Shown here: positions 1-64,000 of the stretch, piece by piece | Position numbering within the stretch: the stretch's first letter is position 1 | How the letters are laid out: each line of letters opens with the position of its first letter | Assembly: GCA_964035545.1 (NCBI GenBank) | Contig: OZ037773.1 | Location: 3,625,751-3,689,750, forward strand | Length of the DNA stretch: 64,000 nt | Direction of reading: 5' to 3' | Source of the DNA: Bugula neritina | Taxonomy: Eukaryota > Animalia > Bryozoa | Notes under the pieces: generated by a model | The model's input: the letters and a program-made list of their open reading frames with translations, nothing else | What the model was told of the DNA's origin: nothing | The model's database searches: none | Position numbers and translations under genes: made by a program

Positions 1-58
1 CTTTGGCTGAAAAGTTCATACTGGCAGATCCTCTATACTGCCTTCACTACTAACAATA

Positions 59-257
59 ATTTTAGGTATTAATGGCAAAAAATGGAAAATTAGGTGAAAA
101 TGGCACACTGGTGTTAAATTTTCCCAAACTACAAACTCAAACCCCCATTCCCACCCCGAACCCTAATATTGGAGATACGTCATTTTTACCTACTTTGCGT
201 TTTGTGCCATCGAATTACCTGTGCAATTTTCACTGATGCCATTTTTACCGGACATCC
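59..257. mobile_element. Degenerate non-autonomous DNA element with possible 9-bp TSD
   Basis: AAAATGGCA-type motifs at left, TGCCATTTTT-type at right, CCCTAA-like core; CTAACAATA at 50-58 and 258-266. Confidence 0.5.
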
Positions 258-912
258 CTAACAATAGCTATAAGAGTATATTTATTTCACATTTCATTAA
301 ATATATTTCTATTGCTTATGGAAATGTATACTGGAAGTTTTTTATAGGGTAAATTTCCTTTCCCCCATCAAACTAATGGCTAAGTTGAGAAGACATTATA
401 TACCTTTGATAGATTACAGCTGCATTATAATATAGAAACTATACTGTTTGGTTTTAAGTGCATAGATTTTGTATAATTTGGGTTTGGAGCGTATAATTGC
501 TTTCCTCCATAGTCAAACGACTTCTCATGCTAGAACTTACACTATCCAAGAGGTGTATAATTCTGCACCTCCTATTAACTCTAGGGTGTTCAGTGACATG
601 ATCTTATCACAGTTTAGTAGAGACTGTTATAAGTATAGATTAGGTAGACTATACCTAGCTTGGCGTAGCTGTGCTGTATTTACTCTTATTTGTTAGTAAC
701 ACATCAGAGGTTATAAAATCCGCATCAAGTTCTTGTTTATAAGAAATATAAAACTAGAAATATGAAGAAGGGGAGATAGATATGCCCCCCAACATTCCGT
801 ATAAGTTCACATTAGTGATTATTTCTACACACCAAGAACAAAATAATGTTTAAAATAGGATTTTAATCATTTATACTAACATTAGAATGTTACGTACTTA
901 ATTATAGCCTAG

Positions 913-915
<3 letters not shown>

Positions 916-962
<47 letters not shown>
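916..962. repeat. (TA)n microsatellite
   Basis: Pure AT dinucleotide run just upstream of the first SLC5 exon in the window. Confidence 0.95.
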
Positions 963-967
<5 letters not shown>

Positions 968-988
968 CAACTAAACATTTACTTGCAG

Positions 989-3900
989 TCGTCATGTCTG
1001 AACAGAGGATCTGTTGGAGGATATTTTCTGGCTGGAAGAAACATGCACTGGGTGTTGGTAAGTGTGATAACTTCATAGTAGAGTTGTTGTAGTTTGCTAA
1101 AAAATGCTGCTGTTCTAAAGACATCTGAAAACCTGGCAGCATGCCCTAGAATTTCAGCAATAAATTTAGATTTATGACAAGTGGGTTGGTTCAAAGAATG
1201 TTGCGGCAGCTGCTGCCTAAGAATGTGAATTGGTTTAAAATCAAAGTACTGGATTGGCAGCTTTCTGTTCAACTGTACAACTGCTCCTGTTTTTAGACGC
1301 TTTCAATCCATTTAACAAATATTTTCTGACAGCTATGTGGCACTGATTTCCTGGTAATTGTATTCTGTTCTGTGGTGGCCTAGATAAACTATAGATCTTA
1401 GGGTAGCTGACACTGTTTCTGTTGGAAGCAACTGCTCTCGTTGTGTTCAGTATTATTATTCATTAGGTAAGATTTCAACCCATACGCCAAGTCAAACATT
1501 TAAGAACCTAGGTTATACAATGTTCTCCAATTTCTTTCAATTTGATGCTGATTGTTAAACAGTATCCTGATTTATGGCTTAAAACCTGAAAGAAAGGTTA
1601 TTATGATACTTAATGATATAATCATAAAGTTTCTATTCTCGTAAACAATGGATATGGTCAAAATATAGCAAAAAACATTCTTCCTCAAGTAATAAGTTGT
1701 TGATGAAGTAAAGAAAAATTGCTTCATACATCAGCTTGCATCTAAGTAAAATAGATGTCCTACATTTTGTGCCTGATTAATGTCAAACATAGCTGAGGCT
1801 ATGGTTACCATGGTAACAGTGTGAGGCTACGGGTGCCATAGCAACATGGGGACAATGCTGACTATAAAATAGCACTCCTGTTTGTCTAAGGGTATAATAA
1901 AATGTTATGTAATGATGTTTATTCCCACATAGAGACATTTAACCAGTAATTCAATAGTACCCCCTAATCACCCTGATCCTACTGTTATAATTGTAAACTT
2001 TGAGAATAAGATAGTCTAACATTACGTAACATGCATTGTGTGCAGCTCTGAATGGGTTACATAACCCAGTAAATAAAGCAGATAACTATCAAAGAGTTTG
2101 TTAAATAAAGTTGGTCACGAAGTTATTACTGTAGGTGTTATTCAGTGAGTTGAGAAACTAAGAAATGTGGCTTTGCTAACTGCAATAAGTAAATTATACT
2201 TTAAATATCTTATTTATCTAAACAGGTAAATAAGTACACTGAATCATTTTCAAATAAATCTCGACCTGAGTGGCATAAAAAGAAATTTTTAGATGTATGA
2301 ATTAAACAGTGCCTGAATTGTTCTCTTCACATAACTGCTCTTTGTAGTACTTGAGGTCAACTGGTATATAAATGGGAACGGGCATAAGTCTTAGCCTGTA
2401 AACCTGTGCAGTCAAAGGCAAGTTAGGGGGCAATAACTAGGCCCACCCTAACAATATGCTTTGTAAACTGCAACACTTGGGTTCATATAAACTGAAGACA
2501 ATGTTGAACAAAACCATTCAACAATTCCAATCTCCTGATTTTTACACATGCATATAATTATATGTCATGTTACATGTTATGTGAAAGCAGATACGTAAAT
2601 AATGTTCATGTTTTTAACTCTCAGTAATCAAAGGGGTCCACAACTCTCGACAACCTGATAGCACGTGGTACTTGTAGTTGTAACAAATTCAACACTCACA
2701 CATGCGTGATTTGATTATAGTTTAGACTACTATTGGATGTATACTTCATCTCCATGAGGTGAAATTAATCAATGACAACAATCTGTTTCACTGAGTGTAG
2801 TAATTCACTGCGTTTCCATTGGTTCGAGTGGATCCAAACAGGTGTATGCTCCTAAGGGTGGATGTGGTTGCAGTTTGCATGGTTTCATTCAATGCAATTG
2901 TTCTCAAACATTGAATGAAAAATCCATTCAAATCCAAAAATTTCCAAGCTTCCAGAATTATATTAGAATAGAGTTTCGAAACAGGTGCAACTGCAGTGAT
3001 TAAGCATGCTATCCTCTAACAAACAAAATCTCTAAAAAAATCCCTTAGCAGCTCCTATAGTGGCTGTAGCTAAATTAGTCACATTTAGAATGTTTCAGGG
3101 TTGAACAGCAGATAACTAATTATACATTTTGGTCATCTTCTACAGCGATATCACATTCAACTGCTGAACATTTGCACCCTATCATTATACATTGTCTCTT
3201 TACCACATTATACAAATGTGTATACAGTGGCAACAAATATTTTATCCTCTTAGAAATCTTGGCAGTTTAATGTTGCAATGTACTTCATGGTTGGCTAAAA
3301 TCAAGGGGAGATAATAGATAAAAATTTCAACACACACTGTAGTTTGTGAATATATCAACCAATATCTATTTGTGTTAGCAAGCTGCTGGTAATAATTGTC
3401 AAGTTGAGTTACAATTACTAACTGTTTGTACTTTTAAAATATTTAAATTCTAAAACTATGTGTATTAATGTAGTCAAGGAGTAATGTGACTGTAACTCTA
3501 TTTAGGAAACGCAAGCCTGACCACCCTCCTTCCTTTCAAAGGGTGCCTAGTTTATATTTCCTGTATGAACATTTCACCTTATATGACTTGGGAATGTGTT
3601 TGTATGCCTTCTGTATATGTAGATTGACAGATACACCATTCTCCCATTAGTAGTGCACAAGATTCAGGCACTTGATAACCTTATGAAACAGCTGTAGTTC
3701 TATTCTCTCTAAATGTTGACATTTCATTGTTTAGCACAAGTTGTATCACAATAGCTGTGTAAGATATCATTGTTATGCGAGACCTCATTGCTATGTAAAA
3801 TATCACACTAGGTTGAAATATTGTTTTAATGTGAGACCTCATTGCTGTGTTGCGATGTCATTGCTGTGTTGCGATGTCATTGCTGTGCTAGAAAGCATTT

Positions 3901-6900
3901 TAATACAGATATTTTGATCACAAAATATCTAATTTAGATTTCATTAAAAAAAAAAATGCCAGAACCGGAGAAATGCATTGATGCATTGAATTATACTTCT
4001 TATACTAAATTTTTTTTCTCCTATAAACCTTTAATTAATTGAAAGGTAATGTACAAATGTATGGGCTGTTTGTGCTCGTAGAGTTCTGTACTAATAAATT
4101 TTTGTGTTGTGTCTTTTTAGGTAGGAGCCTCTCTATTCGCTAGTAACATTGGAAGCGGCCATTTCATTGGATTAGCTGGCTCAGGGGCAGCTTCTGGAGT
4201 TGCGATATCTATTTTTGAGCTCAGTGTAAGATGCATTCCATAACTAGTAATTTGTAAAATGTAGTAGATGATGGAATTTAAACAATCTATGTTAATTACA
4301 TTCACCATTACTGAAAGCATAATTACTGTTCTATATATGGACATTTCACTATTATATAATGTTGATAATCTTTGTGTAATTTATAGAAATGTGCTTGTTA
4401 TATTTACATTACAATACACTCTGTAAGTTATGACTTATATTGCAGGCTATATTCATTCTCCTACTGCTGGGATGGGTGTTTGTACCAGTCTACATAACCT
4501 CAGGGGTAAGAGAAGATAACTTTAGAAACCCAAATTCAACTTCGTAGAACCCTCATAGAATGAAATAATTAAAAACATTAAAATTTCCTTTTTAAAAATA
4601 GCAGAAAATACATTCAATTCTTTACGTAGTGTGTAATGTTGCTTTGAAAAATTTGTGTAATATTATCTATGAAAATATACTTTTGTTCTGCTGCAGATAA
4701 TACTTTTGTTTTGCTGCAGGTTTACACAATGCCGGAGTACTTGAAGAAGAGGTTTGGTGGTGAGAGAATTCGGGTGTATTTGGCGGTGTTGGCCGTCATC
4801 TTATACGTCTTCACTAAAGTATCGGTGAGAAATCTGATAGTTCCTCTATAAATGTAAGCAGATGCTTTAGAAAACAAACTCTAATATTTCTTAGAAACCT
4901 TTTAGAAGTATTTCTGCAAATAAGTCAATAACTCTAAAACAATATAATAGAAGTTTAGAAAAAAATTAAAGGATGTTAATGTGCTGCGTTATGAACTAAC
5001 ATGACGTTATTAATGTACTATAAAAAGGCAGCTCTACTTGTGAAAAGTTGGAAAATCTACAACCATATATTGGCCTATTTGTTTTGCTTAGTCGTTAAGG
5101 TGGTGGGATTACACACATTATACCATGTATAACAACAGCATAAGTATTTTTGTTAACCTATATCTAGTATATTGCAGGTATTGTTGTATAGTATTATGCC
5201 TTTAGTTACAAAACAAAATAAACTGTATCACAATTGTAGAATAGTGCAATATTATTTATGTTAAGATAAAGTTGCACATATAAACATAAAATGCCATTTG
5301 TCAACTTAGAAATAGCTACGTAATATTTAAAGAATATTATAATAGTAATTATATTGCTAATTTAGTTTGAATCAATGTCATTATAGTATCTTTTATATTC
5401 GAGCAAGTTGTTATGTCATTTAGCAAGCTTGAGTTCTTCTTTTTTTATCCAACATGATTCCTTTTATGTTTAAGATATACTCTGCAGTGTAGAAAAACAA
5501 ACATGTGAAAATAAAGTATCCCAGAGCAGTTATTAGTCTTAGATAATAAGTTTATAAAAACACATACTCCATCCTGTATCATGCAATATATTTCTCTGAT
5601 GCATATCATTTTGTAAGTCATTTAAAGATTGTAAGATATATATTGAGAGAGGAGTTTTACCATGTCTCCCTGACAGGCTGATCTGTTTGCTGGAGCAGTC
5701 TTCATAGAACAGAGCTTAGGCTGGAACATCTGGGGAGCCATCATAGCACTTCTCATCCTCGCCATGGTGTTTACTATCGGAGGTACTTCTCTGTCTGTTT
5801 GTCTGCTTGTATTGATCTCTAGATCTTGGTTACTTTTACTCAAGAAAACATTTCTATTTATTATAAAACCATGTGATTTCTGTAGCACTCTCAGGGCTTT
5901 GATTTTATACTTGTTTCTACTTTATTAAAGCTAATAACTTTTTTTTGTCGATTATCGATATTAATATCAATATTCTCGTGACATACAGTAAAAAGTAGTT
6001 ATTAAATAGTCGATTTGCGTGTGTTGTTTGTGTTGTGCGTGTTATTTGTGTTTTGTATGTTTTGTATTACAATCATTGTTACACAGAATATATTTACTCC
6101 ACTATATAATACATTATAATATAATATAATATAATATAATATAATATGATATAAGACTTGCTGTTATTTGAAGGAGGACTTAGCGCTGTTATCTGGACAG
6201 ACTTTGTGCAAGTTTTCATTATGATCATCGGAGCTTTTGTCCTCATGGTTATCAGTGAGTACCACTGTTCTTGGTGAATAAATATCAGAGTTGTCTGCTC
6301 ATTATGAATATCGGAATTGTTTTCTCATTTTGAAATAAAATAAATGTTAACTCCTTATACTGGTTTCTGTAGGTTTCACTAGAATTGGAGGCTATGCAGG
6401 ACTAGAGGAGAAGTTTCTGGGTCCGGAGGCGTGGCCTAATTTCACTAGACAGTATGTGGACATGGTAGAGGCGGGGCAGAATGTGTCTGATCACATGGAG
6501 ACGTATGCCAAGTGTGGTAAGGGCAGATAATAACTAAACTTATTTCAAAAAACTTCAACAGAGAAGAGTGTTTAAGCCTAGGGCCACACGGCGCGTATTT
6601 TCGCATGCGAAAGTTGAAATCACAAGTAGCAAAGGTGTCCACTGTACGCGTTGAGAAAACATTCGCACTTGTCGCTCTGCATTTTCAACGCAAGTGCGAA
6701 TCGTCTCTGTCGTCGTCACCTAATTGGCTGGTAGTTATTCAGCGAGCCCAATTTCTTTATTTTAGTGCTACATTCCAGTAAATTGCGTTTTATTGAACGC
6801 GAGTGCGATTTAAAAATGAAAGCTTTATTGATAACGCTTCACTGACGCTACAGTGGACACCTTTGCTACTTGTGATTTTAATTTTCGCATGCGAAAATAC

Positions 6901-9900
6901 GCACAGTGTGGCCCTAGGCTTAGTCAAAGGTGGGAAAAACTAGTTTAAATGTTCTCAAGTTTATAAAAGGCATTAGCATATTATTTATAATATATGAGTC
7001 CGGAGTCATTCTCTAATTAACCAATCGGCTTCCTTGTAGGTATGACAAACCAGAACGCCTTTCACTTGATGAGACGTGCTGACGACAGCAGTCTACCATG
7101 GCCAGGGATAATGTTTGGACTTACCATATCCAGTGTGTGGTACTGGTGTTCAGATCAGGTATGACTCTACTTTATACGAGTAGCCTAATGTACTTACTCA
7201 AGAAACTTACTTACTGTTAACAGCTGTACATGCCTTAGACATAACTTACCATAAAACACTTACTTTACAGATTTTAGCTTTATAGCTCTCGAACTTTTTC
7301 TTATAACGTCTTGGAGTCAAATTTGATTTGTATCTACAGCAAGTATAAGTTATAAAATTGCTATTTCTATTTAGTTTTGGTTTGACCATTGCTGCAGAAG
7401 TCAAATGGTAGTTACATTGAATACAATTTAAATTGTTTTCAACTATTTTGCCTATTGAGACGTGCTAATCATATTTACAACTCTTTTATTAACAGCGACC
7501 AAACATTCTAGAAAGTAGAGATACACATTTGTATTCTTGTTAGTATTTCCACACGGCTACCTGTGCAGAACTACTGCTGTCTAGGAGAAAAATGAGTATT
7601 CTTATGATCTTTATTACACTATTGTACCTCACTATTTTCTGCAGGTGATTGTACAAAGAGCACTCGCTGCAAAGAACCTAGTGCATGCCAAAGCAGGCAC
7701 AGTGCTTGCAGGTTCCCTCAAGCTGCTTCCTATGTTTATTATGGTATTTCCTGGAATGATATCAAGACTACTTTATCCAGGTATGTCTGACTTGTTTGTG
7801 TTAACATGTGGTACGTCAGTATATGATGTGTCAGCATGTGATGTGTCAGCATGTTATGTGTCAGCATGTTATGTGTCAGTATATGATGTGTCAGCATGTG
7901 ATGTGTCAGTATGTGATGTTTCAGTATATGATGTGCCAGCATGTTATGTGTCAGCATATTATGTGTCAGTATATGATGTGTCAGAGTGTCATGTTTCAGT
8001 ATATGATGTGTCAGCATGTTATGTGTCAGTATATGATGTGTCAGCATGTGATGTGTCAGTATGTGATGTTTCAGTATATGATGTGTCAGTATGTGATGTG
8101 TCAGTATATGATGTGTCAGCATGTGATGTTGACAAATTAATAAAGAGTATTCGATGGAGTCCGAGTATTTTTAAAAATCTACTTCAACTTTACAATATTT
8201 ACTTTTATTACAGAGCTCGTAGCTTGTGCAGATCCTGACAGTTGCAAGGAGATTTGTGGGAACCCTGCAGGATGTACCAACATAGCCTACCCCCTGCTGG
8301 TAGTGAAACTCATGCCAAACGGAGCCAGAGGTCTGATGCTGGCTGTGATGATGTCTGCATTGATGTCTTCACTAACTTCAATATTCAACAGTAGTTCTAC
8401 AATATTTACTATGGACATCTGGAGACGTCTGAGGAAAAACTCATCAGACATGGAGCTCATGATTGTCGGCAGGTGAAGACAGCTCTAATTTATTTTATCC
8501 ACTCATTGTGTAAGATAGCATACAGAGTGAAACATAACTGTAAATCTTGCTATATTTTAATTTAATTTCCTAAATATTCTTATGGCCAAAAGTTTATTAC
8601 TACAATGGATACGATTTGATATGTAGTCTTGATTGCTGGACCAATGAGCTAATGAAAGAAATGTTATTGCTATTTTTAGAGTTTTTGTGTTAGCGATTGT
8701 AGCAGTCAGTATAGCCTGGATTCCAATAATACAGAACATATCAGAGTTGTTTCACTACATACAAGGCATCACCTCCTTTCTCGCACCGCCAGTCTGCGCT
8801 GTCTACGTACTTGGTATTCTCTGGAAGCGAATCAACGAACAGGTATACTATATGCAAAAGCTTTATTATTTAATTCTAAGCACTATGGTTTCAGTGTGAT
8901 TTTAGTCATAATTTGCCATTTTACTCATTGATGGAATTATTTTGGTAAAATCTATTTTCTTATCTGGTTATTGTTATGATTTATAAAATTAACATTTAGT
9001 TGCAGCAACAACAAAATTTTAGTAGCTCAAGTTATTTTAATTTCTTAAAGAATTTTGGTTCAAGACACAAAAAAATGCATTATTTGTCATCTAAACCACA
9101 TGCTTTTCTCAATTTCTCCCTCACTTCAAAATTAAACAGCTCATCAATTACTTAAAATTGAACCTGTTATAAAGATGATGGCTTTATTTTTCAGGGTGCA
9201 TTTTGGGGGCTCATGGTTGGCCTAGTTGTTGGAATGGTCAGGTTTATATGGGAATTCAGCTATGGACCAGCGCCCCCTTGTGGTGAGGAAGATACTCGAC
9301 ACCCTCTGATCGCCAACGTCCACTACCTCCATTTTGGCATTCTGCTGTTTGGAATTGTTGTCATAGTAACCATCGTCATCAGCTTCCTCACTAAGCCAAT
9401 AGACGACAAGCATGTGAGTTCATTTCAATCGGCTCTAAGTTTCTAGAATGAAAAATAATTGCCCCCACCGGGAATTGAACCCGAGACCTCCGGCTTGCAA
9501 GCAAGTGTGCTAACCATTACACCACGGGGACATCTAGGTAAACACAACACTACATACCACTCAGTTCTCTGAACTCCACTGGCCTATCTACTACTCCTTA
9601 AGTCTTCAGGCTCCCCTAGCTACTCAACTCTCTTGAAGTACTACTACACTTCACTAAATGCCGAAATAGCTTGTAAAATAATTTTGCCCCCACTGGGAAT
9701 TGAACCCGAGACCTCTGGCTTGCAAGCAAGTGTGCTAACCATTACACCACGGGGACGACTGGGTAAACACATGACTACATAGAATAAGATGTGATAGGAA
9801 GTAGAAAAATAGTATTTTGAGTAGAGAAATGTGTCTGTAATTGAAATCTTTTGAACCAGATTTCAGGCAACTCTCGTTTTCATCTCCCTTGATCAGAAAA

Positions 9901-10730
9901 TCATATCTTACCTTAGCATGGAGGCTGACAATAGATTATTTTTATCAGCGTATTCATATTTGATGGTAAATTTGATTCTTAAGACATGGTAGTCTTCAAA
10001 CCTCCTTCATTTAAATTCTACTCAGCAATAAGCGAAAATACCTTTTTGATGACTCGAAACTTTTTAAGTTCTATACTGAGTAATGAGTATGCTATTAATA
10101 GAACGTTTTTATTAATAGCATACTCAGCATAATGTGTTACGTAATATTCTATGTATGAAAACTACTCAATTTGAATCTCACTTTTCAGTTGATTAGATTG
10201 ACTTTCCCATCACGATTTGAAGAAGGAGAGAGAGTAGATATTGGAGGAACAGAAAACACCAACTCTAAACCCAAAGTTGGTGTAAATGAGGAGGGATCAG
10301 TAATGCCCCTTACTGAAATAAATAACAAGGAAGAGGTTGATGTTCAAGAAGCAGACTTGGAAGGACAAGAAGACGTGACTGCTAGAAATGGTAAGTTAGA
10401 GTTATCTTCCCATTATAGCTGTGAGTTGAAGTTGCCTTTTCTTTATAGTGATGAGTTAGAGTTGCCCCCATTACAATTGTATTACACTTAACTATTACAT
10501 TATGTACTAATAATATACTTTATTTCACAGCCAGCTTCCCCTGGTATAAGAAAGCCATTTACTGGATTTGCGGAGTAGAGAATATGACATCATCATCTCA
10601 CGACAGCGACAAACCCGTTGAGGAAGCAGATATGAGCATAGATGAAGATCCACGCTGGTCAAGATGGACCAACTTTTCTGCTGTAGTGGTGATGATAGCC
10701 GCGGCATTTGTGTGGGGATTTTATGCCTAA
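989..10730 (+). CDS. SLC5A: Sodium/glucose (sodium/solute) cotransporter, SLC5 SGLT-like, tandem copy A; 5'-partial (exon 1 not in window)
   Basis: 14 in-frame GT-AG exons: 989-1057, 4121-4225, 4446-4505, 4720-4824, 5677-5782, 6174-6254, 6373-6516, 7040-7158, 7645-7780, 8214-8472, 8680-8842, 9195-9413, 10189-10390, 10531-10730 (TAA). SLC5 signatures: [84 protein letters not shown]-terminal FVWGFYA. Orthology within SLC5A1/2/4/9/10/11 not resolvable by eye. Confidence 0.95.
3838..3888. repeat. 19-bp tandem repeat x3
   Basis: CATTGCTGTGTTGCGATGT units. Confidence 0.8.
6575..6920. mobile_element. MITE with about 70-bp terminal inverted repeats
   Basis: AGCCTAGGGCCACAC..TTTTCGCATGCGAAA..CACAAGTAGCAAAGGTGTCCACTGTA at left, near-perfect reverse complement at about 6849-6920; flanked by TA (or TAA/TTA); not present in the paralog B intron. 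Confidence 0.9.
7817..8130. repeat. 15-bp minisatellite
   Basis: TCAGYATRTGATGTG, about 21 copies; source of the VSACD/HHILT/MMCQY ORFs. Confidence 0.95.
9460..9531 (-). pseudogene. tRNA-like sequence (Ala/TGC-like, defective anticodon arm) inside LTR
   Basis: Minus strand GTCCCCGTGGTGTAATGGTTAGCACACTTGCTTGCAAGCCGGAGGTCTCGGGTTCAATTCCCGGTGGGGGCA: 7-bp acceptor stem, D and T arms, A box TGGTGTAATGG, B box GGTTCAATTCC, followed by TTTTT; anticodon stem mismatched. Confidence 0.75.
9685..9756 (-). pseudogene. Second tRNA-like copy inside the other LTR
   Basis: Same 72-nt sequence with two substitutions; followed on the minus strand by AAATTATTTTACA. Confidence 0.75.
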
Positions 10731-11346
10731 AGCCAACAGATTAACTCATTTAGTCTGAGAAATAGGCTTTTTGCCTTAACTAATACTCTCACTTCCTTTT
10801 AATATTTTTTCATGCTAAGAATTTTTATTGGTTAAATGGCATTGAAATTGTGTAACAACATACATGTACATGTGATATAGAGATGGATTTTGAGTAGTTA
10901 TGACTCATTTGTGATGAACTCATTTTATGACTCGAGAAAAAAAGTTTTTATATTTGTTCATTTTTGGTATTTTTTCAATGTGTATCATTTTATTCAAGGT
11001 GATTGGTTAGAATTATTGCTAATTATTTTATAAATAATACTTTTTAAAGCCTGTACAGTACAGCTTAGCGTATAGATTTACAATAGCTAATTACTACAAT
11101 GTGTTTAAGCAAAATAATATATATTCCTAGTATCCAAATACAAAGAAGAAAACTCAGTTATTTTGGAGTTATTTCCCCTTTATATGCTGACACCGCAAGG
11201 CTCCTCCTTGATATCTCTTGTATGTAAAGAGAGAAATATTATAAAGATTTAATGCTAACGGCTATATTTGTGCTAGCTCTACTAATACAGATGTGATAGG
11301 TTTTCTGTTTTTATTCACGGAATTTAGAACTGGCACATACACTTTA

Positions 11347-11502
11347 TAGGAGCGGCATAGTGAAGAAATTGAGATAGCCTAGGTTCTTTAATTTTATTGA
11401 TAAATTTTGGTTTGGGGCGCTGGTTGAAGTTCTCGTGAGAACATAACTTCTTTTGCTAAATTTTTAATCTATAACTCAAGCTTTTCTCTATTACTGCACC
11501 TA
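11347..11502. mobile_element. About 160-bp MITE family, copy 1
   Basis: TAGGAGCGGC..GAAATTGAGATAGCCTA..AGAACATAACTTCTTTTGCTA..ATTACTGCACCTA; homologous to 62770-62931 and 24141-24238. Confidence 0.8.
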
Positions 11503-12341
11503 TCTTGGCACAATGAAAAGTCTTATAAGAAATTTTATTGTTTCTCAGATTAATTTAATCAAGCGCTTTTCATCAGTGGGTGCAGTGGACTTGCTCTTTT
11601 CATGAGACACAGACTCCAAGTGTGGTGATACCCGTGATATTGATACAAATAAGTTCTTACCAATACTCAATGATTACAATTATGTCACATGTTCAACTTG
11701 TAGATCCGTCTGTCCTAGCATATAGTCACATTATGAAACTTTTGATATTGGTGAATTAGTTTTAACAACTTTTAGCTTGAAAAACCTATAGTGCTTAAAG
11801 TACTGTAAATAAGCAATTTGATGATGTATTTTTTTAAGAGCAGGGTGATTTTAGAAAATTGCAAGTTTTTTCTTTTGTGATATCTTCTTAAATCATCTAA
11901 TGATATAAGCGCTATGTACTATATACTGTGATAAAAATAAGGCTGATTTAGTGCTTCCAACTATTTTCTGTTCGAATTTCAGATAAAAATAACTTCTTTA
12001 TCTGCAATGTTTGCAGTCAGTTTGAATTAAACTAGCTCTGATTTTTTATTTTGTTTAGTTCACTTTTAGAGAAAATATGTTAATGTCAAACAGTGCATGA
12101 TGTAACGCAAGGAGTGGGTATCCATAAATCTTCTTTTGAATATAAAATGACTTGTTTTAGTGATGAGTAGAGAAGCTGAACATTTGGGTTGCCAAGTTGT
12201 TCTGTACGTGATTGACAGTTGGCAAGCAGATGTCCAGCGTCTGCTCAGCAGCAGGCAATAAACTTGTTGCAAAGCACTCAGTCACTTCACATTTCGAGGG
12301 AAAGGAAATACTTTGTAATCCCATCTCAAAGTGATGACGGA

Positions 12342-14174
12342 ATGACTGTGTTGGAAGATATAGCAGGGAGCTCCCAACTCCACTGGTCTGACTACATTGT
12401 GTTGATTGCATACTTTGTTATCGTCATCGGAGTGGGAATTTGGGTGAGTATTCTGTTAGCTTAACAGTTACTGCATCCTGTTAAGTCTTCTAATAGAACT
12501 AGAAGTGCAGTTTCTCTCAAACACTCAAGGCTCTGGCCTCCAAGTAATGAGGATATTTAAGAAGCCATTCCAATGAAAGGGTGATTTATTGTGCAAGAGG
12601 TGATTTGTTTATGACTGTGAATCAATAGCCCAGATGCTTTACTTTTCATAAACGTGCAAGATTGTTAGATTGAAATGGTTAGTTTATACTAAAGCTTTGA
12701 AGGTGTGGATGTGTTAGAGAGTTATATAGTACCTGCCTTCCAAATGTTAGTGGAATTTTCAGCACTTCTACTTCTAGCAAATTTTTAAATTTATGTTGAT
12801 CAACAATGAGCTTTGAAACGTTGAATTAATAGAATACTTCCAGATAATATAATTCCTGCCTATTAATAGATCCAATTGGAATACTCCTAACTTTAAAATA
12901 ACCATCTTTTCTGCATTAGTTTTAGTTTATATAGTAACATTGAACAAGCCAAATCGAAATGTGTTCATTTTGATAGATTCATATTAGTTGCAAATTAGTG
13001 GCAATAATTACAACAAAACATTTACTTGCAGTCATCATGTCTGAACAGAGGGTCTGTTGGGGGATATTTTTTGGCTGGGAGAAACATGCACTGGGTGTTG
13101 GTAAGTGTGATAACTGCTACTGCTAGTATAGCTAACATGTTAGCTAACAGCACTGTGGGTTGCTGAGCCTATCATATTTGATAATTGTGGTTAAATGATA
13201 CCTAATACATTTGCTGAGTGTGTCTTTCATAAGTTTCAAGAGCTCGTGATATTGTTGACAGCTCTCACTGCCACTGCCGATACTTTCAATCGACTAATTA
13301 GATAATATTTTGAATGTTTTATTCTGTTTTATAGGAACTGTAAATATAGCAGTGCAAATTTTTTCTTCAATTTTATTTTAAAAATGTTTTGCATTATAAA
13401 CTTTAATTTTGAGAAAAAAGCAGAGGAAGCGGCATATCATGGCTATACTTGACATAATTATGTCATTCGGATGGCTCTCTTGTGATTTACCAGAAGAGAC
13501 ATGCTTCTTTGGTCTTTAGCATCATTTTTTAGTTGGTTCAAGCTTAATTTAAACAAATTTAATTGACCCTTTTATTATTTATGTGTGGTTTTCTTGCATA
13601 TATATTTAACCTTCTAAACATTATACAAAACTTGGTGTAGAAATGTTTTTGGTATACAGAAAATTGTGCATATTTTAAACTTTCATCAGCAGAGAATACT
13701 ATATAAGATGTTATGATAAGGTGACCTGGTTCACAATGAAGACTGAGCAACCACACTTGCTCAAAGTTTTCTCTGACTACACCACCTGACATTTATAAAT
13801 AGCACTATAACAGCATATACTATTAAACAGCAGGTGTTTCTAGGGAAAAGATTGAAATACATCTCTATGTATAGCGTGTGAAGTCAGCTGTCTACACTGT
13901 CACTCTTTCTAGAATCTCAACATTATAAAACAATGAAAACAGCTGCCATCTTTACATATTAAAATTGATGCTGTAATATAACTGATAGACGATTTGAGTC
14001 TTTTTCAGCTCAATTCTACGTATATTATTAAGTTATATTGAATATAATAGCTATATAATGTTATGTAATGTGATATAGTAACTATATTCATATAACACTA
14101 TAAATATAAAATAATTCCCAATGGTATAATTAATGTGTTGTAATATATATATTTTCTGATATAATTTCAAGTGA

Positions 14175-14247
<73 letters not shown>

Positions 14248-17200
14248 TAAATTGTATTACAAGAACATCTATTACGTAATACCAAAACATACTTTGATCA
14301 TTTTAGGTAGGAGCCTCTCTATTTGCTAGTAACATTGGAAGTAGTCATTTCATTGGACTAGCTGGCTCAGGGGCAGCTTCTGGTATTGCCATATCTGTTT
14401 TTGAGATTAGTGTAAGTAACATATTTTTCAAAACCTTTCCTCACCACCTGCAGAAGTTATATAGTTAGGTTTATAATCTAAGGCTAGATGTCATTGTAGC
14501 TAGATCAATGTAGATATAAAAGGTACTCTCCGCCATAACTTTTCATTTAAACTAGTATAAAATATCTTTTATATATAGAAAACAACTTTCATTCACCAAC
14601 AGTATAACTTGCTATACAACTGCTCTTGGTGTCATCCTTTTTACTACAAAAAGAAGTAACTGCACATATTCAGCAATATGTAGGATTCCACTTTACGCGG
14701 TATTGTTTTGCAGGCTGTGTTCTCTCTCCTACTTCTGGGATGGGTGTTTGTACCAGTCTACATAACCTCAGGGGTAAGAGCAAGTAACTTCTAACAACTT
14801 GTAAGACATAATAATATATTACTGCGAGTTGAATTGGGTTGCTGAAGCTTTAGTTGGCTGGCTTTTAAAAAAATGCTTCAAGTTGGCTAAGTGCTGTGAT
14901 AAACCTATGAAACAGCCATGACTTGCTTCCTGTATATGTATGACCCTCCATTTCTAAATCCCAGCCTAAAGTTGCCCTTTAAACCTGTTATATGCACGAG
15001 TTTATGTTATTGGTAGTTGAGTAGGCAGAGTAATTGTTATAATGCCCAAATATTTGTAGAGATCATTGTGCATAGTGTTGCCATGACAACCTAGTCTAAC
15101 ATTATCAATAAAATAAGGTTGTGACTTTGTGTAATGGTCTATGCGATCTGGTAAGTCTTAGTGATCTTATATAAGGGGTCTCAGTGATTGTATTAGTTCT
15201 CCAGTGACTTGGTTAATTTCAAGTACCTGATGAAATCTTACTTGATAACTTGTAAATCTTGAATTTTAGTAACTTATTGAGGATTTACCAAATCAATCCT
15301 TTTATTTTTGAATATTTGACTTAAGGTGACTTTATAAACTTAGCATTTAACAACTATATATAATGTTTTGATTAAGTTTATTAACAACTAAGTAGAATAT
15401 TTGAATCAAGCCAAGTATTTGGTAGGCTTGAATCTTCATTTAATAATAAAATGCATACAATTTTAGCTTCTCGGTTGAGTTAAATCATCCTTATGTTTTA
15501 GAAAATATGCTATTTAATATTGAAAGAAATCAATAAGTTGTGTAACAGATTATTCTGCTACAGGTAACACTTTATCTATGAAAATATACTTTTGTTTTGC
15601 TGCAGGTAATACTTTTGTTCTGCTGCAGGTTTACACGATGCCAGAGTACTTGAAAAAGAGATTTGGTGGTGAGAGAATTCGGGTGTATCTTGCAGTGTTG
15701 GCCGTCATTATATACGTCTTCACTAAGATATCGGTGGGTATGGGTAGCCATATTGTGGTCACATGTTTATAAGCTAGCTTTCATTTCTTCTTATACTGTG
15801 TGATGATTTGTTCAACAAGCTTATAGAAAGTGTACTCATGGGTGCAGGCTGATTACTAATCGTATAAATACGTCTTAAGATCAAAAATAACATTACTTGC
15901 CTACATTCAAAAATTTTGTTGTTGTTTTAAAAGCTTGAAGTTGCTAAATGTTTGGGATTTAACTTTTTTAATATTTAGCATAATTTAATTTAATTATAAA
16001 ATTGTTTTCAGACTGGCTTGAATCTGAAGACTAAAAACTGCTTGTAAAATGATTTTAAATATTTATTATCACATAAATACAAGTTGAGAAAAATCTTTTT
16101 TTAGAGTATAAACAACTAGAAAATTACATGGTAAAGCTGAGTGAATAAGTGAAAATTTTGATGTGCAGATTCTTTATGGAAATTCTTGTCCTTCACACGG
16201 TTGTAGTATAAAGTTTGAAATTCAATTTTATGTTTGTATTTGATAGCAATAGGGTAAAATATCAGTAGTTTAAAAGATGAATACTAGTAGTTCAATAGCT
16301 GCATACGCGTGTAAACTAGATCACAAGTATGTCAAATCAAGAAATTAATTAATAATTAATTAATAAATTTCCCACAAACATATGTCTTAGACGACAAGTT
16401 TTACCAGTTTATAATGTTGTGATGTGTTGTAGGCAGACCTTTATGCGGGCGGAGTCTTCATTAAACAGAGCATTGGATGGGATATCTGGGGTTCGGTGAC
16501 TGCCCTGCTGATATTAGCTACAGTTTTCACCATAGCAGGTAGAAAGATAGATACAACCTTCTCATGTGTTACAGTAGAAACTAAATAATTGTTATTATAA
16601 GTAGTGGGTTTGTGTATATGAGTGTGTGTGAATTACTGTATAGTTATTATATACAGAATATATTTACTATGCTGTATAATATAATATGATATGATATAAT
16701 ATAATATAATATAGCATAATATAATATAATATAATATATAGTACAACATAATATAATATAATATAATATAGCATAATATAATATAATATGATATAATATA
16801 GCATAATATAATATAATATAATACAATATATAATATAATACAACATATATAATATAATGCAACATAATATAATGCAACATAATATAATATAATAGATAAC
16901 TTGCTGTCATTTGTAGGCGGACTTAGTGCTGTTATCTGGACAGACTTTGTGCAAGTTGTCATCATGATAATTGGAGCTCTGATTCTAATGGCCATCAGTG
17001 AGTTAACATGTGCAGTTGGCACTTTGGAGTTGTTTACCTTTAATTATAATATCTCATTGCTAAAAGCTATAATTTTGTACATGCTATACGCTACTAACTT
17101 CATTTAACTTGAAAGTAAATCTAAAGAAGAAGAAATGAGGGATTCAGTTCCTAATGATTATGACAAACAATGTTGTAATTTTGTTACGATTTTTTTGAAA

Positions 17201-20200
17201 ATTTTTGGTAGATAAGCAGAAATAATGTTGGCAATACAAGTTAGAAATCTTATATAGATGCAATTTCTAAAATAATATTATATAAAACAGATATAACGCA
17301 GTTTTGTAAAAATACTTAAAATTTCGACTGACCCACCATGCAGAGTTTTGTGGATGTAATGTGCTAATAATCTCAACCTGTGTCATAGGGTTATTTACTG
17401 TATGTTACACATTAACAGGTTTCACTAAAATTGGGGGCTATGCCGGACTAGAGGAGAAGTTTCTGGGTCCAGAGGCGTGGCCTAATTTCACTAGACAGTA
17501 TGTGGACATGGTAGAGGCGGGGCAGAATGTGTCCGATCATATGGAGACGTATGCCAAGTGTGGTAAGGGCAGATAATAACTTATAGATTAAAATCTAGAG
17601 ATAATGTTTGACTGAATAAAACCAAAACTGTCATTACCATGATTGTCTATTTATGTTCTCATTGATCCTAGAGAAGTGAAATGTCTGAAATTGTCTCCCC
17701 TTTTCAGTGTTCTATAATACCTACACATTCTGTTACAAGCTGTAGTTAATTTAAGACTTCTCCAGTCTCTCTTGGGTATTATTGTAATTTTATATTGATG
17801 AATATATGCAATCAATAGTTGTTTTCCCAAATATTTAACTCAATTGGAGTTTTAGTAATTTGAAAATATAAATATCCTCAATGATGGTTGTTTGTTATTA
17901 ATGGTAATTAACTTGCTATGTCCCTTTTTATAAAGTATACTACTTATACTAGGTTTAACCAAGAAGAATGCGTTTCACTTGATGAGAAGTCCGAGCGACC
18001 CCAGTTTGCCCTGGACTGGAATCACGTTTGGTTTAGCTATAATTAGCATCTGGTACTGGTGCTCTGACCAGGTAACTCTGATGTAATATTCTGGCTTAGT
18101 TATCCAAGTCTTTTGCAGCCTTTTTAAATCATTGGAAATTACTTGATGTGTTGCATTATTTTGGAGGCAAAAAAAATCGCACTTTGAAAGCAGACTTTAT
18201 AGGGGAATAGGAACCAGCTAACATTTGTGATGTGTAAACTTGTCAAAATGAAACCTACTTTTACCCATTGTTGTCAAATATATCCTTGTGGTGCATACAA
18301 CTCCTTAATGTAGATTTAAAAAAAATGTATGATTTATCACTCGATGATACATAACTTGTTGGTCATTGGAAGGTTTTGGTGATACTAACATACTTTATCA
18401 TAGCATCATTTTATACAGCTGTCTCCTACATGTAAGATAGGTTAACACCTGCAATCACTTGTCATGTTGGCTATTATCTTGTCACTTGTCTACTGCCTTT
18501 TGCTTATTATGACAGGTGATTGTTCAGAGAGCACTTGCTGCTAAAAATGTGACTCACGCCAAAGCTGGTACAGTGCTTGCAGGTTTCCTAAAAATATTTC
18601 CCATGTTTATTATGGTCTTTCCTGGAATGATATCAAGGCTTCTGTTTCCAGGTAAAGTTAAGCACTTTGTTAAGCACTATATCTCAGCAAGTATCGAGTG
18701 ATAACTAAAAGTTCTAGTGACTGAAAATTTACTGAGAGGCCTAAAACAATTGTTTTAGTAAAATGCATATATTATAACTAAATACTAACGGATTTTGATA
18801 TTTAGAACTCTAAAAATATGTTACCACCAGAAAAAATATTACAACTTTTTGACAAATGGTCCCACTGCTTGGCCCACTGTTTCACCAGTAAAACTACCAT
18901 AACATATTCCAATTGTAGACCTTGTAGCCTGTGCAGATCCTGACAGTTGCAAGGAGATTTGTGGGAACCCTGCAGGATGTACCAACATAGCCTACCCCCT
19001 GCTGGTAGTGAAACTCATGCCAAATGGAGCTAGAGGTCTGATGCTGGCTGTTATGATGTCTGCATTGATGTCTTCACTAACTTCAATATTCAACAGTAGC
19101 TCTACAATATTTACTATGGACATCTGGAGACGTCTGAGGAAGAACTCATCTGACATGGAGCTCATGATTGTCGGCAGGTGAAGACAACTCTACTCTATCC
19201 TATATAATAAAATCACATCTGATATAATCTAAAACTAGGGGCAAAGTTGCCATATTTTTTGCTTTTAAGTTACAATTTTTTTTATAGTAGAATAATTGCA
19301 GTTTCAACCATATATGTCATTAAAATATTAAATATTTGATAATAAGTTTGGTATTTGCAGTATGCCCATGATGTATTATATAACTCCCTTGTGAGTTATA
19401 TAATGGAGAACTGAATTATGATTAAAAGAGAGCATGCATCAATGAAACACAATTACCATGTTACTTGAACTTGCTGTCACGTTGCTTATAACATGAATGT
19501 TAAGCTACACTATTTTATTTTATTAGTATACTGTGTCCTATTTTCTAACCAGAAAGTTGTAACTGTCAGTGGTTTTACTCACAGTTTCTTAGCAAAATTC
19601 TTACAGTGCTATAGATTGGAGTTCATATATATAGCACTGTAAGAGTTTCCATTCTGAGTAGCAGCTTGAATATATTTCAAGATGTATTATAGTTGATAAT
19701 TGATAAACAAGGAACTTGAAGATTTACTTTACTTTAAAAGCATTCATGTGGTAAATCTGGTATACTGTAAGTACAGGGAAAGTGCACTGTAAGTATCCTG
19801 TGTGTTATTCTTTATATACTACACCGCAAATGTGAAAACGTCATAATTTTTATTTATTTTACTTTTATTGTTTTATGCAATTAATTTCCTTGTAAAGGTG
19901 TTAATCCTGCAATATATTTATTCTTGTAAGGTGTTTATCCTTGTAGGGTGTTTATCTTCATAGGGTGTTTATCCTCGTAACATATTTTTTATCCTCATAA
20001 GGTGATTATTCAATTGCAGGGTGTTTATCCTAGTAGTTGTGGCCATCAGCATTGCATGGATACCAATAATACAGAATATTTCGGAGTTGTTTCACTACAT
20101 ACAAACCATTCAGTCATTTCTTTCCCCACCCATCTGCGCCGTGTACACTCTAGCAATATTGTGGAAGAGAATCACAGAGCCAGTGAGTGTTGTATGTAGA

Positions 20201-22510
20201 TATTTCAGCTCAACTGTAGTGGTGGAAGTATTACTGTAGAAAGTTGTCTTCTCATAATCAAATGGTCAATCGGTAAGAAACAGACTATAACTTGCCATAT
20301 GCTGCAAATCTACAATAAGTAGTAACTAATTTATTCTTTTAACTACTTTACGGCATCCAACTTCGTGATTCAAAATGCATTTTTAATTAGCATTAAGTCG
20401 AAAGAAATACAATAACTGTTGATCATTTAGTCAAAACTGTTGAGTTTTAGATAATTAGAAAATGTTATTTGGTAATACCTCACAGATGATTGATTAAAAC
20501 TATATTCGAAAATTTAAATTCAACTTTATACTTTTATAGCTTATGGTCCTAATGTATAAGCACCCTTTAGCCTGTGAACTTACAATATTGCCGAAACTAT
20601 TTAGGGTGCTTTCTGGGGTTTAACTATTGGATTGGTGATTGGAATGATCAGGTTTATCTGGGAGTTCAGCTATGGACCAGCGCCCCCTTGTGGTGAGGAA
20701 GATACCCGACACCCTCTCATCGCCAACGTCCACTACCTCCATTTTGGAGTTATGCTACTTTTTATAGTTATACTAATAACTGTTACAGTCAGCTTCCTCA
20801 CTAAGCCTATCGACAGAAAGCACGTGAGTTGTCAAATATCACGCCTAGTAAATAATTCATTTTTATATTAAAAGTTAGCGCTGTGCGTGTGTGTGTGTGT
20901 GTATGTGTGTGTGTGTGCGTGTGCGTGTGCGTGTGCGTGTGCGTGTGCGTGTGCGTGTGCGTGTGTGTGTGGTGATAAAATACATAACAACAGTAAATTT
21001 ATATGTTGATAGTTTTCACTATCAGGTGTCTTTTTGTATACATAATTTGCATACATAAAATTGAAAAAATAACATAGGCTATAGTGTGTATGTTGGTTGT
21101 AAAAGTTCGAGCCGTTTTTGATATTATAATCTGAGCAGGATAGGTACAAGTTTTACACACTAGATGTCTACTAAAATGAAAATAAGAATTTAGAAATCAT
21201 TTTCATGTGTTTTTCTATAGCTGAAAAGGTTGACATTTCAATCCCGATTTGAGAAAGGCGAGAGAATAGAGTTTGGTACCGCAGAACCAGACAGAGAAGT
21301 GAACACATTAGAGGAGGCGAGTTCTGTGATCCCCCTTAATGAAGTGACAGGTGAAAGCAAAGCTGAGACTACAGATGCTGAGGCTATAGATGCGGAGGCT
21401 GCAGCAGATGAAGATGTGGCAACAAGAAATGGTGAGGAGCTGAAAATTCAAACTAATTATTTTAACAAAGTTTAATAATTCATGAATTTTTAGTGAAACT
21501 GCATAAATATTAACATTAGAAACTTTCACTTTAATTATATAATTGATTATTGTAATTCTAGTTGTGTATTTATAACATACTTTTTAGCTTATAGGCTCAT
21601 TTTATACTTGGAGGAAACTTCAAATAGATTTTTAAGTTTGTCCATTTACACTGGCACAAAGTTTGTACAGTTTTCTTTAATGGTGAATTTCAAGTTATTT
21701 GTGTCATTATGAATGTTTAATCTGAATCTGATTTTGATAAACACAGATGGAGGAACATAATGCTTGCTTCTAATTTGTGTCATTGTGTTTGTCGCAATAT
21801 TCTAATGGTAAGGAGCTGTCATTCCTAAGACAAGCAATAGGAGCTGCACAAACAACTGACTAACTATACTGTCTTACCATAAAAGCTTCTGCTATAATAT
21901 AGACTGTTAAATCTAATAGTGTTCTGCCATGAATAGCCCAAGAAAGTCAATCAACCAGTTTTCAAATTTAAAACAGCGTAATCTGGCCAATTTACCTGCA
22001 CTATTTTTATGTAAAAAATTATTGCTAATGTAAATGTAACAGACTACAACATAATATAATAACATTGTAGGGGTTAGAGCATTTGGCTAGTAAACATAGA
22101 GTCATGGGTAAAAGCCCTGATAAAGGCCATTGGTGATGTTAGTAAGAGTATCTAGTCATCATTGCTCCTGTGCCTCATGGTCATACAAATAAGTCTCGTT
22201 TCAAAAAACCCTTTCCATCAGAGGTTTCTTACAGGGATGGTGATATGTATAAACAGTTTATCACACCACAACCGTTATATTATGTCATATTTATATACTT
22301 TATTTCACAGCCAGCTTCCCCTGGTATAAGAAAGCTATTTACTGGATTTGTGGAGTAGAGAATATGACATCATCATCTCACGACAGCGACAAACCTGTTG
22401 AGGCAGCGGATATGAGCATAGATGAAGATCCACGCTGGTCCAGATGGACAAAAGTTGGAGCCGTTGTTATCATGTTGATTACAGTGTTTGTGTGGGGCTT
22501 TTATGCTTGA
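12342..22510 (+). CDS. SLC5A: Sodium/glucose (sodium/solute) cotransporter, SLC5 SGLT-like, tandem copy B, about 692 aa
   Basis: 15 exons: 12342-12443, 13032-13100, 14307-14411, 14714-14773, 15629-15733, 16433-16538, 16917-16997, 17419-17562, 17953-18071, 18516-18651, 18919-19177, 20020-20182, 20605-20823, 21221-21431, 22311-22510 (TGA); 2079 nt, frame intact. Exon lengths equal copy A except exon 14. Begins [34 protein letters not shown]. Confidence 0.95.
14184..14244. repeat. (TA)n microsatellite
   Basis: Pure dinucleotide run. Confidence 0.95.
16676..16893. repeat. (ATAAT)n pentanucleotide repeat
   Basis: Long array; a short version sits at the equivalent position in copy A (6116-6153). 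Confidence 0.9.
20882..20970. repeat. (GT)n/(GTGCGT)n microsatellite
   Basis: Direct inspection. Confidence 0.95.
22066..22244 (+). mobile_element. tRNA-derived SINE, 5'-truncated copy
   Basis: Aligns with copies at 28711 and 58728 (GGGGTTAGAGC, CATTGGTGATGTTAG, ATTGCTCCTGTGCC, CCTTTCCATCAG..ACAGGGAT). Confidence 0.8.
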
Positions 22511-24140
22511 ATATCATATAGCCATCTTTTTGTATGCTTCAAATTATATGCACTGCAGTTCCTTCAGTTAAATTTTTGAAAGAATTATATTTCCGTATAC
22601 TTATGTATATATGGTAATAAAAGCTAAAGTTATTGTTGCATTATACATCAGTAAGTCAAATATATATTTTGAGAAAGGTTTTTTTCTGTTCAATTCAGAA
22701 GTTTATGTAATATTCAAAGATTGTACACGACGTCTGGAATTTTGGTTTGGTTATATAAGAAATAGTATTGGCCACTGATTGATGACAGAACTTTACACTA
22801 ACATATACACTGGCCTTGGGGCTTAGTAGAACTTGCTTCAATATTTCAGGCACCAATATTCTTTATTGTGATGTTACTTTTATACTATATAATATTGCTT
22901 TTATTTACTATGGTGTGTGCTACTATTATACTATATAACGTAACGTACAATAATAATAATAATAAAATATAATAAAATGTTGCAGTTGATATAATTGCAA
23001 TATGATGTAGTCATAATATGATAAAAAGTAGTCATAGTATGAAGTAATATAATATTTTATAGTGTAGTCACAATATAGTTCAATATAATATATTATAATA
23101 GAATATAATATAATATACCTAGTATAATATAATGTGATATCATATAATATAATATGATAGATAATAACGCACAAATAACTTTGATATTATAATTAACTTT
23201 AAGCACAAATTTTGAATTATATTATATTTCAACAATCTAATAATGCACAATAGAGTGAACTAGCAATAGAAATTAACTTCTGCTTTAATATCGCAACTCC
23301 TATATTTCATACCTGCTCTAGCATACTTTGTAACTAACCAATACCTGCAGCAGCTCACTTTAACATTTTATCTGTTGCATAACTCCATGACTCTCTCTGC
23401 TCATATATATAATTATATAATTGGTGTATCTCTTTAGAGCTCAGTGCAAGCACCAGGCTGTAAGTGTCATGTGTCAGAATAAGACACCTGTGGCACATGT
23501 GACATTAGTTCACAGAATACCAAACCTTAAAATTTGTTTATTATGTTGCAAAATCCCGAGAGCTAGCTTGTTTTCAGTTTCCACCTTTACCCTATCTAAT
23601 ACTATGTTATCATTTATATTGTGTATTACTGATTTTGTTTATAATATGTTTAAAAATAAGTTACACAGCAGCAGCTTTATGTTCTTCAGCAACTGCAAAT
23701 AATATAGCAACTGTAGATACTATATAAGCAACTGTAGATATTGCAACAAACTGTAGATTCTGTAACAGCTATAAAGTATAAACACTATAGTAACCATAGC
23801 AACTGTAAAACAACTACATATTAATTGCAAACATGCAGTTTGAATTTGTAAACATTCCCATGTTTACAAATATATGATAATAATTATTACTGCATAAATA
23901 AATTTGCGATGGAACCAACTTTGCATGCCATAGTTTAGCTGCATGAAAGGCTGACTTTCCAAGTACATTTAGAATAAGTCAATCAGGAATTTAACTAGAG
24001 TCTGCACAAAGTGACATGTGGCATGGCAGGCAGGTATACTTCAAAACTGAAACAAGTGATTGAAGCAATTCAGCTTACATTATACTTTAGTTATGATTCT
24101 GTTCTATATATTATAAGCATCATACTATACAATTTTTGCT

Positions 24141-24238
24141 TAGGGTGCGGGTTAAAATTTTTGCTAGAACATAACTTCTTTTGCTACATATCTAATCTAG
24201 AACACAGGCTTTTTTCAATTTTACCATTACTGCACCTA
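24141..24238. mobile_element. About 160-bp MITE family, right-half copy
   Basis: AGAACATAACTTCTTTTGCTACA..TAGAACACAGGCTTTT..CATTACTGCACCTA shared with the other two copies. Confidence 0.75.
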
Positions 24239-25385
24239 CATTGTACAATTTATATAATATATGTGATATACATGTGACATATACCTACTAAGAAATTGTA
24301 TGAAGTCATGTAGGCTTGTAAATAAACTATAGGTTTATATAGATTACAGAAGTTTCCAAAACAAAAGATGAACAAATGATGGAATTAAAGTCCTTCTAAG
24401 TTGCTTTGATTTTGATTTATTTTGCCAACAATGAGGTTTGATAGTATTACTGCATATTTTAGTATAAAATAGTGTGCAACATCAAGTATAGTGAAGTATA
24501 GTGTAAATGTAATTGGTAGAAACCAAATCTTATTTCACGTGGCAGGACATTTATATAACATATCACTCAAAATGCATAATCTCGTGTGCAGCATTTATTT
24601 AGATTTAAAAACCATGCAGTTTTTTACTGATTAAGTTCAAGCTATTGAGTTAAAAAAGTGAACTATTGAAATTTGGTTTTGCGACCTGAGGGTTTTGGCC
24701 TTAACTCAAAAAGCTAGCTTCTAAAGAAAAGGTTTGTCAGCAATTTACCTGCAACTTTTCCTAAGAGACTGAAAGAGCTGAAAAGTGATGAGTCACCCTC
24801 TGATACAGACAGTTACTCGCCAACATACTAACAGTGTGTTATGTTGACATGCGTAAGACAAAACGTAGTGTTTTACTAAGCTCTGGTAACCATAGTAACC
24901 AACTGCGCAAAATCTGCAACTATCACCTAATAGAATGAGATTACAAGCATGATTACAGAAGTGGATGCAGATAAATAAAAGGGGTGAAATAAGAAATACA
25001 TAATATGTTTGCAAAAACTGTTTTTTTGTTTTATTTTGATTTTTTTTTAGTTCATTTATTTTATATTATAGTTTGCTAAATCATATAAGTTGTCTAAAAC
25101 TTATCACCCATTAGAAGGTGTGAAGCTTAACTTTAAATATTCATGGGAACTTGCTTCCACCCCTTAATAGTTTTACAACATCATAGATACAAGATTATCT
25201 ATTTTGTAAATTGTAAGATTTAGGTATAATAAGATGGATAATCTTTCATTAGACTAAAGGCAGCTTAAACGCTCAGGTATAGATTTCTCATCTAAGGTGC
25301 ACTTGCATTGTAAAGCTGGGCTTACTTTCATGAAGTGCTGTATTGTAGCTTTAGATATTTACTCGGCAAGAATAAAAGTTAAGGC

Positions 25386-28300
25386 ATGGCAAGAGAGAGT
25401 CTAAAAAAGTCAATTACGTTTATTTTGTATCTACAAGGTAAGTTTTGAAGCTTTATAATACTTTTGAAGCCTTTCTGGGGCCTGGTGTTTTTACTATCTC
25501 AAGTTGAATGCACGTTGAATGCACGTATAGATACTAGTTTTGATAAGAATTATTTGCGTTTTCTTTTAATATTATTTTAATAATTCAACATATGAGATTG
25601 CTCGAAAACAACTTATTTTACTTATAAAAATGTTTTATTCTGTTGATGCCTATTTAATTAGTGATTATAATTGGATTAGTGATCATTTGTAAATTATTTG
25701 AATCAAGTAATAGAATTTGTCAATAGGAAGTGACTATATTTTTCAAAAACAGAATATAAATTGATCAGCTAAAACATCAAAGAGTTTTTTGAATTGAATG
25801 TTTTTATTAGTACGGCTGTGTTTTTTGTTGAGCTTTGTTAGAATTAATTTTGACATCATAAGTGAAAGAGTCGAAAGGCCTTGTAGGTTTGATATCTTTT
25901 GCCCTTTACTAAGACTTACTAGTTTTTTGGTGATTTTCTGATTTTAGCAGCACTTCTAATCCAACCGACGCAAGCCAGTGATGAAGAGATCCCAGAAAGT
26001 TCTAGAGAGACTCCAGGAGAAAATGACTCCAGCAATAAATTCTCTAATATGGATTTAGACACCAGAATAAAGGAAACATCAAAAACTATTACACCAGAAA
26101 AAGCAGCAGAATTCTTAGAAGAATTTGGTTACGAGACCGGTGACAGGCGTGGACTAAAGGATGAGAGGCTTTTAATGTTTATATCTCCAGCACTAAAGAA
26201 ATTTCAAAGGCGCATGGAGATACCGGAAACCGGTAAGCATAGGAATAGTTTAGGCAATGTGACAAATTAACATGCAATATAAAATAGATTTTTGTTTTAC
26301 GCTTTCACTTCGCATATTGTTTCAAATACTTGGGCTATAAAAGTGTTAGGACGCATGTAACGGTAAATGCAGACCTAAGGCTAATCAGATGCTGGATGAG
26401 ATATCTTCCTAACTATCTATTCACCATCTAATGGACATTTAATCTTTATGATAATCCCTTTAATGATAATGTTTACCTTGTTCAGCATTACCGTTTGACA
26501 CCCTTTCACTCTTAACCCACTACTGCGTAAACTGTGCTAGCTGATGTCATCAATATCTGAAGAAGCATTGCCTCTAAATGTATCTCTAATGATTTGTAAC
26601 TCTTCATTTGACGTATTTCACACCTTGTACAATACGGCGGTTGATATTGGAATTGTTAAGTTTCTTCCTAAACTTGGTTGCTAAGCATCTCTAAGTTGTG
26701 ACAGAGAAAAACTCTCTGATATCAGAAAAAAAAATTTTAAAATTCTCAAGTTTCATACATTTTCTAACACGTTGATTTTTTAAAATTGAGTTTGTAGCAA
26801 TCTGTTCCTTTCTAAAAAGAAATTAAGAAAAATTTACAAAGTGTGATGCCAGAAATTTTCAGACGAGCAAGCACATAAGATAACAGATAACAGAAGCCCG
26901 AAAACTGCTAAATATTTTAATTTTCTGTTTAATCTTTTTAAACCGATTAAATTTTTTCTCATAAAAATTCTGTAAAAAAGACTATGCACAGAGGTTAAAA
27001 ACCATAAAAATTTTATTATAATGCCATTATGTGTTACTAGTTATAATAATAAAGTGTTAACTGATGTGGCAACTCAATCCTTAAGCTAACACTAAAGTGG
27101 TTTAACAAAGGCACTTTGTTATGGCTGCTAATATAGAAGTCTTATAAAACGGTGGATATAATGTAATTAAAGCTCTTAGAAGAGTAGCCATGGTTTAGGG
27201 GTTGGAGCACTAATTTAGTAAAGACCATTGGTGATGTTAGGAAGAGCATCCAGACGTATATAATTGCTCCTTTGCCACAATAGTGAAAAAGTCCTTAGTC
27301 CATCAGGAGTTCTCGCAGGGGTAGTGTGAGCTTTTATAGGTTGTAGGGGGGGGGGGGGAGGGTGAGGTTTTTATAGTCAGTTATTCGGTGAAATCTACCA
27401 CAAGTTTTCACAGTGTTTCCATGCATTAAATAAGCATCTACATTTATTATAGCTAATTAGGTGACCCCTAAAAACTTTACTTACTGCTAAATGTATATGA
27501 AGTCTAAAAGTACTATGAAAGTTTTCAAGTACTGCGAGAAAATGATTTAATTGCTGTTTCTAACAACAACTTGTAAGTCTCCAATCAGTTATTTGTTTAT
27601 TAAAATCAACTGGTATAATAAGCTGTGAGTTAGATATGATATATGCATATGTGTATACATATACATATAACAATGCTATTTTAGAATTCGTGCTATCTGT
27701 ACTCTTCCAGGGTTACTTGATATAAGCCAATCAGCACAAGTCTATTAATCACCCGTGAAAGAAATGCCATTGTTCCATGTTTGATGGGTTGACAGGAGTA
27801 CATTGTCTGAGAACTTGCATCATCTAGTGCATAAGCCTCAGCAATTTAACTTCTTTATATTCTATCAGCTTTCAAAATTTAAGGATGCAGAAAAATGCTT
27901 AAATGATGAGTCTTTTTAGCAGGCCGTCATGGGTTTAGTTAAAAAAACTGTTTCATTATTTATCAGGTGAACTGGATGAGAGAACCAAGTATGAAATGTC
28001 CGTCCCAAGATGTGCTTTCCCAGACTACATGACGGAGAATACTGCTAGATCAAAGAGATACATTTTAGGTAAACACGATTTCATAATAAAAAAATTTGTT
28101 CCAATAAAAAAGACTTGTTTTTTTCAGTTGTGTTAAAAAGTTTGAGGATATAGAGAAGTTTTATTTGATCAACAAGTATTTAACGTAAATATTAATCTAT
28201 AGCTAAAGCATTAGTGGTCTGCTTTTACCTGTCAGGTAGTATGGATTTTATTCAAGTTTCACAATAATTACAAAAACCACTAACACTATAATATATTATA

Positions 28301-31300
28301 TAGTCTCTAGTTGATATACCTCAGTTTGCTAATAGACTGTTTAATCTCACATCTGCAGATTTGAAATGAATTAATGTTAAATTTACTCTCTGTTGGCTCT
28401 CTATCAAGAAGCACCCATTACAACCTTACCAAATTGATAATCCACTAAGCTTGAGAAGTTAACATTACACTAATCTATACTTCCTTATTAGATATCATTG
28501 AATGAACTCACTTCTGCTGAACTCAACTCTGTGATAGTTGTAGATCTCGCGGGCTGGTTGTATCTTCCAAGACATATTTTAGCCATTTTCTGAGGCAACT
28601 CTGATTGCAATCACAAGCAATATTAGCCTCTAATTTTTAAATTATTGCTGGACATGTAAAAATGCATTATAAATAATTATTTGATTCATGATGTTAAATA
28701 TTGAGAGTTCAGGGAGCAGTCGTGGTCTAGGGGTTAGAGTGTTTGCCTAGTAAGCACGAAGGTCATGGGTTCGAGCCCTGACAAAGTCCATTGGTAATGT
28801 TAGGAAGAGCATCCAGTCATAATTGCTCCTGTGCCTCATCTAAATAAGTTCTCAGCCCGATTTAACAAAAACCCTTTCCATCAGAGTGTTTCTCACAGGG
28901 ATGATGACTTTCGTTCATTAAATATCAAGATCGAGTTAGGGATTTGATATTTCACGACCTAATAGTTTCTACTTTGTACAGCAAGCCACATGCCTCTGTG
29001 ATGCCGTATTGTAGGGAACTCTCGCTGGACTGACGGTGACTTGCCTTTGAGAGTTGTCTTCACTAGTCACAGTCGGCTCATGGGACGAGAAGCCCAGGAG
29101 CGAGCATTCATGGAGGCAGCTAATGTAAGTGTTGACTATAAACATTTCATGATTGGGTGTAAAAATATCATAATTTGCCGTTGAACTAGAACAATTTTGA
29201 GTAACAAGCTGTTCAAAGCAAAAACCAGATTTATGGAGCAAAAACTTTAATTTAATTCTTTTAATTAATGAAAAATGAAATTATTTGCTCCAGTAAGTTC
29301 AAGGCCACTCTTTGTTACTGAAGGCAGTGGGCAGAGTGTGTACTTACAGACTGAATGAATATACGTGTTGGCTATAGCTATATATTATAGAATGTACACA
29401 AGGTGCACTCACCAGGTCAAATAAAGCGTTTAATGCTCATAACTTTGAGATTAACTATTATCCAGATTGATAACATGTGATTTGTTTGAAGCGATAACCA
29501 ATTGTAGCATCTTCAAACAAATGCATTTCTCATATCATCTTAGGATTAGGCAGTTAGCCTTTTTATTAGCCTTATGCTATACAAGAACAAAAATCATTAT
29601 AAATACATAACTTGTATATGCTTGACAACTGATTGGAACAGTGATAATGTAGTTATTATGTGCTTGGGGCACTTGGTAGGCTCAAATGTACCTTTCTAAT
29701 TAGGGAGCCAGGATGTGATGACAGTTACGCACAACGCAAGGACATAATTGTGCTTTAATGTTAGAAACTTACTAATTTAAATTCATAAATGAAGTGGCCA
29801 TAGAGATTTGAGATTAGCTCCATGCAGCTCCTATATAGCCCTGTGTATTTGTTGTCCCAACTTCAATACAGCCCCATGTGTTTTTTGTCTCAACTTCAAT
29901 ACAGCCCCGTGTGTTCATTGTCCCAATTCCAATGCAGCCCCATGTATTTGTTGTCCCAACTCATATATAGCCCCATGTATTTTTTGTCCCTACTCTAATA
30001 CATCCCCATGCACTTGTTGCCCCAATTCCTGTACAAATCCTTATCAGTATTTGTTCCAGCTACTGCTGCTGCTGTCTTACACATTGCATTCACAAAACAA
30101 CAGCATAAAAGTTGATCAAATTCAAATTTTAAATTACTCGAACATTTACCACACAAACGTAGTTTGAACGCATTAAAATTTCATCAAATACAAATGCAAG
30201 CAAGTGGAAGCTCATACATGTTCACACACCTTCCTCTCTAAACATACTGTGTGCTTTAACAATGAGTCATTAAAGAGAGATATAAATTATTGGATTATAG
30301 CAATACTTACCTATTAGTATCACTACAAATAGTGAACCTGTGAAAGACTTTGTTGAATAACTCCTCAAAACGCGAAAACCTGTAAGAATACTCACCAGGA
30401 ATATGCTTGTAAACAAACCTTCTCCTGTTTCAGAGCTGGGCGGAAGTGTCCGGGCTGAGGTTTGTTAGAGGAACTCTCCAGAATGCCAACATCAGAATTG
30501 GCTTCACTCATCACGATGGACCGTGGGGAGTTCTGGGTAAAGCTTGGTTTCCCAGAGTTGGCAGGATTGAATTTGAAAATGGAGAAAACTGGGTAGACAA
30601 AATTGCCGTTAGGGGAGCATTTTCAAACAGTAAGCCGATATATGTTTGAATGATATGCTTCACCTGCATATAGCTTAATATCTAGTTTATATTGCATGTA
30701 AAAGACTGTGCCCCTGTTGCCAAAAGGCATTAGTATGCTGCCTTCACAGCAAAGAACTATAGCTAATTTACTAAACTTGGTTACATAGAAGATTATTTTT
30801 ATTATTGTTATGCCAATTAAGCACTGCACTGAGCTGTAATTGTATTGCTAGAGACCAAATGTGAATGGCATTAATATAACTTGTATTATAATATGACTCA
30901 CAGCTATTGTTTGATTCTATACACTGGATGTTGTTTTAGCAGGACCACTAGGTATGAGATGACAACTTCTTCTTTTTCCATGCATGTATTCCCAATTCTG
31001 CATTATCAACTATAACCAATGCATTTCCATCTAACCCTTTTTCATACCTTTCCTTTCATTGTTACGTACAGTAATATAATGTATTATAACTATTCTTTGT
31101 TACATTTATTAATAATTATGCGCATTTTTTGTTTATTGATACATTTGTAAAATGTCATCCCTATTTTATATTATGTTGCTGGATGATAATATATTATTAA
31201 GTTAAATATACAATTGCTCTAAACTTATCATTTCTATATTCCCCTGTTTTCCAACACAATCCACTCCTTGCATCCAAACCACCTTCACCTAACCATGGAA

Positions 31301-34300
31301 TTCTTCATTCCCAAATTTATCATTGTACTATTACCAGATATATCTCAAAGTTAACAAACAGTGTTGCTTATCTAAGCATAAATATTCAATGAGCAACAAC
31401 ATGCATACTTGCAGCATTTTACCAGGAAGGTGTTATACCACTATATGTTATATAGTGTTATATATTATACCACTCAAGTATATATACCAGTATACGTAAT
31501 AGTATAACAACGTTTCTAAAAAAGATACAAACTAATATTTTACAATTTGCTTTCAGGCCTCTCTTTCTACTCTGTTGCCATGCATGAATTGGGTCACGCA
31601 CTGGGAATATCGCACTCGAATGTTAGAGACGCCATAATGCACAGTCAGTATCAGCGAGACATCCTCCGTCTTACAGACGATGACATCAGAGCTATCACAA
31701 GGCTATATGGTCCGGCTAGACCAACACAACCACCTCAAACTCCACCTCCACCTCCCCCCTGTGAGTCTACCAGTTATTTAGTACATGCATTTAGTGTTGA
31801 TCTTTACCTAGAAGGCTGTGTAGTTTTAAATGTAATATAAGAAAATGCAATTTATATTCTGTAGAATTCTGTTTGTTATGGCTTACAAAATACTGTAAGT
31901 TCATATTGAAAGTTTATAAAAAATCAATTAATATAAATTGATGTTGTGAATCAATTGTGTATTGTGTTGTGTTGTGTGTGTATTGTGTTTTGTGTTATTT
32001 ATTGTGTTGTATATTGTGCTGTGTATTATGTTGTCTATTGTGCTGTTGTTTATTGTGCTGTGTATTGTGCTTTGTATTGTGTTGTATATTTCATTGTATA
32101 TTAGACTGTGTATTCACTGCACATTATTATACGGTTGAATGCATAAATATGTTTTAAAATTATGACACCCTAGAAAAAGTAAGGTGCAGTTTGCATGGTG
32201 CGTACTTGGGCAATAGTGAAGTTATACCTGTAGGAATTGTGCTATTAACTGTTGGTTAAACCTACTCTAGTCTACAACAAGTAACTCATGATCATCAAAG
32301 TGCTCACAGCAAAAACTTTACATAAGAAACATTCTAGAGTGTTCCCAGGCTTGTCCAGAATATTATGGAGTAGTTAAGAAGTATATTCTAAGTCTTATTA
32401 CTATCTGAAACACTAATCCAGTAACTGCATCCTCAGCTTACCTTATTTATTCAAACCTGCAGAGGAAGAAATTTCTATAATCCCAGCTTTACATTCAGCT
32501 GATTCCCTTGTAACTTCTTCTAGATTAGTCAACACTAGGTGAATAGTAAACTAGGTGAATAGCATACTAAATTAATAGTAAACTAGGTGAATAGTAAACT
32601 AGGTGAATAGTATACTAAATTAATAGTATACTAGGTGAATGATATACTAGGTAAATGGTAGACTAGGTGAATGGTAGACTAGGTGAATGATACACTAGGT
32701 GAATGGTAAACTAGGTGAATAGTATACTAGGTGAATGATATATTAGGTAAATGGTAGACTAGGTGAATGATATACTAGGTGAATGGTAGACTAGGTGAAT
32801 GATATACTAGGTGAATGATATACTAGGTGAATGATGTACTAGGTGAATGATGTACTAGATGAATGATATACTAGGTGAATGGTATACTAGGTGACTAGGT
32901 AGACTAGGCGAAACAGCAAAAAACATTTCTTAAATCAAAACTTTCATTTTTTTCGGGTGTGAGGTTAGAAAGAATAACACAGTGCAACTACAAAGTTTGG
33001 CTATTTAGCAAAAATCTAAGTCTTTTTAACGCAACAAGTTTTACTATTATAGTTATGAATGTGGTTGAGGACTTGATAGCTAAGTCTAAAGATTATTTGA
33101 GATACCTGATTTCACCTTCAAACGAGTTTTAATTCATACACATTGTGATATATAAACATTTTAATGTAAACATAAATAATGTACTTCAGCTTATGAAAGA
33201 GTTGAAATAATTATATACAAGTCATGATGAAAGTGCCAAGGCTAATAACTGACAGAGAGGGAAAGTGGGGGGTTGTAGGTACGTGCCTGACTGGCACAAG
33301 CCCTACTTGACATATAATTTATAAAGCATTGTTAACCTTCTAACATTTATAATGCAGGAAATTTGCACCCTTGAATGTGTCACAAATAAAGTAGATAATG
33401 TTCATTATTTTCTTATGCTAATTCATCTCTGCAGCTTTTTACTTTATTGTGTTGGAAGAGCAACAGCTATAACTCATTGTTTTGTGGTGGTAATGAGATG
33501 AGTGTAACAAATGCCTAATTGTTGTTTCCATAGTAACCATAACAATATAGCAAATTTAATGTTAGTCTGTGTTTCAGAAATAATTCTAACTGCTATATTA
33601 TTTCCACATCATTCACTACGAATTCTCATTGCTTCGAATTATGTGAACGGAGTTTTCATGCACATACTATAGAACTACTGTAGGAGGCTGAAAAGAATGT
33701 TATTGTACATGGATTATTCTATTATCGCATTACATACATATATTTTGAAGCCTGAGAGTACTAGAAGATCATGTGTCATGTTTAGGGGTTTGAGACCATA
33801 GCTCTATGATTGTGTCTATTCAAATGTTTTGCCTTTCTATAGGATTGGAAGATTATGCTAATTTTAATAATATTATTATAATCTAAAATGCAATTGTTCA
33901 CCTTACAAATTGTGGTGTTCACTAATGACTGAATATATGTAACAATAGCCTCTCTCACTCAAAGTAACAATGCTATTATATCTTAATATGATGGACAACT
34001 TAAATTTTTGCCTAATGATTTAAGTTTACATCAGAAATCTAATACTTTGTGGTGAAAGATGTATGCATGTTTTGTTACAGCACCTAGGACACCTCCAATT
34101 AAGGTCAACAACTCAAAAATAATGAGAAGCAAAGTGAAAAGTCAACGACAACGACAGAAAGCTAAGGCAAGCCGCCAAAAGAAGAAAAGCAAGAGCTCTA
34201 ACAGGCGAAAGCCGTCAAATAAAAACAGAAGTAGGTCAGGCAACCGAAACAAGTCACAGAAACAACAGCGAAAAGGAAAGAGCAGCAATAGTAGGAATGG

Positions 34301-34430
34301 GTCAAGGACAAAAAGAAAAAACAGCAGTTCGAGCAGAAAACGAAGCAGCAATAATAAAAAGAAGCAACAAAAAGGCAATAAGCGAAAGCCATCGTCAAAG
34401 AAAGGCTCTAGAAGACGAAGTGTGGGATGA
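25386..34430 (+). CDS. MMP: Matrix metalloproteinase (matrixin, M10A), about 436 aa, no hemopexin domain seen, basic C-terminal tail
   Basis: Exons 25386-25437, 25948-26232, 27967-28068, 29015-29124, 30434-30629, candidate microexon 30940-30951, 31557-31760, 34081-34430. Signal-like MARESLKKSITFILYLQAALLIQPTQA; prodomain (EFLEEFGY..ALKKFQ..ETGELD); cysteine switch PRCAFPD; furin site RSKR; zinc motif HELGHALGISH; Met-turn AIMH; DDIRAITRLYG; Pro-rich hinge; K/R/S tail. First and last exons assigned by splice phase. Confidence 0.9.
26516..26994. mobile_element. Possible piggyBac-like MITE relic
   Basis: TTAA|CCCACTACTGCGTA ... TATGCACAGAGG|TTAA; weak terminal symmetry only. Confidence 0.3.
27181..27338 (+). 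mobile_element. tRNA-derived SINE, internally deleted copy
   Basis: Shares A-box head, GATGTTAGGAAGAGCATCCAG core and TCCATCAGG..CAGGG tail with the other copies; B-box region missing. Confidence 0.75.
28711..28908 (+). mobile_element. tRNA-derived SINE, near full length
   Basis: A box TGGTCTAGGGG, B box GGTTCGAGCCC, conserved body TGTTAGGAAGAGCATCCAGTCATAATTGCTCCTGTGCC. Confidence 0.85.
29815..30032. repeat. 33-bp minisatellite, about 6.5 copies
   Basis: ATACAGCCCCATGTATTTGTTGTCCCAACTTCA-like units; explains the Cys-rich ORF 29808-30167. Confidence 0.9.
31955..32100. repeat. Degenerate (TGTAT/TGTGT)n low-complexity repeat
   Basis: Direct inspection. Confidence 0.8.
32534..32910. repeat. 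16-bp minisatellite
   Basis: ACTAGGTGAATGATAT-like units, more than 20 copies. Confidence 0.95.
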
Positions 34431-35892
34431 GTACAATGCATTGAGTTAGGAAGCAAGTTGTTATTTATATGCAATTGTATTGAAGTGTTGTAATATTTTA
34501 AGAGCCATCTACCGTCTGTTATTCAAATTGCTATTGTATTTGTTGTATTGTTTTAGGTTTTTAGGAAACACATTAATTTTTTATAGAGCCAGTACCATCC
34601 AGTTATGTGTTTTAATTTATCTTTTTATAGACAACAAAGGCTAATCTCAAGTTATGAGTCATTAAATCTTACATTGGAGTAATCAAGTTAAAAGTAAATT
34701 ATATATATATAATATATATAATATATATATAATATAGTTAAATTGATCATGTAGTTTCAATACAAATTTATTCAATACATTCTATTACATTATGCTATAT
34801 TGCATAATGATTGTCTATAATATGTGCATTACTATTTATTGCTGCTTATTATCTATTTCAGCATTTTGTTTATAAACCGACATGAAGTTGTGGATAGTAT
34901 TTAATATTCGACTCAATAATTTTGTTGACGATTTCCAATATTGAGACATTAAATTTTCTTGTAAAAGGATGATTTGTATTGTTTATATTAGCATGCAATC
35001 TATACACAATAGTTATACTTATATAGGTAAAGCAAATGTTAAAGCTCATAATGTATTAATTGAATAGTGCAAATTGATGATTAATAAATATTTTTTCTAC
35101 AAACTAGCATTTTTATTTACTGTACATACTTTCTTCATTATTATAGCAAATCTACAAGCAACACATTTAGGGAACTCGTTTTTCAGAGTTCATTTGTCCT
35201 CATTTGTAAATATTTATTAGTTTAAGGCAATAAAAACATATAAATTAGCAGTAGAATTATGAAAAAGTTAAAAACTAGAAATATTGAGAAAGTACTAAAT
35301 TAAGTAAAATGATCCATGATATGCATTCATTGACATGTGAGAAATTTAAAAAAAAGGAAATTTTGTTCTTTGAAAAACATCTAACAACTTATCTTTTGTT
35401 TTTACTTCATTTGTACTGAAAATGATACAGGTAGACCAAGTCATTCACCAAGTAGTAATAAATGCACAATGTACTGCACAATGTAGCTAGCACCAGGACT
35501 AGATTAGCAAAGAGATGATAACTTCCCAGCTACTCTATATATTAATACTGTGACAACACTATTAATACTGTTAGCTACAGAAATTATTAAAATACAAAAA
35601 ATAGTAAAAAGAAATATCAAAATATAATCACATAATGTAACATGAGTTAGTATTGTACCATATTACATATTACAATGCAACATATTGAGAGCTGGCTACC
35701 ATGAAATAAATATAACAACATAATTTCTCTTGGTTATGTTTAGGTCCTCAGGAAATATGGGTTATAGTCCTTTAGTAATAACTAACAATCTTCTAGTAAC
35801 TTGACTAGTAACTACAAGAGAATAAATAACATTTAGTATATTTGTGAAAAAGCATGCAGTATAACAAAGCTGTGTACATGGCAGGCAGTTTA

Positions 35893-36366
35893 TACAGTGA
35901 CAGCTGATACAGTGACAGCTGATACGGTGACAGCCGATATGGTGACAGCTGATACAGTGACAAGTGATACAGTGACAGTTGATACAGTGACAAGTGATAC
36001 GGTGACAGCTGATACGGTGACAGCCGATATGGTGACAGCTGATACAGTGACAAGTGATACGGTGACAGCCGATACGGTGACAGCTGATACAGTGACAGGT
36101 GATACAGTGACAGGTGATACAGTGACAGGTGATACAGTGACAGCTGATACAGTGACAGGTGATACGGTGACAGGTGATACGGTGACAGGTGATACAGTGA
36201 CAGGTGATACAGTGACAGCTGATACAGTGACAGGTGATACGGTGACAGGTGATACAGTGACAGGTGATACAGTGACAGCTGATACAGTGACAGCCGATAT
36301 GGTGACAGTTTATACAGTGACAGCTGATACAGTGACAGCTGACACAGTGACAGCCGATACGGTGAC
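35893..36366. repeat. 15-bp minisatellite
   Basis: GTGACAGSTGATACR, about 31 copies; source of the TVTAD and HCIxC ORFs. Confidence 0.95.
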
Positions 36367-36659
36367 CAATCAATCTAATTATGTAATTCATGGACTATGT
36401 AGCTATCAGTTAGATATGACATAAATTGATAACAAAGAAAGCAAGTATAACTTCTTTTCTGTTTAAGCTATTCAACTACCTACTAATCTCACCAACTACT
36501 GCGCATTAGCCATAATCAATAAAAACCCTCCAAATTGATTTCATTACAAATTGAACTCCCTGTATCAGTGGTTTATTAAAATACTACCAAAAATAAAATA
36601 ACTTATTAGCAAATTACAGTTTCCTCTAATATGCAGCTGAGCTCAAAGCCCATTGCTAC

Positions 36660-37062
36660 GTCAGTAACTACTGTATTACACAAAGTAATTAACTCACAAC
36701 AGTGACTGCTGCACTATACACAGTAGCATATTGACTACAGTAACTGCTGTACTATACACAGTAACTTATCAATTACTGTAACTACTCTACTATACACAGT
36801 AACTTATCAATTACTGTAACTGCTCTACTATACACAGTAACTACTGTAACTACTGTACTATACACAGTAATTTATCAACTACTGTAACTGCTGTACTACA
36901 CACAGTAACTACTGTAAATGCTGTACTATACACAGTAACTACTGTAACTGCTGTACTATACACAGTAACTACTGTAACTACTGTACTATACACAGCTACT
37001 TATCAACTACTGTAACTGCTGTACTATGCACAGTAACTACTGTAACTGCTGTACTATACACT
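36660..37062. repeat. Compound 28/37-bp minisatellite
   Basis: ACTACTGTAACTGCTGTACTATACACAGTA units with optional CTTATCA insert. Confidence 0.9.
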
Positions 37063-37083
37063 ATAGACAAGTGTTAGACTCAC

Positions 37084-40000
37084 CTGAGCTAACTTGGCAG
37101 GTATATCAGTTATCATATTGAAATGGTCTCGGTCTGGACATTCATACACACTGACTGGTACAGATCTACACTCAAGGAGCTACAATCACAAAAAAGTGAA
37201 CATGCTTTCTTGGAGTTGTCCTTTCACAAAACTGAATCATTTCAACTCCAGTATCCTGTATGGTCCAAAATAAAGTTATGGAAAATGATAAAAGGTAGAA
37301 ATAAAACAATGTAATTATTCTAAGAACATAAGAGAATGATAAGTGACAATACATTAGGCAATAACAAGCGAATCGATGGAAAAAGAAACAGCAGTTTTTA
37401 AAACTCTAGATATTGCAGGGAGTGCAGCCGAACAGCAAACTCTGCGAGAAGAGGGTCAAAGGTCACTAATAAGTAATTTAATGGAAGACTTCTTACAGGA
37501 GACTGAGAGAATAATTTAAGGCTAGCAATGATCAAACTACGCGAGTAGGTGCAGGGTAGTACCTTAGCAAAATCTTTAGATTGTGAGTGGAAAGCTGGGC
37601 TTTCTTCAGCTGCATAACTAACCAGGTTGTAGGCTAAGTTCTCAACAACTATAGCCTGAGATTTCAGCAAAAGAGATGGGCTCAGTTTTTCAGCAACCGA
37701 TCTGAAATTGTAAAAACATATGCCACAATATCAAAAAGAGGTTAAATTTGTGTGAAACTGTTTCAACATAATTAAAAGATCCTACTCACACATTAGCAAG
37801 ACTGAGTCCAGGAATATTTATGGAAGTGTTTAGAAGCGGGGTGATATCATATACTCCCCCAAGCAAGGCAACTCCTGCAAGTGAGAAACTAAGGCTACAA
37901 CTTCTAAACTGCTTGAACAAAATCTATTAATTTAGAAAAAAACCAATGTGAACAAATAATTCTACCATAATTCTTAGAATAAAAACACTAACTTACAAAA
38001 CTTCCCAAAAAAATCTATTACAAGTAACTTGTCAAATAGAACAAAAATTGTAAGGTTTAAAAAGCAAGTTCCTTGTATGAAGTTGATTTAATAAACACCT
38101 ATCACATTTCTCTAGTCATCTGATTACTCTCTTAACTAAAATTCAGTTTGCAACTGAACTGTTTGTGAATAACTGTGCAGTTTACAAACTTGTAAGTTGC
38201 CTTCTCTCTTTATGAGATATTTCAGAGAGAAGATAAATCTCAAAAGACTTTCACTTCCACTGCAGAGTTATGAGTCAGAAATAAGTATCTAACTGACCTT
38301 TCACCAATGACCTGGCATTGACATTGAGCTCTGGAGATATTATTGTCATGGCAACCAAATGTGCACCAGCACTATGTCCACAGAGAATAATAGACCTAGC
38401 AAAGTCAGAAAAAGGCGTATGTGCACTAATTTGTGTAAATGTACACTTAGTAAATAACCATACATGTCACAATAGATCACAATTATCATTCTTGTCAAAA
38501 ATTAGCAAATTAGTCCGACTTCCGCTTACCTTATGTTATGCTGAGAGGTGAAATCGGCAAGACAATTCACTGCCCGTACTGCTTGCGCTGTAATGTCAGA
38601 CAAGGTCATTTGTATGTCATCATTGTAACCAATAGCTGCGTACATGTGACCAGCATTGAGAACTGGTGTAGCAGCAACCATTCCATCAGATTTATAACTG
38701 CAACAGATAATGCTCTAAATTATCATAATTGACAAATAAAATGAAAGTTTATTTAAAAATGCCTCGACCCAGGACACCATTTTGCATAAAATCTTCATTT
38801 ATTAAGAAAAAATTAAAGAATCAAACTTTTTAGCAAAGCATATATTATGCTTTCTAAGTGTAAGTTTTAGTCAGTATTCAAAATACAAATTTCAAAGTTG
38901 TTCAGAAGTTACTCGTGCGATTTTAAAATCATTTGAATATTTTTTGAAACAATGTTTGTCTGTTGAACATTTTAATAAGCCAAACGTACAGAAGAAAAGC
39001 TACTTTGTAACAGAACAATGTCAAGTATACACCACATTGATATAGCGAGTATACGCTGATATACCGAGTATACACCACATTGATTAGCCAGTATACACCA
39101 TATTGATATAGCGGTTGGCCCACCTTCCATCCTGCCAGTATCCGCCATGGATGTACGCAAACAAAGACATCTTTCTAGATTTTTCTTCAGGATGAATAAT
39201 CACAACTTTCTCATTTATTTTACTTCCATATTCTATAGTAGACATGGAGTTTTCATATTGACGCAGGCATTCCGCACCAACTGCAATGAAATTAAAACCA
39301 AGCATATGGCTTTTCGTTTGTTTCAAAAACATATAGGCTGGTATGCATGATTATATGAACTGTGGTGTGTTAGCAGTTACAGCTGTGTGGTAATTGTAGA
39401 AATCACTGAAGTACCAGCAGATGATCAACAACTGCTATTGATTGGGTTAGAATTTTTCAGAGTTTTTCTGAAACTAACCATAAAAAAGAAAACGTTCCAT
39501 TAGCAAAAGTGCAAATTTGACTGAAGTTATTTCTTCTTTATTGTTTGGAATAAAGAAGACAACTTTTATAAAAAGTGCTGATTTTGTAAAACTTATCAAG
39601 TAGAAGTTATTTTCTCAATAAGGGTTAACATTTCTTCACTAACCTGAACGCCATAATTTGCAAAACCAATAAAGCATTGATACTTTAGTTTTTAGAATTG
39701 TTATCATGTGCATTTATAGTAACCATGGTGAAGTATATTTTATGGCTAATCTAGCAACATGTAACACATTCACTCACTTTCATTGGCACGCTGACAGTAA
39801 TCTTCAATTACTGCTGATCGAGTTTTGATTGGACGAGAGTGGGAAGGCCATCTACTAGGACTATACAGATAATCTGCCTCCTGTAAAATAATCCGCCATG
39901 ATTACACAGACAATTGCTTTTAGATCTCAAATTTGAAAAATAAAATCGACAATTAGCACAGAGAAAAAGTGTGTAATGCTAGATAGCAGAAGTTGGTGAT

Positions 40001-40654
40001 CGAATGATGTATTAATTCCCACTAATTGAGATCCAACTCACACAAATGTAGATTATCGTCAATTTCTAATGACATTACAACCTTCGACTTTAGGTAGTTT
40101 TAGCAAGTAATTATTGAAAGGTGACAAATTTTCATTACTGCAAAAATTGCATTGCAGCTCACAGGCATTTAGCTGGGCTAATTGTTACTCATTATCTATC
40201 AAATCATTGCACAATCACTTAAAAATTCAGTGTTTCCACAGGTTAAATTATTCTTCAAAATCTGTGTACTAGTTGACTATGATCTGTAATAACTGTTACA
40301 AGTTAACCAACAAAATTTGACTCATATTTACGCATCATTTCACAAAAGGCTAAGGGAGCTTAGAGTATTAGTAAAGTATCTTCTGGAGCTGTCACGAATA
40401 CATCCAGTAGAATAGATAGCATTTGGGTTGAGGCAAAAACGGAATAAAGAACTTCAGGGTTGGTTTTCATTTTAATAGGAGAAAATACAGAATAAACAAA
40501 TCCAGATCCACTAATTTATCTCTAAAAGCGCTTATTTGTTTGTCTAAATTTGATGAAACTTTAAACTAATTAGCAATAATAAATATACCTCATCTATAGA
40601 GCATGAAGTCTTCTTGCCATCACATGACTCTATATTCTCTTCCCCGATGGACAT
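37084..40654 (-). CDS. AFMID: Kynurenine formamidase (arylformamidase)-like alpha/beta hydrolase; short terminal exon uncertain
   Basis: Minus-strand exons 40654-40589, 39880-39778, 39280-39124, 38697-38530, 38395-38298, 37874-37790, 37701-37563, 37179-37084, all phases consistent. Motifs YSPSRW, YIHGGYWQ, CGHSAGAHL (nucleophile Ser), GGVYDITPL, EESPAF (acid), DHFNMI (His). Best candidate last exon is 35415-35407 (ttttcag|TAC AAA TGA). Confidence 0.88.
39025..39112. repeat. About 23-bp tandem repeat
   Basis: AGTATACACCACATTGATATAGC units next to an AFMID-like donor. Confidence 0.75.
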
Positions 40655-43133
40655 ATTGAATTTACTTTCAAAAGTAAGCTACAAGTTAAAATATAAATCT
40701 TATTACAAGAGGTTAATTTATGAAAATACATAAATATATGACATAAGGAAATGGAACTTCATATGTTGAAAACTCTAAAATTATATAAATTTGATTGAAT
40801 GAAAAAAGTCTTTTTTAATAAAAAAAAGACAGTGAAAAATGTAAAAAATATGACTTATAAAACTCTGAACAAAAAAGAGCAGCATCAGTAGGCAGCTAAA
40901 ATTACCCACCTAATTGCGCCACAGCTTATAATTATATGCTGGCATAAATTCTAATTAAATACTTATCCGTTATTTTTAGGCCAATTTTTTACGAGTTTAC
41001 ATGTAATACTAATGCTAATACTAATAGTAATATTAATACCAAAGGCGAATGTAATAATTATAGTAACTTACTTATAGTTAATGTTATACTCAATCTCACA
41101 GTGATACTGAATTATTATTAAGTTTAACTGTATCTGTGCTAAAACTGAAAGTTAGAAAACTGAAAAAAAATATAAAATTAAATAATTAATAATTGCATTG
41201 GAGATTTACTTGTAGTTACTGTTAGTGTTACAACACTGTCTAATTTAGTAATACTAATATTGCAATACTAATAGTAATAGTAATACTAACAGCAATAGCA
41301 ATCCTAATAGTAATAGAGTAATAGTAATACTAATAGTAATACACTAATAGTAATTACTAATACTAATACTAATAGTAATTAGGAATTGCAAAGCAATTAA
41401 ACCACAGTTTTAGTTTTACTTTTACCTAAATAAATTAGGTAAAATTCAAACTGTGGTTTGCTTTGTTTAACAATAACTTTGCTTGAATCAAAATCAAAAT
41501 GCAAACTCAATATGAATGAGTGAGACTGAGCGTATAATATTAATAATTATAATATTAATCTATTAGTATTAGACTTACATTAGTCATTAGACTTAGTAAT
41601 TACCAATTCGTTGACATTATGATTATCATTGTGAATGTAAAACAGTGCAAATTATAGGCAATAAATTTAATTTTCTATTCCTCTTATAATCAGTATGATT
41701 ATATTAATATTCATCACTGAAATAATAGTATGTTTATGATTATCATTATGATTATGCTAGCAGCGTGTTGGCCTCAGCATAACCACGCCCACTCTGCCAG
41801 CATAACCACGCCCACTCTGCCAGCAAAACCAGAAAAAAATACAATGGACCCGAAAAAGTTAGAAGTGCTCAGATTAAAACGCATGCGTGGTTTTTGCAGC
41901 ATTTCCGCTGCAGAACTTATGCAAAAATTACAAGGATAATATTAATAATAGTTGAGTTCAACAACTCGTGAATTTTTAGTCAAATTAATGATTAAAAATA
42001 AAAATTAATATATTTACGTTAATTTTGCTTGTTATTTATCCATAGTGTAAGTATGTAGTTGATTTTACACGAGCATTTTTGCAGTCTGTTGAATACAAAT
42101 CTTGGCATTTATTTTTAACGTAACGTGGAACTGGATTCTGATTTGTATGCCCAACCTTAGCTGTAGGCCTAGGATTAGGAGTAGCCGTAGTTTCAGTTTG
42201 TCATTGTTATTTTATTTCTAAATTTTGCCTCAAGTTTTATTGATTATTCTCTAGAGTTTTAGTTTTATATTTAAACTGGTGCTTGGTGAAAGATTCCTTT
42301 TTAATTTGATTATCATTCTTCATAATCATTGACATTATCATTATGATTATCATTATGACTATGATTTAGATTATAATTATTAATTTATCATATTGATTTA
42401 TGACACTGACTGCTGACAGGTTATAAATTTTAGTTATAATTAATATTATTATTTAATATCAAATTTAGTATAAACGTAAATAAAACATTATTGTATTTTC
42501 ATTTTAGTTTTGTTTTTACTCTTGGTCTTAATAAGAATGGAACTTTTAGAATGACTCATTTGCCTCTAGGAATTACAATTTGAATTTCCAATTTATCAAA
42601 TTTAACATTATACTTTAATTTAATAGCATTCATATTGATATTGCTAATACTAATAGTAAGTAGTAACATCATAATAATAATTGTATTACTAAACGTAAAA
42701 CAAATAGTAAAGAACTAATACAATAAGCTAATACTAATAGTACTAGATTAAACTCTTTTCTATTCTTAAAATTAGATTGATACTATTGCTAAATAAATCT
42801 TATGCTATTGCTAACAGTTACAGTGAGTACTCGAATGATTTTTGGCATTTTATCTCCTAATGACTAAAATGTATATTATAATGAAAATGTCTTTTTGGGT
42901 AAGTTGCCCCTCGGAAATAACTCAACTTTTAAATATAATCTTGTGCCAATTATTCAAGTTATAAATATGAGTATAAATTAGATATGTTAACATTCATTTT
43001 AAAATTTATTTTAATAAGCATAGTTTAAATTGTATTTAAACTTATATTTAAAATAAAAACTTGCTTACTATTGGTATTCTCACATAAGCACATAAATTTG
43101 CTACCAGCAGAGATGAGATTAAAGCAAACGTAC

Positions 43134-43317
43134 CTTTTCACTTGAATCTTTCTCTCATCAATTTATTACTAGAATAAGCAATACTAAAGGAGTTTTATTT
43201 TTCAAAACGCATTGTAGAACGTCTTATACAATTCCTACTTCTGCAATCGATGACCACAGAGTAGAGGGCTGTGGCTTTGTATAAACTAATTGAACTGACT
43301 GCAGAAAATTTAGAGGA
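43134..43317. promoter_or_regulatory. Probable compact bidirectional promoter AFMID-like / DRAP1 with non-coding first exon of the minus-strand gene
   Basis: Minus-strand donor AAG|GTACGT at 43134/43133; acceptor at 40679 upstream of the AFMID-like ATG; DRAP1 ATG 184 nt away. Confidence 0.55.
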
Positions 43318-46300
43318 ATGGGAGGAAAGAAGAAAAAGTATAACGCTCGATTCCCGCCGGTATTGTTATGAAAAATATACAATTACTTTCAACGTACACC
43401 ATCTTTATTACGATTAGTTTGCCTAATGATTCGATATGATGAATGTGAAAGCTCTTTAGATGTTGCACTATTGAAGCAACTCTGGTTTTTACTGGGGAAA
43501 TTATTAAAGCTGGTTGGTTTACGTCTTTCAGGCCCGTATTAAAAAGATTATGCAGACAGACGAGGAAATAGGAAAGATAGCAGCACCTGTTCCAGTTGTC
43601 ATATGTATCCTTTTACTATAAGCTAGTGTTTAGGTTCATGTAATATTTATTGAACGGTAGATTTTTTTTATTTAATTGCTTTTATTCTACTTGAGAAAAA
43701 CTGTATAGTATAGTCATCACTTTTTAATTATAATTTGATTTAATTTTTATTGTTGGGAAACAGGAGATGACAACTTCCCTACTAGCTGTTGATGCATAAA
43801 ATATAACAAAACAATACAGCTGATGGCATATTTTCTGCCAATATAAGTTCTCTGTGAGTGATGCAATAATGTAAATGTCAGAACTTGTGTAGCATTTTCC
43901 TCTCATAGTAAGAATTAGCTCGAGCCTTGGAGCTGTTTCTCGAATCCCTAATAACCAAGTCAGTGTCTATAGCCAACGAGCATAGCGCCAAGACGCTTGC
44001 CTCAAGTCACATGTATGTATTTGTTGATCTCAGTTCATAACTATATTATATTACGTTGAAATGAAATTGCCGTGCTTGTACCCATTGCACTGCATTTTAA
44101 GATATGCTCACAACAGATGTATAATATGTTCCATGTATGATTAAAATATTTATTACTGTCTTTATTTTAGAAAACATGTGATAAGCTCAAACAAGAACTT
44201 TGATTTCCTTAAAAGTCAGGTAATAGTTCCTCTTGTTTTATTATTTAATGCTAGAAAAGTCAAATGACATTGGCAGCTAAAGCATGTATTATAACTTTAA
44301 TCTTAAACAGGTGCTTAAAAATGAGATTACTTTGTTCAATTGAACAAATTAATTCTTGCTGGTCAAAACGATGCCGCTGCTTTTTAGAGATTCAAGTTTA
44401 GGACTGCTAAAGCTCACAGTTTGTGCAGATTCGCAGTAAATGTTTGGTGACCTACTATTGGGCAGAAAATATCATGTCCTTCTCAAACTTTGATTTTATC
44501 CTTGAAATTTTGCCCTTTTAGTTTTATTTTCACTTTCCTGAGTTTCTTTTGCAATGTGCCAACCTTTAATATATGTAAAGCATTCAGCAATCTGTTATAT
44601 TGAATATGTAATAATTAATATTTAATAGTTGTCTTCTCTTGTGTTGAACCCTGGCAACAAATGAAAAAATTCTTTGTTAGGTCAGAATGTACAGTAATCA
44701 TTTGTAAACTTTAAAGTTGTGACATTTGGTGGAGGGTTGCCAAAACAAAGTAATGTTGTGTAAATGATGACCGTGAAAATATGAGCAATTATTTTTATCC
44801 AACATTTAAAAGTACAGAAACTACTCTGTTTTAACTAAGTCAGTAGTAAGATATTAGTGGAATGGTACAAGATGACCCTTATGACATCACTCCTTCATGT
44901 CATCACTTCCTCATGTCATCACTCCCTCATGACATCACTCCCTCATGTCATCACGCCCTCATGACATCACTCCCTCATGTCATCACGCCCTCATGACATC
45001 ACTCTCTCATGTCATCACCATATACCAAAATGTCCAAACGGTTATCTCATTCTGTAAAGTGACCATACTGTTTGTAACAGCTGTTGACTTGAGTTTGATT
45101 TTTGTTATGAGGGTGCAACTAACATGCTCCCTTTAGTTACTGTGTGGTTCTAAGGCTATTTTGTCGAAGAAACTCTGTCTATTACCAGTTTTATACTCCA
45201 AGTAATCAAATGAGTTATTTCCAACAGCTTTTTCAGTGACGAGTTTCTCTATATAGTTATTTAGGTGGCACACAGCTTGCCTTTCTACAGCATTTAACTT
45301 TGAAGTCCTAATGACTGCGCCATTCATATCTGCACCACTCTATATAACATTATTATATATAATATCCTGTTCGCAGGTCAACCTGATACCAGACCTGGTG
45401 AGTGCAGAAGGTGAAGGTCAAACAAACGCACAGAAGCTCAACTCGGCAGATAAGAAGACGTCCTGTTCAGCTAGTTCCTCATCCTCTACAGCTAATCTCA
45501 CGGCGAGTAACCCATCTTCACAGATACCCAAGAAGAAACCTCGTATTGTGGCCACGCCCCTAGCAACAGATGACCCCACTAAGACTATAAAGAGGTAGTT
45601 ATCACTTCCCACACAGTTTTTATGTTTCTAGAGTATCTTAATATAAAAAGCTTTTAAATGAAAGATTGCTGTGAAAAGATCTAATGATGATATTTAGTTA
45701 CTCACTTTTCGAGTTTATTCAAGCGCTGAAACTCAAGATGAATTATATATTTGGTATATAGTCTGGCAGAAAAATGCCAATTTTTGACTTAGGTTCGCAA
45801 TCCCGGATAAAGTTTTTTTCTCTCCTGATTATTCAAATATAGGGTCTAGGTAAATGTTTCCAGGTGGGTGTGGACTTCTTACCCTTGAGCATTTCGAGAA
45901 ATTCAAGATGGCCGCCAGGAACCAAACGATTTTTTCTAATTCAAATGTACCTACCCATTGGGGCTAAATTCAAGGTTCCAATGCTTTGAAATCTTTAGAA
46001 ATTAATATAATAAAGATGCATGTGCCTTTATCATATGTATTATTGAGTAATAGGCAAATGATACCCAAGGGTAACTAACCTAAGCCTTAATCATTCATTT
46101 TTTCAAGTTTAACATAGCCTTGCCGTGTTTAAAATTTCCTTGCATCTCTGCATCAGTTTGTTCTAACTTCATGAAAATTTACTATATGGTGTGATTTTAT
46201 ATGCTGATTACAAATATGTCTACCAAATAAAGCTGAAAGGGGTTCTGCAAACTTAAAATGCAACGTCTTTGCCATATGAACTAAATAGCAATTTATTTCC

Positions 46301-49300
46301 AACTGGCATGCCTATCGAAAAGGTTTGTTGAGCTGCCAACTTAATAGTTATTTTCAGTTTTAAAACTTTAGCTATATTTTTAAAGTTATAAAAAGGGGTC
46401 AACAACCTTATAATAACATAGCACCATGGCTTCTTAACATAATTTAATTGCTTCATTATTGACACATCATTTATCTAAATATTGACATTTTTGCTTTTGA
46501 AAACTATTTCTACAATTATCACATTTGACTTTTCCTCTAAAAGCATTTTTAAACAGTTTTTTATGAATGAAAATGTATTTCATGCTGGGGGAAGTAATAC
46601 ATCTATTAGAACAGTGGTTCTCTACCTTTTTCATACCAATCCCCTTTCATTAACGTTCACTATTAATTCCTCCCCTTTCAATGACCTATGTTGGGTGCAC
46701 TGGAACACTAATAGCTAAAAGTGATTTGGTAGAAGTAGTTAATTTTACTTTTGGTGGTTTCTCCAAAATGCTAAATAGAAAAAGTTTCTCCAGAATGTAC
46801 AAGGTCTGAGAATATTGGTAGGAGAGCTGTTAAAGCCAGTCTTGATAAAAGTGTAATCACTAGCATGAAGGAGCTTGAAAACATGTTGATTAAGATTGCA
46901 GAGAGCTCAAGAACAGCAAAACTGTGGGCCATATGCTTTATTGGAACAATTTTTACCATCAACACCCACATCATAGCTGTTAGAGAATGAGACTGGGCCT
47001 TACACCTAGCAATGGAAGAGGAAATGCACTATCTGCATAGCGTGGAGGTCATGCCACAAGATGTAAGGATTGAATTCGCGGCTGGTAGTCACACAATGCA
47101 TCATAAACGCGGCCAGCTCGACGGCATCTGGTCGGGCATGACCATTGAGGTGACCTTCGTACGATTTGGTCACAGCAATGGGGAATCATTGGCATCATCA
47201 CTAAATCCGAAACTCTCAAGGTGTGGGTGTACAGCACTTCTGCATGCAACAAGATACAGTATGGCCTCAGTGACATCAGGGATGAGTCTGAAATAAATGC
47301 TTTCACTACTCATAAGAATGAGATGCAATCAAGAATCCAATCTGATTCAAAGGACAGGGAGTCTGTCAAACGGAAGATTGAACTCTGCAATGACCCACTA
47401 AAAGAATGATGCCACCCAGATGCTCTTGTCAATATTGAAGCAGATAAGTGCAACTGAGATGAGGATGCTTCGAAACATTCACAATATAAATTGGGAAGAC
47501 CATGTAACAAATGATAATATAAGGAGGAGGCCAAAATAGAAGCTATCACGATAGACATGAGGAGGGGACCTTTTCAATAGTATGGACGTGTGCGCAGAAG
47601 AGATACGGAGGAAGATATTATAATGGTGGCTGAGATGAAGAGAAAGAAAAAGAGAAAAAGAGGGGGGAAGCAAAAAAAAGGTTAATGGATACAGTGAAGG
47701 ATGGCATACTGAAATGTGGCTTCTCAGATGAAGATGTTGACAATAGAATCAGATGACACTCTCTGATAGCACTTGGTGCCCTGCAAAACCGCTACTCATC
47801 CTGGACCACAGCGTACTGGGTGAGAAAGTCCGAGACAAAGCCTTATAATAAACAATTTGCTGCCTTCCCATGGCCTCTCAGGGGCAACAATGTAAAATAT
47901 TGGAAAGGGAGTCATACTAAATGTCTTGGTAGAAGGAAAGTGTGATTTGGTGACACTAGTGCTTTTTTTCAGGATTACTATTCATACAAGCTACCAAGTT
48001 TACGCTATGTTGCTACATTATGCAAAGTGCTCCTCCATGACATCTACAAGACAAAAGGCTTGGGAAACCAAGGTCAGCAATGCTATTTGCGATGTGCCTT
48101 TAACTTGTGTACTTTGCCTCCTACAGATGAAGCTACTGGACAATGTCACCAGAGCACACCTCCAGGTAGTCAGTCATATGAAACTGCGGCATTAAACTCA
48201 CTAGAACATTGGTAGGTGAAAAGGGATCTAATAGAATCTGTTTTCCCAAAAAGAGTAGGAAATGATGTTGTGCTTACACCAGACAGTTTTATGAAGTGGA
48301 TCATGTTAGTTAATTTGGTGTACACTCGACGACTCTAGCTTTTGGTGATTTTTTACAATTTAGCTGCTATCGTATATAGATTTTTGCCTCAAACTATCAA
48401 AATTTTAACAAATAAAACTGAATAATTAAGGCTTTTTCAATTAAGCATAATTTCCTATGTCTATTCCTAATTTATTATTACATTGAGATATTATATAGGC
48501 CGTGATGATTCACGAATATATATTTAGCTCGTATGACAATGACGTCGCGCTTAAATGTTGCAGGACTTTTCCCAGTCATTTTTGTTATGAATAGATAGAA
48601 TCAGCGAATTCTATTACCCCATATAGTAAGTTTTCATGAATTTTGAGCAAACTTTAAAATGTTTGATCATAATCTGCTGATGTGCACTAAATAAAGTAAA
48701 ATGGCCCAAATTCATTAAATGCTCCTGTGGAAGCCGAAAATCATGCAAAACAACAAGATATGGCTATTCTAGTACATCTATCCCATGCACAGAGTTCTGC
48801 CCTTGTGAAGCAGTAACAGAAGTGTGTTGCAATGAACTAACATTTCTAACAAATGCTAATGATAGAAAAAAATGAAAAAGGTGTTTAATATGAACATGAG
48901 TGAAAGTTTGTCGCATTTGTACGATTATATATATGTTCAATTTTAACTTTAGCTGAGCAATATGCTGCATCTGTATCTCTTTTCACTTTCTATTCACTGG
49001 CAACAAGCAATGTTTTTCTTTATATATCTGTCCAGTGTCCAAACAGTTATTCAAAATTATGCACCATATGTGATGTTTTATTGAAGCAATTCCGATTTTT
49101 GAGCTGAGAAACATGTCTCTTGGCTCTTTACTTTGATTCCTTTTTTACTGGCATGGCACATATTCATTCTGAAAGTGCACATCTAGTTAAATCATCAGAA
49201 AATTTTGTTTTTGCAACATAATATAGACTTTATGCCGACTATATTACGATTTTTTCATAATTGGCGGCCATCTTGGATTTCTCGAAATGCTCAAGGGTGG

Positions 49301-52300
49301 CAGGTCCACACCCACCTGGAAACATCTACCTGGACCCTCAAGATAAATAATCAAAAGAGAAAAAAACTTTATCCGAGATTGCGAACCTAACTCCCAGTTC
49401 TGCCAGACTAATATCATTCATTTTTCGATAGCTGCAACATTCACTTAGCAATGATGAGTGAGTTTTATTGGGAAACGAATGTACTCTTCAGGACTTATTG
49501 GGAGTTATCTTCTTGTTGTATGACTAACCAAGTTCTATGCTGCAGCTCGCACCAATCTCTAAGCTTAGCAGTATGTGCGTGTGCATGATCATTCGGGTTT
49601 AAAGCTCCAAGTGTAAAAATAGCATAAGTGTATTTTTAAATATCTACTTCAAAACCGGAAAACTTATTTTTATGTTGCAATGAATAGGAGAAAGTGAACA
49701 AATATCTGCCATGTTGTTGAGTGGCATTTTGTTGTTTACCTAAAGAGTACAACTCCCAATTGCAGTAAATAAGTATATCACTAATACTACCTTCAGAGTG
49801 AATTCTATGCTATTGGTAGTTGATTTTGCAAGAGTTATATATAATTACAATAATATATTGTACTACAATCGTAAGTAGCTGAAATAGTGTTACTAGCACT
49901 TTTGAAAGATAATGCTATTAGTGGGCTGTGGCTGTTGTTAATTTTCATCAAGAATTATTAAATGCAATAATTTATTTTTGAATGCCTGGAGCAATATTCT
50001 TCAACCTCGCAGGAATTTACTAAAATTATTATAGAATTCCGTGATACCTTATTAATTACGAGCAGGCTAATATTACATAACCTCGTTATTGGTGTAAGAG
50101 TAAGTTAGAGTAGATAGACTTTCATCTTTCTCTCTTCCTTTGTAGTAAATCTGCATTAGATAGCAGAGTAGCTCTTCCTTACGTCTTCATTTCTTTGATG
50201 TATAGATACATGGTAGAGTATATATGCAGGCTACAGTCACTCTATCCTTGTTCTGTGCTATATATAGTCTAAAGAGGGTAAAATTTGGGCCTATTCGATA
50301 TTAATACCATGCATTGTTGTATAATAGGTGTATGTTTGCTGCACTAGCTGTGGGTGGAGTGAACCCTCTCTAGGTTTTGCATGTTGGAGCTTCTCTGTTG
50401 GGTATTGGCGGGAGAAATGTTGTTTTATCCTGTTTGGCTGGCCTCAAGTCATTGCCAGATTTCATCTTGTAGCAAGTAGGATTGAGGGTGCTCTTTCACC
50501 CACCCGCCATGCACAGTTTCCTCAAGTGTTGAGTACACTGCAGTATAGCACAGTATACGCTGGACCTGTGTGCTTTCAATTCCAAGCCAGTTGGTTGGAT
50601 GTTTTTATTGCCTTCAGGGTTTTACACTGAACCCTGTTGGTCAGTGGATAGTTTGTGTTTGTTTAACTTCTCTGCTGTGTTTGCACATCTTGCTGACTAT
50701 CCTAACCTCTAGCAACAATGCTGACATAATTCAATGCTGCCGTTACGTCATCATCGATTCTCCTGTTGCTTAGGCGTGCAGGACTTTCTCCCAATAGCCA
50801 ATTACCAGTGTCATAGGCAGGCAAATCTTTGTCAAAATTAGCTCAGCTGCAATCTTCAATATTTTTCAACACAATGTGCTGGTTATTATGATAATAGGTG
50901 AGGGTTTGATTGTGCTGCCTTTAACCAGCTGCTTTCTTTAGTTGTAATTGGCTCCAGTGCCTGGCAACCAGCTATAGCAGAGTTTTACTTCACCCAATAA
51001 TTATCTACTAGGAGTTACCCCTCCTGAGTATTGTTATCGGGGCAATTTTTTTATTTATTTCCAATTGTTAATTTTTATCGTTTTACTGCTTTTATCTGAA
51101 AGCTGCTTTTTCTCTGTAGGCTGTGGAATACGATACCTTAATAGTAATGTTTGTTTGTTTGTTTGTTTGTTTGTTTTATTTTGTCGTAGTTGGAGAAAAA
51201 AAATTAATTGAGAAAAAATAAACAAAATGACAGGGCCTATGGCGCAATAGCACTGTAGCTAGTCGAGGCACCGAGCCATGAATGGTTGACAGTTATATAA
51301 GATTTTTGTTTAGGTTTTTGGAAGTTTTAGCAGCTCAAAGAGTTTTATTTTTTTATCTGGAAATTTGCCATTAGGTGGTCTCTCAGGGCAAGTTTGAAAC
51401 CAGCCTCCCTCTCCACAGCACGAATAAAACTAGGCAATTTAATGCTAGATAGTAATGTGATACTAGATAGTAATGTGATACTAGATAGTAATGTGATGCT
51501 AGATAGTAATGTGATGCTACATAGTAATGTAATGCTAGATAGTAATGTAATGCTAGATAGTAATGTAATGCTAGATAGTAATGTAATGCTAGATAGTAAT
51601 GTGATGCTAGATAGTAATGTGATACTAGATAGTAATGTAATGCTAGATAGTAATGTAATGCTAGATAGTAATGTGATACTAGATAGTAATGTAATGCTAG
51701 ATAGTAATGTAATACTAGATAGTAATGTAATGCTAGATAGTAATGTAATGCTAGATAGTAATGTAATGCTAGATAGTAATGTAATGCTAGATAATACAGG
51801 TTTTATTTTGTACTCAGGAAACGAGGGCGTCCACCAAAAGTCAAACAGGAAGTCAATGGACAGGAAGCTGATACAACTACGGATCTATCTTTACCCCACA
51901 AAACAGCAGCAGCAGCAATAGCAGCTGATGTCAAGTTAGAAGTAAGTAATGACAGAGACATTATCGAGTATGATCCAAGTTTGTTATAACACAGCGTTTT
52001 ATCAACTTTAAGTAACTTGCCCTCCTCCCTGCTGTGATTTCATATTCATGTATTTTATTATATATACCAACTGTTACATATTTTAGTCAAAAAATATAGT
52101 AAAGACTGAAGCCACAAGTTCCAACTCTGCCAACAGTCAGTGCGGTGCGGGTGTTGAGACAGCCCACCCCTTCCATCAGAGTATATTCACTACGGAAAAC
52201 ACAGTTCTTTCTAAATTTAACTACTCCTCACCCGCCGCTCACAGCAGCAGTGTTTTGGCGAGATATTCACAAACAGGAAGTGGGTTTGGCGGCAGCGGTA

Positions 52301-52554
52301 TGCCCCTGCAACTAACTACATCGTCCCGACACACTACTATAGAATCCATGTATAACAATCTGTCTCCCACGTCCCAGCCAGTGGACCTGTCTACCAACTC
52401 TAATGGCACACAGTCTAACAAGGCGCATCTTCCACATGCTGACACTAACAGTCCGTATAATGCTGCCTCCAGCTCTCCTCAAGCCTTCAATTTGTCAATG
52501 CGGCAGCACTCAGCCGCTGCTAGCAGGACTGAAGGTGATCAGAGCTCACTATAG
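43318..52554 (+). CDS. DRAP1: Dr1-associated corepressor (NC2 alpha), histone-fold protein, about 355 aa
   Basis: Exons 43318-43359, 43532-43604, 43919-44012, 44171-44219, 45377-45594, 51818-51941, 52087-52554 (1068 nt, frame intact). N-terminus [50 protein letters not shown]...FDFLK is the NC2-alpha histone fold. The last two exons are assigned by phase; AATAAA at about 52652. Confidence 0.93.
43605..43918 (+). other. U12-type (minor spliceosome) GT-AG intron, DRAP1 intron 2
   Basis: 5' splice site GTATCCTTTT; TTTTCCTCTCAT about 12 nt upstream of the AG; no polypyrimidine tract; joins [10 protein letters not shown] in frame. Confidence 0.88.
44878..45018. repeat. 16-bp minisatellite
   Basis: ATGWCATCACKCCCTC, about 9 copies. 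Confidence 0.9.
45759..49410 (+). mobile_element. Degenerate Academ-type DNA transposon in DRAP1 intron 5
   Basis: Termini TAGTCTGGCAGAA...TTCTGCCAGACTA; imperfect TIRs of about 150 bp (45759-45918 vs 49260-49410); 3-bp TSD ATA (45756-45758, 49411-49413); internal transposase fragments. Confidence 0.85.
46980..48215 (+). pseudogene. Frameshifted Academ-like transposase / XPG-like nuclease remnants
   Basis: Fragments across frames: EFAAGSHTMHHKRGQLDGIWSGMTIEVTFVRFGHS..GII; VWVYS..HKNEMQSRIQSDSKDRESVKRKIELCNDPL; LPPTDEA; VTRAHLQV. They resemble AcademX motifs as I recall them; multiple stops and frameshifts. Confidence 0.65.
50310..50880 (-). mobile_element. Possible decayed LTR-retrotransposon integrase C-terminal relic
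   Basis: GC-richer than surroundings; minus-strand fragments LELK/TGPAYTVL resemble a GPY/F motif; many stops. Confidence 0.25.
51440..51793. repeat. 18-bp minisatellite
   Basis: ATGCTAGATAGTAATGTR, about 19 copies, ending about 25 nt before the DRAP1 exon 6 acceptor; source of the LDSNVM ORF. Confidence 0.95.
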
Positions 52555-55500
52555 CAGCACATCTACACCAACTAGTCTATTTTTAAATGCACACGATATA
52601 GTGAACTTTTTTTATTGATGGAAACATTGCTACTGTACATTACTTTTATTTAATAAAATAATCCTTGCTCCATACTATACTTACTTACTTTGTTCTGCTG
52701 TCAGTGAAAGGCTAGTGAAATAGTGCAAGAAAAATTTCAATTACTAGTCATAATACAGGTTGGTGTCTTGGGCACAAAATTAAAACTTCAGCTTTAAGAC
52801 AACTTTTTTTTAAGAAAAGTATTTTCAGGCCACCAAAAGTGATGTGGTGCTGAAGTTATTAGACAGGTAATACAGTAAGTTCATGTGTCTATATCAATAG
52901 TTGTTATTACTTGTTCACCAAAATGCTTTGTTGAAGTGTAATGGACATTTTTCTAAAAATGTCCGCTTTTCTTTTCAAAAACCTATATATTGGCTTCTAC
53001 ATTTGCGCTCAAAGATAGTCTGAAATGTATCCTGGCACTCAAAAGAAACCCTCAACTCTGACGTGTGATGGGCAATTGCATATTTTATTCAAGATCTCAC
53101 TTAGTCTTAGGCTAGACTAATCTCCTAACACTTGATATGAGCACCCACTTACTACAGCTGGTGTTTCCCCCAACTCATACGATTGGTGGCATCTGTAGAC
53201 AGCAGTCTGTAACCTGCATAATTGTCAAAAAGAATTAATCAATTCCATTCCTTGATCTACTTGTAAAACTGCATGTTTCTAAATGGTGTTACATGAAGAG
53301 TTCGCTATCGAGTAATTAGCTTATTAGTTGCTAGCATCAGGTGAGGGGCGTTGAGAGATGCCCCAACCTCTTGACTATGAAGACCTCATGTTAACAATAA
53401 GGCTGAGAGCCGTCTGCTAGTTGCAGCTATGATAATATTTAAATTATCTATTATGTTAACCAATTAATATACAGTGTCTGATTTCTCTAGTGCCAATATA
53501 AAGTATTTACTGACCAAAGAACAAGATTCCTAAAAATGGCTTTTTATTTCTACAACATTTTGTTAAAATTGTTAAATTGTGACTTTTTAAAAAAACTTTT
53601 TAATTAAAATATAACATAATTATAATACTCAGAACTTTTTGTAGCTGTAAACCAGCAATTAGTAAACGTTTTATCAAATTGTAAAATGTTACAGATAGAA
53701 AAATTCTTGTATATAAAATGATATGTTTTTAAAGGTTAAAACTGCACCCTACACTCTACCGTAGGCTAATTATTGTCAGTAGTTTGAATTAGATATTCAG
53801 TAAAAAGTATTGGTTTACTGTATTTTCATGCAATAAAGTGGCTACTGTTTAAGTAAACTGGGCAGATAATTGGCAAAGCTGATTGTTAACAATTAATGGG
53901 AGTCTAAATACTCTCTAGTATTATATTATCTTTGATTAAATAACTGCATACTATTTATCTAGAAACATTACTGAGTGTATGTTATTATGGGAATGAGAAG
54001 AGCCTGGGTTGTTTGTATAACAGGCCTATGCTAATATTATAAGATGTACAACGCTGCAATTGCATATTAGAAATAAGAATTAAGTGGGGTTATATGCCTT
54101 ATATGGTTACCTAGTCATATTCTTACTTATATTGTAAGTGTATAATATATCACAATGACATCAATCTTCAGGTAAGCCTTCGTTTTAGTACAATAAGGTG
54201 CAAGTCACTTCAAACTGGCATTTTCAAAGTTATATTCATATTTTCTATTGTGCACGAAGTGATACATTTATATTTAACCTGTAACCTACAGCACCTGTAG
54301 TGTACAATGCGAACAAAAGTGTGATAATTATAAGATACAATATAAGCTGCAAATAACTATATACTGTTTACAATATCTAGTATGCTTTAGTCTTGTTATA
54401 TTAGTATGTCTATATTAGAAGAGGTCATATGAAATGGTATATATCTTAGAGAGCAGCTAGGATTTTTGAACACAGTGCTGGAATATGAGAAAGTGTGTAG
54501 AAGAAATTGTTATTCCTATGCCAGGGTTCTTATGCAATTAAGTCTGATGTAATGTATTTGGAAATAGTCGTTAGCATAAGCTGCATGCTACTGGCTTTAT
54601 TATACAGAAGTTATGCTCTCTTGTTGGAAAATATTGTTGAGACTATACTACTAATGCCTTCTGAAGTCTTTTTATTAGATACTTCAATCAAATGTAACAG
54701 TTTATTTGTAGAAATAATAAAAATTTTCTTTTCTTTCAACTGAAACTCCTGGTCCTATATACTCGCATTTCCAATATGAAGGACAAGTTTACAGCCCAGG
54801 AGCTTGTATAACTCATCAACAGTCTATTCACTGACCTCCTTTTTGCCACCACATTAAAAAGAAACTACCAGCATGGTTTAAGTTGAAGTGATGTGGTGAA
54901 CAGGCAAGGAGTTATCTTTCCTCTACGACTAATTAAAAACAACAAACATAACTTGCAGTAAAAGTCTTTAAATATGTATTTGTTCATTTATATCTATACA
55001 GGTTATCTTTGAAATTGGAAGTTTTGGTCACAGCTTTGCACTATGACAATGCACTATATCATTGTACTATAGCAAATTGGTACTGCAACAAATTGTATTA
55101 TAAAAACTGTATTGTAACAATGCACAGTATTCATTCACACAAACTATGATGTACTGTATCTATCATGTACTATAACAATATACTATATAACAACATACTG
55201 TAAGATGTACTAATGATGAACTGTATCTATATGCTATAATTATTACTATAACACAGTTCTACAATCTTTAAATGACTTTAAAAATACTCTAAATGAAGTA
55301 AATCATTGGCCTGTGGACCAATGATTTAGCTAATGATCTCTGGGCACTTGCTTTTCTGATAGAGCTTCAAATTGACATGATGTTTTATGAGAACCTAAAG
55401 TAAGCCAGCTTGCAAGTCTTGGAATATATATGTATGTCCAGATTGCATGTATAATATTTCTGGGGCTGCTACTTTTGTTTATAATAGAAAATTTATTCTG

Positions 55501-55799
55501 TAGTAGAATATATATTTATTACAGCAAATTTCTACTCAATTTGCCATCAATTATCATAGGCCCCTATATATATTTTTGTAGAGATCTTTATTGATAACAA
55601 TTTATTTATAAGTATTTTGAATAAGCTACATAGGGCATACAATAGACTTGCAGAAACATACTGCAATGCCCAAGATTTGAGCATGTTTACAATAAGGTGA
55701 TGCATGTGCTTGCAAGTGCTTGCAAGTGCCTGCCGGTTTAATAAGGCACATGATTGACCCGGAGTGTTATATTGCAACCACTGCTGTGATTTGTTACGA

Positions 55800-55894
55800 C
55801 TGCAAAATATAATAGCATATCGGCATCTCTACTCCCTCACTATCTGCTTGAAGTCTGCACCGTCCAGAAGGCATCTCACTCTCGCTTACCTGAG
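55800..55894 (+). promoter_or_regulatory. Probable promoter and non-coding first exon of the calexcitin gene
   Basis: TATAAT at about 55808, pyrimidine-rich leader, donor GAG|GTAGGT at 55894; acceptor TTCTTTAG at 57730, 27 nt before the ATG. Confidence 0.45.
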
Positions 55895-57757
55895 GTAGGT
55901 TTTTATTTCTACTTGAACTGTTGAAACACAGCAGAAACATTGACAGCTCAACTACATAACAACATCTGTAGATGGATACATGTTTATCATATGCATTATT
56001 CTGATGAAGTTATTAATACGTATAAACACTACTCTGTAACATATATTGAGCTAGCATGTATTGCAATGAAGAATGTATTATTACGTATAAATGGGAAAAT
56101 ATTACATTCAAGGGCCAAATAGACGGCTGCTTGAACACATTTGTTTTTAGCTTACTTGATCACATAAAAGCAATTACTCATCCTTATTTTATACTTGGTT
56201 GTTCTATTGATTGTACCATCATTTTCCAACCTGCTTCTGCACTGAGATAGACGTACATTATATTACCTTTCAATTGGTTAAAAATATACTTCCCTAAGTC
56301 TCTATACGGAATGACTGTGAGTATTTGAATAAATTCATAATATTATTTAATTCTTCGTTTCCATTTAATTAACTTCTATAAGTTCAACATGAAATCTTTG
56401 CACCTAAAGTTTTTCAGACTCTTAAGAAGTTATTGGAATACGGCCATTCTAAGTTTTCTTGTTTAAAGTATCGTTTCCTGACTCGTTGTGTGTTAGGCAG
56501 TGGACAGTCGCTCTATCATATTGATTACTCATCATATGAAATGTCAGCACTTCCTGGGAAGCAATTAGCTGCTTATCAGACGTTAATTTACGTTGTCGTA
56601 TTCAAAGTGTCGACGATATATCTCTGTTTTCTAAGATTGGCAGGCAGTTGCTAGTTGTCATTGCAGTTGCATATAGTTTTTGGTATGGTCAGCTTTGGAA
56701 GGGTAAGCTTCATTGATAACTCTACCATTGATAGCTGTTTATGTAGTATCACGTTTACACCTTCGGGCATTTGTGTCTGGAAATTTAAATCAACGTCATG
56801 ATACTTAATCTATAAATTACTGAAACTACTAATTGCTGTAATTTATTTCCGCTGTAGCTCGATCAACTGTTCTATAAGAATGAAGTTTTTTTTATTCATT
56901 TTCATAATGTTTTTATAAGATAGTTGTTGCAATCAGCAAGCTGTTCATTTCTCACTATAACAAGCTAGATCAGATAGTATAAACTGATTCATTACACACA
57001 CAAGTATACTATTTCAAAATGGGCTGCAACCATAGCCAGATGACAGCAGTGAAATCGTCAAGGCAGCATAAGTTGCACAAACAGACAGCAACTGTATCTC
57101 AAAATCTGACAGTAATTTATATTATATTATGTATTCTATTAGTATATTATAATATTTATAGGAATATATAGGAGTTATAAGACTAATCTTTGAATATTGC
57201 ATTTGATTGTTTTGTTATTTTACAATTTGATGAGACGTTTGCTTGATATTTTAAATGTTTTATACATAACTGAAATAGTGTGTACAGCTGCAAATTATAT
57301 TATATTGTGTGTATGTGCAGTATATTATACAGCATCATACTGCATCATATATTATGTATATTATAATATTATACTGCATTATATTGTATATCATATATGT
57401 ATATTATGCTATACTGCATTATATTACATCGTGCGTATACTATTTTTATTGTATTATATTGAATCATCTATTAGTGTAATATGGTGTTATTATACTACAT
57501 TATATTGCATCATGGAAGTTATTGGTAAACTATTACTTTACTTTTAAAGGTAATTTGAAAATCTAAGTTTAAAATATTTTTAAGTCATAAATTGTATTAT
57601 TTTGCATGTTGTTGCACACTAATATTATACATATAACTAAATAAGCTCTGAACATTTTTGGTTACAATAATTTATATTCTGCAAAGCTGCTTAATTATTT
57701 TTCTGTCAACCGTCTATTATTGTTCTTTAGTATACTCCACCAGCAAACCTTGACCCA

Positions 57758-60700
57758 ATGGCTTCCCTCTCAGAATTTCAAAGGAAAAAACTTGGCTACA
57801 TTTACCATGTCTTCTACGGTAAGGTTTAGTTGCCAGCATATTGTAAAATAATTGTCGTTGACAATACTACAATACAATTAAAGTATAATTATTGCTGAAT
57901 ATAATATAATTAGAATGCATGTCCCTATTTTTACAATATAATATATTATAATACATTTATAATAGAGGTATTTTTAAAATGTATTGCAATTGAAAGATAC
58001 TTGTATTGTTAATTCAAATATAATACAAATAGAATGAATTATTCTGCACTATTCAGCTATATTATATTATATTTTGGTGAAAATAACATACATATTATAA
58101 TATAATATTATAAAACAAATGGAATATAATTATTGTTAGCTACATATACAACTAATATATAAATTATACAAATTGGTGGAAATTGGTTGTTAGAAGCTGA
58201 ATATGTAGTATAATGCAATGTTACAGACTAAATACACATGTACATTAGACTTGTAAGGTATGGGTTAGTGCATGTTAGCCTTTGGGGCCTAGGCTGCTAA
58301 TACATAATTAAACAGCGCTTAGCGTCTCACCCCCTTCCCCATAATGAGTTTGGTCAATGTCAATACCTCATTGTGGTCAGTGAAGCAGCCAGCGAAGCTA
58401 GTTCTATATGGACATGCATTTACCTGATTAATATAATATGTATCTATTTAGCTGAGCTCATGCTAAGATTGTATACAGTGGGTGCAGGCATGTAGCTATG
58501 TGGAACATATTACAATCTCTAATTGGTTTTATAGTAAATATTTGCAGGCTAATAATTTATGTAGGACAAACAACTGTTGCTTACAACTAAAAATCAACAA
58601 AATAAAATTGAATTATTGGTTTCATATTAATAAAATTGGTCAGTGTTTTCTAAAATAGTATAGTTTATATTATATTTTATAATATTATTTTATAGTAGCA
58701 TATATAGTAACATATTTAGTAGCTTATAGGGAGCAGCCGTGGTCTAGGGGTTAGAGCGTTTGCCTATAGTAAACACGAAGTCATGAGTTCCAGCCCAACA
58801 AAGGCCATTAGTGATGTTAGGAAGAGCATCCAGTCATAATTGCTCCTGTGCCATGCACCTGAATAAGTCTTTAGCCTGATTTAACAAAAACTCTTTCCAT
58901 CAGGGGTTTCTCACAGGGATAGTGACAATAAACTCATGTGAGTTTTATGCATAGTAGTATACAGTAGCTTATAGTATATATACTTTATAGCAGTATATAC
59001 AATGTAGTGGCTAATAGTGATGTACAGTATTTTACATAGAATACCGTAGCAATAGTATTAATGTCACAAGCAATTATCACATTGTTAGTTGACCTCATTG
59101 TGTACATTATATATTATGTGTATGTAGATGTCAATAATGATGGCGTAGTCGACTGGCAGGACTTTTCTTGTGCTTTGGAGGTAAGAATCTTGAAACTAGA
59201 ACTTTAATTCTCGATAGTGAAACATACAATTGACATTATATTGTATTATTATACATCATTGACATATCTTATGATCATGTTATATTGTGCAATTTGCATA
59301 AGTTACACATTTTCAATCAGACTTTACGTTAAACGTTGTCAATTAATTATTTGTAACTACAAAAAGAGCATTAAGTTTCACTTCTTTGGCTTTCATTCTT
59401 CGGATTATATTTTATTATTATTTTATTTAACATTCAATTCTTGATTTTATCTGGCAAAAGAAATTAGCAATGCAGATTACACAATAAAAAATTGGTGTGC
59501 TAAAAATAGATCAATAAATAAATTAGATTTGACATAGTTTTAGCTTTGACTTTTACATATAATGATGATCGTTTTTGTGTATACACTTGGGTATTTTGTC
59601 TAAAGAATATTAGACTGGTAAGACAGCAAGAAGCTGCCACCAGCCTAATAATATGCTAGGCAGCATCCCAAGTGGGCTCTTGCAACAGACGTAATAATAT
59701 AATATGTCAAAAACCAAGTATAGGCAAAGTGTTTACAAAAAAACAATGCTATATCGCAATGCCTAATTCGAGAGATAAGAAATATAGAGGGGCATGGGGC
59801 AAAGATAGCTTCTTGCGACATCTTGTAAATACTTTAAATGAGCTTCTATTTTAAATAATCCAACAGAGTTTTGACTTTTTTTCTCTCATTTTTGTTCATG
59901 CCTACTCATATTATAGCCAGTATTTACACTGAATTTCACAATGTGCTGTCGTGTCTGATATGCAATAAATCAATCAATCAATCAAAACAGAAAGCAATCA
60001 TGGTATAAAACTTTTGTGTGTTCTCAAAATCAGTCAGTCAAATTGTTTTTGTAGGTCATGGTCAGTCTAAAATTATTAGTTTAGAATGCTTCATAAATTT
60101 TAAAATGTGCTGCAAGTTAAGGAAAAAGAAAATTGTTTACATCATTTTTTTAAACTTTAAATCTTAAATCTGTTAAATTTGCTTTTAAAAAAAATTGTCA
60201 TTGAAAGAACATAATGTTGTAAAAGGTTTTCATTCCTTCTATTCAACACTGCGAAGTGAATAAACAGCAGCAGGTTTCTATTGTATAATTTCAGTGCATT
60301 GATTTTCAAGTTGATACACGATATTTCCTTTAATTTGATTGGTTAGCTCAGCACCAATCAGTAGCATGCCCATGCAGGACATAATCATATAATCAAGTTT
60401 ATTAGTAAATCTTACTAATTAATCTAGCTTGCATGATTTCAGTAGCACATGAAAAAGTGTTTAACAACTAATATGGCGAAGCTCAGTCTGTCTGTGAAGA
60501 CGGATAAAAACTCATTTAATTTGAACTAGTTTTTGTCTGTAGATCATTCTAGTTCAAGTATCCTTTAATTTAATGAAAGCTAATAAACCAATAAGCTGCC
60601 AGTATACACGGAAGCTTATTGAACACTTGAAGTAATAATTTAAAATTGTTTCATTTTTCATTTCTAACATCCTATTACAAATGCCTGACCTAAATTTTTT

Positions 60701-63098
60701 TATAGCGAATCATATTTTTTTTAGTTTCAAGCTGCTATTATAAGCAATTATTAAAAAGTAAAAGTTTTGTAGAAAATAGCAGCTTTGAACAAGTGGGGAG
60801 AAGACAACCCTAAGAGGAAACACGCCTTGGAATGCCTTGAGCTGGTGTGGAAGGGTCTGAAAACCTACGCTGATGAAAACTCAGTAAGTGCTGCACAAGA
60901 ATTTAACTCAAAATCTTAATTTGTAGTTTTCAAAGTTATAGTCTTTATTACGTAGTCTTTGGTAGAGTCTTTGTTATAACCTTTTTCATAGAAATTTAGT
61001 CTTCGATTTGCATCCGACTTTTCTGCATGCAATCAATTTAAAACTTTCCAAGATTTGTATCCTGATCACCTTTTATAGCAGTAGCAGTTGAGGTGAATTC
61101 ATGAGCAGAAAGTATTACCAATAGTATCTAAGACAACTACAGTCTACCTGTCTGTTAAAGCTGTCCAGTTCTATTTACTGTTTACTCAACAGTAATTTAG
61201 ATTTAATTAACTAATTTAAATTTCTTGTAAGATGAGACAAGCATATTGATTAACCAGTTACTCTATGCGTGATGTCATATTGATATTTGCTTACAATGGC
61301 TATTTTACTGATGTATACAGTTCAATATAATACCTTATGTAGTATATACAGCTGAACATATACGTTTTGTAGTGTACACAGTTAAATATAACTCATTATA
61401 TAATGCACACAGTTAAATATAATACATTATGTAGTATATGTACATATACGGATATTATATATTATATATACACATACTATATTATACAGATTACTACTAT
61501 ATTACATATATATGGATAATCTACTACAAATACAAATACTATATTACATATATGAATAATATAATATATTATTATGCTCACAGGACGATGAAATCAGCAA
61601 GGATGAATGGTTCAAAATGTGGTCCGACTGTGCGGACAAGGTTCTAGCTAACAAAGAGTTCCCATACTGGCTGAGCTCCTACATGGGGTTCATGTTTGAC
61701 GCAGCAGATACCTCAGGTATTCCAGTACTTCCTATATTTAGAGTTGTGCTCTCTTTATTGAAATGTATTATGAGACATGAGCAGAGTTAAATGATAAAAA
61801 GTGTTCAGTTACTATTGAAGAGAGAGAACTGATACTGGACCATATACGATATATGTAAAATCTAAAATATACATGACTGCATCAATAATTTAGAACAACC
61901 AGTATAGCAAATCATAGCATAGCATAGATAACATAGTATAACATAGCATATATATTTTAGTATAGCATAGCATAGCATGGTATAGCATATCATGGTATAG
62001 CATAGCATGGCATATCATAGCATAGCAATGCATAGCATAGCATGGTATAGCATAGCATAGTATAGTATAGGATAATCTATTTTCAAGATGTAAATTTGAA
62101 TTACACAGTCTTATTTCAATAGATTCCTTAGATAAATTAAAAGAAGCTTTAAAAGCTGTTTGAATCTAACATATAGCCCAAGTTACCAACTTGAGAAAAT
62201 AATTTGAATTTAGGAGAGGGCAACACAACCAATCATATCATTATGAGTTTGTAAGACTATAGCTGCTACTTTACATGTTGCAGGTGACAATGTAATAGAC
62301 AAAGATGAGTTTAGGACCGCCTACACCAGCTTCGGACTTACGGCAGAAACTTGCGACTCAGCTTTCGATAAATTTTCTGAAGTAGGCGTTTTGGTCACAT
62401 GACCCTGAATAAATGGATGTGTTTCTAGTTATTGAAACTAAATGTGTTGAAACATTTTTAAAATGTTGCAATGCAAACAATTACAGTTTTTGTTTTACAA
62501 ATAATATGACAGCTAGTAGCCATGATGCTTATCCAGTATGACACGGGAGGGGAATGTAGTCAAATGTGGTAGATGCAACTCACAAGTTTCTAACTCATCC
62601 ATTAAAGTTAAAGAAGCCCACAGCGTTTCACACCACCTTACATCAGACAATGAAATTTAACATCAAATTCTGAATTTTAATACATTTGATGTTGCCAAGA
62701 GTTTAGTATATATGCAAGAATTAGAAGTGCAAGTTCAACAACAAAATATGCTTATCACAATCGTATATTTAGGAGCAGTAATGGAGAAATTGAGATAGCC
62801 TAAATTCTTCAAGTCTATTGTTAAACCTTGGTTTGAGGCACTGGTTGAAATTATCGCAAGAACATAACTTCTTTTGCTACATTTTTAATGTAGAACACAG
62901 GCTTTTCTCAATTTCTTCATTACTGCACCCACCTCCAATCGTATCAAAATGACAAAGAACTCAGGCTGAGTTATTGTGTACTTTTAGAATGGCAAAGTAG
63001 CCCTGACCAAAGACACTTACAGCAAGTTGTGGCATGAGTTTTTTCTCTCCAACGACAAAGATGCTAAAGGCAACTTCCTGTTTGGAGCCATTGCATAA
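57758..63098 (+). CDS. Calexcitin / sarcoplasmic calcium-binding protein (EF-hand), 188 aa
   Basis: Exons 57758-57818, 59128-59180, 60773-60883, 61584-61716, 62284-62381, 62988-63098 (567 nt). MASLSEFQRKKLGYIYHVFYDVNNDGVVDWQDF; EF loops DENSDDEISKDE and DTSGDNVIDKDE; degenerate fourth hand; C-terminal AKGNFLFG typical of calexcitin/SCP. Confidence 0.92.
58728..58962 (+). mobile_element. tRNA-derived SINE, full length with possible TSD
   Basis: Same family; AGTAGCTTATAG at 58718-58729 and 58963-58974 may be the target duplication (low-complexity context). Confidence 0.85.
61913..62070. repeat. (AGCAT)n pentanucleotide repeat
   Basis: Direct inspection. Confidence 0.9.
62770..62931. mobile_element. 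About 160-bp MITE family, copy 3 with about 26-bp TIRs
   Basis: TAGGAGCAGTAATGGAGAAATTGAGA...TCTCAATTTCTTCATTACTGCACCCA inverted termini. Confidence 0.85.
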
Positions 63099-64000
63099 GC
63101 GTGTCCACAGAGACTACTCTATGATTATTTTATTGGGCTAGTAACGGCCCTACAAGCTGTAAATCTTCATAGTTTCTATCAAAACAATAATATTCTGAAT
63201 TTAATGTTATAATTCATGTAGCATTATTCATTTGTAACTACTGTTAGAAATCAAAATATCTGCCACCAGCAGAAAATCCTGTTTTTTGGTTTCTGATTAG
63301 TTGTATTTGATTTTATAATCTTAATTTCAACAGATTGCTATGATTTCTGTCCCTAGATAATCTTTTTTTAATGCTAGAGGTCTCATCACCAACTCAGTGA
63401 CTTTGTACACTACATTATCTTTTCTTTATATGTAGCTGTGTACGTCAATTATGTTCGAAAATATCTGAATATAGTTAGAAATTCAGCTCCGATTTGTTTG
63501 TATTGCAGTGCAGGTAAATAATATAGCAATGGTTTTATTAGCAATGGCAGTTGCCATAGCAACAAATGTTACTAAACAGCGGTAATTGTACTAATTGCAA
63601 AGCATGGGTAGATTATGTTTTAGCTAAATGTTAATTTATTTTTCTCTTTCCGATGATGTATTTATAATTTTTACCTAAATTAATAAACGTTATAAAACAA
63701 ACAGAAACAATGGTGTCATTTAAATTTTGCATTATGTCTTAGTGTTATATTAATTTACATATGCAACTTTGTGTTTGAATATTGTAGTGCATTATATGCA
63801 GTGCTATGACAAAAATAGGTTGTGAGAAAATATTTTTTCTCATAAAACAAGCTTAGTAAGCAAAGTTTCTCTAATATTGAACACAGAGCAAATGCTTTAA
63901 AAAAACATTTTCTAAAAGAAGAATGACCATGACCTTTTATTAACTATCCCATTCGGTTCTGCTGAACTAGTGAAATAATTAGGAGACAATCACAAAACTT

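Follow-up and report, generated by a model that had tools for sequence, protein, structure and literature searches.

A 331-bp element with tRNA-like long terminal repeats in Bugula neritina is one insertion of a dispersed Helenus/TRIMp3-type family

The window, a stretch of 64,000 nucleotides analysed as a whole, holds at 9449-9779 what looks like two tandem pseudo-tRNAs. The locus raises the question of whether these sequences arose by local duplication or are the two long terminal repeats (LTRs) of a single inserted retroelement and, if the latter, how so short an element would be transcribed, primed and mobilised. The sequence showed one insertion, in which two direct repeats of 106 and 108 bp, each bounded by TG..CA, flank a 117-bp interior and the whole is enclosed by a perfect target-site duplication (TSD), TAGAA, at the coordinates given by the original prediction. 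The features of the locus are as follows.

9444..9448, no strand: left TSD copy, TAGAA (from the sequence; a single TAGAA stands at the uninterrupted site in the X7 contig)
9780..9784, no strand: right TSD copy, TAGAA (from the sequence and the X7 contig)
9449..9554, minus strand: LTR of 106 bp, TG..CA, the 3' LTR in the tRNA sense
9672..9779, minus strand: LTR of 108 bp, TG..CA, the 5' LTR in the tRNA sense
9555..9671, minus strand: non-coding interior of 117 bp
9451..9455, minus strand: T5 run lying 2 nt in from the LTR end and reading A5 on the plus strand; candidate Pol III terminator and putative R/U5 boundary
9675..9678, minus strand: T4 run in the 5' LTR, 3 nt short of its end
9460..9531, minus strand: tRNA-like sequence of the 3' LTR, its anticodon arm defective (Rfam tRNA, 43.1 bits; ARAGORN, 9459-9532)
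9685..9756, minus strand: tRNA-like sequence of the 5' LTR (Rfam tRNA, 40.2 bits; ARAGORN)
9739-9749 and 9696-9706, minus strand: box A and box B, respectively, of the 5' LTR's tRNA-like sequence
near 9756, minus strand: predicted Pol III start
9555..9569, minus strand: polypurine-tract-like end of the interior, GAGAACTGAGTGGTA, adjoining the 3' LTR (9449-9554)
9660..9671, minus strand: candidate primer-binding site, AGCTATTTCGGC on the minus strand and GCCGAAATAGCT on the plus strand
9414..10188, plus strand: host intron (GT..AG) holding the insertion (spliced contigs from the RNA-labelled runs X8 and X9)

The element has a total length of 331 bp and is non-coding. Between its two LTRs, identity is 93% across 98 ungapped nt (90.7% with gaps counted), and an LTR 20-mer is present twice in the window where 0 occurrences are expected. 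Each LTR is composed of ~23 nt (TGTAGTG...), a 72-nt degenerate tRNA-like gene and ~10 nt ending in a T4-5 run and ACA. As predicted, the tRNA-like part accounts for about two thirds of each LTR (72 of 106-108 nt) and contains boxes A and B, which read TGGTGTAATGG and GGTTCAATTCC, respectively. Both LTRs score above the Rfam tRNA gathering score of 29 bits, and ARAGORN called both tRNA-like sequences with an abnormal anticodon loop. The interior holds only the 12-nt primer site at one end and the purine-rich tract at the other, the latter on the minus strand directly beside the 3' LTR, where it had been described. A reading of the plus strand as the element sense was rejected, as its interior end, TCCCACCCAGTTC.., matches no tRNA end and the opposite end forms a poor purine tract. 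The anatomy of the locus is confirmed as first described and is not a chance arrangement.

At this locus the repeat register runs 2-3 nt past TG..CA (TAG at 9444 and 9667, and TA after both CA), which resembles a 225-bp tandem duplication and would fit a SINE head or pseudo-tRNA that was duplicated locally, or two SINEs that inserted independently. However, a search of the same genome, in which a first look gave 1338 candidates, showed at least 40 full-length copies on all the large contigs, with 84-90% identity and the same three-part structure, and each locus has its own 5-bp TSD. Alignment of 30 copies showed one conserved LTR-interior-LTR plan, with LTRs of 105-108 bp and interiors of 116-123 bp. 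Perfect 5-bp TSDs were found in 20 of 28 full copies and a 4/5 match in 6 more, every sequence being different, whereas displaced 5-mers used as a control gave 0 perfect matches in the full copies. Solo LTRs are also present: 19 singletons have no interior nearby, are bounded by TG..CA and carry no A-rich or LINE-like tail. The TSD is perfect in 8 of these 19 and matches at 4/5 positions in 5 of the 19, with 0 controls matching at 4 or more. In addition, the site is empty in another sample. A DNA contig (X7, record 12) covers 9276-9449 and 9808-10382, skips the element and retains a single TAGAA. The copies, solo LTRs and empty site that the original prediction had proposed to look for are thus all present, and together they refute a local duplication of a SINE head, whose probability is negligible. 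The 331-bp element is a genuine dispersed transposable-element family.

The locus itself is one old insertion lying antisense to its host gene within an intron, at a site that is uninterrupted in the other sample. The junction between the flank and the LTR is spanned by a contig (X1), and spliced contigs (X8 and X9, RNA-labelled) join 9413 to 10189 and 8839 to 9192. Many copies of the family are intronic.

Comparisons within the family showed a mean LTR identity of 0.912 within a copy versus 0.878 between copies (Wilcoxon p=1e-4), indicating a single template for both LTRs of a copy. The LTR pairs of two copies are identical. One copy (L013) is nested in the LTR of another, with the TSD CCTGA. 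The polypurine-tract-like end reads ..GAGAACTGGGTGGGA in most copies and directly precedes TG, but it is only moderately purine-rich. Genome-wide, an LTR 23-mer has ~494 matches (0 for the reversed control) and an interior 23-mer has 119 (~120 interiors; control 0). In this genome, LTRs account for hundreds of 'tRNA pseudogenes'.

The class of the element is already known. The original prediction had supposed that the class might be described while the family was not, and this holds: the class is Helenus (TRIMp3), the tRNA-bearing TRIMs (Kojima 2024, Biology 13:119, PMC10886601), and none of five diagnostic motifs of the family is present in the consensus file of that study. The prediction had named Ajax as tRNA-bearing, which proved mistaken. 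Ajax, from nemerteans, shares with Cassandra of plants the idea of a Pol III small-RNA promoter placed in a TRIM LTR, but in both the promoter is derived from 5S rRNA rather than tRNA. The element resembles Helenus in its short LTRs with tRNA-derived sequence and boxes A and B, its short non-coding interior, its TSDs and its solo LTRs with TSDs. The primer site beside the 5' LTR also corresponds, as may the only moderately purine-rich tract beside the 3' LTR, and in neither does the tRNA-like part have the look of a working tRNA. The length of 331 bp falls in the Helenus range of 311-1263 bp (PMC10886601). Nevertheless, two features set it apart from animal Helenus, which have a 4-bp TSD wherever it was determined (one n.d.) and a tRNA 3'-end primer (Table S1 of PMC10886601). 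The TSD here is 5 bp, and the primer site is the complement of tRNA-Phe nt 1-12. Fungal Helenus have a 5-bp TSD and mostly an anticodon-loop primer, and Ajax has a 5-bp TSD like the family here but, unlike it, a tRNA-Leu 3'-end primer site (PMC10886601). A 5-bp TSD in an animal Helenus and a primer site matching a tRNA 5' end are new relative to that study, whose Helenus host list does not include Bryozoa. With this family, Helenus/TRIMp3 gains a TSD and a primer type that are new to it and, probably, a new phylum. SINE2 elements are likewise short, high in copy number and often intronic, and boxes A and B are found in their tRNA-like head as well. They have a single head, a LINE-related or A-rich tail and a TSD of variable length, whereas here the head is doubled as LTRs with TG..CA ends, the TSD is fixed at 5 bp, there are solo LTRs, a primer site and a candidate purine tract, and there is no tail.

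The retention of the tRNA-like signals bears on how the element would be transcribed. Box A is retained with at most one mismatch in 49 of 52 LTRs and box B in 47 of 52, and box B is also retained in a diverged subfamily (L051). A run of at least four T lies in the last 9 nt of 49 of the 52 LTRs, and 22 of 26 interiors have no T4 run on the tRNA-sense strand, although this is weakly informative. From these signals we infer transcription by Pol III, with the tRNA-like head acting as the internal promoter of the element. The genomic RNA would begin at ~9756 in the 5' LTR, pass a leaky T4 run and end at the T run within the 3' LTR, which would divide the LTR into a U3 of ~23 nt, an R of ~80 nt and a U5 of 3 nt. 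RNA-labelled Logan contigs cover the LTR and the interior at a high summed depth, in which all copies are pooled and DNA may be included. The start, end and strand of transcripts are not readable from such contigs, and only the host splice junctions were drawn on.

The T4-5 run of the 5' LTR lies ahead of the primer site, so most Pol III transcripts should stop before reaching the interior, and a full-length Pol III transcript needs read-through of the T4 run. Such a run, found in 49 of 52 LTRs and expected to stop Pol III early, fits a different account in which the TRIM is genuine while its tRNA-like head does not serve as a promoter, the RNA coming instead from Pol II through the short upstream part of the LTR or from host read-through. 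The tRNA-like part would then be carried along as a passenger, left by a SINE or tRNA that inserted long ago, or would have a different function, for example in packaging or chromatin. The intronic position of many copies, including the one at this locus, is in keeping with that account, and the use of Pol III is unproven for Helenus as well (PMC10886601). However, the ~23 nt upstream of the tRNA-like part leave little space for a Pol II promoter, and the retention of boxes A and B in nearly all LTRs, and of box B in the diverged subfamily, argues against this account. The T run also lies exactly where the R/U5 boundary is expected from Pol III termination, and the scarcity of T4 runs in the interiors is a weak further point. 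A head without promoter function thus appears unlikely, and Pol III remains the preferred source of the RNA.

The primer site is the most unusual feature of the element. The 12 nt directly after the 5' LTR are the exact complement (12/12) of nt 1-12 of the tRNA-Phe(GAA) of this genome, whose five genes start GCCGAAATAGCT. The site does not begin with TGG and is not the complement of the 3' end of a tRNA. The stretch that pairs lies at the very 5' end of the tRNA and stops in the D stem at U12. The same 12-mer lies directly after ..ACA in at least five other LTR families (A-E), in which it is invariant while the flanking sequences differ. The base following the 12-mer varies among the families, indicating that the match ends at nt 1 of the tRNA.

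Several of these families are coding. Among families A-E, the full element and the 5-bp TSD were read for family A, of which one copy (L043) is 5303 bp long, with identical 410-bp LTRs, an intact gag-pol and the TSD ATAAT. Its gag protein contains a zf-CCHC domain, and its pol has the order RT-RNase H-integrase. The Pfam RT and integrase matches of the family A pol lie below the curated cut-offs, and a PDB sequence search with pol gave weak retroviral-integrase matches only and no clade assignment; the pol may be Ty3/Gypsy in the broad sense or lie closer to the retroviruses. Families C and D encode proteins homologous to the pol and gag of family A; all three families have TGT..ACA ends, and the purine tract of family A reads ..GCTAGGGGAGA, followed by TG. 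LTR retrotransposons marked by the Pfam domain DUF7047 form a clade that occurs here, in Watersipora (a bryozoan) and in assemblies that carry arthropod and marine-metagenome labels. In a Watersipora homologue (L097), the LTR end ..TTACA is followed directly by AGCTATTTCGGC, and the TSD is 5 bp. A candidate hybrid of a TRIM-like LTR with a gag-like interior (L075) proved to be a degenerate, diverged relative without ORFs and is uninformative.

In a comparison of the TRIM with families A-E and with Watersipora, 15-23 nt proved to be shared, covering the end of the LTR together with the primer site and nothing else. The assignment of partners therefore rests on the primer signal and the 5-bp duplication, since no other sequence is common to the TRIM and the coding families. 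On this basis, the families that share the 12-mer are likely the mobilisers of the TRIM, and their gag-pol elements would supply reverse transcriptase and integrase in trans. The occurrence of one 12-nt site on a non-coding parasite and on several otherwise unrelated families, at least three of which have gag- or pol-like proteins, points to a shared unusual mode of priming. With it the primer site becomes a concrete means of matching a TRIM to its mobilisers, a problem that is open for Cassandra and TRIMs generally (PMC10886601). The original interpretation is supported overall, and the whole account of a Helenus/TRIMp3-type TRIM insertion with a putative Pol III head, a putative tRNA-Phe 5' primer and probable gag-pol mobilisers acting in trans is highly probable.

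The exact match suggests that minus-strand synthesis would be primed by the 5'-terminal 12-nt piece of tRNA-Phe (GCCGAAAUAGCU, with a 3' OH), cut after U12. Priming by such a fragment is what we infer from sequence complementarity, and literature searches on 5'-end tRNA priming found no description of it; a large 2026 survey was restricted to primer sites of the 3'-end type. The primer sites of the relatives consist of AGCTAT together with CTAGGC, CCCGGC or CACTAGGCC. A parent tRNA for these variant sites was not found: the pattern GCCKRGATAGCTCAG has one match in this genome, which is not a tRNA, and no tRNA gene here starts with it. Both results are in favour of a primer other than the tRNA-Phe 5' fragment, whether another RNA or, in the manner of Tf1, the 5' end of the element's own RNA, or of a signal with no role in priming. 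To our knowledge, no enzyme is documented as cutting a tRNA after nt 12, which counts on the same side. However, the site lies directly at the LTR end, the usual place of primer sites, and the exact 12/12 match to tRNA-Phe, stopping at nt 1, recurs in at least six unrelated families, invariant where all the flanking sequence is different. A BLAST comparison of the TRIM with the whole family A element, LTRs included, recovered the LTR end and primer site only; neither the 12-mer nor its complement turned up a second time. No complement of the 12-mer was seen by eye in the TRIM LTR either, and self-priming was set aside on these two results. The constant AGCTAT is moreover the complement of tRNA positions 7-12 (A-U-A-G-C-U), which are common to many tRNAs, and this argues against a non-tRNA reading. 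Taken together, a primer or function other than the tRNA-Phe fragment seems rather improbable, though less so than a head without promoter function.

Extending priming by a tRNA 5' fragment beyond this family is tentative. It is possible, though less likely than not, that the TRIM and the whole DUF7047-marked RT-RNase H-integrase clade prime from the first 12 nt of a tRNA whose D stem has been cut after U12. The tRNA would be tRNA-Phe in this genome, and the relatives would keep AGCTAT and change the acceptor-stem part only. If so, this would be a third mode of tRNA priming beside the 3'-end and anticodon-loop modes, and standard primer-site annotation would miss 5'-end sites because only tRNA 3' ends are examined. 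The self-primer of Tf1 is the first 11 nt of its own RNA, close to the 12-nt site here, and a tRNA-Phe 5' piece would act as a version in trans of that self-priming. Copia and Ty5 use as primer the 5' portion of tRNA-iMet, which is cut within the anticodon loop (PMC10886601). As in these three systems, the primer would not be the CCA 3' end of a tRNA, and a 5'-proximal RNA would need a cut to provide the 3' OH. Unlike in all three, the pairing here is with the extreme 5' end of a tRNA and stops at U12 in the D stem.

The original prediction described an insertion of two TG..CA-bounded repeats around an interior, flanked by a TAGAA target-site duplication (TSD), and this anatomy of the 331-bp element at 9449-9779 (the TRIM) is confirmed throughout in the window sequence:

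9444-9448, plus-strand reading: left copy of the TSD, TAGAA
9449-9554, plus-strand reading: LTR, TG...CA, 106 bp
9555-9671, plus-strand reading: interior, 117 bp
9672-9779, plus-strand reading: second LTR, TG...CA, 108 bp
9780-9784, plus-strand reading: right copy of the TSD, TAGAA

The two LTRs correspond to a direct repeat of 98 nt with 93% identity and a spacing of 225 bp found by the repeat finder, and their gapped alignment has an identity of 90.7%. On the minus strand, which is the tRNA sense, ARAGORN finds in each LTR one tRNA-like gene with an abnormal anticodon loop, and the Rfam tRNA model scores the two LTRs at 43.1 and 40.2 bits (gathering score 29), in agreement with the tRNA fold predicted for each. 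The Rfam alignment shows a deletion in both anticodon loops. Contigs of RNA-labelled runs splice from 8839 to 9192 and from 9413 to 10189 (GT..AG) on the plus strand, and thus the TRIM sits antisense within an intron of this host gene. In the region 8700-10388, these contigs give one exon ending at 8839, one at 9192-9413 that by eye resembles a membrane-transporter segment, and one beginning at 10189. The intron also contains a near-perfect 20-nt inverted repeat with a 3-nt spacer at 10084-10126 (TGAGTATGCTATTAATAGAA / TTTTATTAATAGCATACTCA), which has only sub-threshold miRNA-family matches in Rfam.

Contigs of public sequencing runs were aligned to positions 8700-10500 of the window. A single 764-nt contig of X7, a DNA-like run of another sample, aligns with 9276-9449 and 9808-10382 but lacks the element in between. 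At the junction (...TAGAAT-AAGATGT...), one TAGAA is followed by the right flank, showing the uninterrupted empty site. Divergence of this contig from the window in the intron is ~5-6%, indicating that its source is a diverged lineage or haplotype. A contig of another run, X1, extends from the left flank into the LTR.

The B. neritina genome (216 Mb, 321 contigs) was searched with the 331-bp unit. At least 40 full-length matches with identities of 84-90% are distributed on all large contigs (1338 first-look candidates), and these keep the LTR-interior-LTR structure. The 30 aligned copies share a single plan, in which the 5′ LTR, read in tRNA sense, comprises TGTAGTGTTGAGTTTACCCAGT, a 72-nt tRNA-like part and AATTATTTT(A/T)CA, followed by AGCTATTTCGGCC..., an interior of ~100 nt, ..GAGAACTGGGTGGGA and the repeated LTR. 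TSDs were scored after projecting the ends by alignment, with 5-mers displaced by 7 nt as the control. A perfect 5-bp TSD is present in 20 of 28 full copies and a 4-of-5 match in six more, compared with no perfect match in the control; the TSD sequences all differ. An LTR 23-mer has 494 genome matches at two or fewer mismatches and an interior 23-mer has 119 (0 for either reversed control), a ratio of ~4 that predicts solo LTRs. Solo LTRs are indeed present, as 19 of 20 singleton LTR matches are complete LTRs with no interior close by, carrying their own TSDs (eight perfect and five 4-of-5 matches among the 19; no control reached four of five).

The mean LTR identity is higher within copies than between copies (0.912 vs. 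0.878, Wilcoxon p=1e-4), as expected if one template regenerates both LTRs at each insertion, and two copies have identical LTR pairs. One full copy (L013, G000:C7:15192050-15195371) lies inverted within the LTR of another copy and is flanked by a perfect TSD (CCTGA). The TRIM has the integration signature of an LTR element, regenerates its LTRs and forms solo LTRs. A local duplication is excluded by the dispersed copies with TSDs, the solo LTRs and the empty site, and a SINE mobilised by a LINE is excluded as well. Alignment of L004, L020 and other copies showed two LTR sequence types, GGCCTCC...GG-TAGCAC...GGACTCGGG and GGTCCCC...GGTTAGCAC...GGTCTCGGG. Some copies have a 5′ LTR of one type and a 3′ LTR of the other, as would result if the template switched between co-packaged RNAs. 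A diverged relative of the LTR (~72% identity) with a longer upstream part is located at L075:1100-1514 (G000:C6:10316395-10319409); behind it lie a second LTR copy without most of the tRNA-like part, the same primer site and an ORF-less, gag-like interior, in that order.

The observation is real and was correctly interpreted, and the class is already published. Helenus, Ajax and plant Cassandra are grouped as TRIMp3 by Kojima 2024 (PMC10886601), in which Ajax is defined as the 5S rRNA counterpart of Helenus; the name Ajax, originally given for tRNA-bearing TRIMs, was therefore wrong, and Helenus is the correct one. Helenus elements of 311-1263 bp occur in fungi, one lycophyte and six animal phyla, and their primer site, purine tract and solo LTRs have been described (PMC10886601). 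The B. neritina TRIM meets the structural definition of Helenus. Five of its 12-16-nt motifs were not found in the consensus file of Kojima 2024, in line with the earlier reservation that the class may be known and the family not. The TRIM represents a new family that differs in two respects from the animal Helenus described to date: its TSD is 5 bp long, and its primer site matches a tRNA 5′ end. All animal Helenus families with a determined TSD have 4 bp (Helenus-1_MLe and one fish family, n.d.), and fungal and plant Helenus have 5 bp (Table S1, PMC10886601). Animal Helenus are assigned 3′-end tRNA primers and Gypsy partners, and fungal Helenus mostly anticodon-loop primers and Copia partners (Section 3.6, PMC10886601).

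In tRNA sense, the 5′ LTR is directly followed by the 12-nt sequence AGCTATTTCGGC (GCCGAAATAGCT at plus strand 9660-9671), and five tRNA-Phe(GAA) genes of the genome start with exactly GCCGAAATAGCT (ARAGORN). The site does not match the 3′ end of tRNA-Phe; it contains TTTCGGC of the 3′ acceptor strand in the same sense. When pattern searches were set up to exclude the TRIM itself, at least five other repeat families of the genome proved to have the same 12-mer immediately behind an LTR ending in ...ACA. The base after the 12-mer differs among families (A, T, G or C), and the ACA before it does not extend the complementarity into tRNA nt 13-15. Thus, the match comprises exactly nt 1-12 of tRNA-Phe, from the first base of the tRNA to the LTR edge. 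A literature search found no description of 5′-terminal tRNA priming; a 2026 survey, which examined 1512 metazoan elements for matches to tRNA 3′ ends only, assigned no primer site to 361 of them.

The TRIM shares its primer site with LTR families of the same genome, of which one has an intact gag-pol and two more have a homologous gag or pol. The family A copy (L043:797-6099, 5303 bp) has 100% identical 410-bp LTRs (TGTGG...GTAACA), a TSD ATAAT and a purine tract ..GCTAGGGGAGA. Its gag (355 aa) has a zf-CCHC and a weak Retrotrans_gag match, and its pol (1073 aa) contains RVT_1 (264-380), DUF7047, RVT_3 RNase H (521-599) and rve (743-830), an RT-RNase H-integrase order that is not that of Copia. 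The protease/RT start of family C is homologous to family A pol (E=7e-35), and family D gag to family A gag (E=5e-11). The LTR ends of families C and D (TGTAATGT...ACA) are closer to those of the TRIM (TGTAGTGT...TTACA) than those of family A. BLAST comparisons of the TRIM with these families showed only the LTR end and primer site in common (15-23 nt). Likely mobilisers of the TRIM are identifiable among these families, and those with gag-pol would supply its RT and integrase. The families with this primer site were found at loci L047-L076 (C at L054 and L076, for example, D at L056 and B at L061; also L074).

Among named sources, the nearest pol homologues come from the bryozoan Watersipora subatra, with 74% identity, and from an assembly that bears the label of the sea spider Nymphon striatum, with 71-75%; this would suit a bryozoan host. 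The Watersipora element (L097:2418-7455) has 324-bp LTRs of 99.4% identity, a TSD GATAT and the junction ..TTACA|AGCTATTTCGGC, and hence the primer site of the TRIM in another genus. Six further relatives (L098, L099 and L100-L103, from Nymphon and Petrolisthes assemblies and metagenome contigs) have AGCTATCACTAGGCC, AGCTATCTAGGC or AGCTATCCCGGC after ...ACA, several with legible 5-bp TSDs. The relatives' sites all keep AGCTAT, which is complementary to tRNA positions 7-12 (A-U-A-G-C-U), and differ in the part that would pair with the acceptor stem (CTAGGC, CCCGGC or CACTAGGCC after AGCTAT). No tRNA genes with 5′ ends matching these variants were found in the B. neritina genome. The Nymphon-labelled assembly has many such pol genes (P0011, P0013, P0015 and others), as close as those of Watersipora; the similarity may stem from epibionts contaminating the assembly, or from horizontal transfer.

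Judged from its sequence, the TRIM would be primed by a 5′ fragment of tRNA-Phe. The first 12 nt of the tRNA would anneal to the primer site, a cut after U12 would provide the 3′ OH, and plus-strand strong-stop synthesis would then copy the primer up to its 5′ end. Such priming would explain the exact length of 12 nt and its identity across unrelated families. One of the nearest precedents is Tf1, in which an 11-nt self-primer is cut by RNase H. The other is copia and Ty5, which use the 5′ part of tRNA-iMet as primer (cited in PMC10886601).

Transcription of the TRIM would be by Pol III, starting at the tRNA-like +1 of the 5′ LTR. Most initiations would end as an ~85-nt RNA, and the polymerase would pass the T4-5 run of the 5′ LTR at low frequency and stop at the corresponding run in the 3′ LTR, giving an RNA with a U3 of ~23 nt, an R of ~80 nt and ACA as U5. 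No T4 run is present in 22 of 26 TRIM interiors, which is weakly consistent with Pol III read-through, and box A, box B and the terminal T run are kept in 49, 47 and 49 of the 52 TRIM LTRs, respectively.

Follow-up and report, generated by a model that had tools for sequence, protein, structure and literature searches.

Minus-strand DNA synthesis in LTR retroelements is known to start from the 3' end of a host tRNA, from an internal cut in tRNA-iMet, or, in Tf1, by self-priming. The canonical primer-binding site (PBS) of retroviruses, Ty1 and Ty3 is about 18 nt in length, starts with TGG and is complementary to the 3' end of a tRNA. In Tf1 the primer donor is the element's own transcript, and the PBS of 11 nt is fixed by run-off at the mRNA 5' end. 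In copia and Ty5 elements the PBS pairs with the region of the anticodon stem-loop of tRNA-iMet, and the primer is about 39 nt long (PMC10886601). The Helenus elements (TRIMp3) are TRIMs with a Pol III promoter of tRNA-like sequence in their LTRs (Kojima 2024, PMC10886601); their published PBSs correspond to tRNA 3' ends in animals and to the anticodon loop in fungi, and the TSD of the animal Helenus elements is 4 bp (PMC10886601). A 5' tRNA fragment (tRF) that resembles an ordinary PBS has also been described (PMC11962134). A preliminary description of the locus reported here proposed a mode of priming, from the 5' end of tRNA-Phe, that its author did not know to be described, and in the literature searched, which lies mostly outside the subscription journals, no account of a PBS directed at the 5' terminus of a tRNA was found. 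The matches to the 12-nt site in that literature were tRNA-Phe probes only.

The window, by which is meant the whole stretch of 64,000 nucleotides of Bugula neritina DNA that was analysed, contains on its minus strand a 331-bp element (9779-9449) consisting of two direct repeats around an internal part of 117 nt, with the features collected in Table 1. Both repeats start with TGTAG and end with TTTT(A/T)CA, and the 5' and 3' copies are 92-93% identical. The element is short and non-coding, with two direct LTRs and a TSD, and it is a TRIM of the Helenus/TRIMp3 type. A run of TTTT is located between its tRNA-like promoter, which is predicted to be of Pol III type, and the site discussed below. 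A search of the 216-Mb host genome returned at least 1341 candidate copies. The 30 copies that were aligned have the same ends, together with 5-bp TSDs that differ in sequence from one copy to another; most of them bear the B box GGTTCGATTCC, and in two of them the LTR pair is identical. The stem of the hairpin close to the 3' LTR is intact in 26 of the 27 copies scored.

Table 1. Features of the TRIM, in window coordinates, and the three autonomous families of the same genome that carry the same site
Feature	Position	Strand	Details
5' TSD TTCTA	9780..9784	-	same 5 nt beyond the 3' LTR; 5-bp TSDs in other copies
5' LTR, 108 nt, TGTAG...TTTTACA	9672..9779	-	direct repeat of 9449-9554; boundaries common to 30 genomic copies
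tRNA-like segment with A and B boxes in the 5' LTR	9685..9756	-	ARAGORN; Rfam tRNA 40.2 bits (gathering score 29)
Putative PBS AGCTATTTCGGC, complementary to tRNA-Phe nt 1-12	9660..9671	-	families A, B and C have this 12-mer at the equivalent junction
Non-coding internal domain	9571..9659	-	alignment of 30 copies
Small hairpin AGTTC-AGA-GAACT and G-rich polypurine-like tract adjoining the 3' LTR	9555..9580	-	architecture common to autonomous relatives
3' LTR, 106 nt, TGTAG...TTTTTCA	9449..9554	-	direct repeat of the 5' LTR
tRNA-like segment in the 3' LTR	9460..9531	-	Rfam tRNA 43.1 bits (gathering score 29); ARAGORN
3' TSD TTCTA	9444..9448	-	matches the 5' TSD
Autonomous element A	L044:679-4985		4307 bp; 271-bp LTRs, 100% identical; TSD CTTGT
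Autonomous element B			5152 bp; 445-bp LTRs, 100% identical; TSD TTTAT
Autonomous family C			at least 11 intact copies; site after ..TATTACA

Read on the minus strand, the 5' LTR ends in ..ATTATTTTACA and is followed, with a spacing of zero, by AGCTATTTCGGC (9671-9660). No TGG-type PBS was found beside either LTR of the TRIM when both strands were checked, and the preliminary description, which had noted a zero-spaced 12-mer in place of such a site, is confirmed. Five tRNA-Phe(GAA) genes were found in the host genome and all begin GCCGAAATAGCTCAG, and therefore the 12-mer is the exact complement of nucleotides 1-12 of this tRNA; the complementarity originally deduced from the tRNA-Phe of animals is thus borne out by five genes of the host itself, starting GCCGAAATAGCT. 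The site is complementary to a tRNA only over nt 1-12 of tRNA-Phe, and the pairing ends at position 12 because nucleotide 13 of the tRNA (C) opposes the terminal A of the LTR. Conservation across the TRIM family, one of the checks recommended at the outset, was also observed: the copies retain the 12-mer without any spacing, exact in 18 of the 30 aligned and always adjoining the LTR. None of the outcomes named in the preliminary description as refuting its reading was encountered. For the exact 14-mer CAAGCTATTTCGGC, in which the terminal CA of the LTR is joined to the site, the 216-Mb genome has 103 occurrences; the random expectation is about 1.6, and the reversed control pattern gave none.

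A pattern search for junctions of the 12-mer, from which the LTR end of the TRIM was excluded, revealed three autonomous gag-pol families (A, B and C) in this genome in which the 12-mer stands directly after an LTR ending in ..CA. The preliminary description had suggested a search for autonomous elements with this junction, and they now comprise three families of this genome, one of Watersipora and many of metagenomic origin. The site is conserved across LTR families that are otherwise unrelated: the Pol proteins of A, B and C are 41-53% identical to one another, and neither their LTRs nor the bases downstream of the site are related. The 14-mer is found 0.7-1.8 kb upstream of every intact Pol copy listed, and the stretch from LTR to gag contains no TGG-type PBS in any of the three families. 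The Gag of elements A and B has a CCHC knuckle, and their Pol comprises protease, reverse transcriptase (RT), DUF7047, RNase H of the RVT_3/RNase_H type, and integrase, in the order PR-RT-RH-IN; they have LTRs of the form TG..CA and TSDs of 5 bp. The lineage is compact, with elements of 4.3-5.2 kb, and its RNase H is of the cellular/retroviral type. In profile searches of the PDB its integrase matched that of MMTV with an E value of 2e-18, as against 8e-10 for Ty3, and its RT matched HIV-1 RT more weakly, with an E value of about 1e-5. Assembled contigs from four presumed RNA runs, belonging to four studies, cover element A from end to end.

Relatives of the Pol of element A number in the hundreds, most of them from metagenomes and run assemblies, where the contigs measure about 4 kb, and the only named host among these is Watersipora subatra. 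One Watersipora copy (L050) has no 3' LTR within its locus, and a second copy (L133) was therefore used, which is intact and has 232-bp LTRs that are 100% identical; here the LTR ends in ..CAGCACA and is followed by AGCTATTTCGGC and then by ATT-ATG. Among 82 related loci, most of them metagenomic, the motif CA-AGCTA-NNNN-GGC is present on the sense strand in 50 and on the antisense strand in none. In 44 of these 50 loci a gag ORF begins 0-43 nt downstream of the motif, and wherever a locus has both LTRs the site adjoins the LTR. No tRNA genes were found within the metagenomic loci. Information content is maximal for ACA and the 12 nt that follow, is at background to either side, and falls sharply at +13. 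Position +13 is where the 5' end of the tRNA would leave nothing further to pair. The lineage is so far known from two animal genomes, those of Bugula neritina and Watersipora, and from many metagenome samples.

Variation in the site tracks the sequence of tRNA-Phe. The only variable positions are 6-9, which face nt 4-7 of the tRNA in the variable part of the acceptor stem, and the complements of GCC (nt 1-3) and UAGCU (nt 8-12) do not change from site to site. Besides TTTC, the variants of these four positions include TCGC, TCAC, TCTA, TCCC, CCTC and TTAC. A scan of viral and prokaryote-labelled contigs for GCC-NNNN-TAGCTCAGTTGGGAGAGCG returned tRNA-Phe(GAA) genes, with 5' ends that include GCCTAGATAGCT, GCCGCGATAGCT, GCCGTGATAGCT and GCCGAAATAGCT. 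Four of the seven Phe-type PBS variants have an exact counterpart in nt 1-12 of genuine tRNA-Phe(GAA) genes, where 0.7 would be expected (hypergeometric p=0.002), and these four account for 37 of the 45 distinct contexts; for the remaining Phe-type variants, GGGA, GAGG and GTAA, no matching tRNA-Phe was found in the small sample searched. In two sister elements (L098 and L125) the sites are the complements of nt 1-12 of tRNA-Lys(CUU) and tRNA-Lys(UUU), as judged by published mammalian (vertebrate) sequences. On a quick maximum-likelihood tree of Pol proteins, from which family C was left out, the PBS variants are polyphyletic. A and B fall in two deep halves of this tree, yet both have TTTC, the variant of the host, and their nearest relatives from other samples have TCGC or TCCC. 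Within the Bugula genome, which is the one genome covered by the matching of element PBS to host tRNA, a search for the motif with variants other than TTTC gave scattered matches only, none of them recurrent. Since the variants are polyphyletic but uniform within this host, it is tempting to suggest that the PBS is re-copied from the host primer in each cycle, by analogy with the correction of the PBS in retroviruses.

It is considered likely that the 12-mer is a genuine PBS, that its primer consists of nt 1-12 of the host tRNA-Phe, made available by a cut after U12, and that the TRIM is mobilised by the resident lineage. The pairing of the site with the 5' end of tRNA-Phe is well supported. 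In cytoplasmic tRNA-Phe, the partners of the PBS in the element RNA would be the 5' strand of the acceptor stem, U8 and A9, and the D stem as far as its third base, and the acceptor and D stems would be opened, with the help of nucleocapsid, in exchange for a 12-bp intermolecular helix. The computed stability of the 12-bp duplex is -18.7 kcal/mol, compared to about -14.7 kcal/mol for the acceptor and D stems, so that pairing could pay for the opening of the stems. Cleavage of the tRNA at the U12/C13 bond would follow, for which the candidates are a nuclease of the host and the RNase H of the retroelement that mobilises the TRIM, Tf1 being a precedent for the latter in that it cuts its own RNA; to our knowledge, a cut in the D stem after nt 12 does not correspond to a tRNA processing site. 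The resulting 12-nt RNA would prime minus-strand DNA from the last base of U5, and plus-strand strong-stop synthesis would subsequently copy the primer and run off at the 5' end of the tRNA. The proposed consequence of this run-off is a conserved site of precisely 12 nt. The reading put forward in the preliminary description, in which the tRNA-Phe 5' end serves as primer, finds support. The position of the site, its complementarity, its conservation and its tracking of tRNA-Phe sequence are observed, and the cleavage at 12/13, the enzyme responsible for this, and mobilisation in trans are inferred; the 3'-OH at U12 might arise through the RNase H of the element or be that of a host fragment.

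An alternative that is judged unlikely is that the 12-mer is a conserved cis-acting signal, for packaging, dimerisation, or the binding of nucleocapsid or integrase, with priming achieved by a different route and the match to tRNA-Phe representing mimicry or a relic. Priming at this site is deduced here from sequence, and the ACA before the site is also invariant, so integrase-type constraints act nearby. Against this, the site exactly adjoins the LTR boundary, a boundary that is set by where the minus-strand primer has its 3' end; no alternative PBS is present in the interval, of a few to 43 nt, that precedes gag; and it would be unexpected for a cis-acting signal to vary only at the positions facing the acceptor stem, and there to agree with genuine tRNA-Phe 5' ends.

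Less likely again is a pairing partner other than tRNA-Phe, namely a small host RNA whose 3' end reads ...GCCGAAAUAGCU. The proposed pairing is based on complementarity, and uncut tRNA-Phe has at nt 12 no free 3' end from which DNA could be extended. However, a sequence in which GCC and UAGCU stay constant and nt 4-7 vary is what tRNA-Phe orthologues display, and exact matches to the tRNA-Phe genes of other organisms exist. We know of no small host RNA other than tRNA-Phe that ends in this way, and the simplest candidate would be a fragment of tRNA-Phe, which is the preferred hypothesis itself.

Self-priming as in Tf1 and sushi elements, in which the 5' end of the transcript would fold onto the site and be cut, is very improbable. 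A site of 12 nt, where Tf1 has 11, and the missing TGG-type PBS do recall the Tf1 group, but at least four unrelated LTRs are followed by one and the same site, which is not predicted for a primer that each element encodes for itself. The LTRs of the TRIM, of A and B, and of a further locus (L049) contain no complement of the site, the best matches having mismatches at 5 of 12 positions, which is the level of shuffled LTRs. Nor does the tRNA-like start of the LTR, GTCCCCGTGG, pair with the site, as had been stated for the predicted Pol III start of the element in the preliminary description; with no complement in the LTRs, self-priming and priming by the tRNA-like RNA of the LTR both fail. Chance resemblance without function, which might be entertained for a 12-nt match noticed after the fact, can be set aside because of conservation, the junction having 103 genomic matches against none for the control and the site being kept across Pol families of 41-53% identity, in other hosts and in metagenome samples, with no antisense occurrence.

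The TRIM is probably mobilised by the resident compact gag-pol lineage. A non-coding TRIM would have to borrow Gag, RT-RNase H and integrase, and a resident lineage that uses the same site might provide them. This dependence is suggested by the PBS, the TGT..ACA ends, the 5-bp TSDs, the hairpin with a G-rich polypurine tract, and chimeras, all of which the TRIM and the lineage have in common. The internal domain of the TRIM has no similarity to autonomous element A outside the PBS. A hairpin directly before the G-rich polypurine tract is found in the TRIM and in the lineage alike, although the stem sequences differ: TGATCT/AGATCA in A and many of its relatives, GCTTC/GAAGC in B, AGCAGCG/CGCTGCT in L058, and AGTTC/GAACT in the TRIM. 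In three chimeric copies (L039, L040 and L048) an LTR of the A type is joined to the internal region of the TRIM.

Taken further, the proposal is that the PBS anneals to nt 1-12 of tRNA-Phe, or occasionally of tRNA-Lys, and that a cut after U12 follows, in what would amount to Tf1-like cleavage in trans on a host tRNA, and that this mode is conserved throughout the lineage and exploited also by a parasitic TRIM with a Pol III promoter. That it constitutes a fourth mode of starting minus-strand DNA, and possibly a bridge between tRNA priming and self-priming, is regarded as fairly probable. If true, a PBS for the tRNA-Phe 5' terminus throughout a lineage would take its place as a fourth way to start minus-strand DNA, in addition to those already established, and would imply that tRNA is cut behind nt 12 by an RNase H or by some activity of the host. 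It would be a plausible intermediate between tRNA priming and self-priming, and 5' tRNA fragments, besides 3' tRFs, could then feed or inhibit retroelements. For annotation, LTR tools based on TGG may overlook or misorient this lineage and its TRIMs, for both of which CA-AGCTA-NNNN-GGC upstream of gag offers a simple identifier.

The autonomous lineage shares the PR-RT-RNase H-IN order of the Ty3/gypsy elements (Metaviridae), but it is without their RNase H families PF17917 and PF17919, and has instead RVT_3/RNase_H, placed behind the connection-like DUF7047. The TRIM in the window resembles Helenus in being non-coding and under 1 kb, in its two short LTRs each with tRNA-like A and B boxes, in its high copy number, and in having a PBS and a polypurine tract at the ends of the internal part, the tRNA-like part itself not being the primer. 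It differs from the described Helenus families in two respects, in that its PBS corresponds to nt 1-12 of a tRNA and its TSD is of 5 bp, and the lineage that it probably depends on is another one, compact and resembling retroviruses. With copia and Ty5 it has in common that the pairing is with a tRNA that needs to be cleaved and not with a CCA end; here, however, the pairing would be with nt 1-12 of tRNA-Phe rather than with the anticodon stem-loop of tRNA-iMet. The likeness to Tf1, Tf2 and sushi elements lies in a short PBS (11-12 nt) that pairs with the 5' end of an RNA, which must be cut to yield a 3'-OH, whereas the donor sequence here is that of a host tRNA and its complement is absent from the LTRs. 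In comparison with the canonical PBS, it is the opposite end of the tRNA that would be bound, over 12 nt instead of about 18, and endonucleolytic cleavage would be required; the location directly after U5, the dependence on a host tRNA, and the tracking of host tRNA sequence by the PBS are common to both.

Throughout the lineage of compact gag-pol elements that share the primer-binding site (PBS) of the miniature LTR element (TRIM), a hairpin of 5-7 bp lies directly upstream of the G-rich polypurine tract, and its stems are unlike in sequence from element to element, that of the TRIM included. That the hairpin is kept with differing stem sequences suggests a structure-selected signal, which might serve plus-strand priming or RNase H.

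Locations of features of the TRIM and its relatives, and of the tandem array
Feature	Location	Stem
Hairpin and polypurine tract, TRIM	window 9555-9580, minus	AGTTC/GAACT
Hairpin, family A	L044:4690-4714	TGATCT/AGATCA
Hairpin before polypurine tract, element B	L046/L047	GCTTC/GAAGC
Hairpin before polypurine tract, L058	L058	AGCAGCG/CGCTGCT
Hairpin before polypurine tract, Watersipora subatra copy	L133	
T-runs closing the TRIM LTRs	window 9672-9682 and 9449-9459	
CATTTAG	window 9660-9654	
Chimeric elements	L039, L040, L048:719-1065 + 4510-4652; G000 (own genome) C5:8.19 Mb and 8.36 Mb	
Contigs with matching ends	L061, L062, L070, L075, L076, L083, L101, L110, L111 and others	
15-bp tandem array	window 7737-8171	

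Each TRIM LTR is closed by a run of TTTT or TTTTT, the LTR ending in TTTTACA in some copies versus TTTTTCA in others. This run separates the tRNA-like promoter from the PBS, and a Pol III transcript would need to read through the first T-run in order to contain the PBS. Most of the TRIM copies L002-L030 read CCTTTAG in the 7 nt that overlap the PBS and continue beyond it, where the window copy has CATTTAG; families A, B and C lack the motif. CCTTTAG is complementary to nucleotides 40-46 of tRNA-Phe (CUAAAGG), and on this complementarity it could give the primer tRNA a second point of contact. The match could also be due to chance, with a probability that we estimate at roughly 2%. Elsewhere in the window a 15-bp unit is repeated in about 29 tandem copies.

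Many metagenomic contigs of the lineage, of about 4 kb, carry the same ~90-150 nt at start and end. The simplest explanation is that these are assembly circles containing one LTR and the internal region; alternatively, they could reflect one-LTR circles. Separately, contigs labelled as bacterial MAGs (L161/L171 and L213), binned as Gracilimonas and Denitrobaculum, contain eukaryote-type tRNA genes (Phe, Gly, Gln, His, Val, Pro, Met) in tandem clusters recurring every 3738 bp; they are probably mis-binned eukaryotic DNA.

In the chimeric copies L039, L040 and L048 an A-type LTR leads into the PBS and then the initial ~85 nt of TRIM internal sequence; L048 also has the TRIM's 3' internal part, together with its LTR, 3.4 kb further along. 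These chimeras look like products of template switching between A and TRIM RNAs packaged together.

Follow-up and report, generated by a model that had tools for sequence, protein, structure and literature searches.

Most MMPs find their substrates with the help of hemopexin, fibronectin, transmembrane or GPI modules, and among invertebrates the C-terminal architecture of the family is known to vary widely. MMP11 and MMP28 combine a signal peptide, a cysteine-switch propeptide, an R-x-K-R site, the HExxHxxGxxH motif and a Met-turn with a four-blade hemopexin, whereas the hemopexin-free matrilysins MMP7 and MMP26 stop after the catalytic domain. In this study, we analyzed an MMP gene on chromosome 9 of the bryozoan Bugula neritina (assembly GCA_964035545.1, contig OZ037773.1, positions 3,625,751 to 3,689,750; coordinates below refer to this window of 64,000 nucleotides, and all exons lie on its plus strand). 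Its predicted product shares the series of elements from signal peptide to Met-turn with MMP11 and MMP28 and the lack of hemopexin with the matrilysins, but differs from all of them in its replaced structural-zinc ligands, its shortened S-loop and its C terminus, where a Pro hinge is followed by an acid-free polybasic tail of about 115 residues. In all likelihood, the last exon of the gene is private to it and encodes this floppy, highly positive tail instead of hemopexin.

Basic, disordered C termini that contain R-x-K/R-R sites and are trimmed by convertases, which the tail resembles, are found in secreted proteins such as class-3 semaphorins, the long isoforms of VEGF-A and PDGF, and extracellular SOD. 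In the long VEGF-A and PDGF isoforms and in extracellular SOD, the basic C terminus confers glycosaminoglycan retention and regulated release. Likewise, the basic C terminus of Sema3A mediates retention on heparan and chondroitin sulfate as well as regulated release (PMC8465649). The tails of these proteins comprise 15 to 50 residues, are conserved and sit behind folded domains, whereas the MMP tail has about 115 residues, would be carried by a protease and shows no detectable relatives. It has the sequence hallmarks of a glycosaminoglycan-binding tail, namely, a C-terminal basic cluster, a convertase site and Cardin-Weintraub motifs (one XBBXBX and one XBBBXXBX, as sequence features only), and the link between them would be one of functional analogy, not homology.

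Gene structure and catalytic domain

Pfam and homology searches were run with each exon separately. Candidate exon 1 (25798 to 25861), as read from the DNA, provides an ATG and a hydrophobic start that is probably a signal peptide (computed hydropathy, 2.2 to 2.7), with no support from homology; its 3' end is uncertain, with possible phase-1 GT donors at 25820, 25862 and 25883. Exon 2 (25948 to 26232; phase 1 at both ends; donor G/GTAAGC, the slash marking the exon border) encodes the end of the signal peptide and a PG_binding_1-like propeptide, whose match to PF01471 (E = 0.014) misses the cutoff. Exon 3 (27967 to 28068; donor G/GTAAAC, phase 1) carries the cysteine switch PRCAFPD, with Ala in place of the Gly of PRCGxPD, and 13 residues past it, before the catalytic N terminus, the furin-type site RSKR followed by YIL. 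The catalytic domain starts in exon 4 (29015 to 29124; donor AAT/GTAAGT, phase 0), continues in exon 5 (30434 to 30629; donor A/GTAAGC, phase 1), which matches PF00413, and ends in exon 6 (31557 to 31760; donor CCT/GTGAGT, phase 1). The latter harbors HELGHALGISH, the Met-turn AIMH at the usual spacing and a 16-residue Pro-rich hinge, and it matches PF00413 (Peptidase_M10) with an E value of 6e-16 and 59 bits (cutoff, 24). All splice sites of the gene are canonical and their phases are consistent.

The defining elements of an MMP (HExxHxxGxxH, Met-turn and cysteine switch) are thus present, together with the R-x-K/R-R site of the furin subgroup. A preliminary description of this DNA had proposed a furin-type MMP with a Pro-rich hinge, and RSKR, the cysteine switch, HELGHALGISH and the Met-turn, as read from the sequence, bear this out. 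On these motifs, the host gene is a real furin-type MMP (MEROPS M10A). Alignment of exon 5 with a canonical MMP (P0009) revealed a deletion of 8 residues that removes the S-loop ligand segment, and the structural-zinc histidines are replaced (Lys in the LAH motif and Glu in the HFD motif). The catalytic domain thus does not show the structural (second) zinc and calcium sites, which are typical of the MMP family but inessential for membership.

Splicing beyond exon 6

Comparison with two genomic ORFs of near relatives, P0001 and P0151, revealed that 58 of the 60 residues inside exon 6 are kept. Past the donor at 31760, P0151 differs at 7 of 26 positions, compared with 2 of 60 inside the exon (Fisher p = 0.0027), and P0001 is frameshifted. 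Constraint thus ends exactly at the donor, so that a further exon is needed. We also considered the 26-codon read-through as a GPI signal and rejected it on account of charged residues in its hydrophobic stretch, its intron-like rate of change and the frameshift in one relative. The read-through stops at 31840, and the following 1.16 kb contains no poly(A) hexamer; the first poly(A)-signal-like hexamer, ATTAAA (34661 to 34666, plus strand), is located 231 nt past the stop codon of the tail.

Intron 6 (31761 to 34080, 2,320 nt) contains no domain-coding segment. A six-frame search of the whole genome with the hemopexin model PF00045 found nothing at the tail locus even at E ≤ 10; the same search detected hemopexin a short way past the catalytic exons of four other MMPs. 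Furthermore, none of the ten open segments of the intron had a Pfam match. The absence of hemopexin-like exons from the 2.3-kb intron, as given in the preliminary description, was thereby reproduced, and a hidden hemopexin or other domain in the intron or downstream was rejected on the same blanks. The locus hence lacks the archetypal four-blade hemopexin. Two minisatellites lie inside the intron (31954 to 32114 and 32534 to 32912).

The acceptor at 34080 (ttttgttacag/CA) is canonical and is preceded by CTAAT branch-point-like motifs about 35 to 65 nt upstream. Since exon 6 ends in phase 1 at T/GTGAGT, the earlier statement that the terminal exon is phase compatible holds, phase compatibility by itself being a one-in-three event. 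Other pyrimidine-rich acceptors up to 37400 open just 0 to 24 codons, and beyond this position minisatellites are followed by a probable convergent gene on the minus strand. Taken from the sequence, no coding exon other than 34081 to 34430 appears both credible and phase compatible in the stretch up to the next gene, and we infer the junction 31760^34081, which would join positions 3657510 and 3659831 of chromosome 9.

Sequence and coding signals of the candidate tail exon

The candidate terminal coding exon (34081 to 34430) consists of the end of a junction Ser codon, 115 acid-free codons rich in Lys, Arg, Ser, Asn and Gln, and a TGA. Translation of 34083 to 34427 yielded these 115 codons with TGA next (27 Lys, 20 Arg, 25 Ser, 13 Asn, 9 Gln, 6 Gly and 5 Pro, with no Asp, Glu, Phe, Trp, Tyr, Leu or Cys). 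The junction codon, formed by the T of 31760 and the CA of 34081 and 34082, brings the total to 116 residues and that of Ser to 26, in agreement with the tail of about 116 residues with 27 Lys, 20 Arg and neither Asp nor Glu reported before. Lys and Arg make up 41% of the tail, which has a net charge of about +47 and a pI of 12; only 6 of the 115 residues are aliphatic. The exon opens with P-R-T-P-P, extending the proline hinge of exon 6. It contains a single R-x-K/R-R proprotein-convertase consensus, RTKR (34305 to 34316), and 16 overlapping dibasic pairs. AlphaFold2 predicted one isolated helix (residues 10 to 35), with the remainder at low confidence (pTM, 0.27). Within the 64 kb, no other open segment of at least 50 amino acids is basic and nearly acid-free.

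The segment also stands out as a compositional island. Its T content is 9.7%, versus 39 to 42% in both flanks, and the shift falls on the acceptor and on the stop codon. Its three-base periodicity (chi-square p = 6e-5) exceeds that of every intron stretch tested, just 0.46% of composition-preserving shuffles leave the acceptor-set frame open, and codon use is compatible with that of the neighboring genes (1,042 reference codons from the window). By these measures, 34081 to 34430 looks coding. The island is single copy and not a tandem repeat, which ruled out an origin from a transposable element or repeat. A second forward frame of 103 codons with mixed charge was rejected as well, since it meets a stop 18 codons past the only good acceptor, the AGs within the island lack a pyrimidine tract and no Pfam match was found.

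Relatives of the tail

In the 216-Mb genome of B. neritina, the tail is single copy at the protein and DNA levels, with no further copies. Word-indexed protein searches with the whole tail, the opposite-strand ORF and an 80-residue core revealed no relatives, and the ESM Atlas contained no match to the tail. JGI metagenome contigs, scanned for related loci and with a wobble-degenerate DNA pattern, likewise gave no tail relatives, although these blanks weigh little. An orthologous tail, of the kind that the preliminary description had suggested looking for in related taxa, did not turn up in protein libraries, the ESM Atlas or JGI metagenome contigs. In a library of 1.84 billion proteins, no protein carries the tail and none joins exon 6 to anything; all exon 6 matches are short ORFs from the genomes of near relatives and of orthologues, and none is a full-length protein of the gene or one derived from a transcript. 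Orthologues with 70 to 77% identity have no Pro hinge, which indicates that the C-terminal end is young or unstable.

Alternative origins of the island

It is unlikely that the island represents a separate small gene. Such a gene would encode a basic protein of 102 to 123 residues, e.g., a nucleic-acid-binding or protamine-like one, either from its own promoter (ATG at 34059) or by spliced-leader trans-splicing at 34080 with the ATG at 34122, and the MMP would terminate either in the read-through or in a very small exon that escaped notice. An ATG-initiated ORF of 123 codons is indeed present, and another in-frame ATG lies 41 nt past the acceptor at 34080. However, the island begins at the acceptor and not at the ATG at 34059, and the 22 nt between the two form a T-rich, polypyrimidine-like tract. 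Moreover, the MMP would be left without a credible last exon and without a poly(A) hexamer after its read-through stop, whereas the proline-rich start of 34081 to 34430 continues the MMP hinge. A homologue of such a separate protein was found nowhere in the searches.

We regard it as quite improbable that the island is noncoding purine-rich DNA with a frame open by chance, in which case the MMP would end with a very short exon or the 26-codon read-through and be effectively a minimal, matrilysin-like enzyme. Purine-rich (T-poor) DNA inherently contains few stop codons, and across the island a second forward frame (103 codons) and the reverse strand (126 codons) are also open, the searches yielded no tail relative, and true minimal MMPs that stop right after the catalytic domain do occur in the genome. 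Against this stand the rarity of the open acceptor-set frame among shuffles, the strong periodicity, the coding-like codon use and the coincidence of the island boundaries with a canonical acceptor and a stop codon. In addition, the read-through changes at an intron-like pace and one of the relatives carries a frameshift in it, and a conserved Pro hinge leading nowhere would be odd.

Proposed function of the tail

On balance, we lean towards the view that 34081 to 34430 closes the gene of a secreted MMP activated by furin and encodes a disordered polycationic tether for a polyanionic matrix. The gene would then comprise seven exons, with 34081 to 34430 as the last coding one. Its product would probably enter the secretory pathway via the hydrophobic N terminus and be kept latent by the PRCAFPD cysteine switch until a furin-type convertase cleaves at RSKR, as the motifs suggest. 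The mature enzyme would consist of a catalytic domain of about 150 to 160 residues in which the structural zinc site is gone, a short hinge rich in Pro and the tail of about 115 residues with its net charge of +47. Since it contains almost no hydrophobic residues, the tail cannot fold as a domain. It may instead localize the enzyme, as hemopexin, transmembrane segments or GPI anchors do for other MMPs, with the protease held by charge on sulfated glycans, acid mucopolysaccharides or acidic skeletal-matrix proteins. RTKR and the dibasic pairs could let convertases or other proteases trim the tail and thereby free the enzyme. By analogy with the basic tails described above, polyanion tethering combined with convertase trimming would be the most reasonable function, while the protamine, antimicrobial and NLS ideas are speculation.

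A tail exon that is real but acts mainly inside the cell or as a source of peptides, i.e., as an NLS or nucleolar signal of a signal-less isoform or as an antimicrobial-peptide precursor, is very unlikely: its Lys/Arg density satisfies any NLS rule, and 16 dibasic pairs, one RTKR and the cationic helix that AlphaFold2 models at tail residues 10 to 35 would suit it, but the hydrophobic N terminus, cysteine switch and furin site mark a secreted zymogen, a transcript from the ATG at 26049 has no support, and a peptide with no aromatics, no Leu and 6 aliphatics lacks the hydrophobic face and amphipathicity of membrane-active peptides.

The tail had also been called protamine-like, which is apt for its composition: like protamine-like sperm nuclear proteins and histone H1 tails, it has about 40% Lys plus Arg, is rich in Ser and contains no acidic residues. 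The comparison does not extend further, since its Arg content of 17% is far below that of true protamines (>50%) and the protein has the features of a secreted one. Asn and Gln abound in the tail, a globular domain as in H1 is missing, and neither the protein searches nor the ESM Atlas revealed sequence similarity to anything. The tail is predicted to belong to a secreted zymogen, whereas protamines are stand-alone nuclear proteins. A free-standing nuclear basic protein of the male germ line, very Arg-rich like the protamines or K/R-rich like the PL type, accounts for the ORF less well than an exon of a secreted zymogen gene.

Returning to the tether, we tentatively propose a wider scenario that we hold to be possible but doubtful. 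A young, lineage-restricted exon, perhaps derived from purine-rich noncoding DNA, would have equipped the MMP with a polycationic tether of 115 residues instead of a folded exosite domain, and convertase cuts at RTKR or the dibasic sites would decide whether the protease is bound to the matrix or free to diffuse. To our knowledge, such a convertase-switched polycationic tether would be a mode of localization undescribed for the MMP family. A purely electrostatic, disordered tether, if true, would be another solution to the steering of MMPs to their substrates, and the tail could also be an example of a coding exon that arose recently. What is gained concerns no more than one gene in one species complex and an exon predicted from genomic sequence. 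The polybasic-tailed MMP is thus a plausible candidate, still to be proven, for a variant within a familiar family of enzymes.

C-terminal ends of other MMPs in the genome

Other MMP genes occupy about 20 loci in the genome of B. neritina. Their catalytic motifs are as in the tail MMP, but the tail itself occurs in none of them. The C-terminal ends of these paralogues are formed by hemopexin exons (four loci), by a stop codon that directly follows the catalytic domain or by a long mixed-charge linker that leads to a further C-terminal region. The closest paralogue, on chromosome 3 near 26.48 Mb, has 46% identity in exon 6 and a long disordered linker with a polybasic patch that is contiguous with the catalytic domain, which makes a basic C-terminal extension more plausible for this genome. 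Homology of the tail to this polybasic linker was rejected because the similarity is insignificant. The preliminary description had the tail replacing hemopexin; the locus indeed contains no hemopexin, but the wording needs a qualifier given the highly variable C-terminal ends of the MMPs in this genome. The tail is one more C-terminal variant and not a unique break with the MMP family.

Gene structure and splicing of the candidate terminal exon

The window corresponds to G000:C9:3625751-3689750 in an assembly of 216,009,554 bases in total, and the published Bugula neritina assembly comprises 216.00 Mb with 9 chromosomal pseudomolecules (PMC11480708). The MMP gene lies on the plus strand, 3' of two tandem sodium:solute symporter genes (PF00474). 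An uncertain first exon, from ATG 25798, would encode an N terminus that is strongly hydrophobic by hydropathy; it is followed by a propeptide exon with a weak PG_binding_1 match (25948-26232), an exon read from the DNA as carrying the cysteine switch PRCAFPD and RSKR (27967-28068), two catalytic-domain exons likewise read from the DNA (29015-29124 and exon 5, 30434-30629), and exon 6 (31557-31760), which holds HELGHALGISH, the Met-turn, and a 16-residue proline hinge (PF00413, E = 6e-16). All internal junctions have canonical GT/AG borders and agreeing phases, and by its motifs the product is predicted to be a secreted, furin-activated zymogen. Alignment of exon 5 to a canonical MMP showed that the structural zinc site has lost most of its ligands: the S-loop is eight residues shorter, and Lys and Glu stand where the LAH and HFD motifs, respectively, have their His. 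The catalytic HExxHxxGxxH motif is unaltered.

Exon 6 closes in phase 1 without a stop codon and, if left unspliced, would be extended by 26 codons, to 31840. An exhaustive protein search with exon 6 over a library of 1.84 billion sequences retrieved P0001 and its cluster mate P0151, which are genomic open reading frames (ORFs) of very close relatives (JGI and Logan data). In this library, matches above 60% identity were short genomic ORFs only, and no protein was found in which exon 6 is joined to anything. Relative to the window, 2 of the 60 exon residues are changed in P0001 and P0151, whereas the read-through differs at 7 of 26 residues in P0151 and loses its frame after ten residues in P0001 (exon versus read-through change rate, Fisher P = 0.0027); constraint therefore ends at the predicted donor. 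Judged from the residues, a Glu-to-Lys change at read-through codon 2 would correspond to a G-to-A substitution at position +3 of the intron, turning GTGAGT into GTAAGT, both of which are within the donor consensus.

The 1.16 kb that follow the read-through stop contain neither AATAAA nor ATTAAA, and an ATTAAA is located 231 nt past the stop codon at the end of 34081-34430 (plus strand), the segment encoding the putative tail. Its acceptor, ttttgttacag, ends at 34080, and the phase-1 donor at 31760 sets a frame that stays open for 116 codons to TGA at 34428-34430. The remaining pyrimidine-tract AGs between 31790 and 37400 give open frames of just 0 to 24 codons in the required phase; minisatellites begin beyond 35.7 kb and are followed by a probable minus-strand gene. 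For these reasons, the candidate tail exon is the only credible partner for the 31760 donor, and it is likely that 34081-34430 is an exon of the MMP gene.

Composition and coding character of the putative tail

Translation of the 115 full codons yielded 27 Lys, 20 Arg, 25 Ser, 13 Asn, and 9 Gln residues and no Asp, Glu, aromatics, Leu, or Cys, in agreement with the residue counts of the preliminary description. The net charge is about +47 and the pI 12. The N-terminal residues P-R-T-P-P extend the proline hinge of exon 6, and the tail contains one RTKR site (34305-34316) and 16 dibasic pairs. AlphaFold2 predicted a single isolated helix (residues 10 to 35) with the remainder at low confidence (pTM, 0.27). 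This prediction, the Lys-plus-Arg content of 41%, and the scarcity of aliphatic residues (six in all) are consistent with a disordered polycation.

The T content is 9.7% in this island versus 39 to 42% in both flanks, and the switch falls exactly at the acceptor and the stop codon. Base use is unequal among the three codon positions (chi-square P = 6e-5), a bias greater than in each of 22 intron stretches tested, and after shuffling of the island the acceptor-defined frame was open in just 0.46% of trials. The island is also open in another forward frame (103 codons) and in a reverse frame (126 codons); stops are rare in purine-rich DNA, which makes an open frame by itself weaker evidence than usual here. 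Codon choice for Lys, Arg, Ser, Asn, and Gln and third-position composition are close to those predicted for the same amino acid mix from 1,042 codons of the symporter and MMP exons of the window. No other open stretch of 50 codons or more in the 64-kb window is likewise basic and almost free of acidic residues. The island is neither a tandem repeat nor duplicated elsewhere in the genome at the protein or DNA level; the remaining DNA matches are to a downstream TA microsatellite. Word-indexed protein searches with the whole tail, the opposite strand, and an 80-residue core, two scans of metagenome contigs (a collection that may exclude near relatives), and the ESM Atlas yielded no relatives.

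C termini of related MMPs

The earlier finding of no hemopexin-like exons in the intron held: when the whole genome was searched in six frames, the locus gave no PF00045 match, even at E ≤ 10. The same search gave matches downstream of the catalytic exons of four other MMP genes, at distances ranging from a few hundred bases to 2.6 kb, so that it has the power to detect hemopexin. Furthermore, open segments of intron 6 (31761-34080) had no Pfam matches. About 20 MMP loci are present in the genome, none close to the tailed gene (best, 46% identity in exon 6), and their C termini vary. Hemopexin is found at four loci. In a minimal MMP cluster, L008 and L013 (G000:C3, 24.585-24.599 Mb), frames stop two to five codons past the catalytic domain (..IYC, ..VYC, or ..MFG endings); genuine matrilysin-like MMPs are thus present alongside the tailed one. 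In the closest paralogue (L001:2315-3523; G000:C3, near 26.48 Mb), the catalytic end shares one exon with a disordered extension of about 350 residues, mixed in charge and rich in Ser/Thr, which includes a 16-residue polybasic patch and terminates in a hydrophobic stretch that may be the start of another domain. Comparison gave no significant similarity between this extension and the tail, and the two are not considered homologous.

Orthologues from other species (P0002, P0004, P0006, P0013, and P0017; 70 to 77% identity) are without the proline hinge. Several have G-K-K or G-K-W directly after the LYG motif, a pattern that may reflect a G|GTAAG donor being read through. The intron position after the catalytic domain may be old, and the hinge and tail look young. 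The preliminary description had proposed a search for basic-tailed MMPs in related taxa; no comparable acid-free tail was found among the 147 nearest MMP representatives carrying the zinc motif, a few of which have basic linkers before hemopexin, and a nonexhaustive literature search turned up no published MMP tailed in this way. The tailed MMP is that of one species complex.

Proposed role of the tail

Electrostatic retention of the secreted protease on a polyanionic matrix would be the simplest role for such a tail, and the RTKR site and the dibasic pairs would permit trimming and release. Basic C termini of long VEGF/PDGF isoforms and of extracellular superoxide dismutase (SOD) would be parallels. 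Class-3 semaphorins, with their basic C termini, would likewise parallel the retention role (PMC8465649). Other roles suggested earlier have less support: as a protamine-like sequence, the tail has an Arg content of only 17%, and as a source of antimicrobial peptides, it lacks an amphipathic face. Nothing favors the signal-less transcript that a nuclear isoform would call for.

Neighboring features

The two symporter genes (SLC5 type; 4648-10727 and 15524-22507, plus strand) are multi-exon, and some exons are nearly identical between the two copies; corresponding exons match PF00474 at E = 1e-28 and 1e-26. Minisatellites with units of 12 to 16 nt occur at 7800-8140, 31954-32114, 32534-32912, 35762-36424, 36803-37074, and 51394-51921; these repeats frequently lack stops in several frames and so imitate long ORFs, and two lie within the last MMP intron. 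The probable convergent gene (37175-39350, minus strand) has an exon at 39087-39350 with an HGGYW-type motif and a weak match to kynurenine formamidase (PDB 4e11, E = 0.014), and its other open segments gave no Pfam match. Finally, GC-rich intronic stretches at 28804-28944 (MMP gene) and 22146-22250 (second symporter gene) translate to similar peptides with an IIAPVPH... motif and are possible copies of a short interspersed element.
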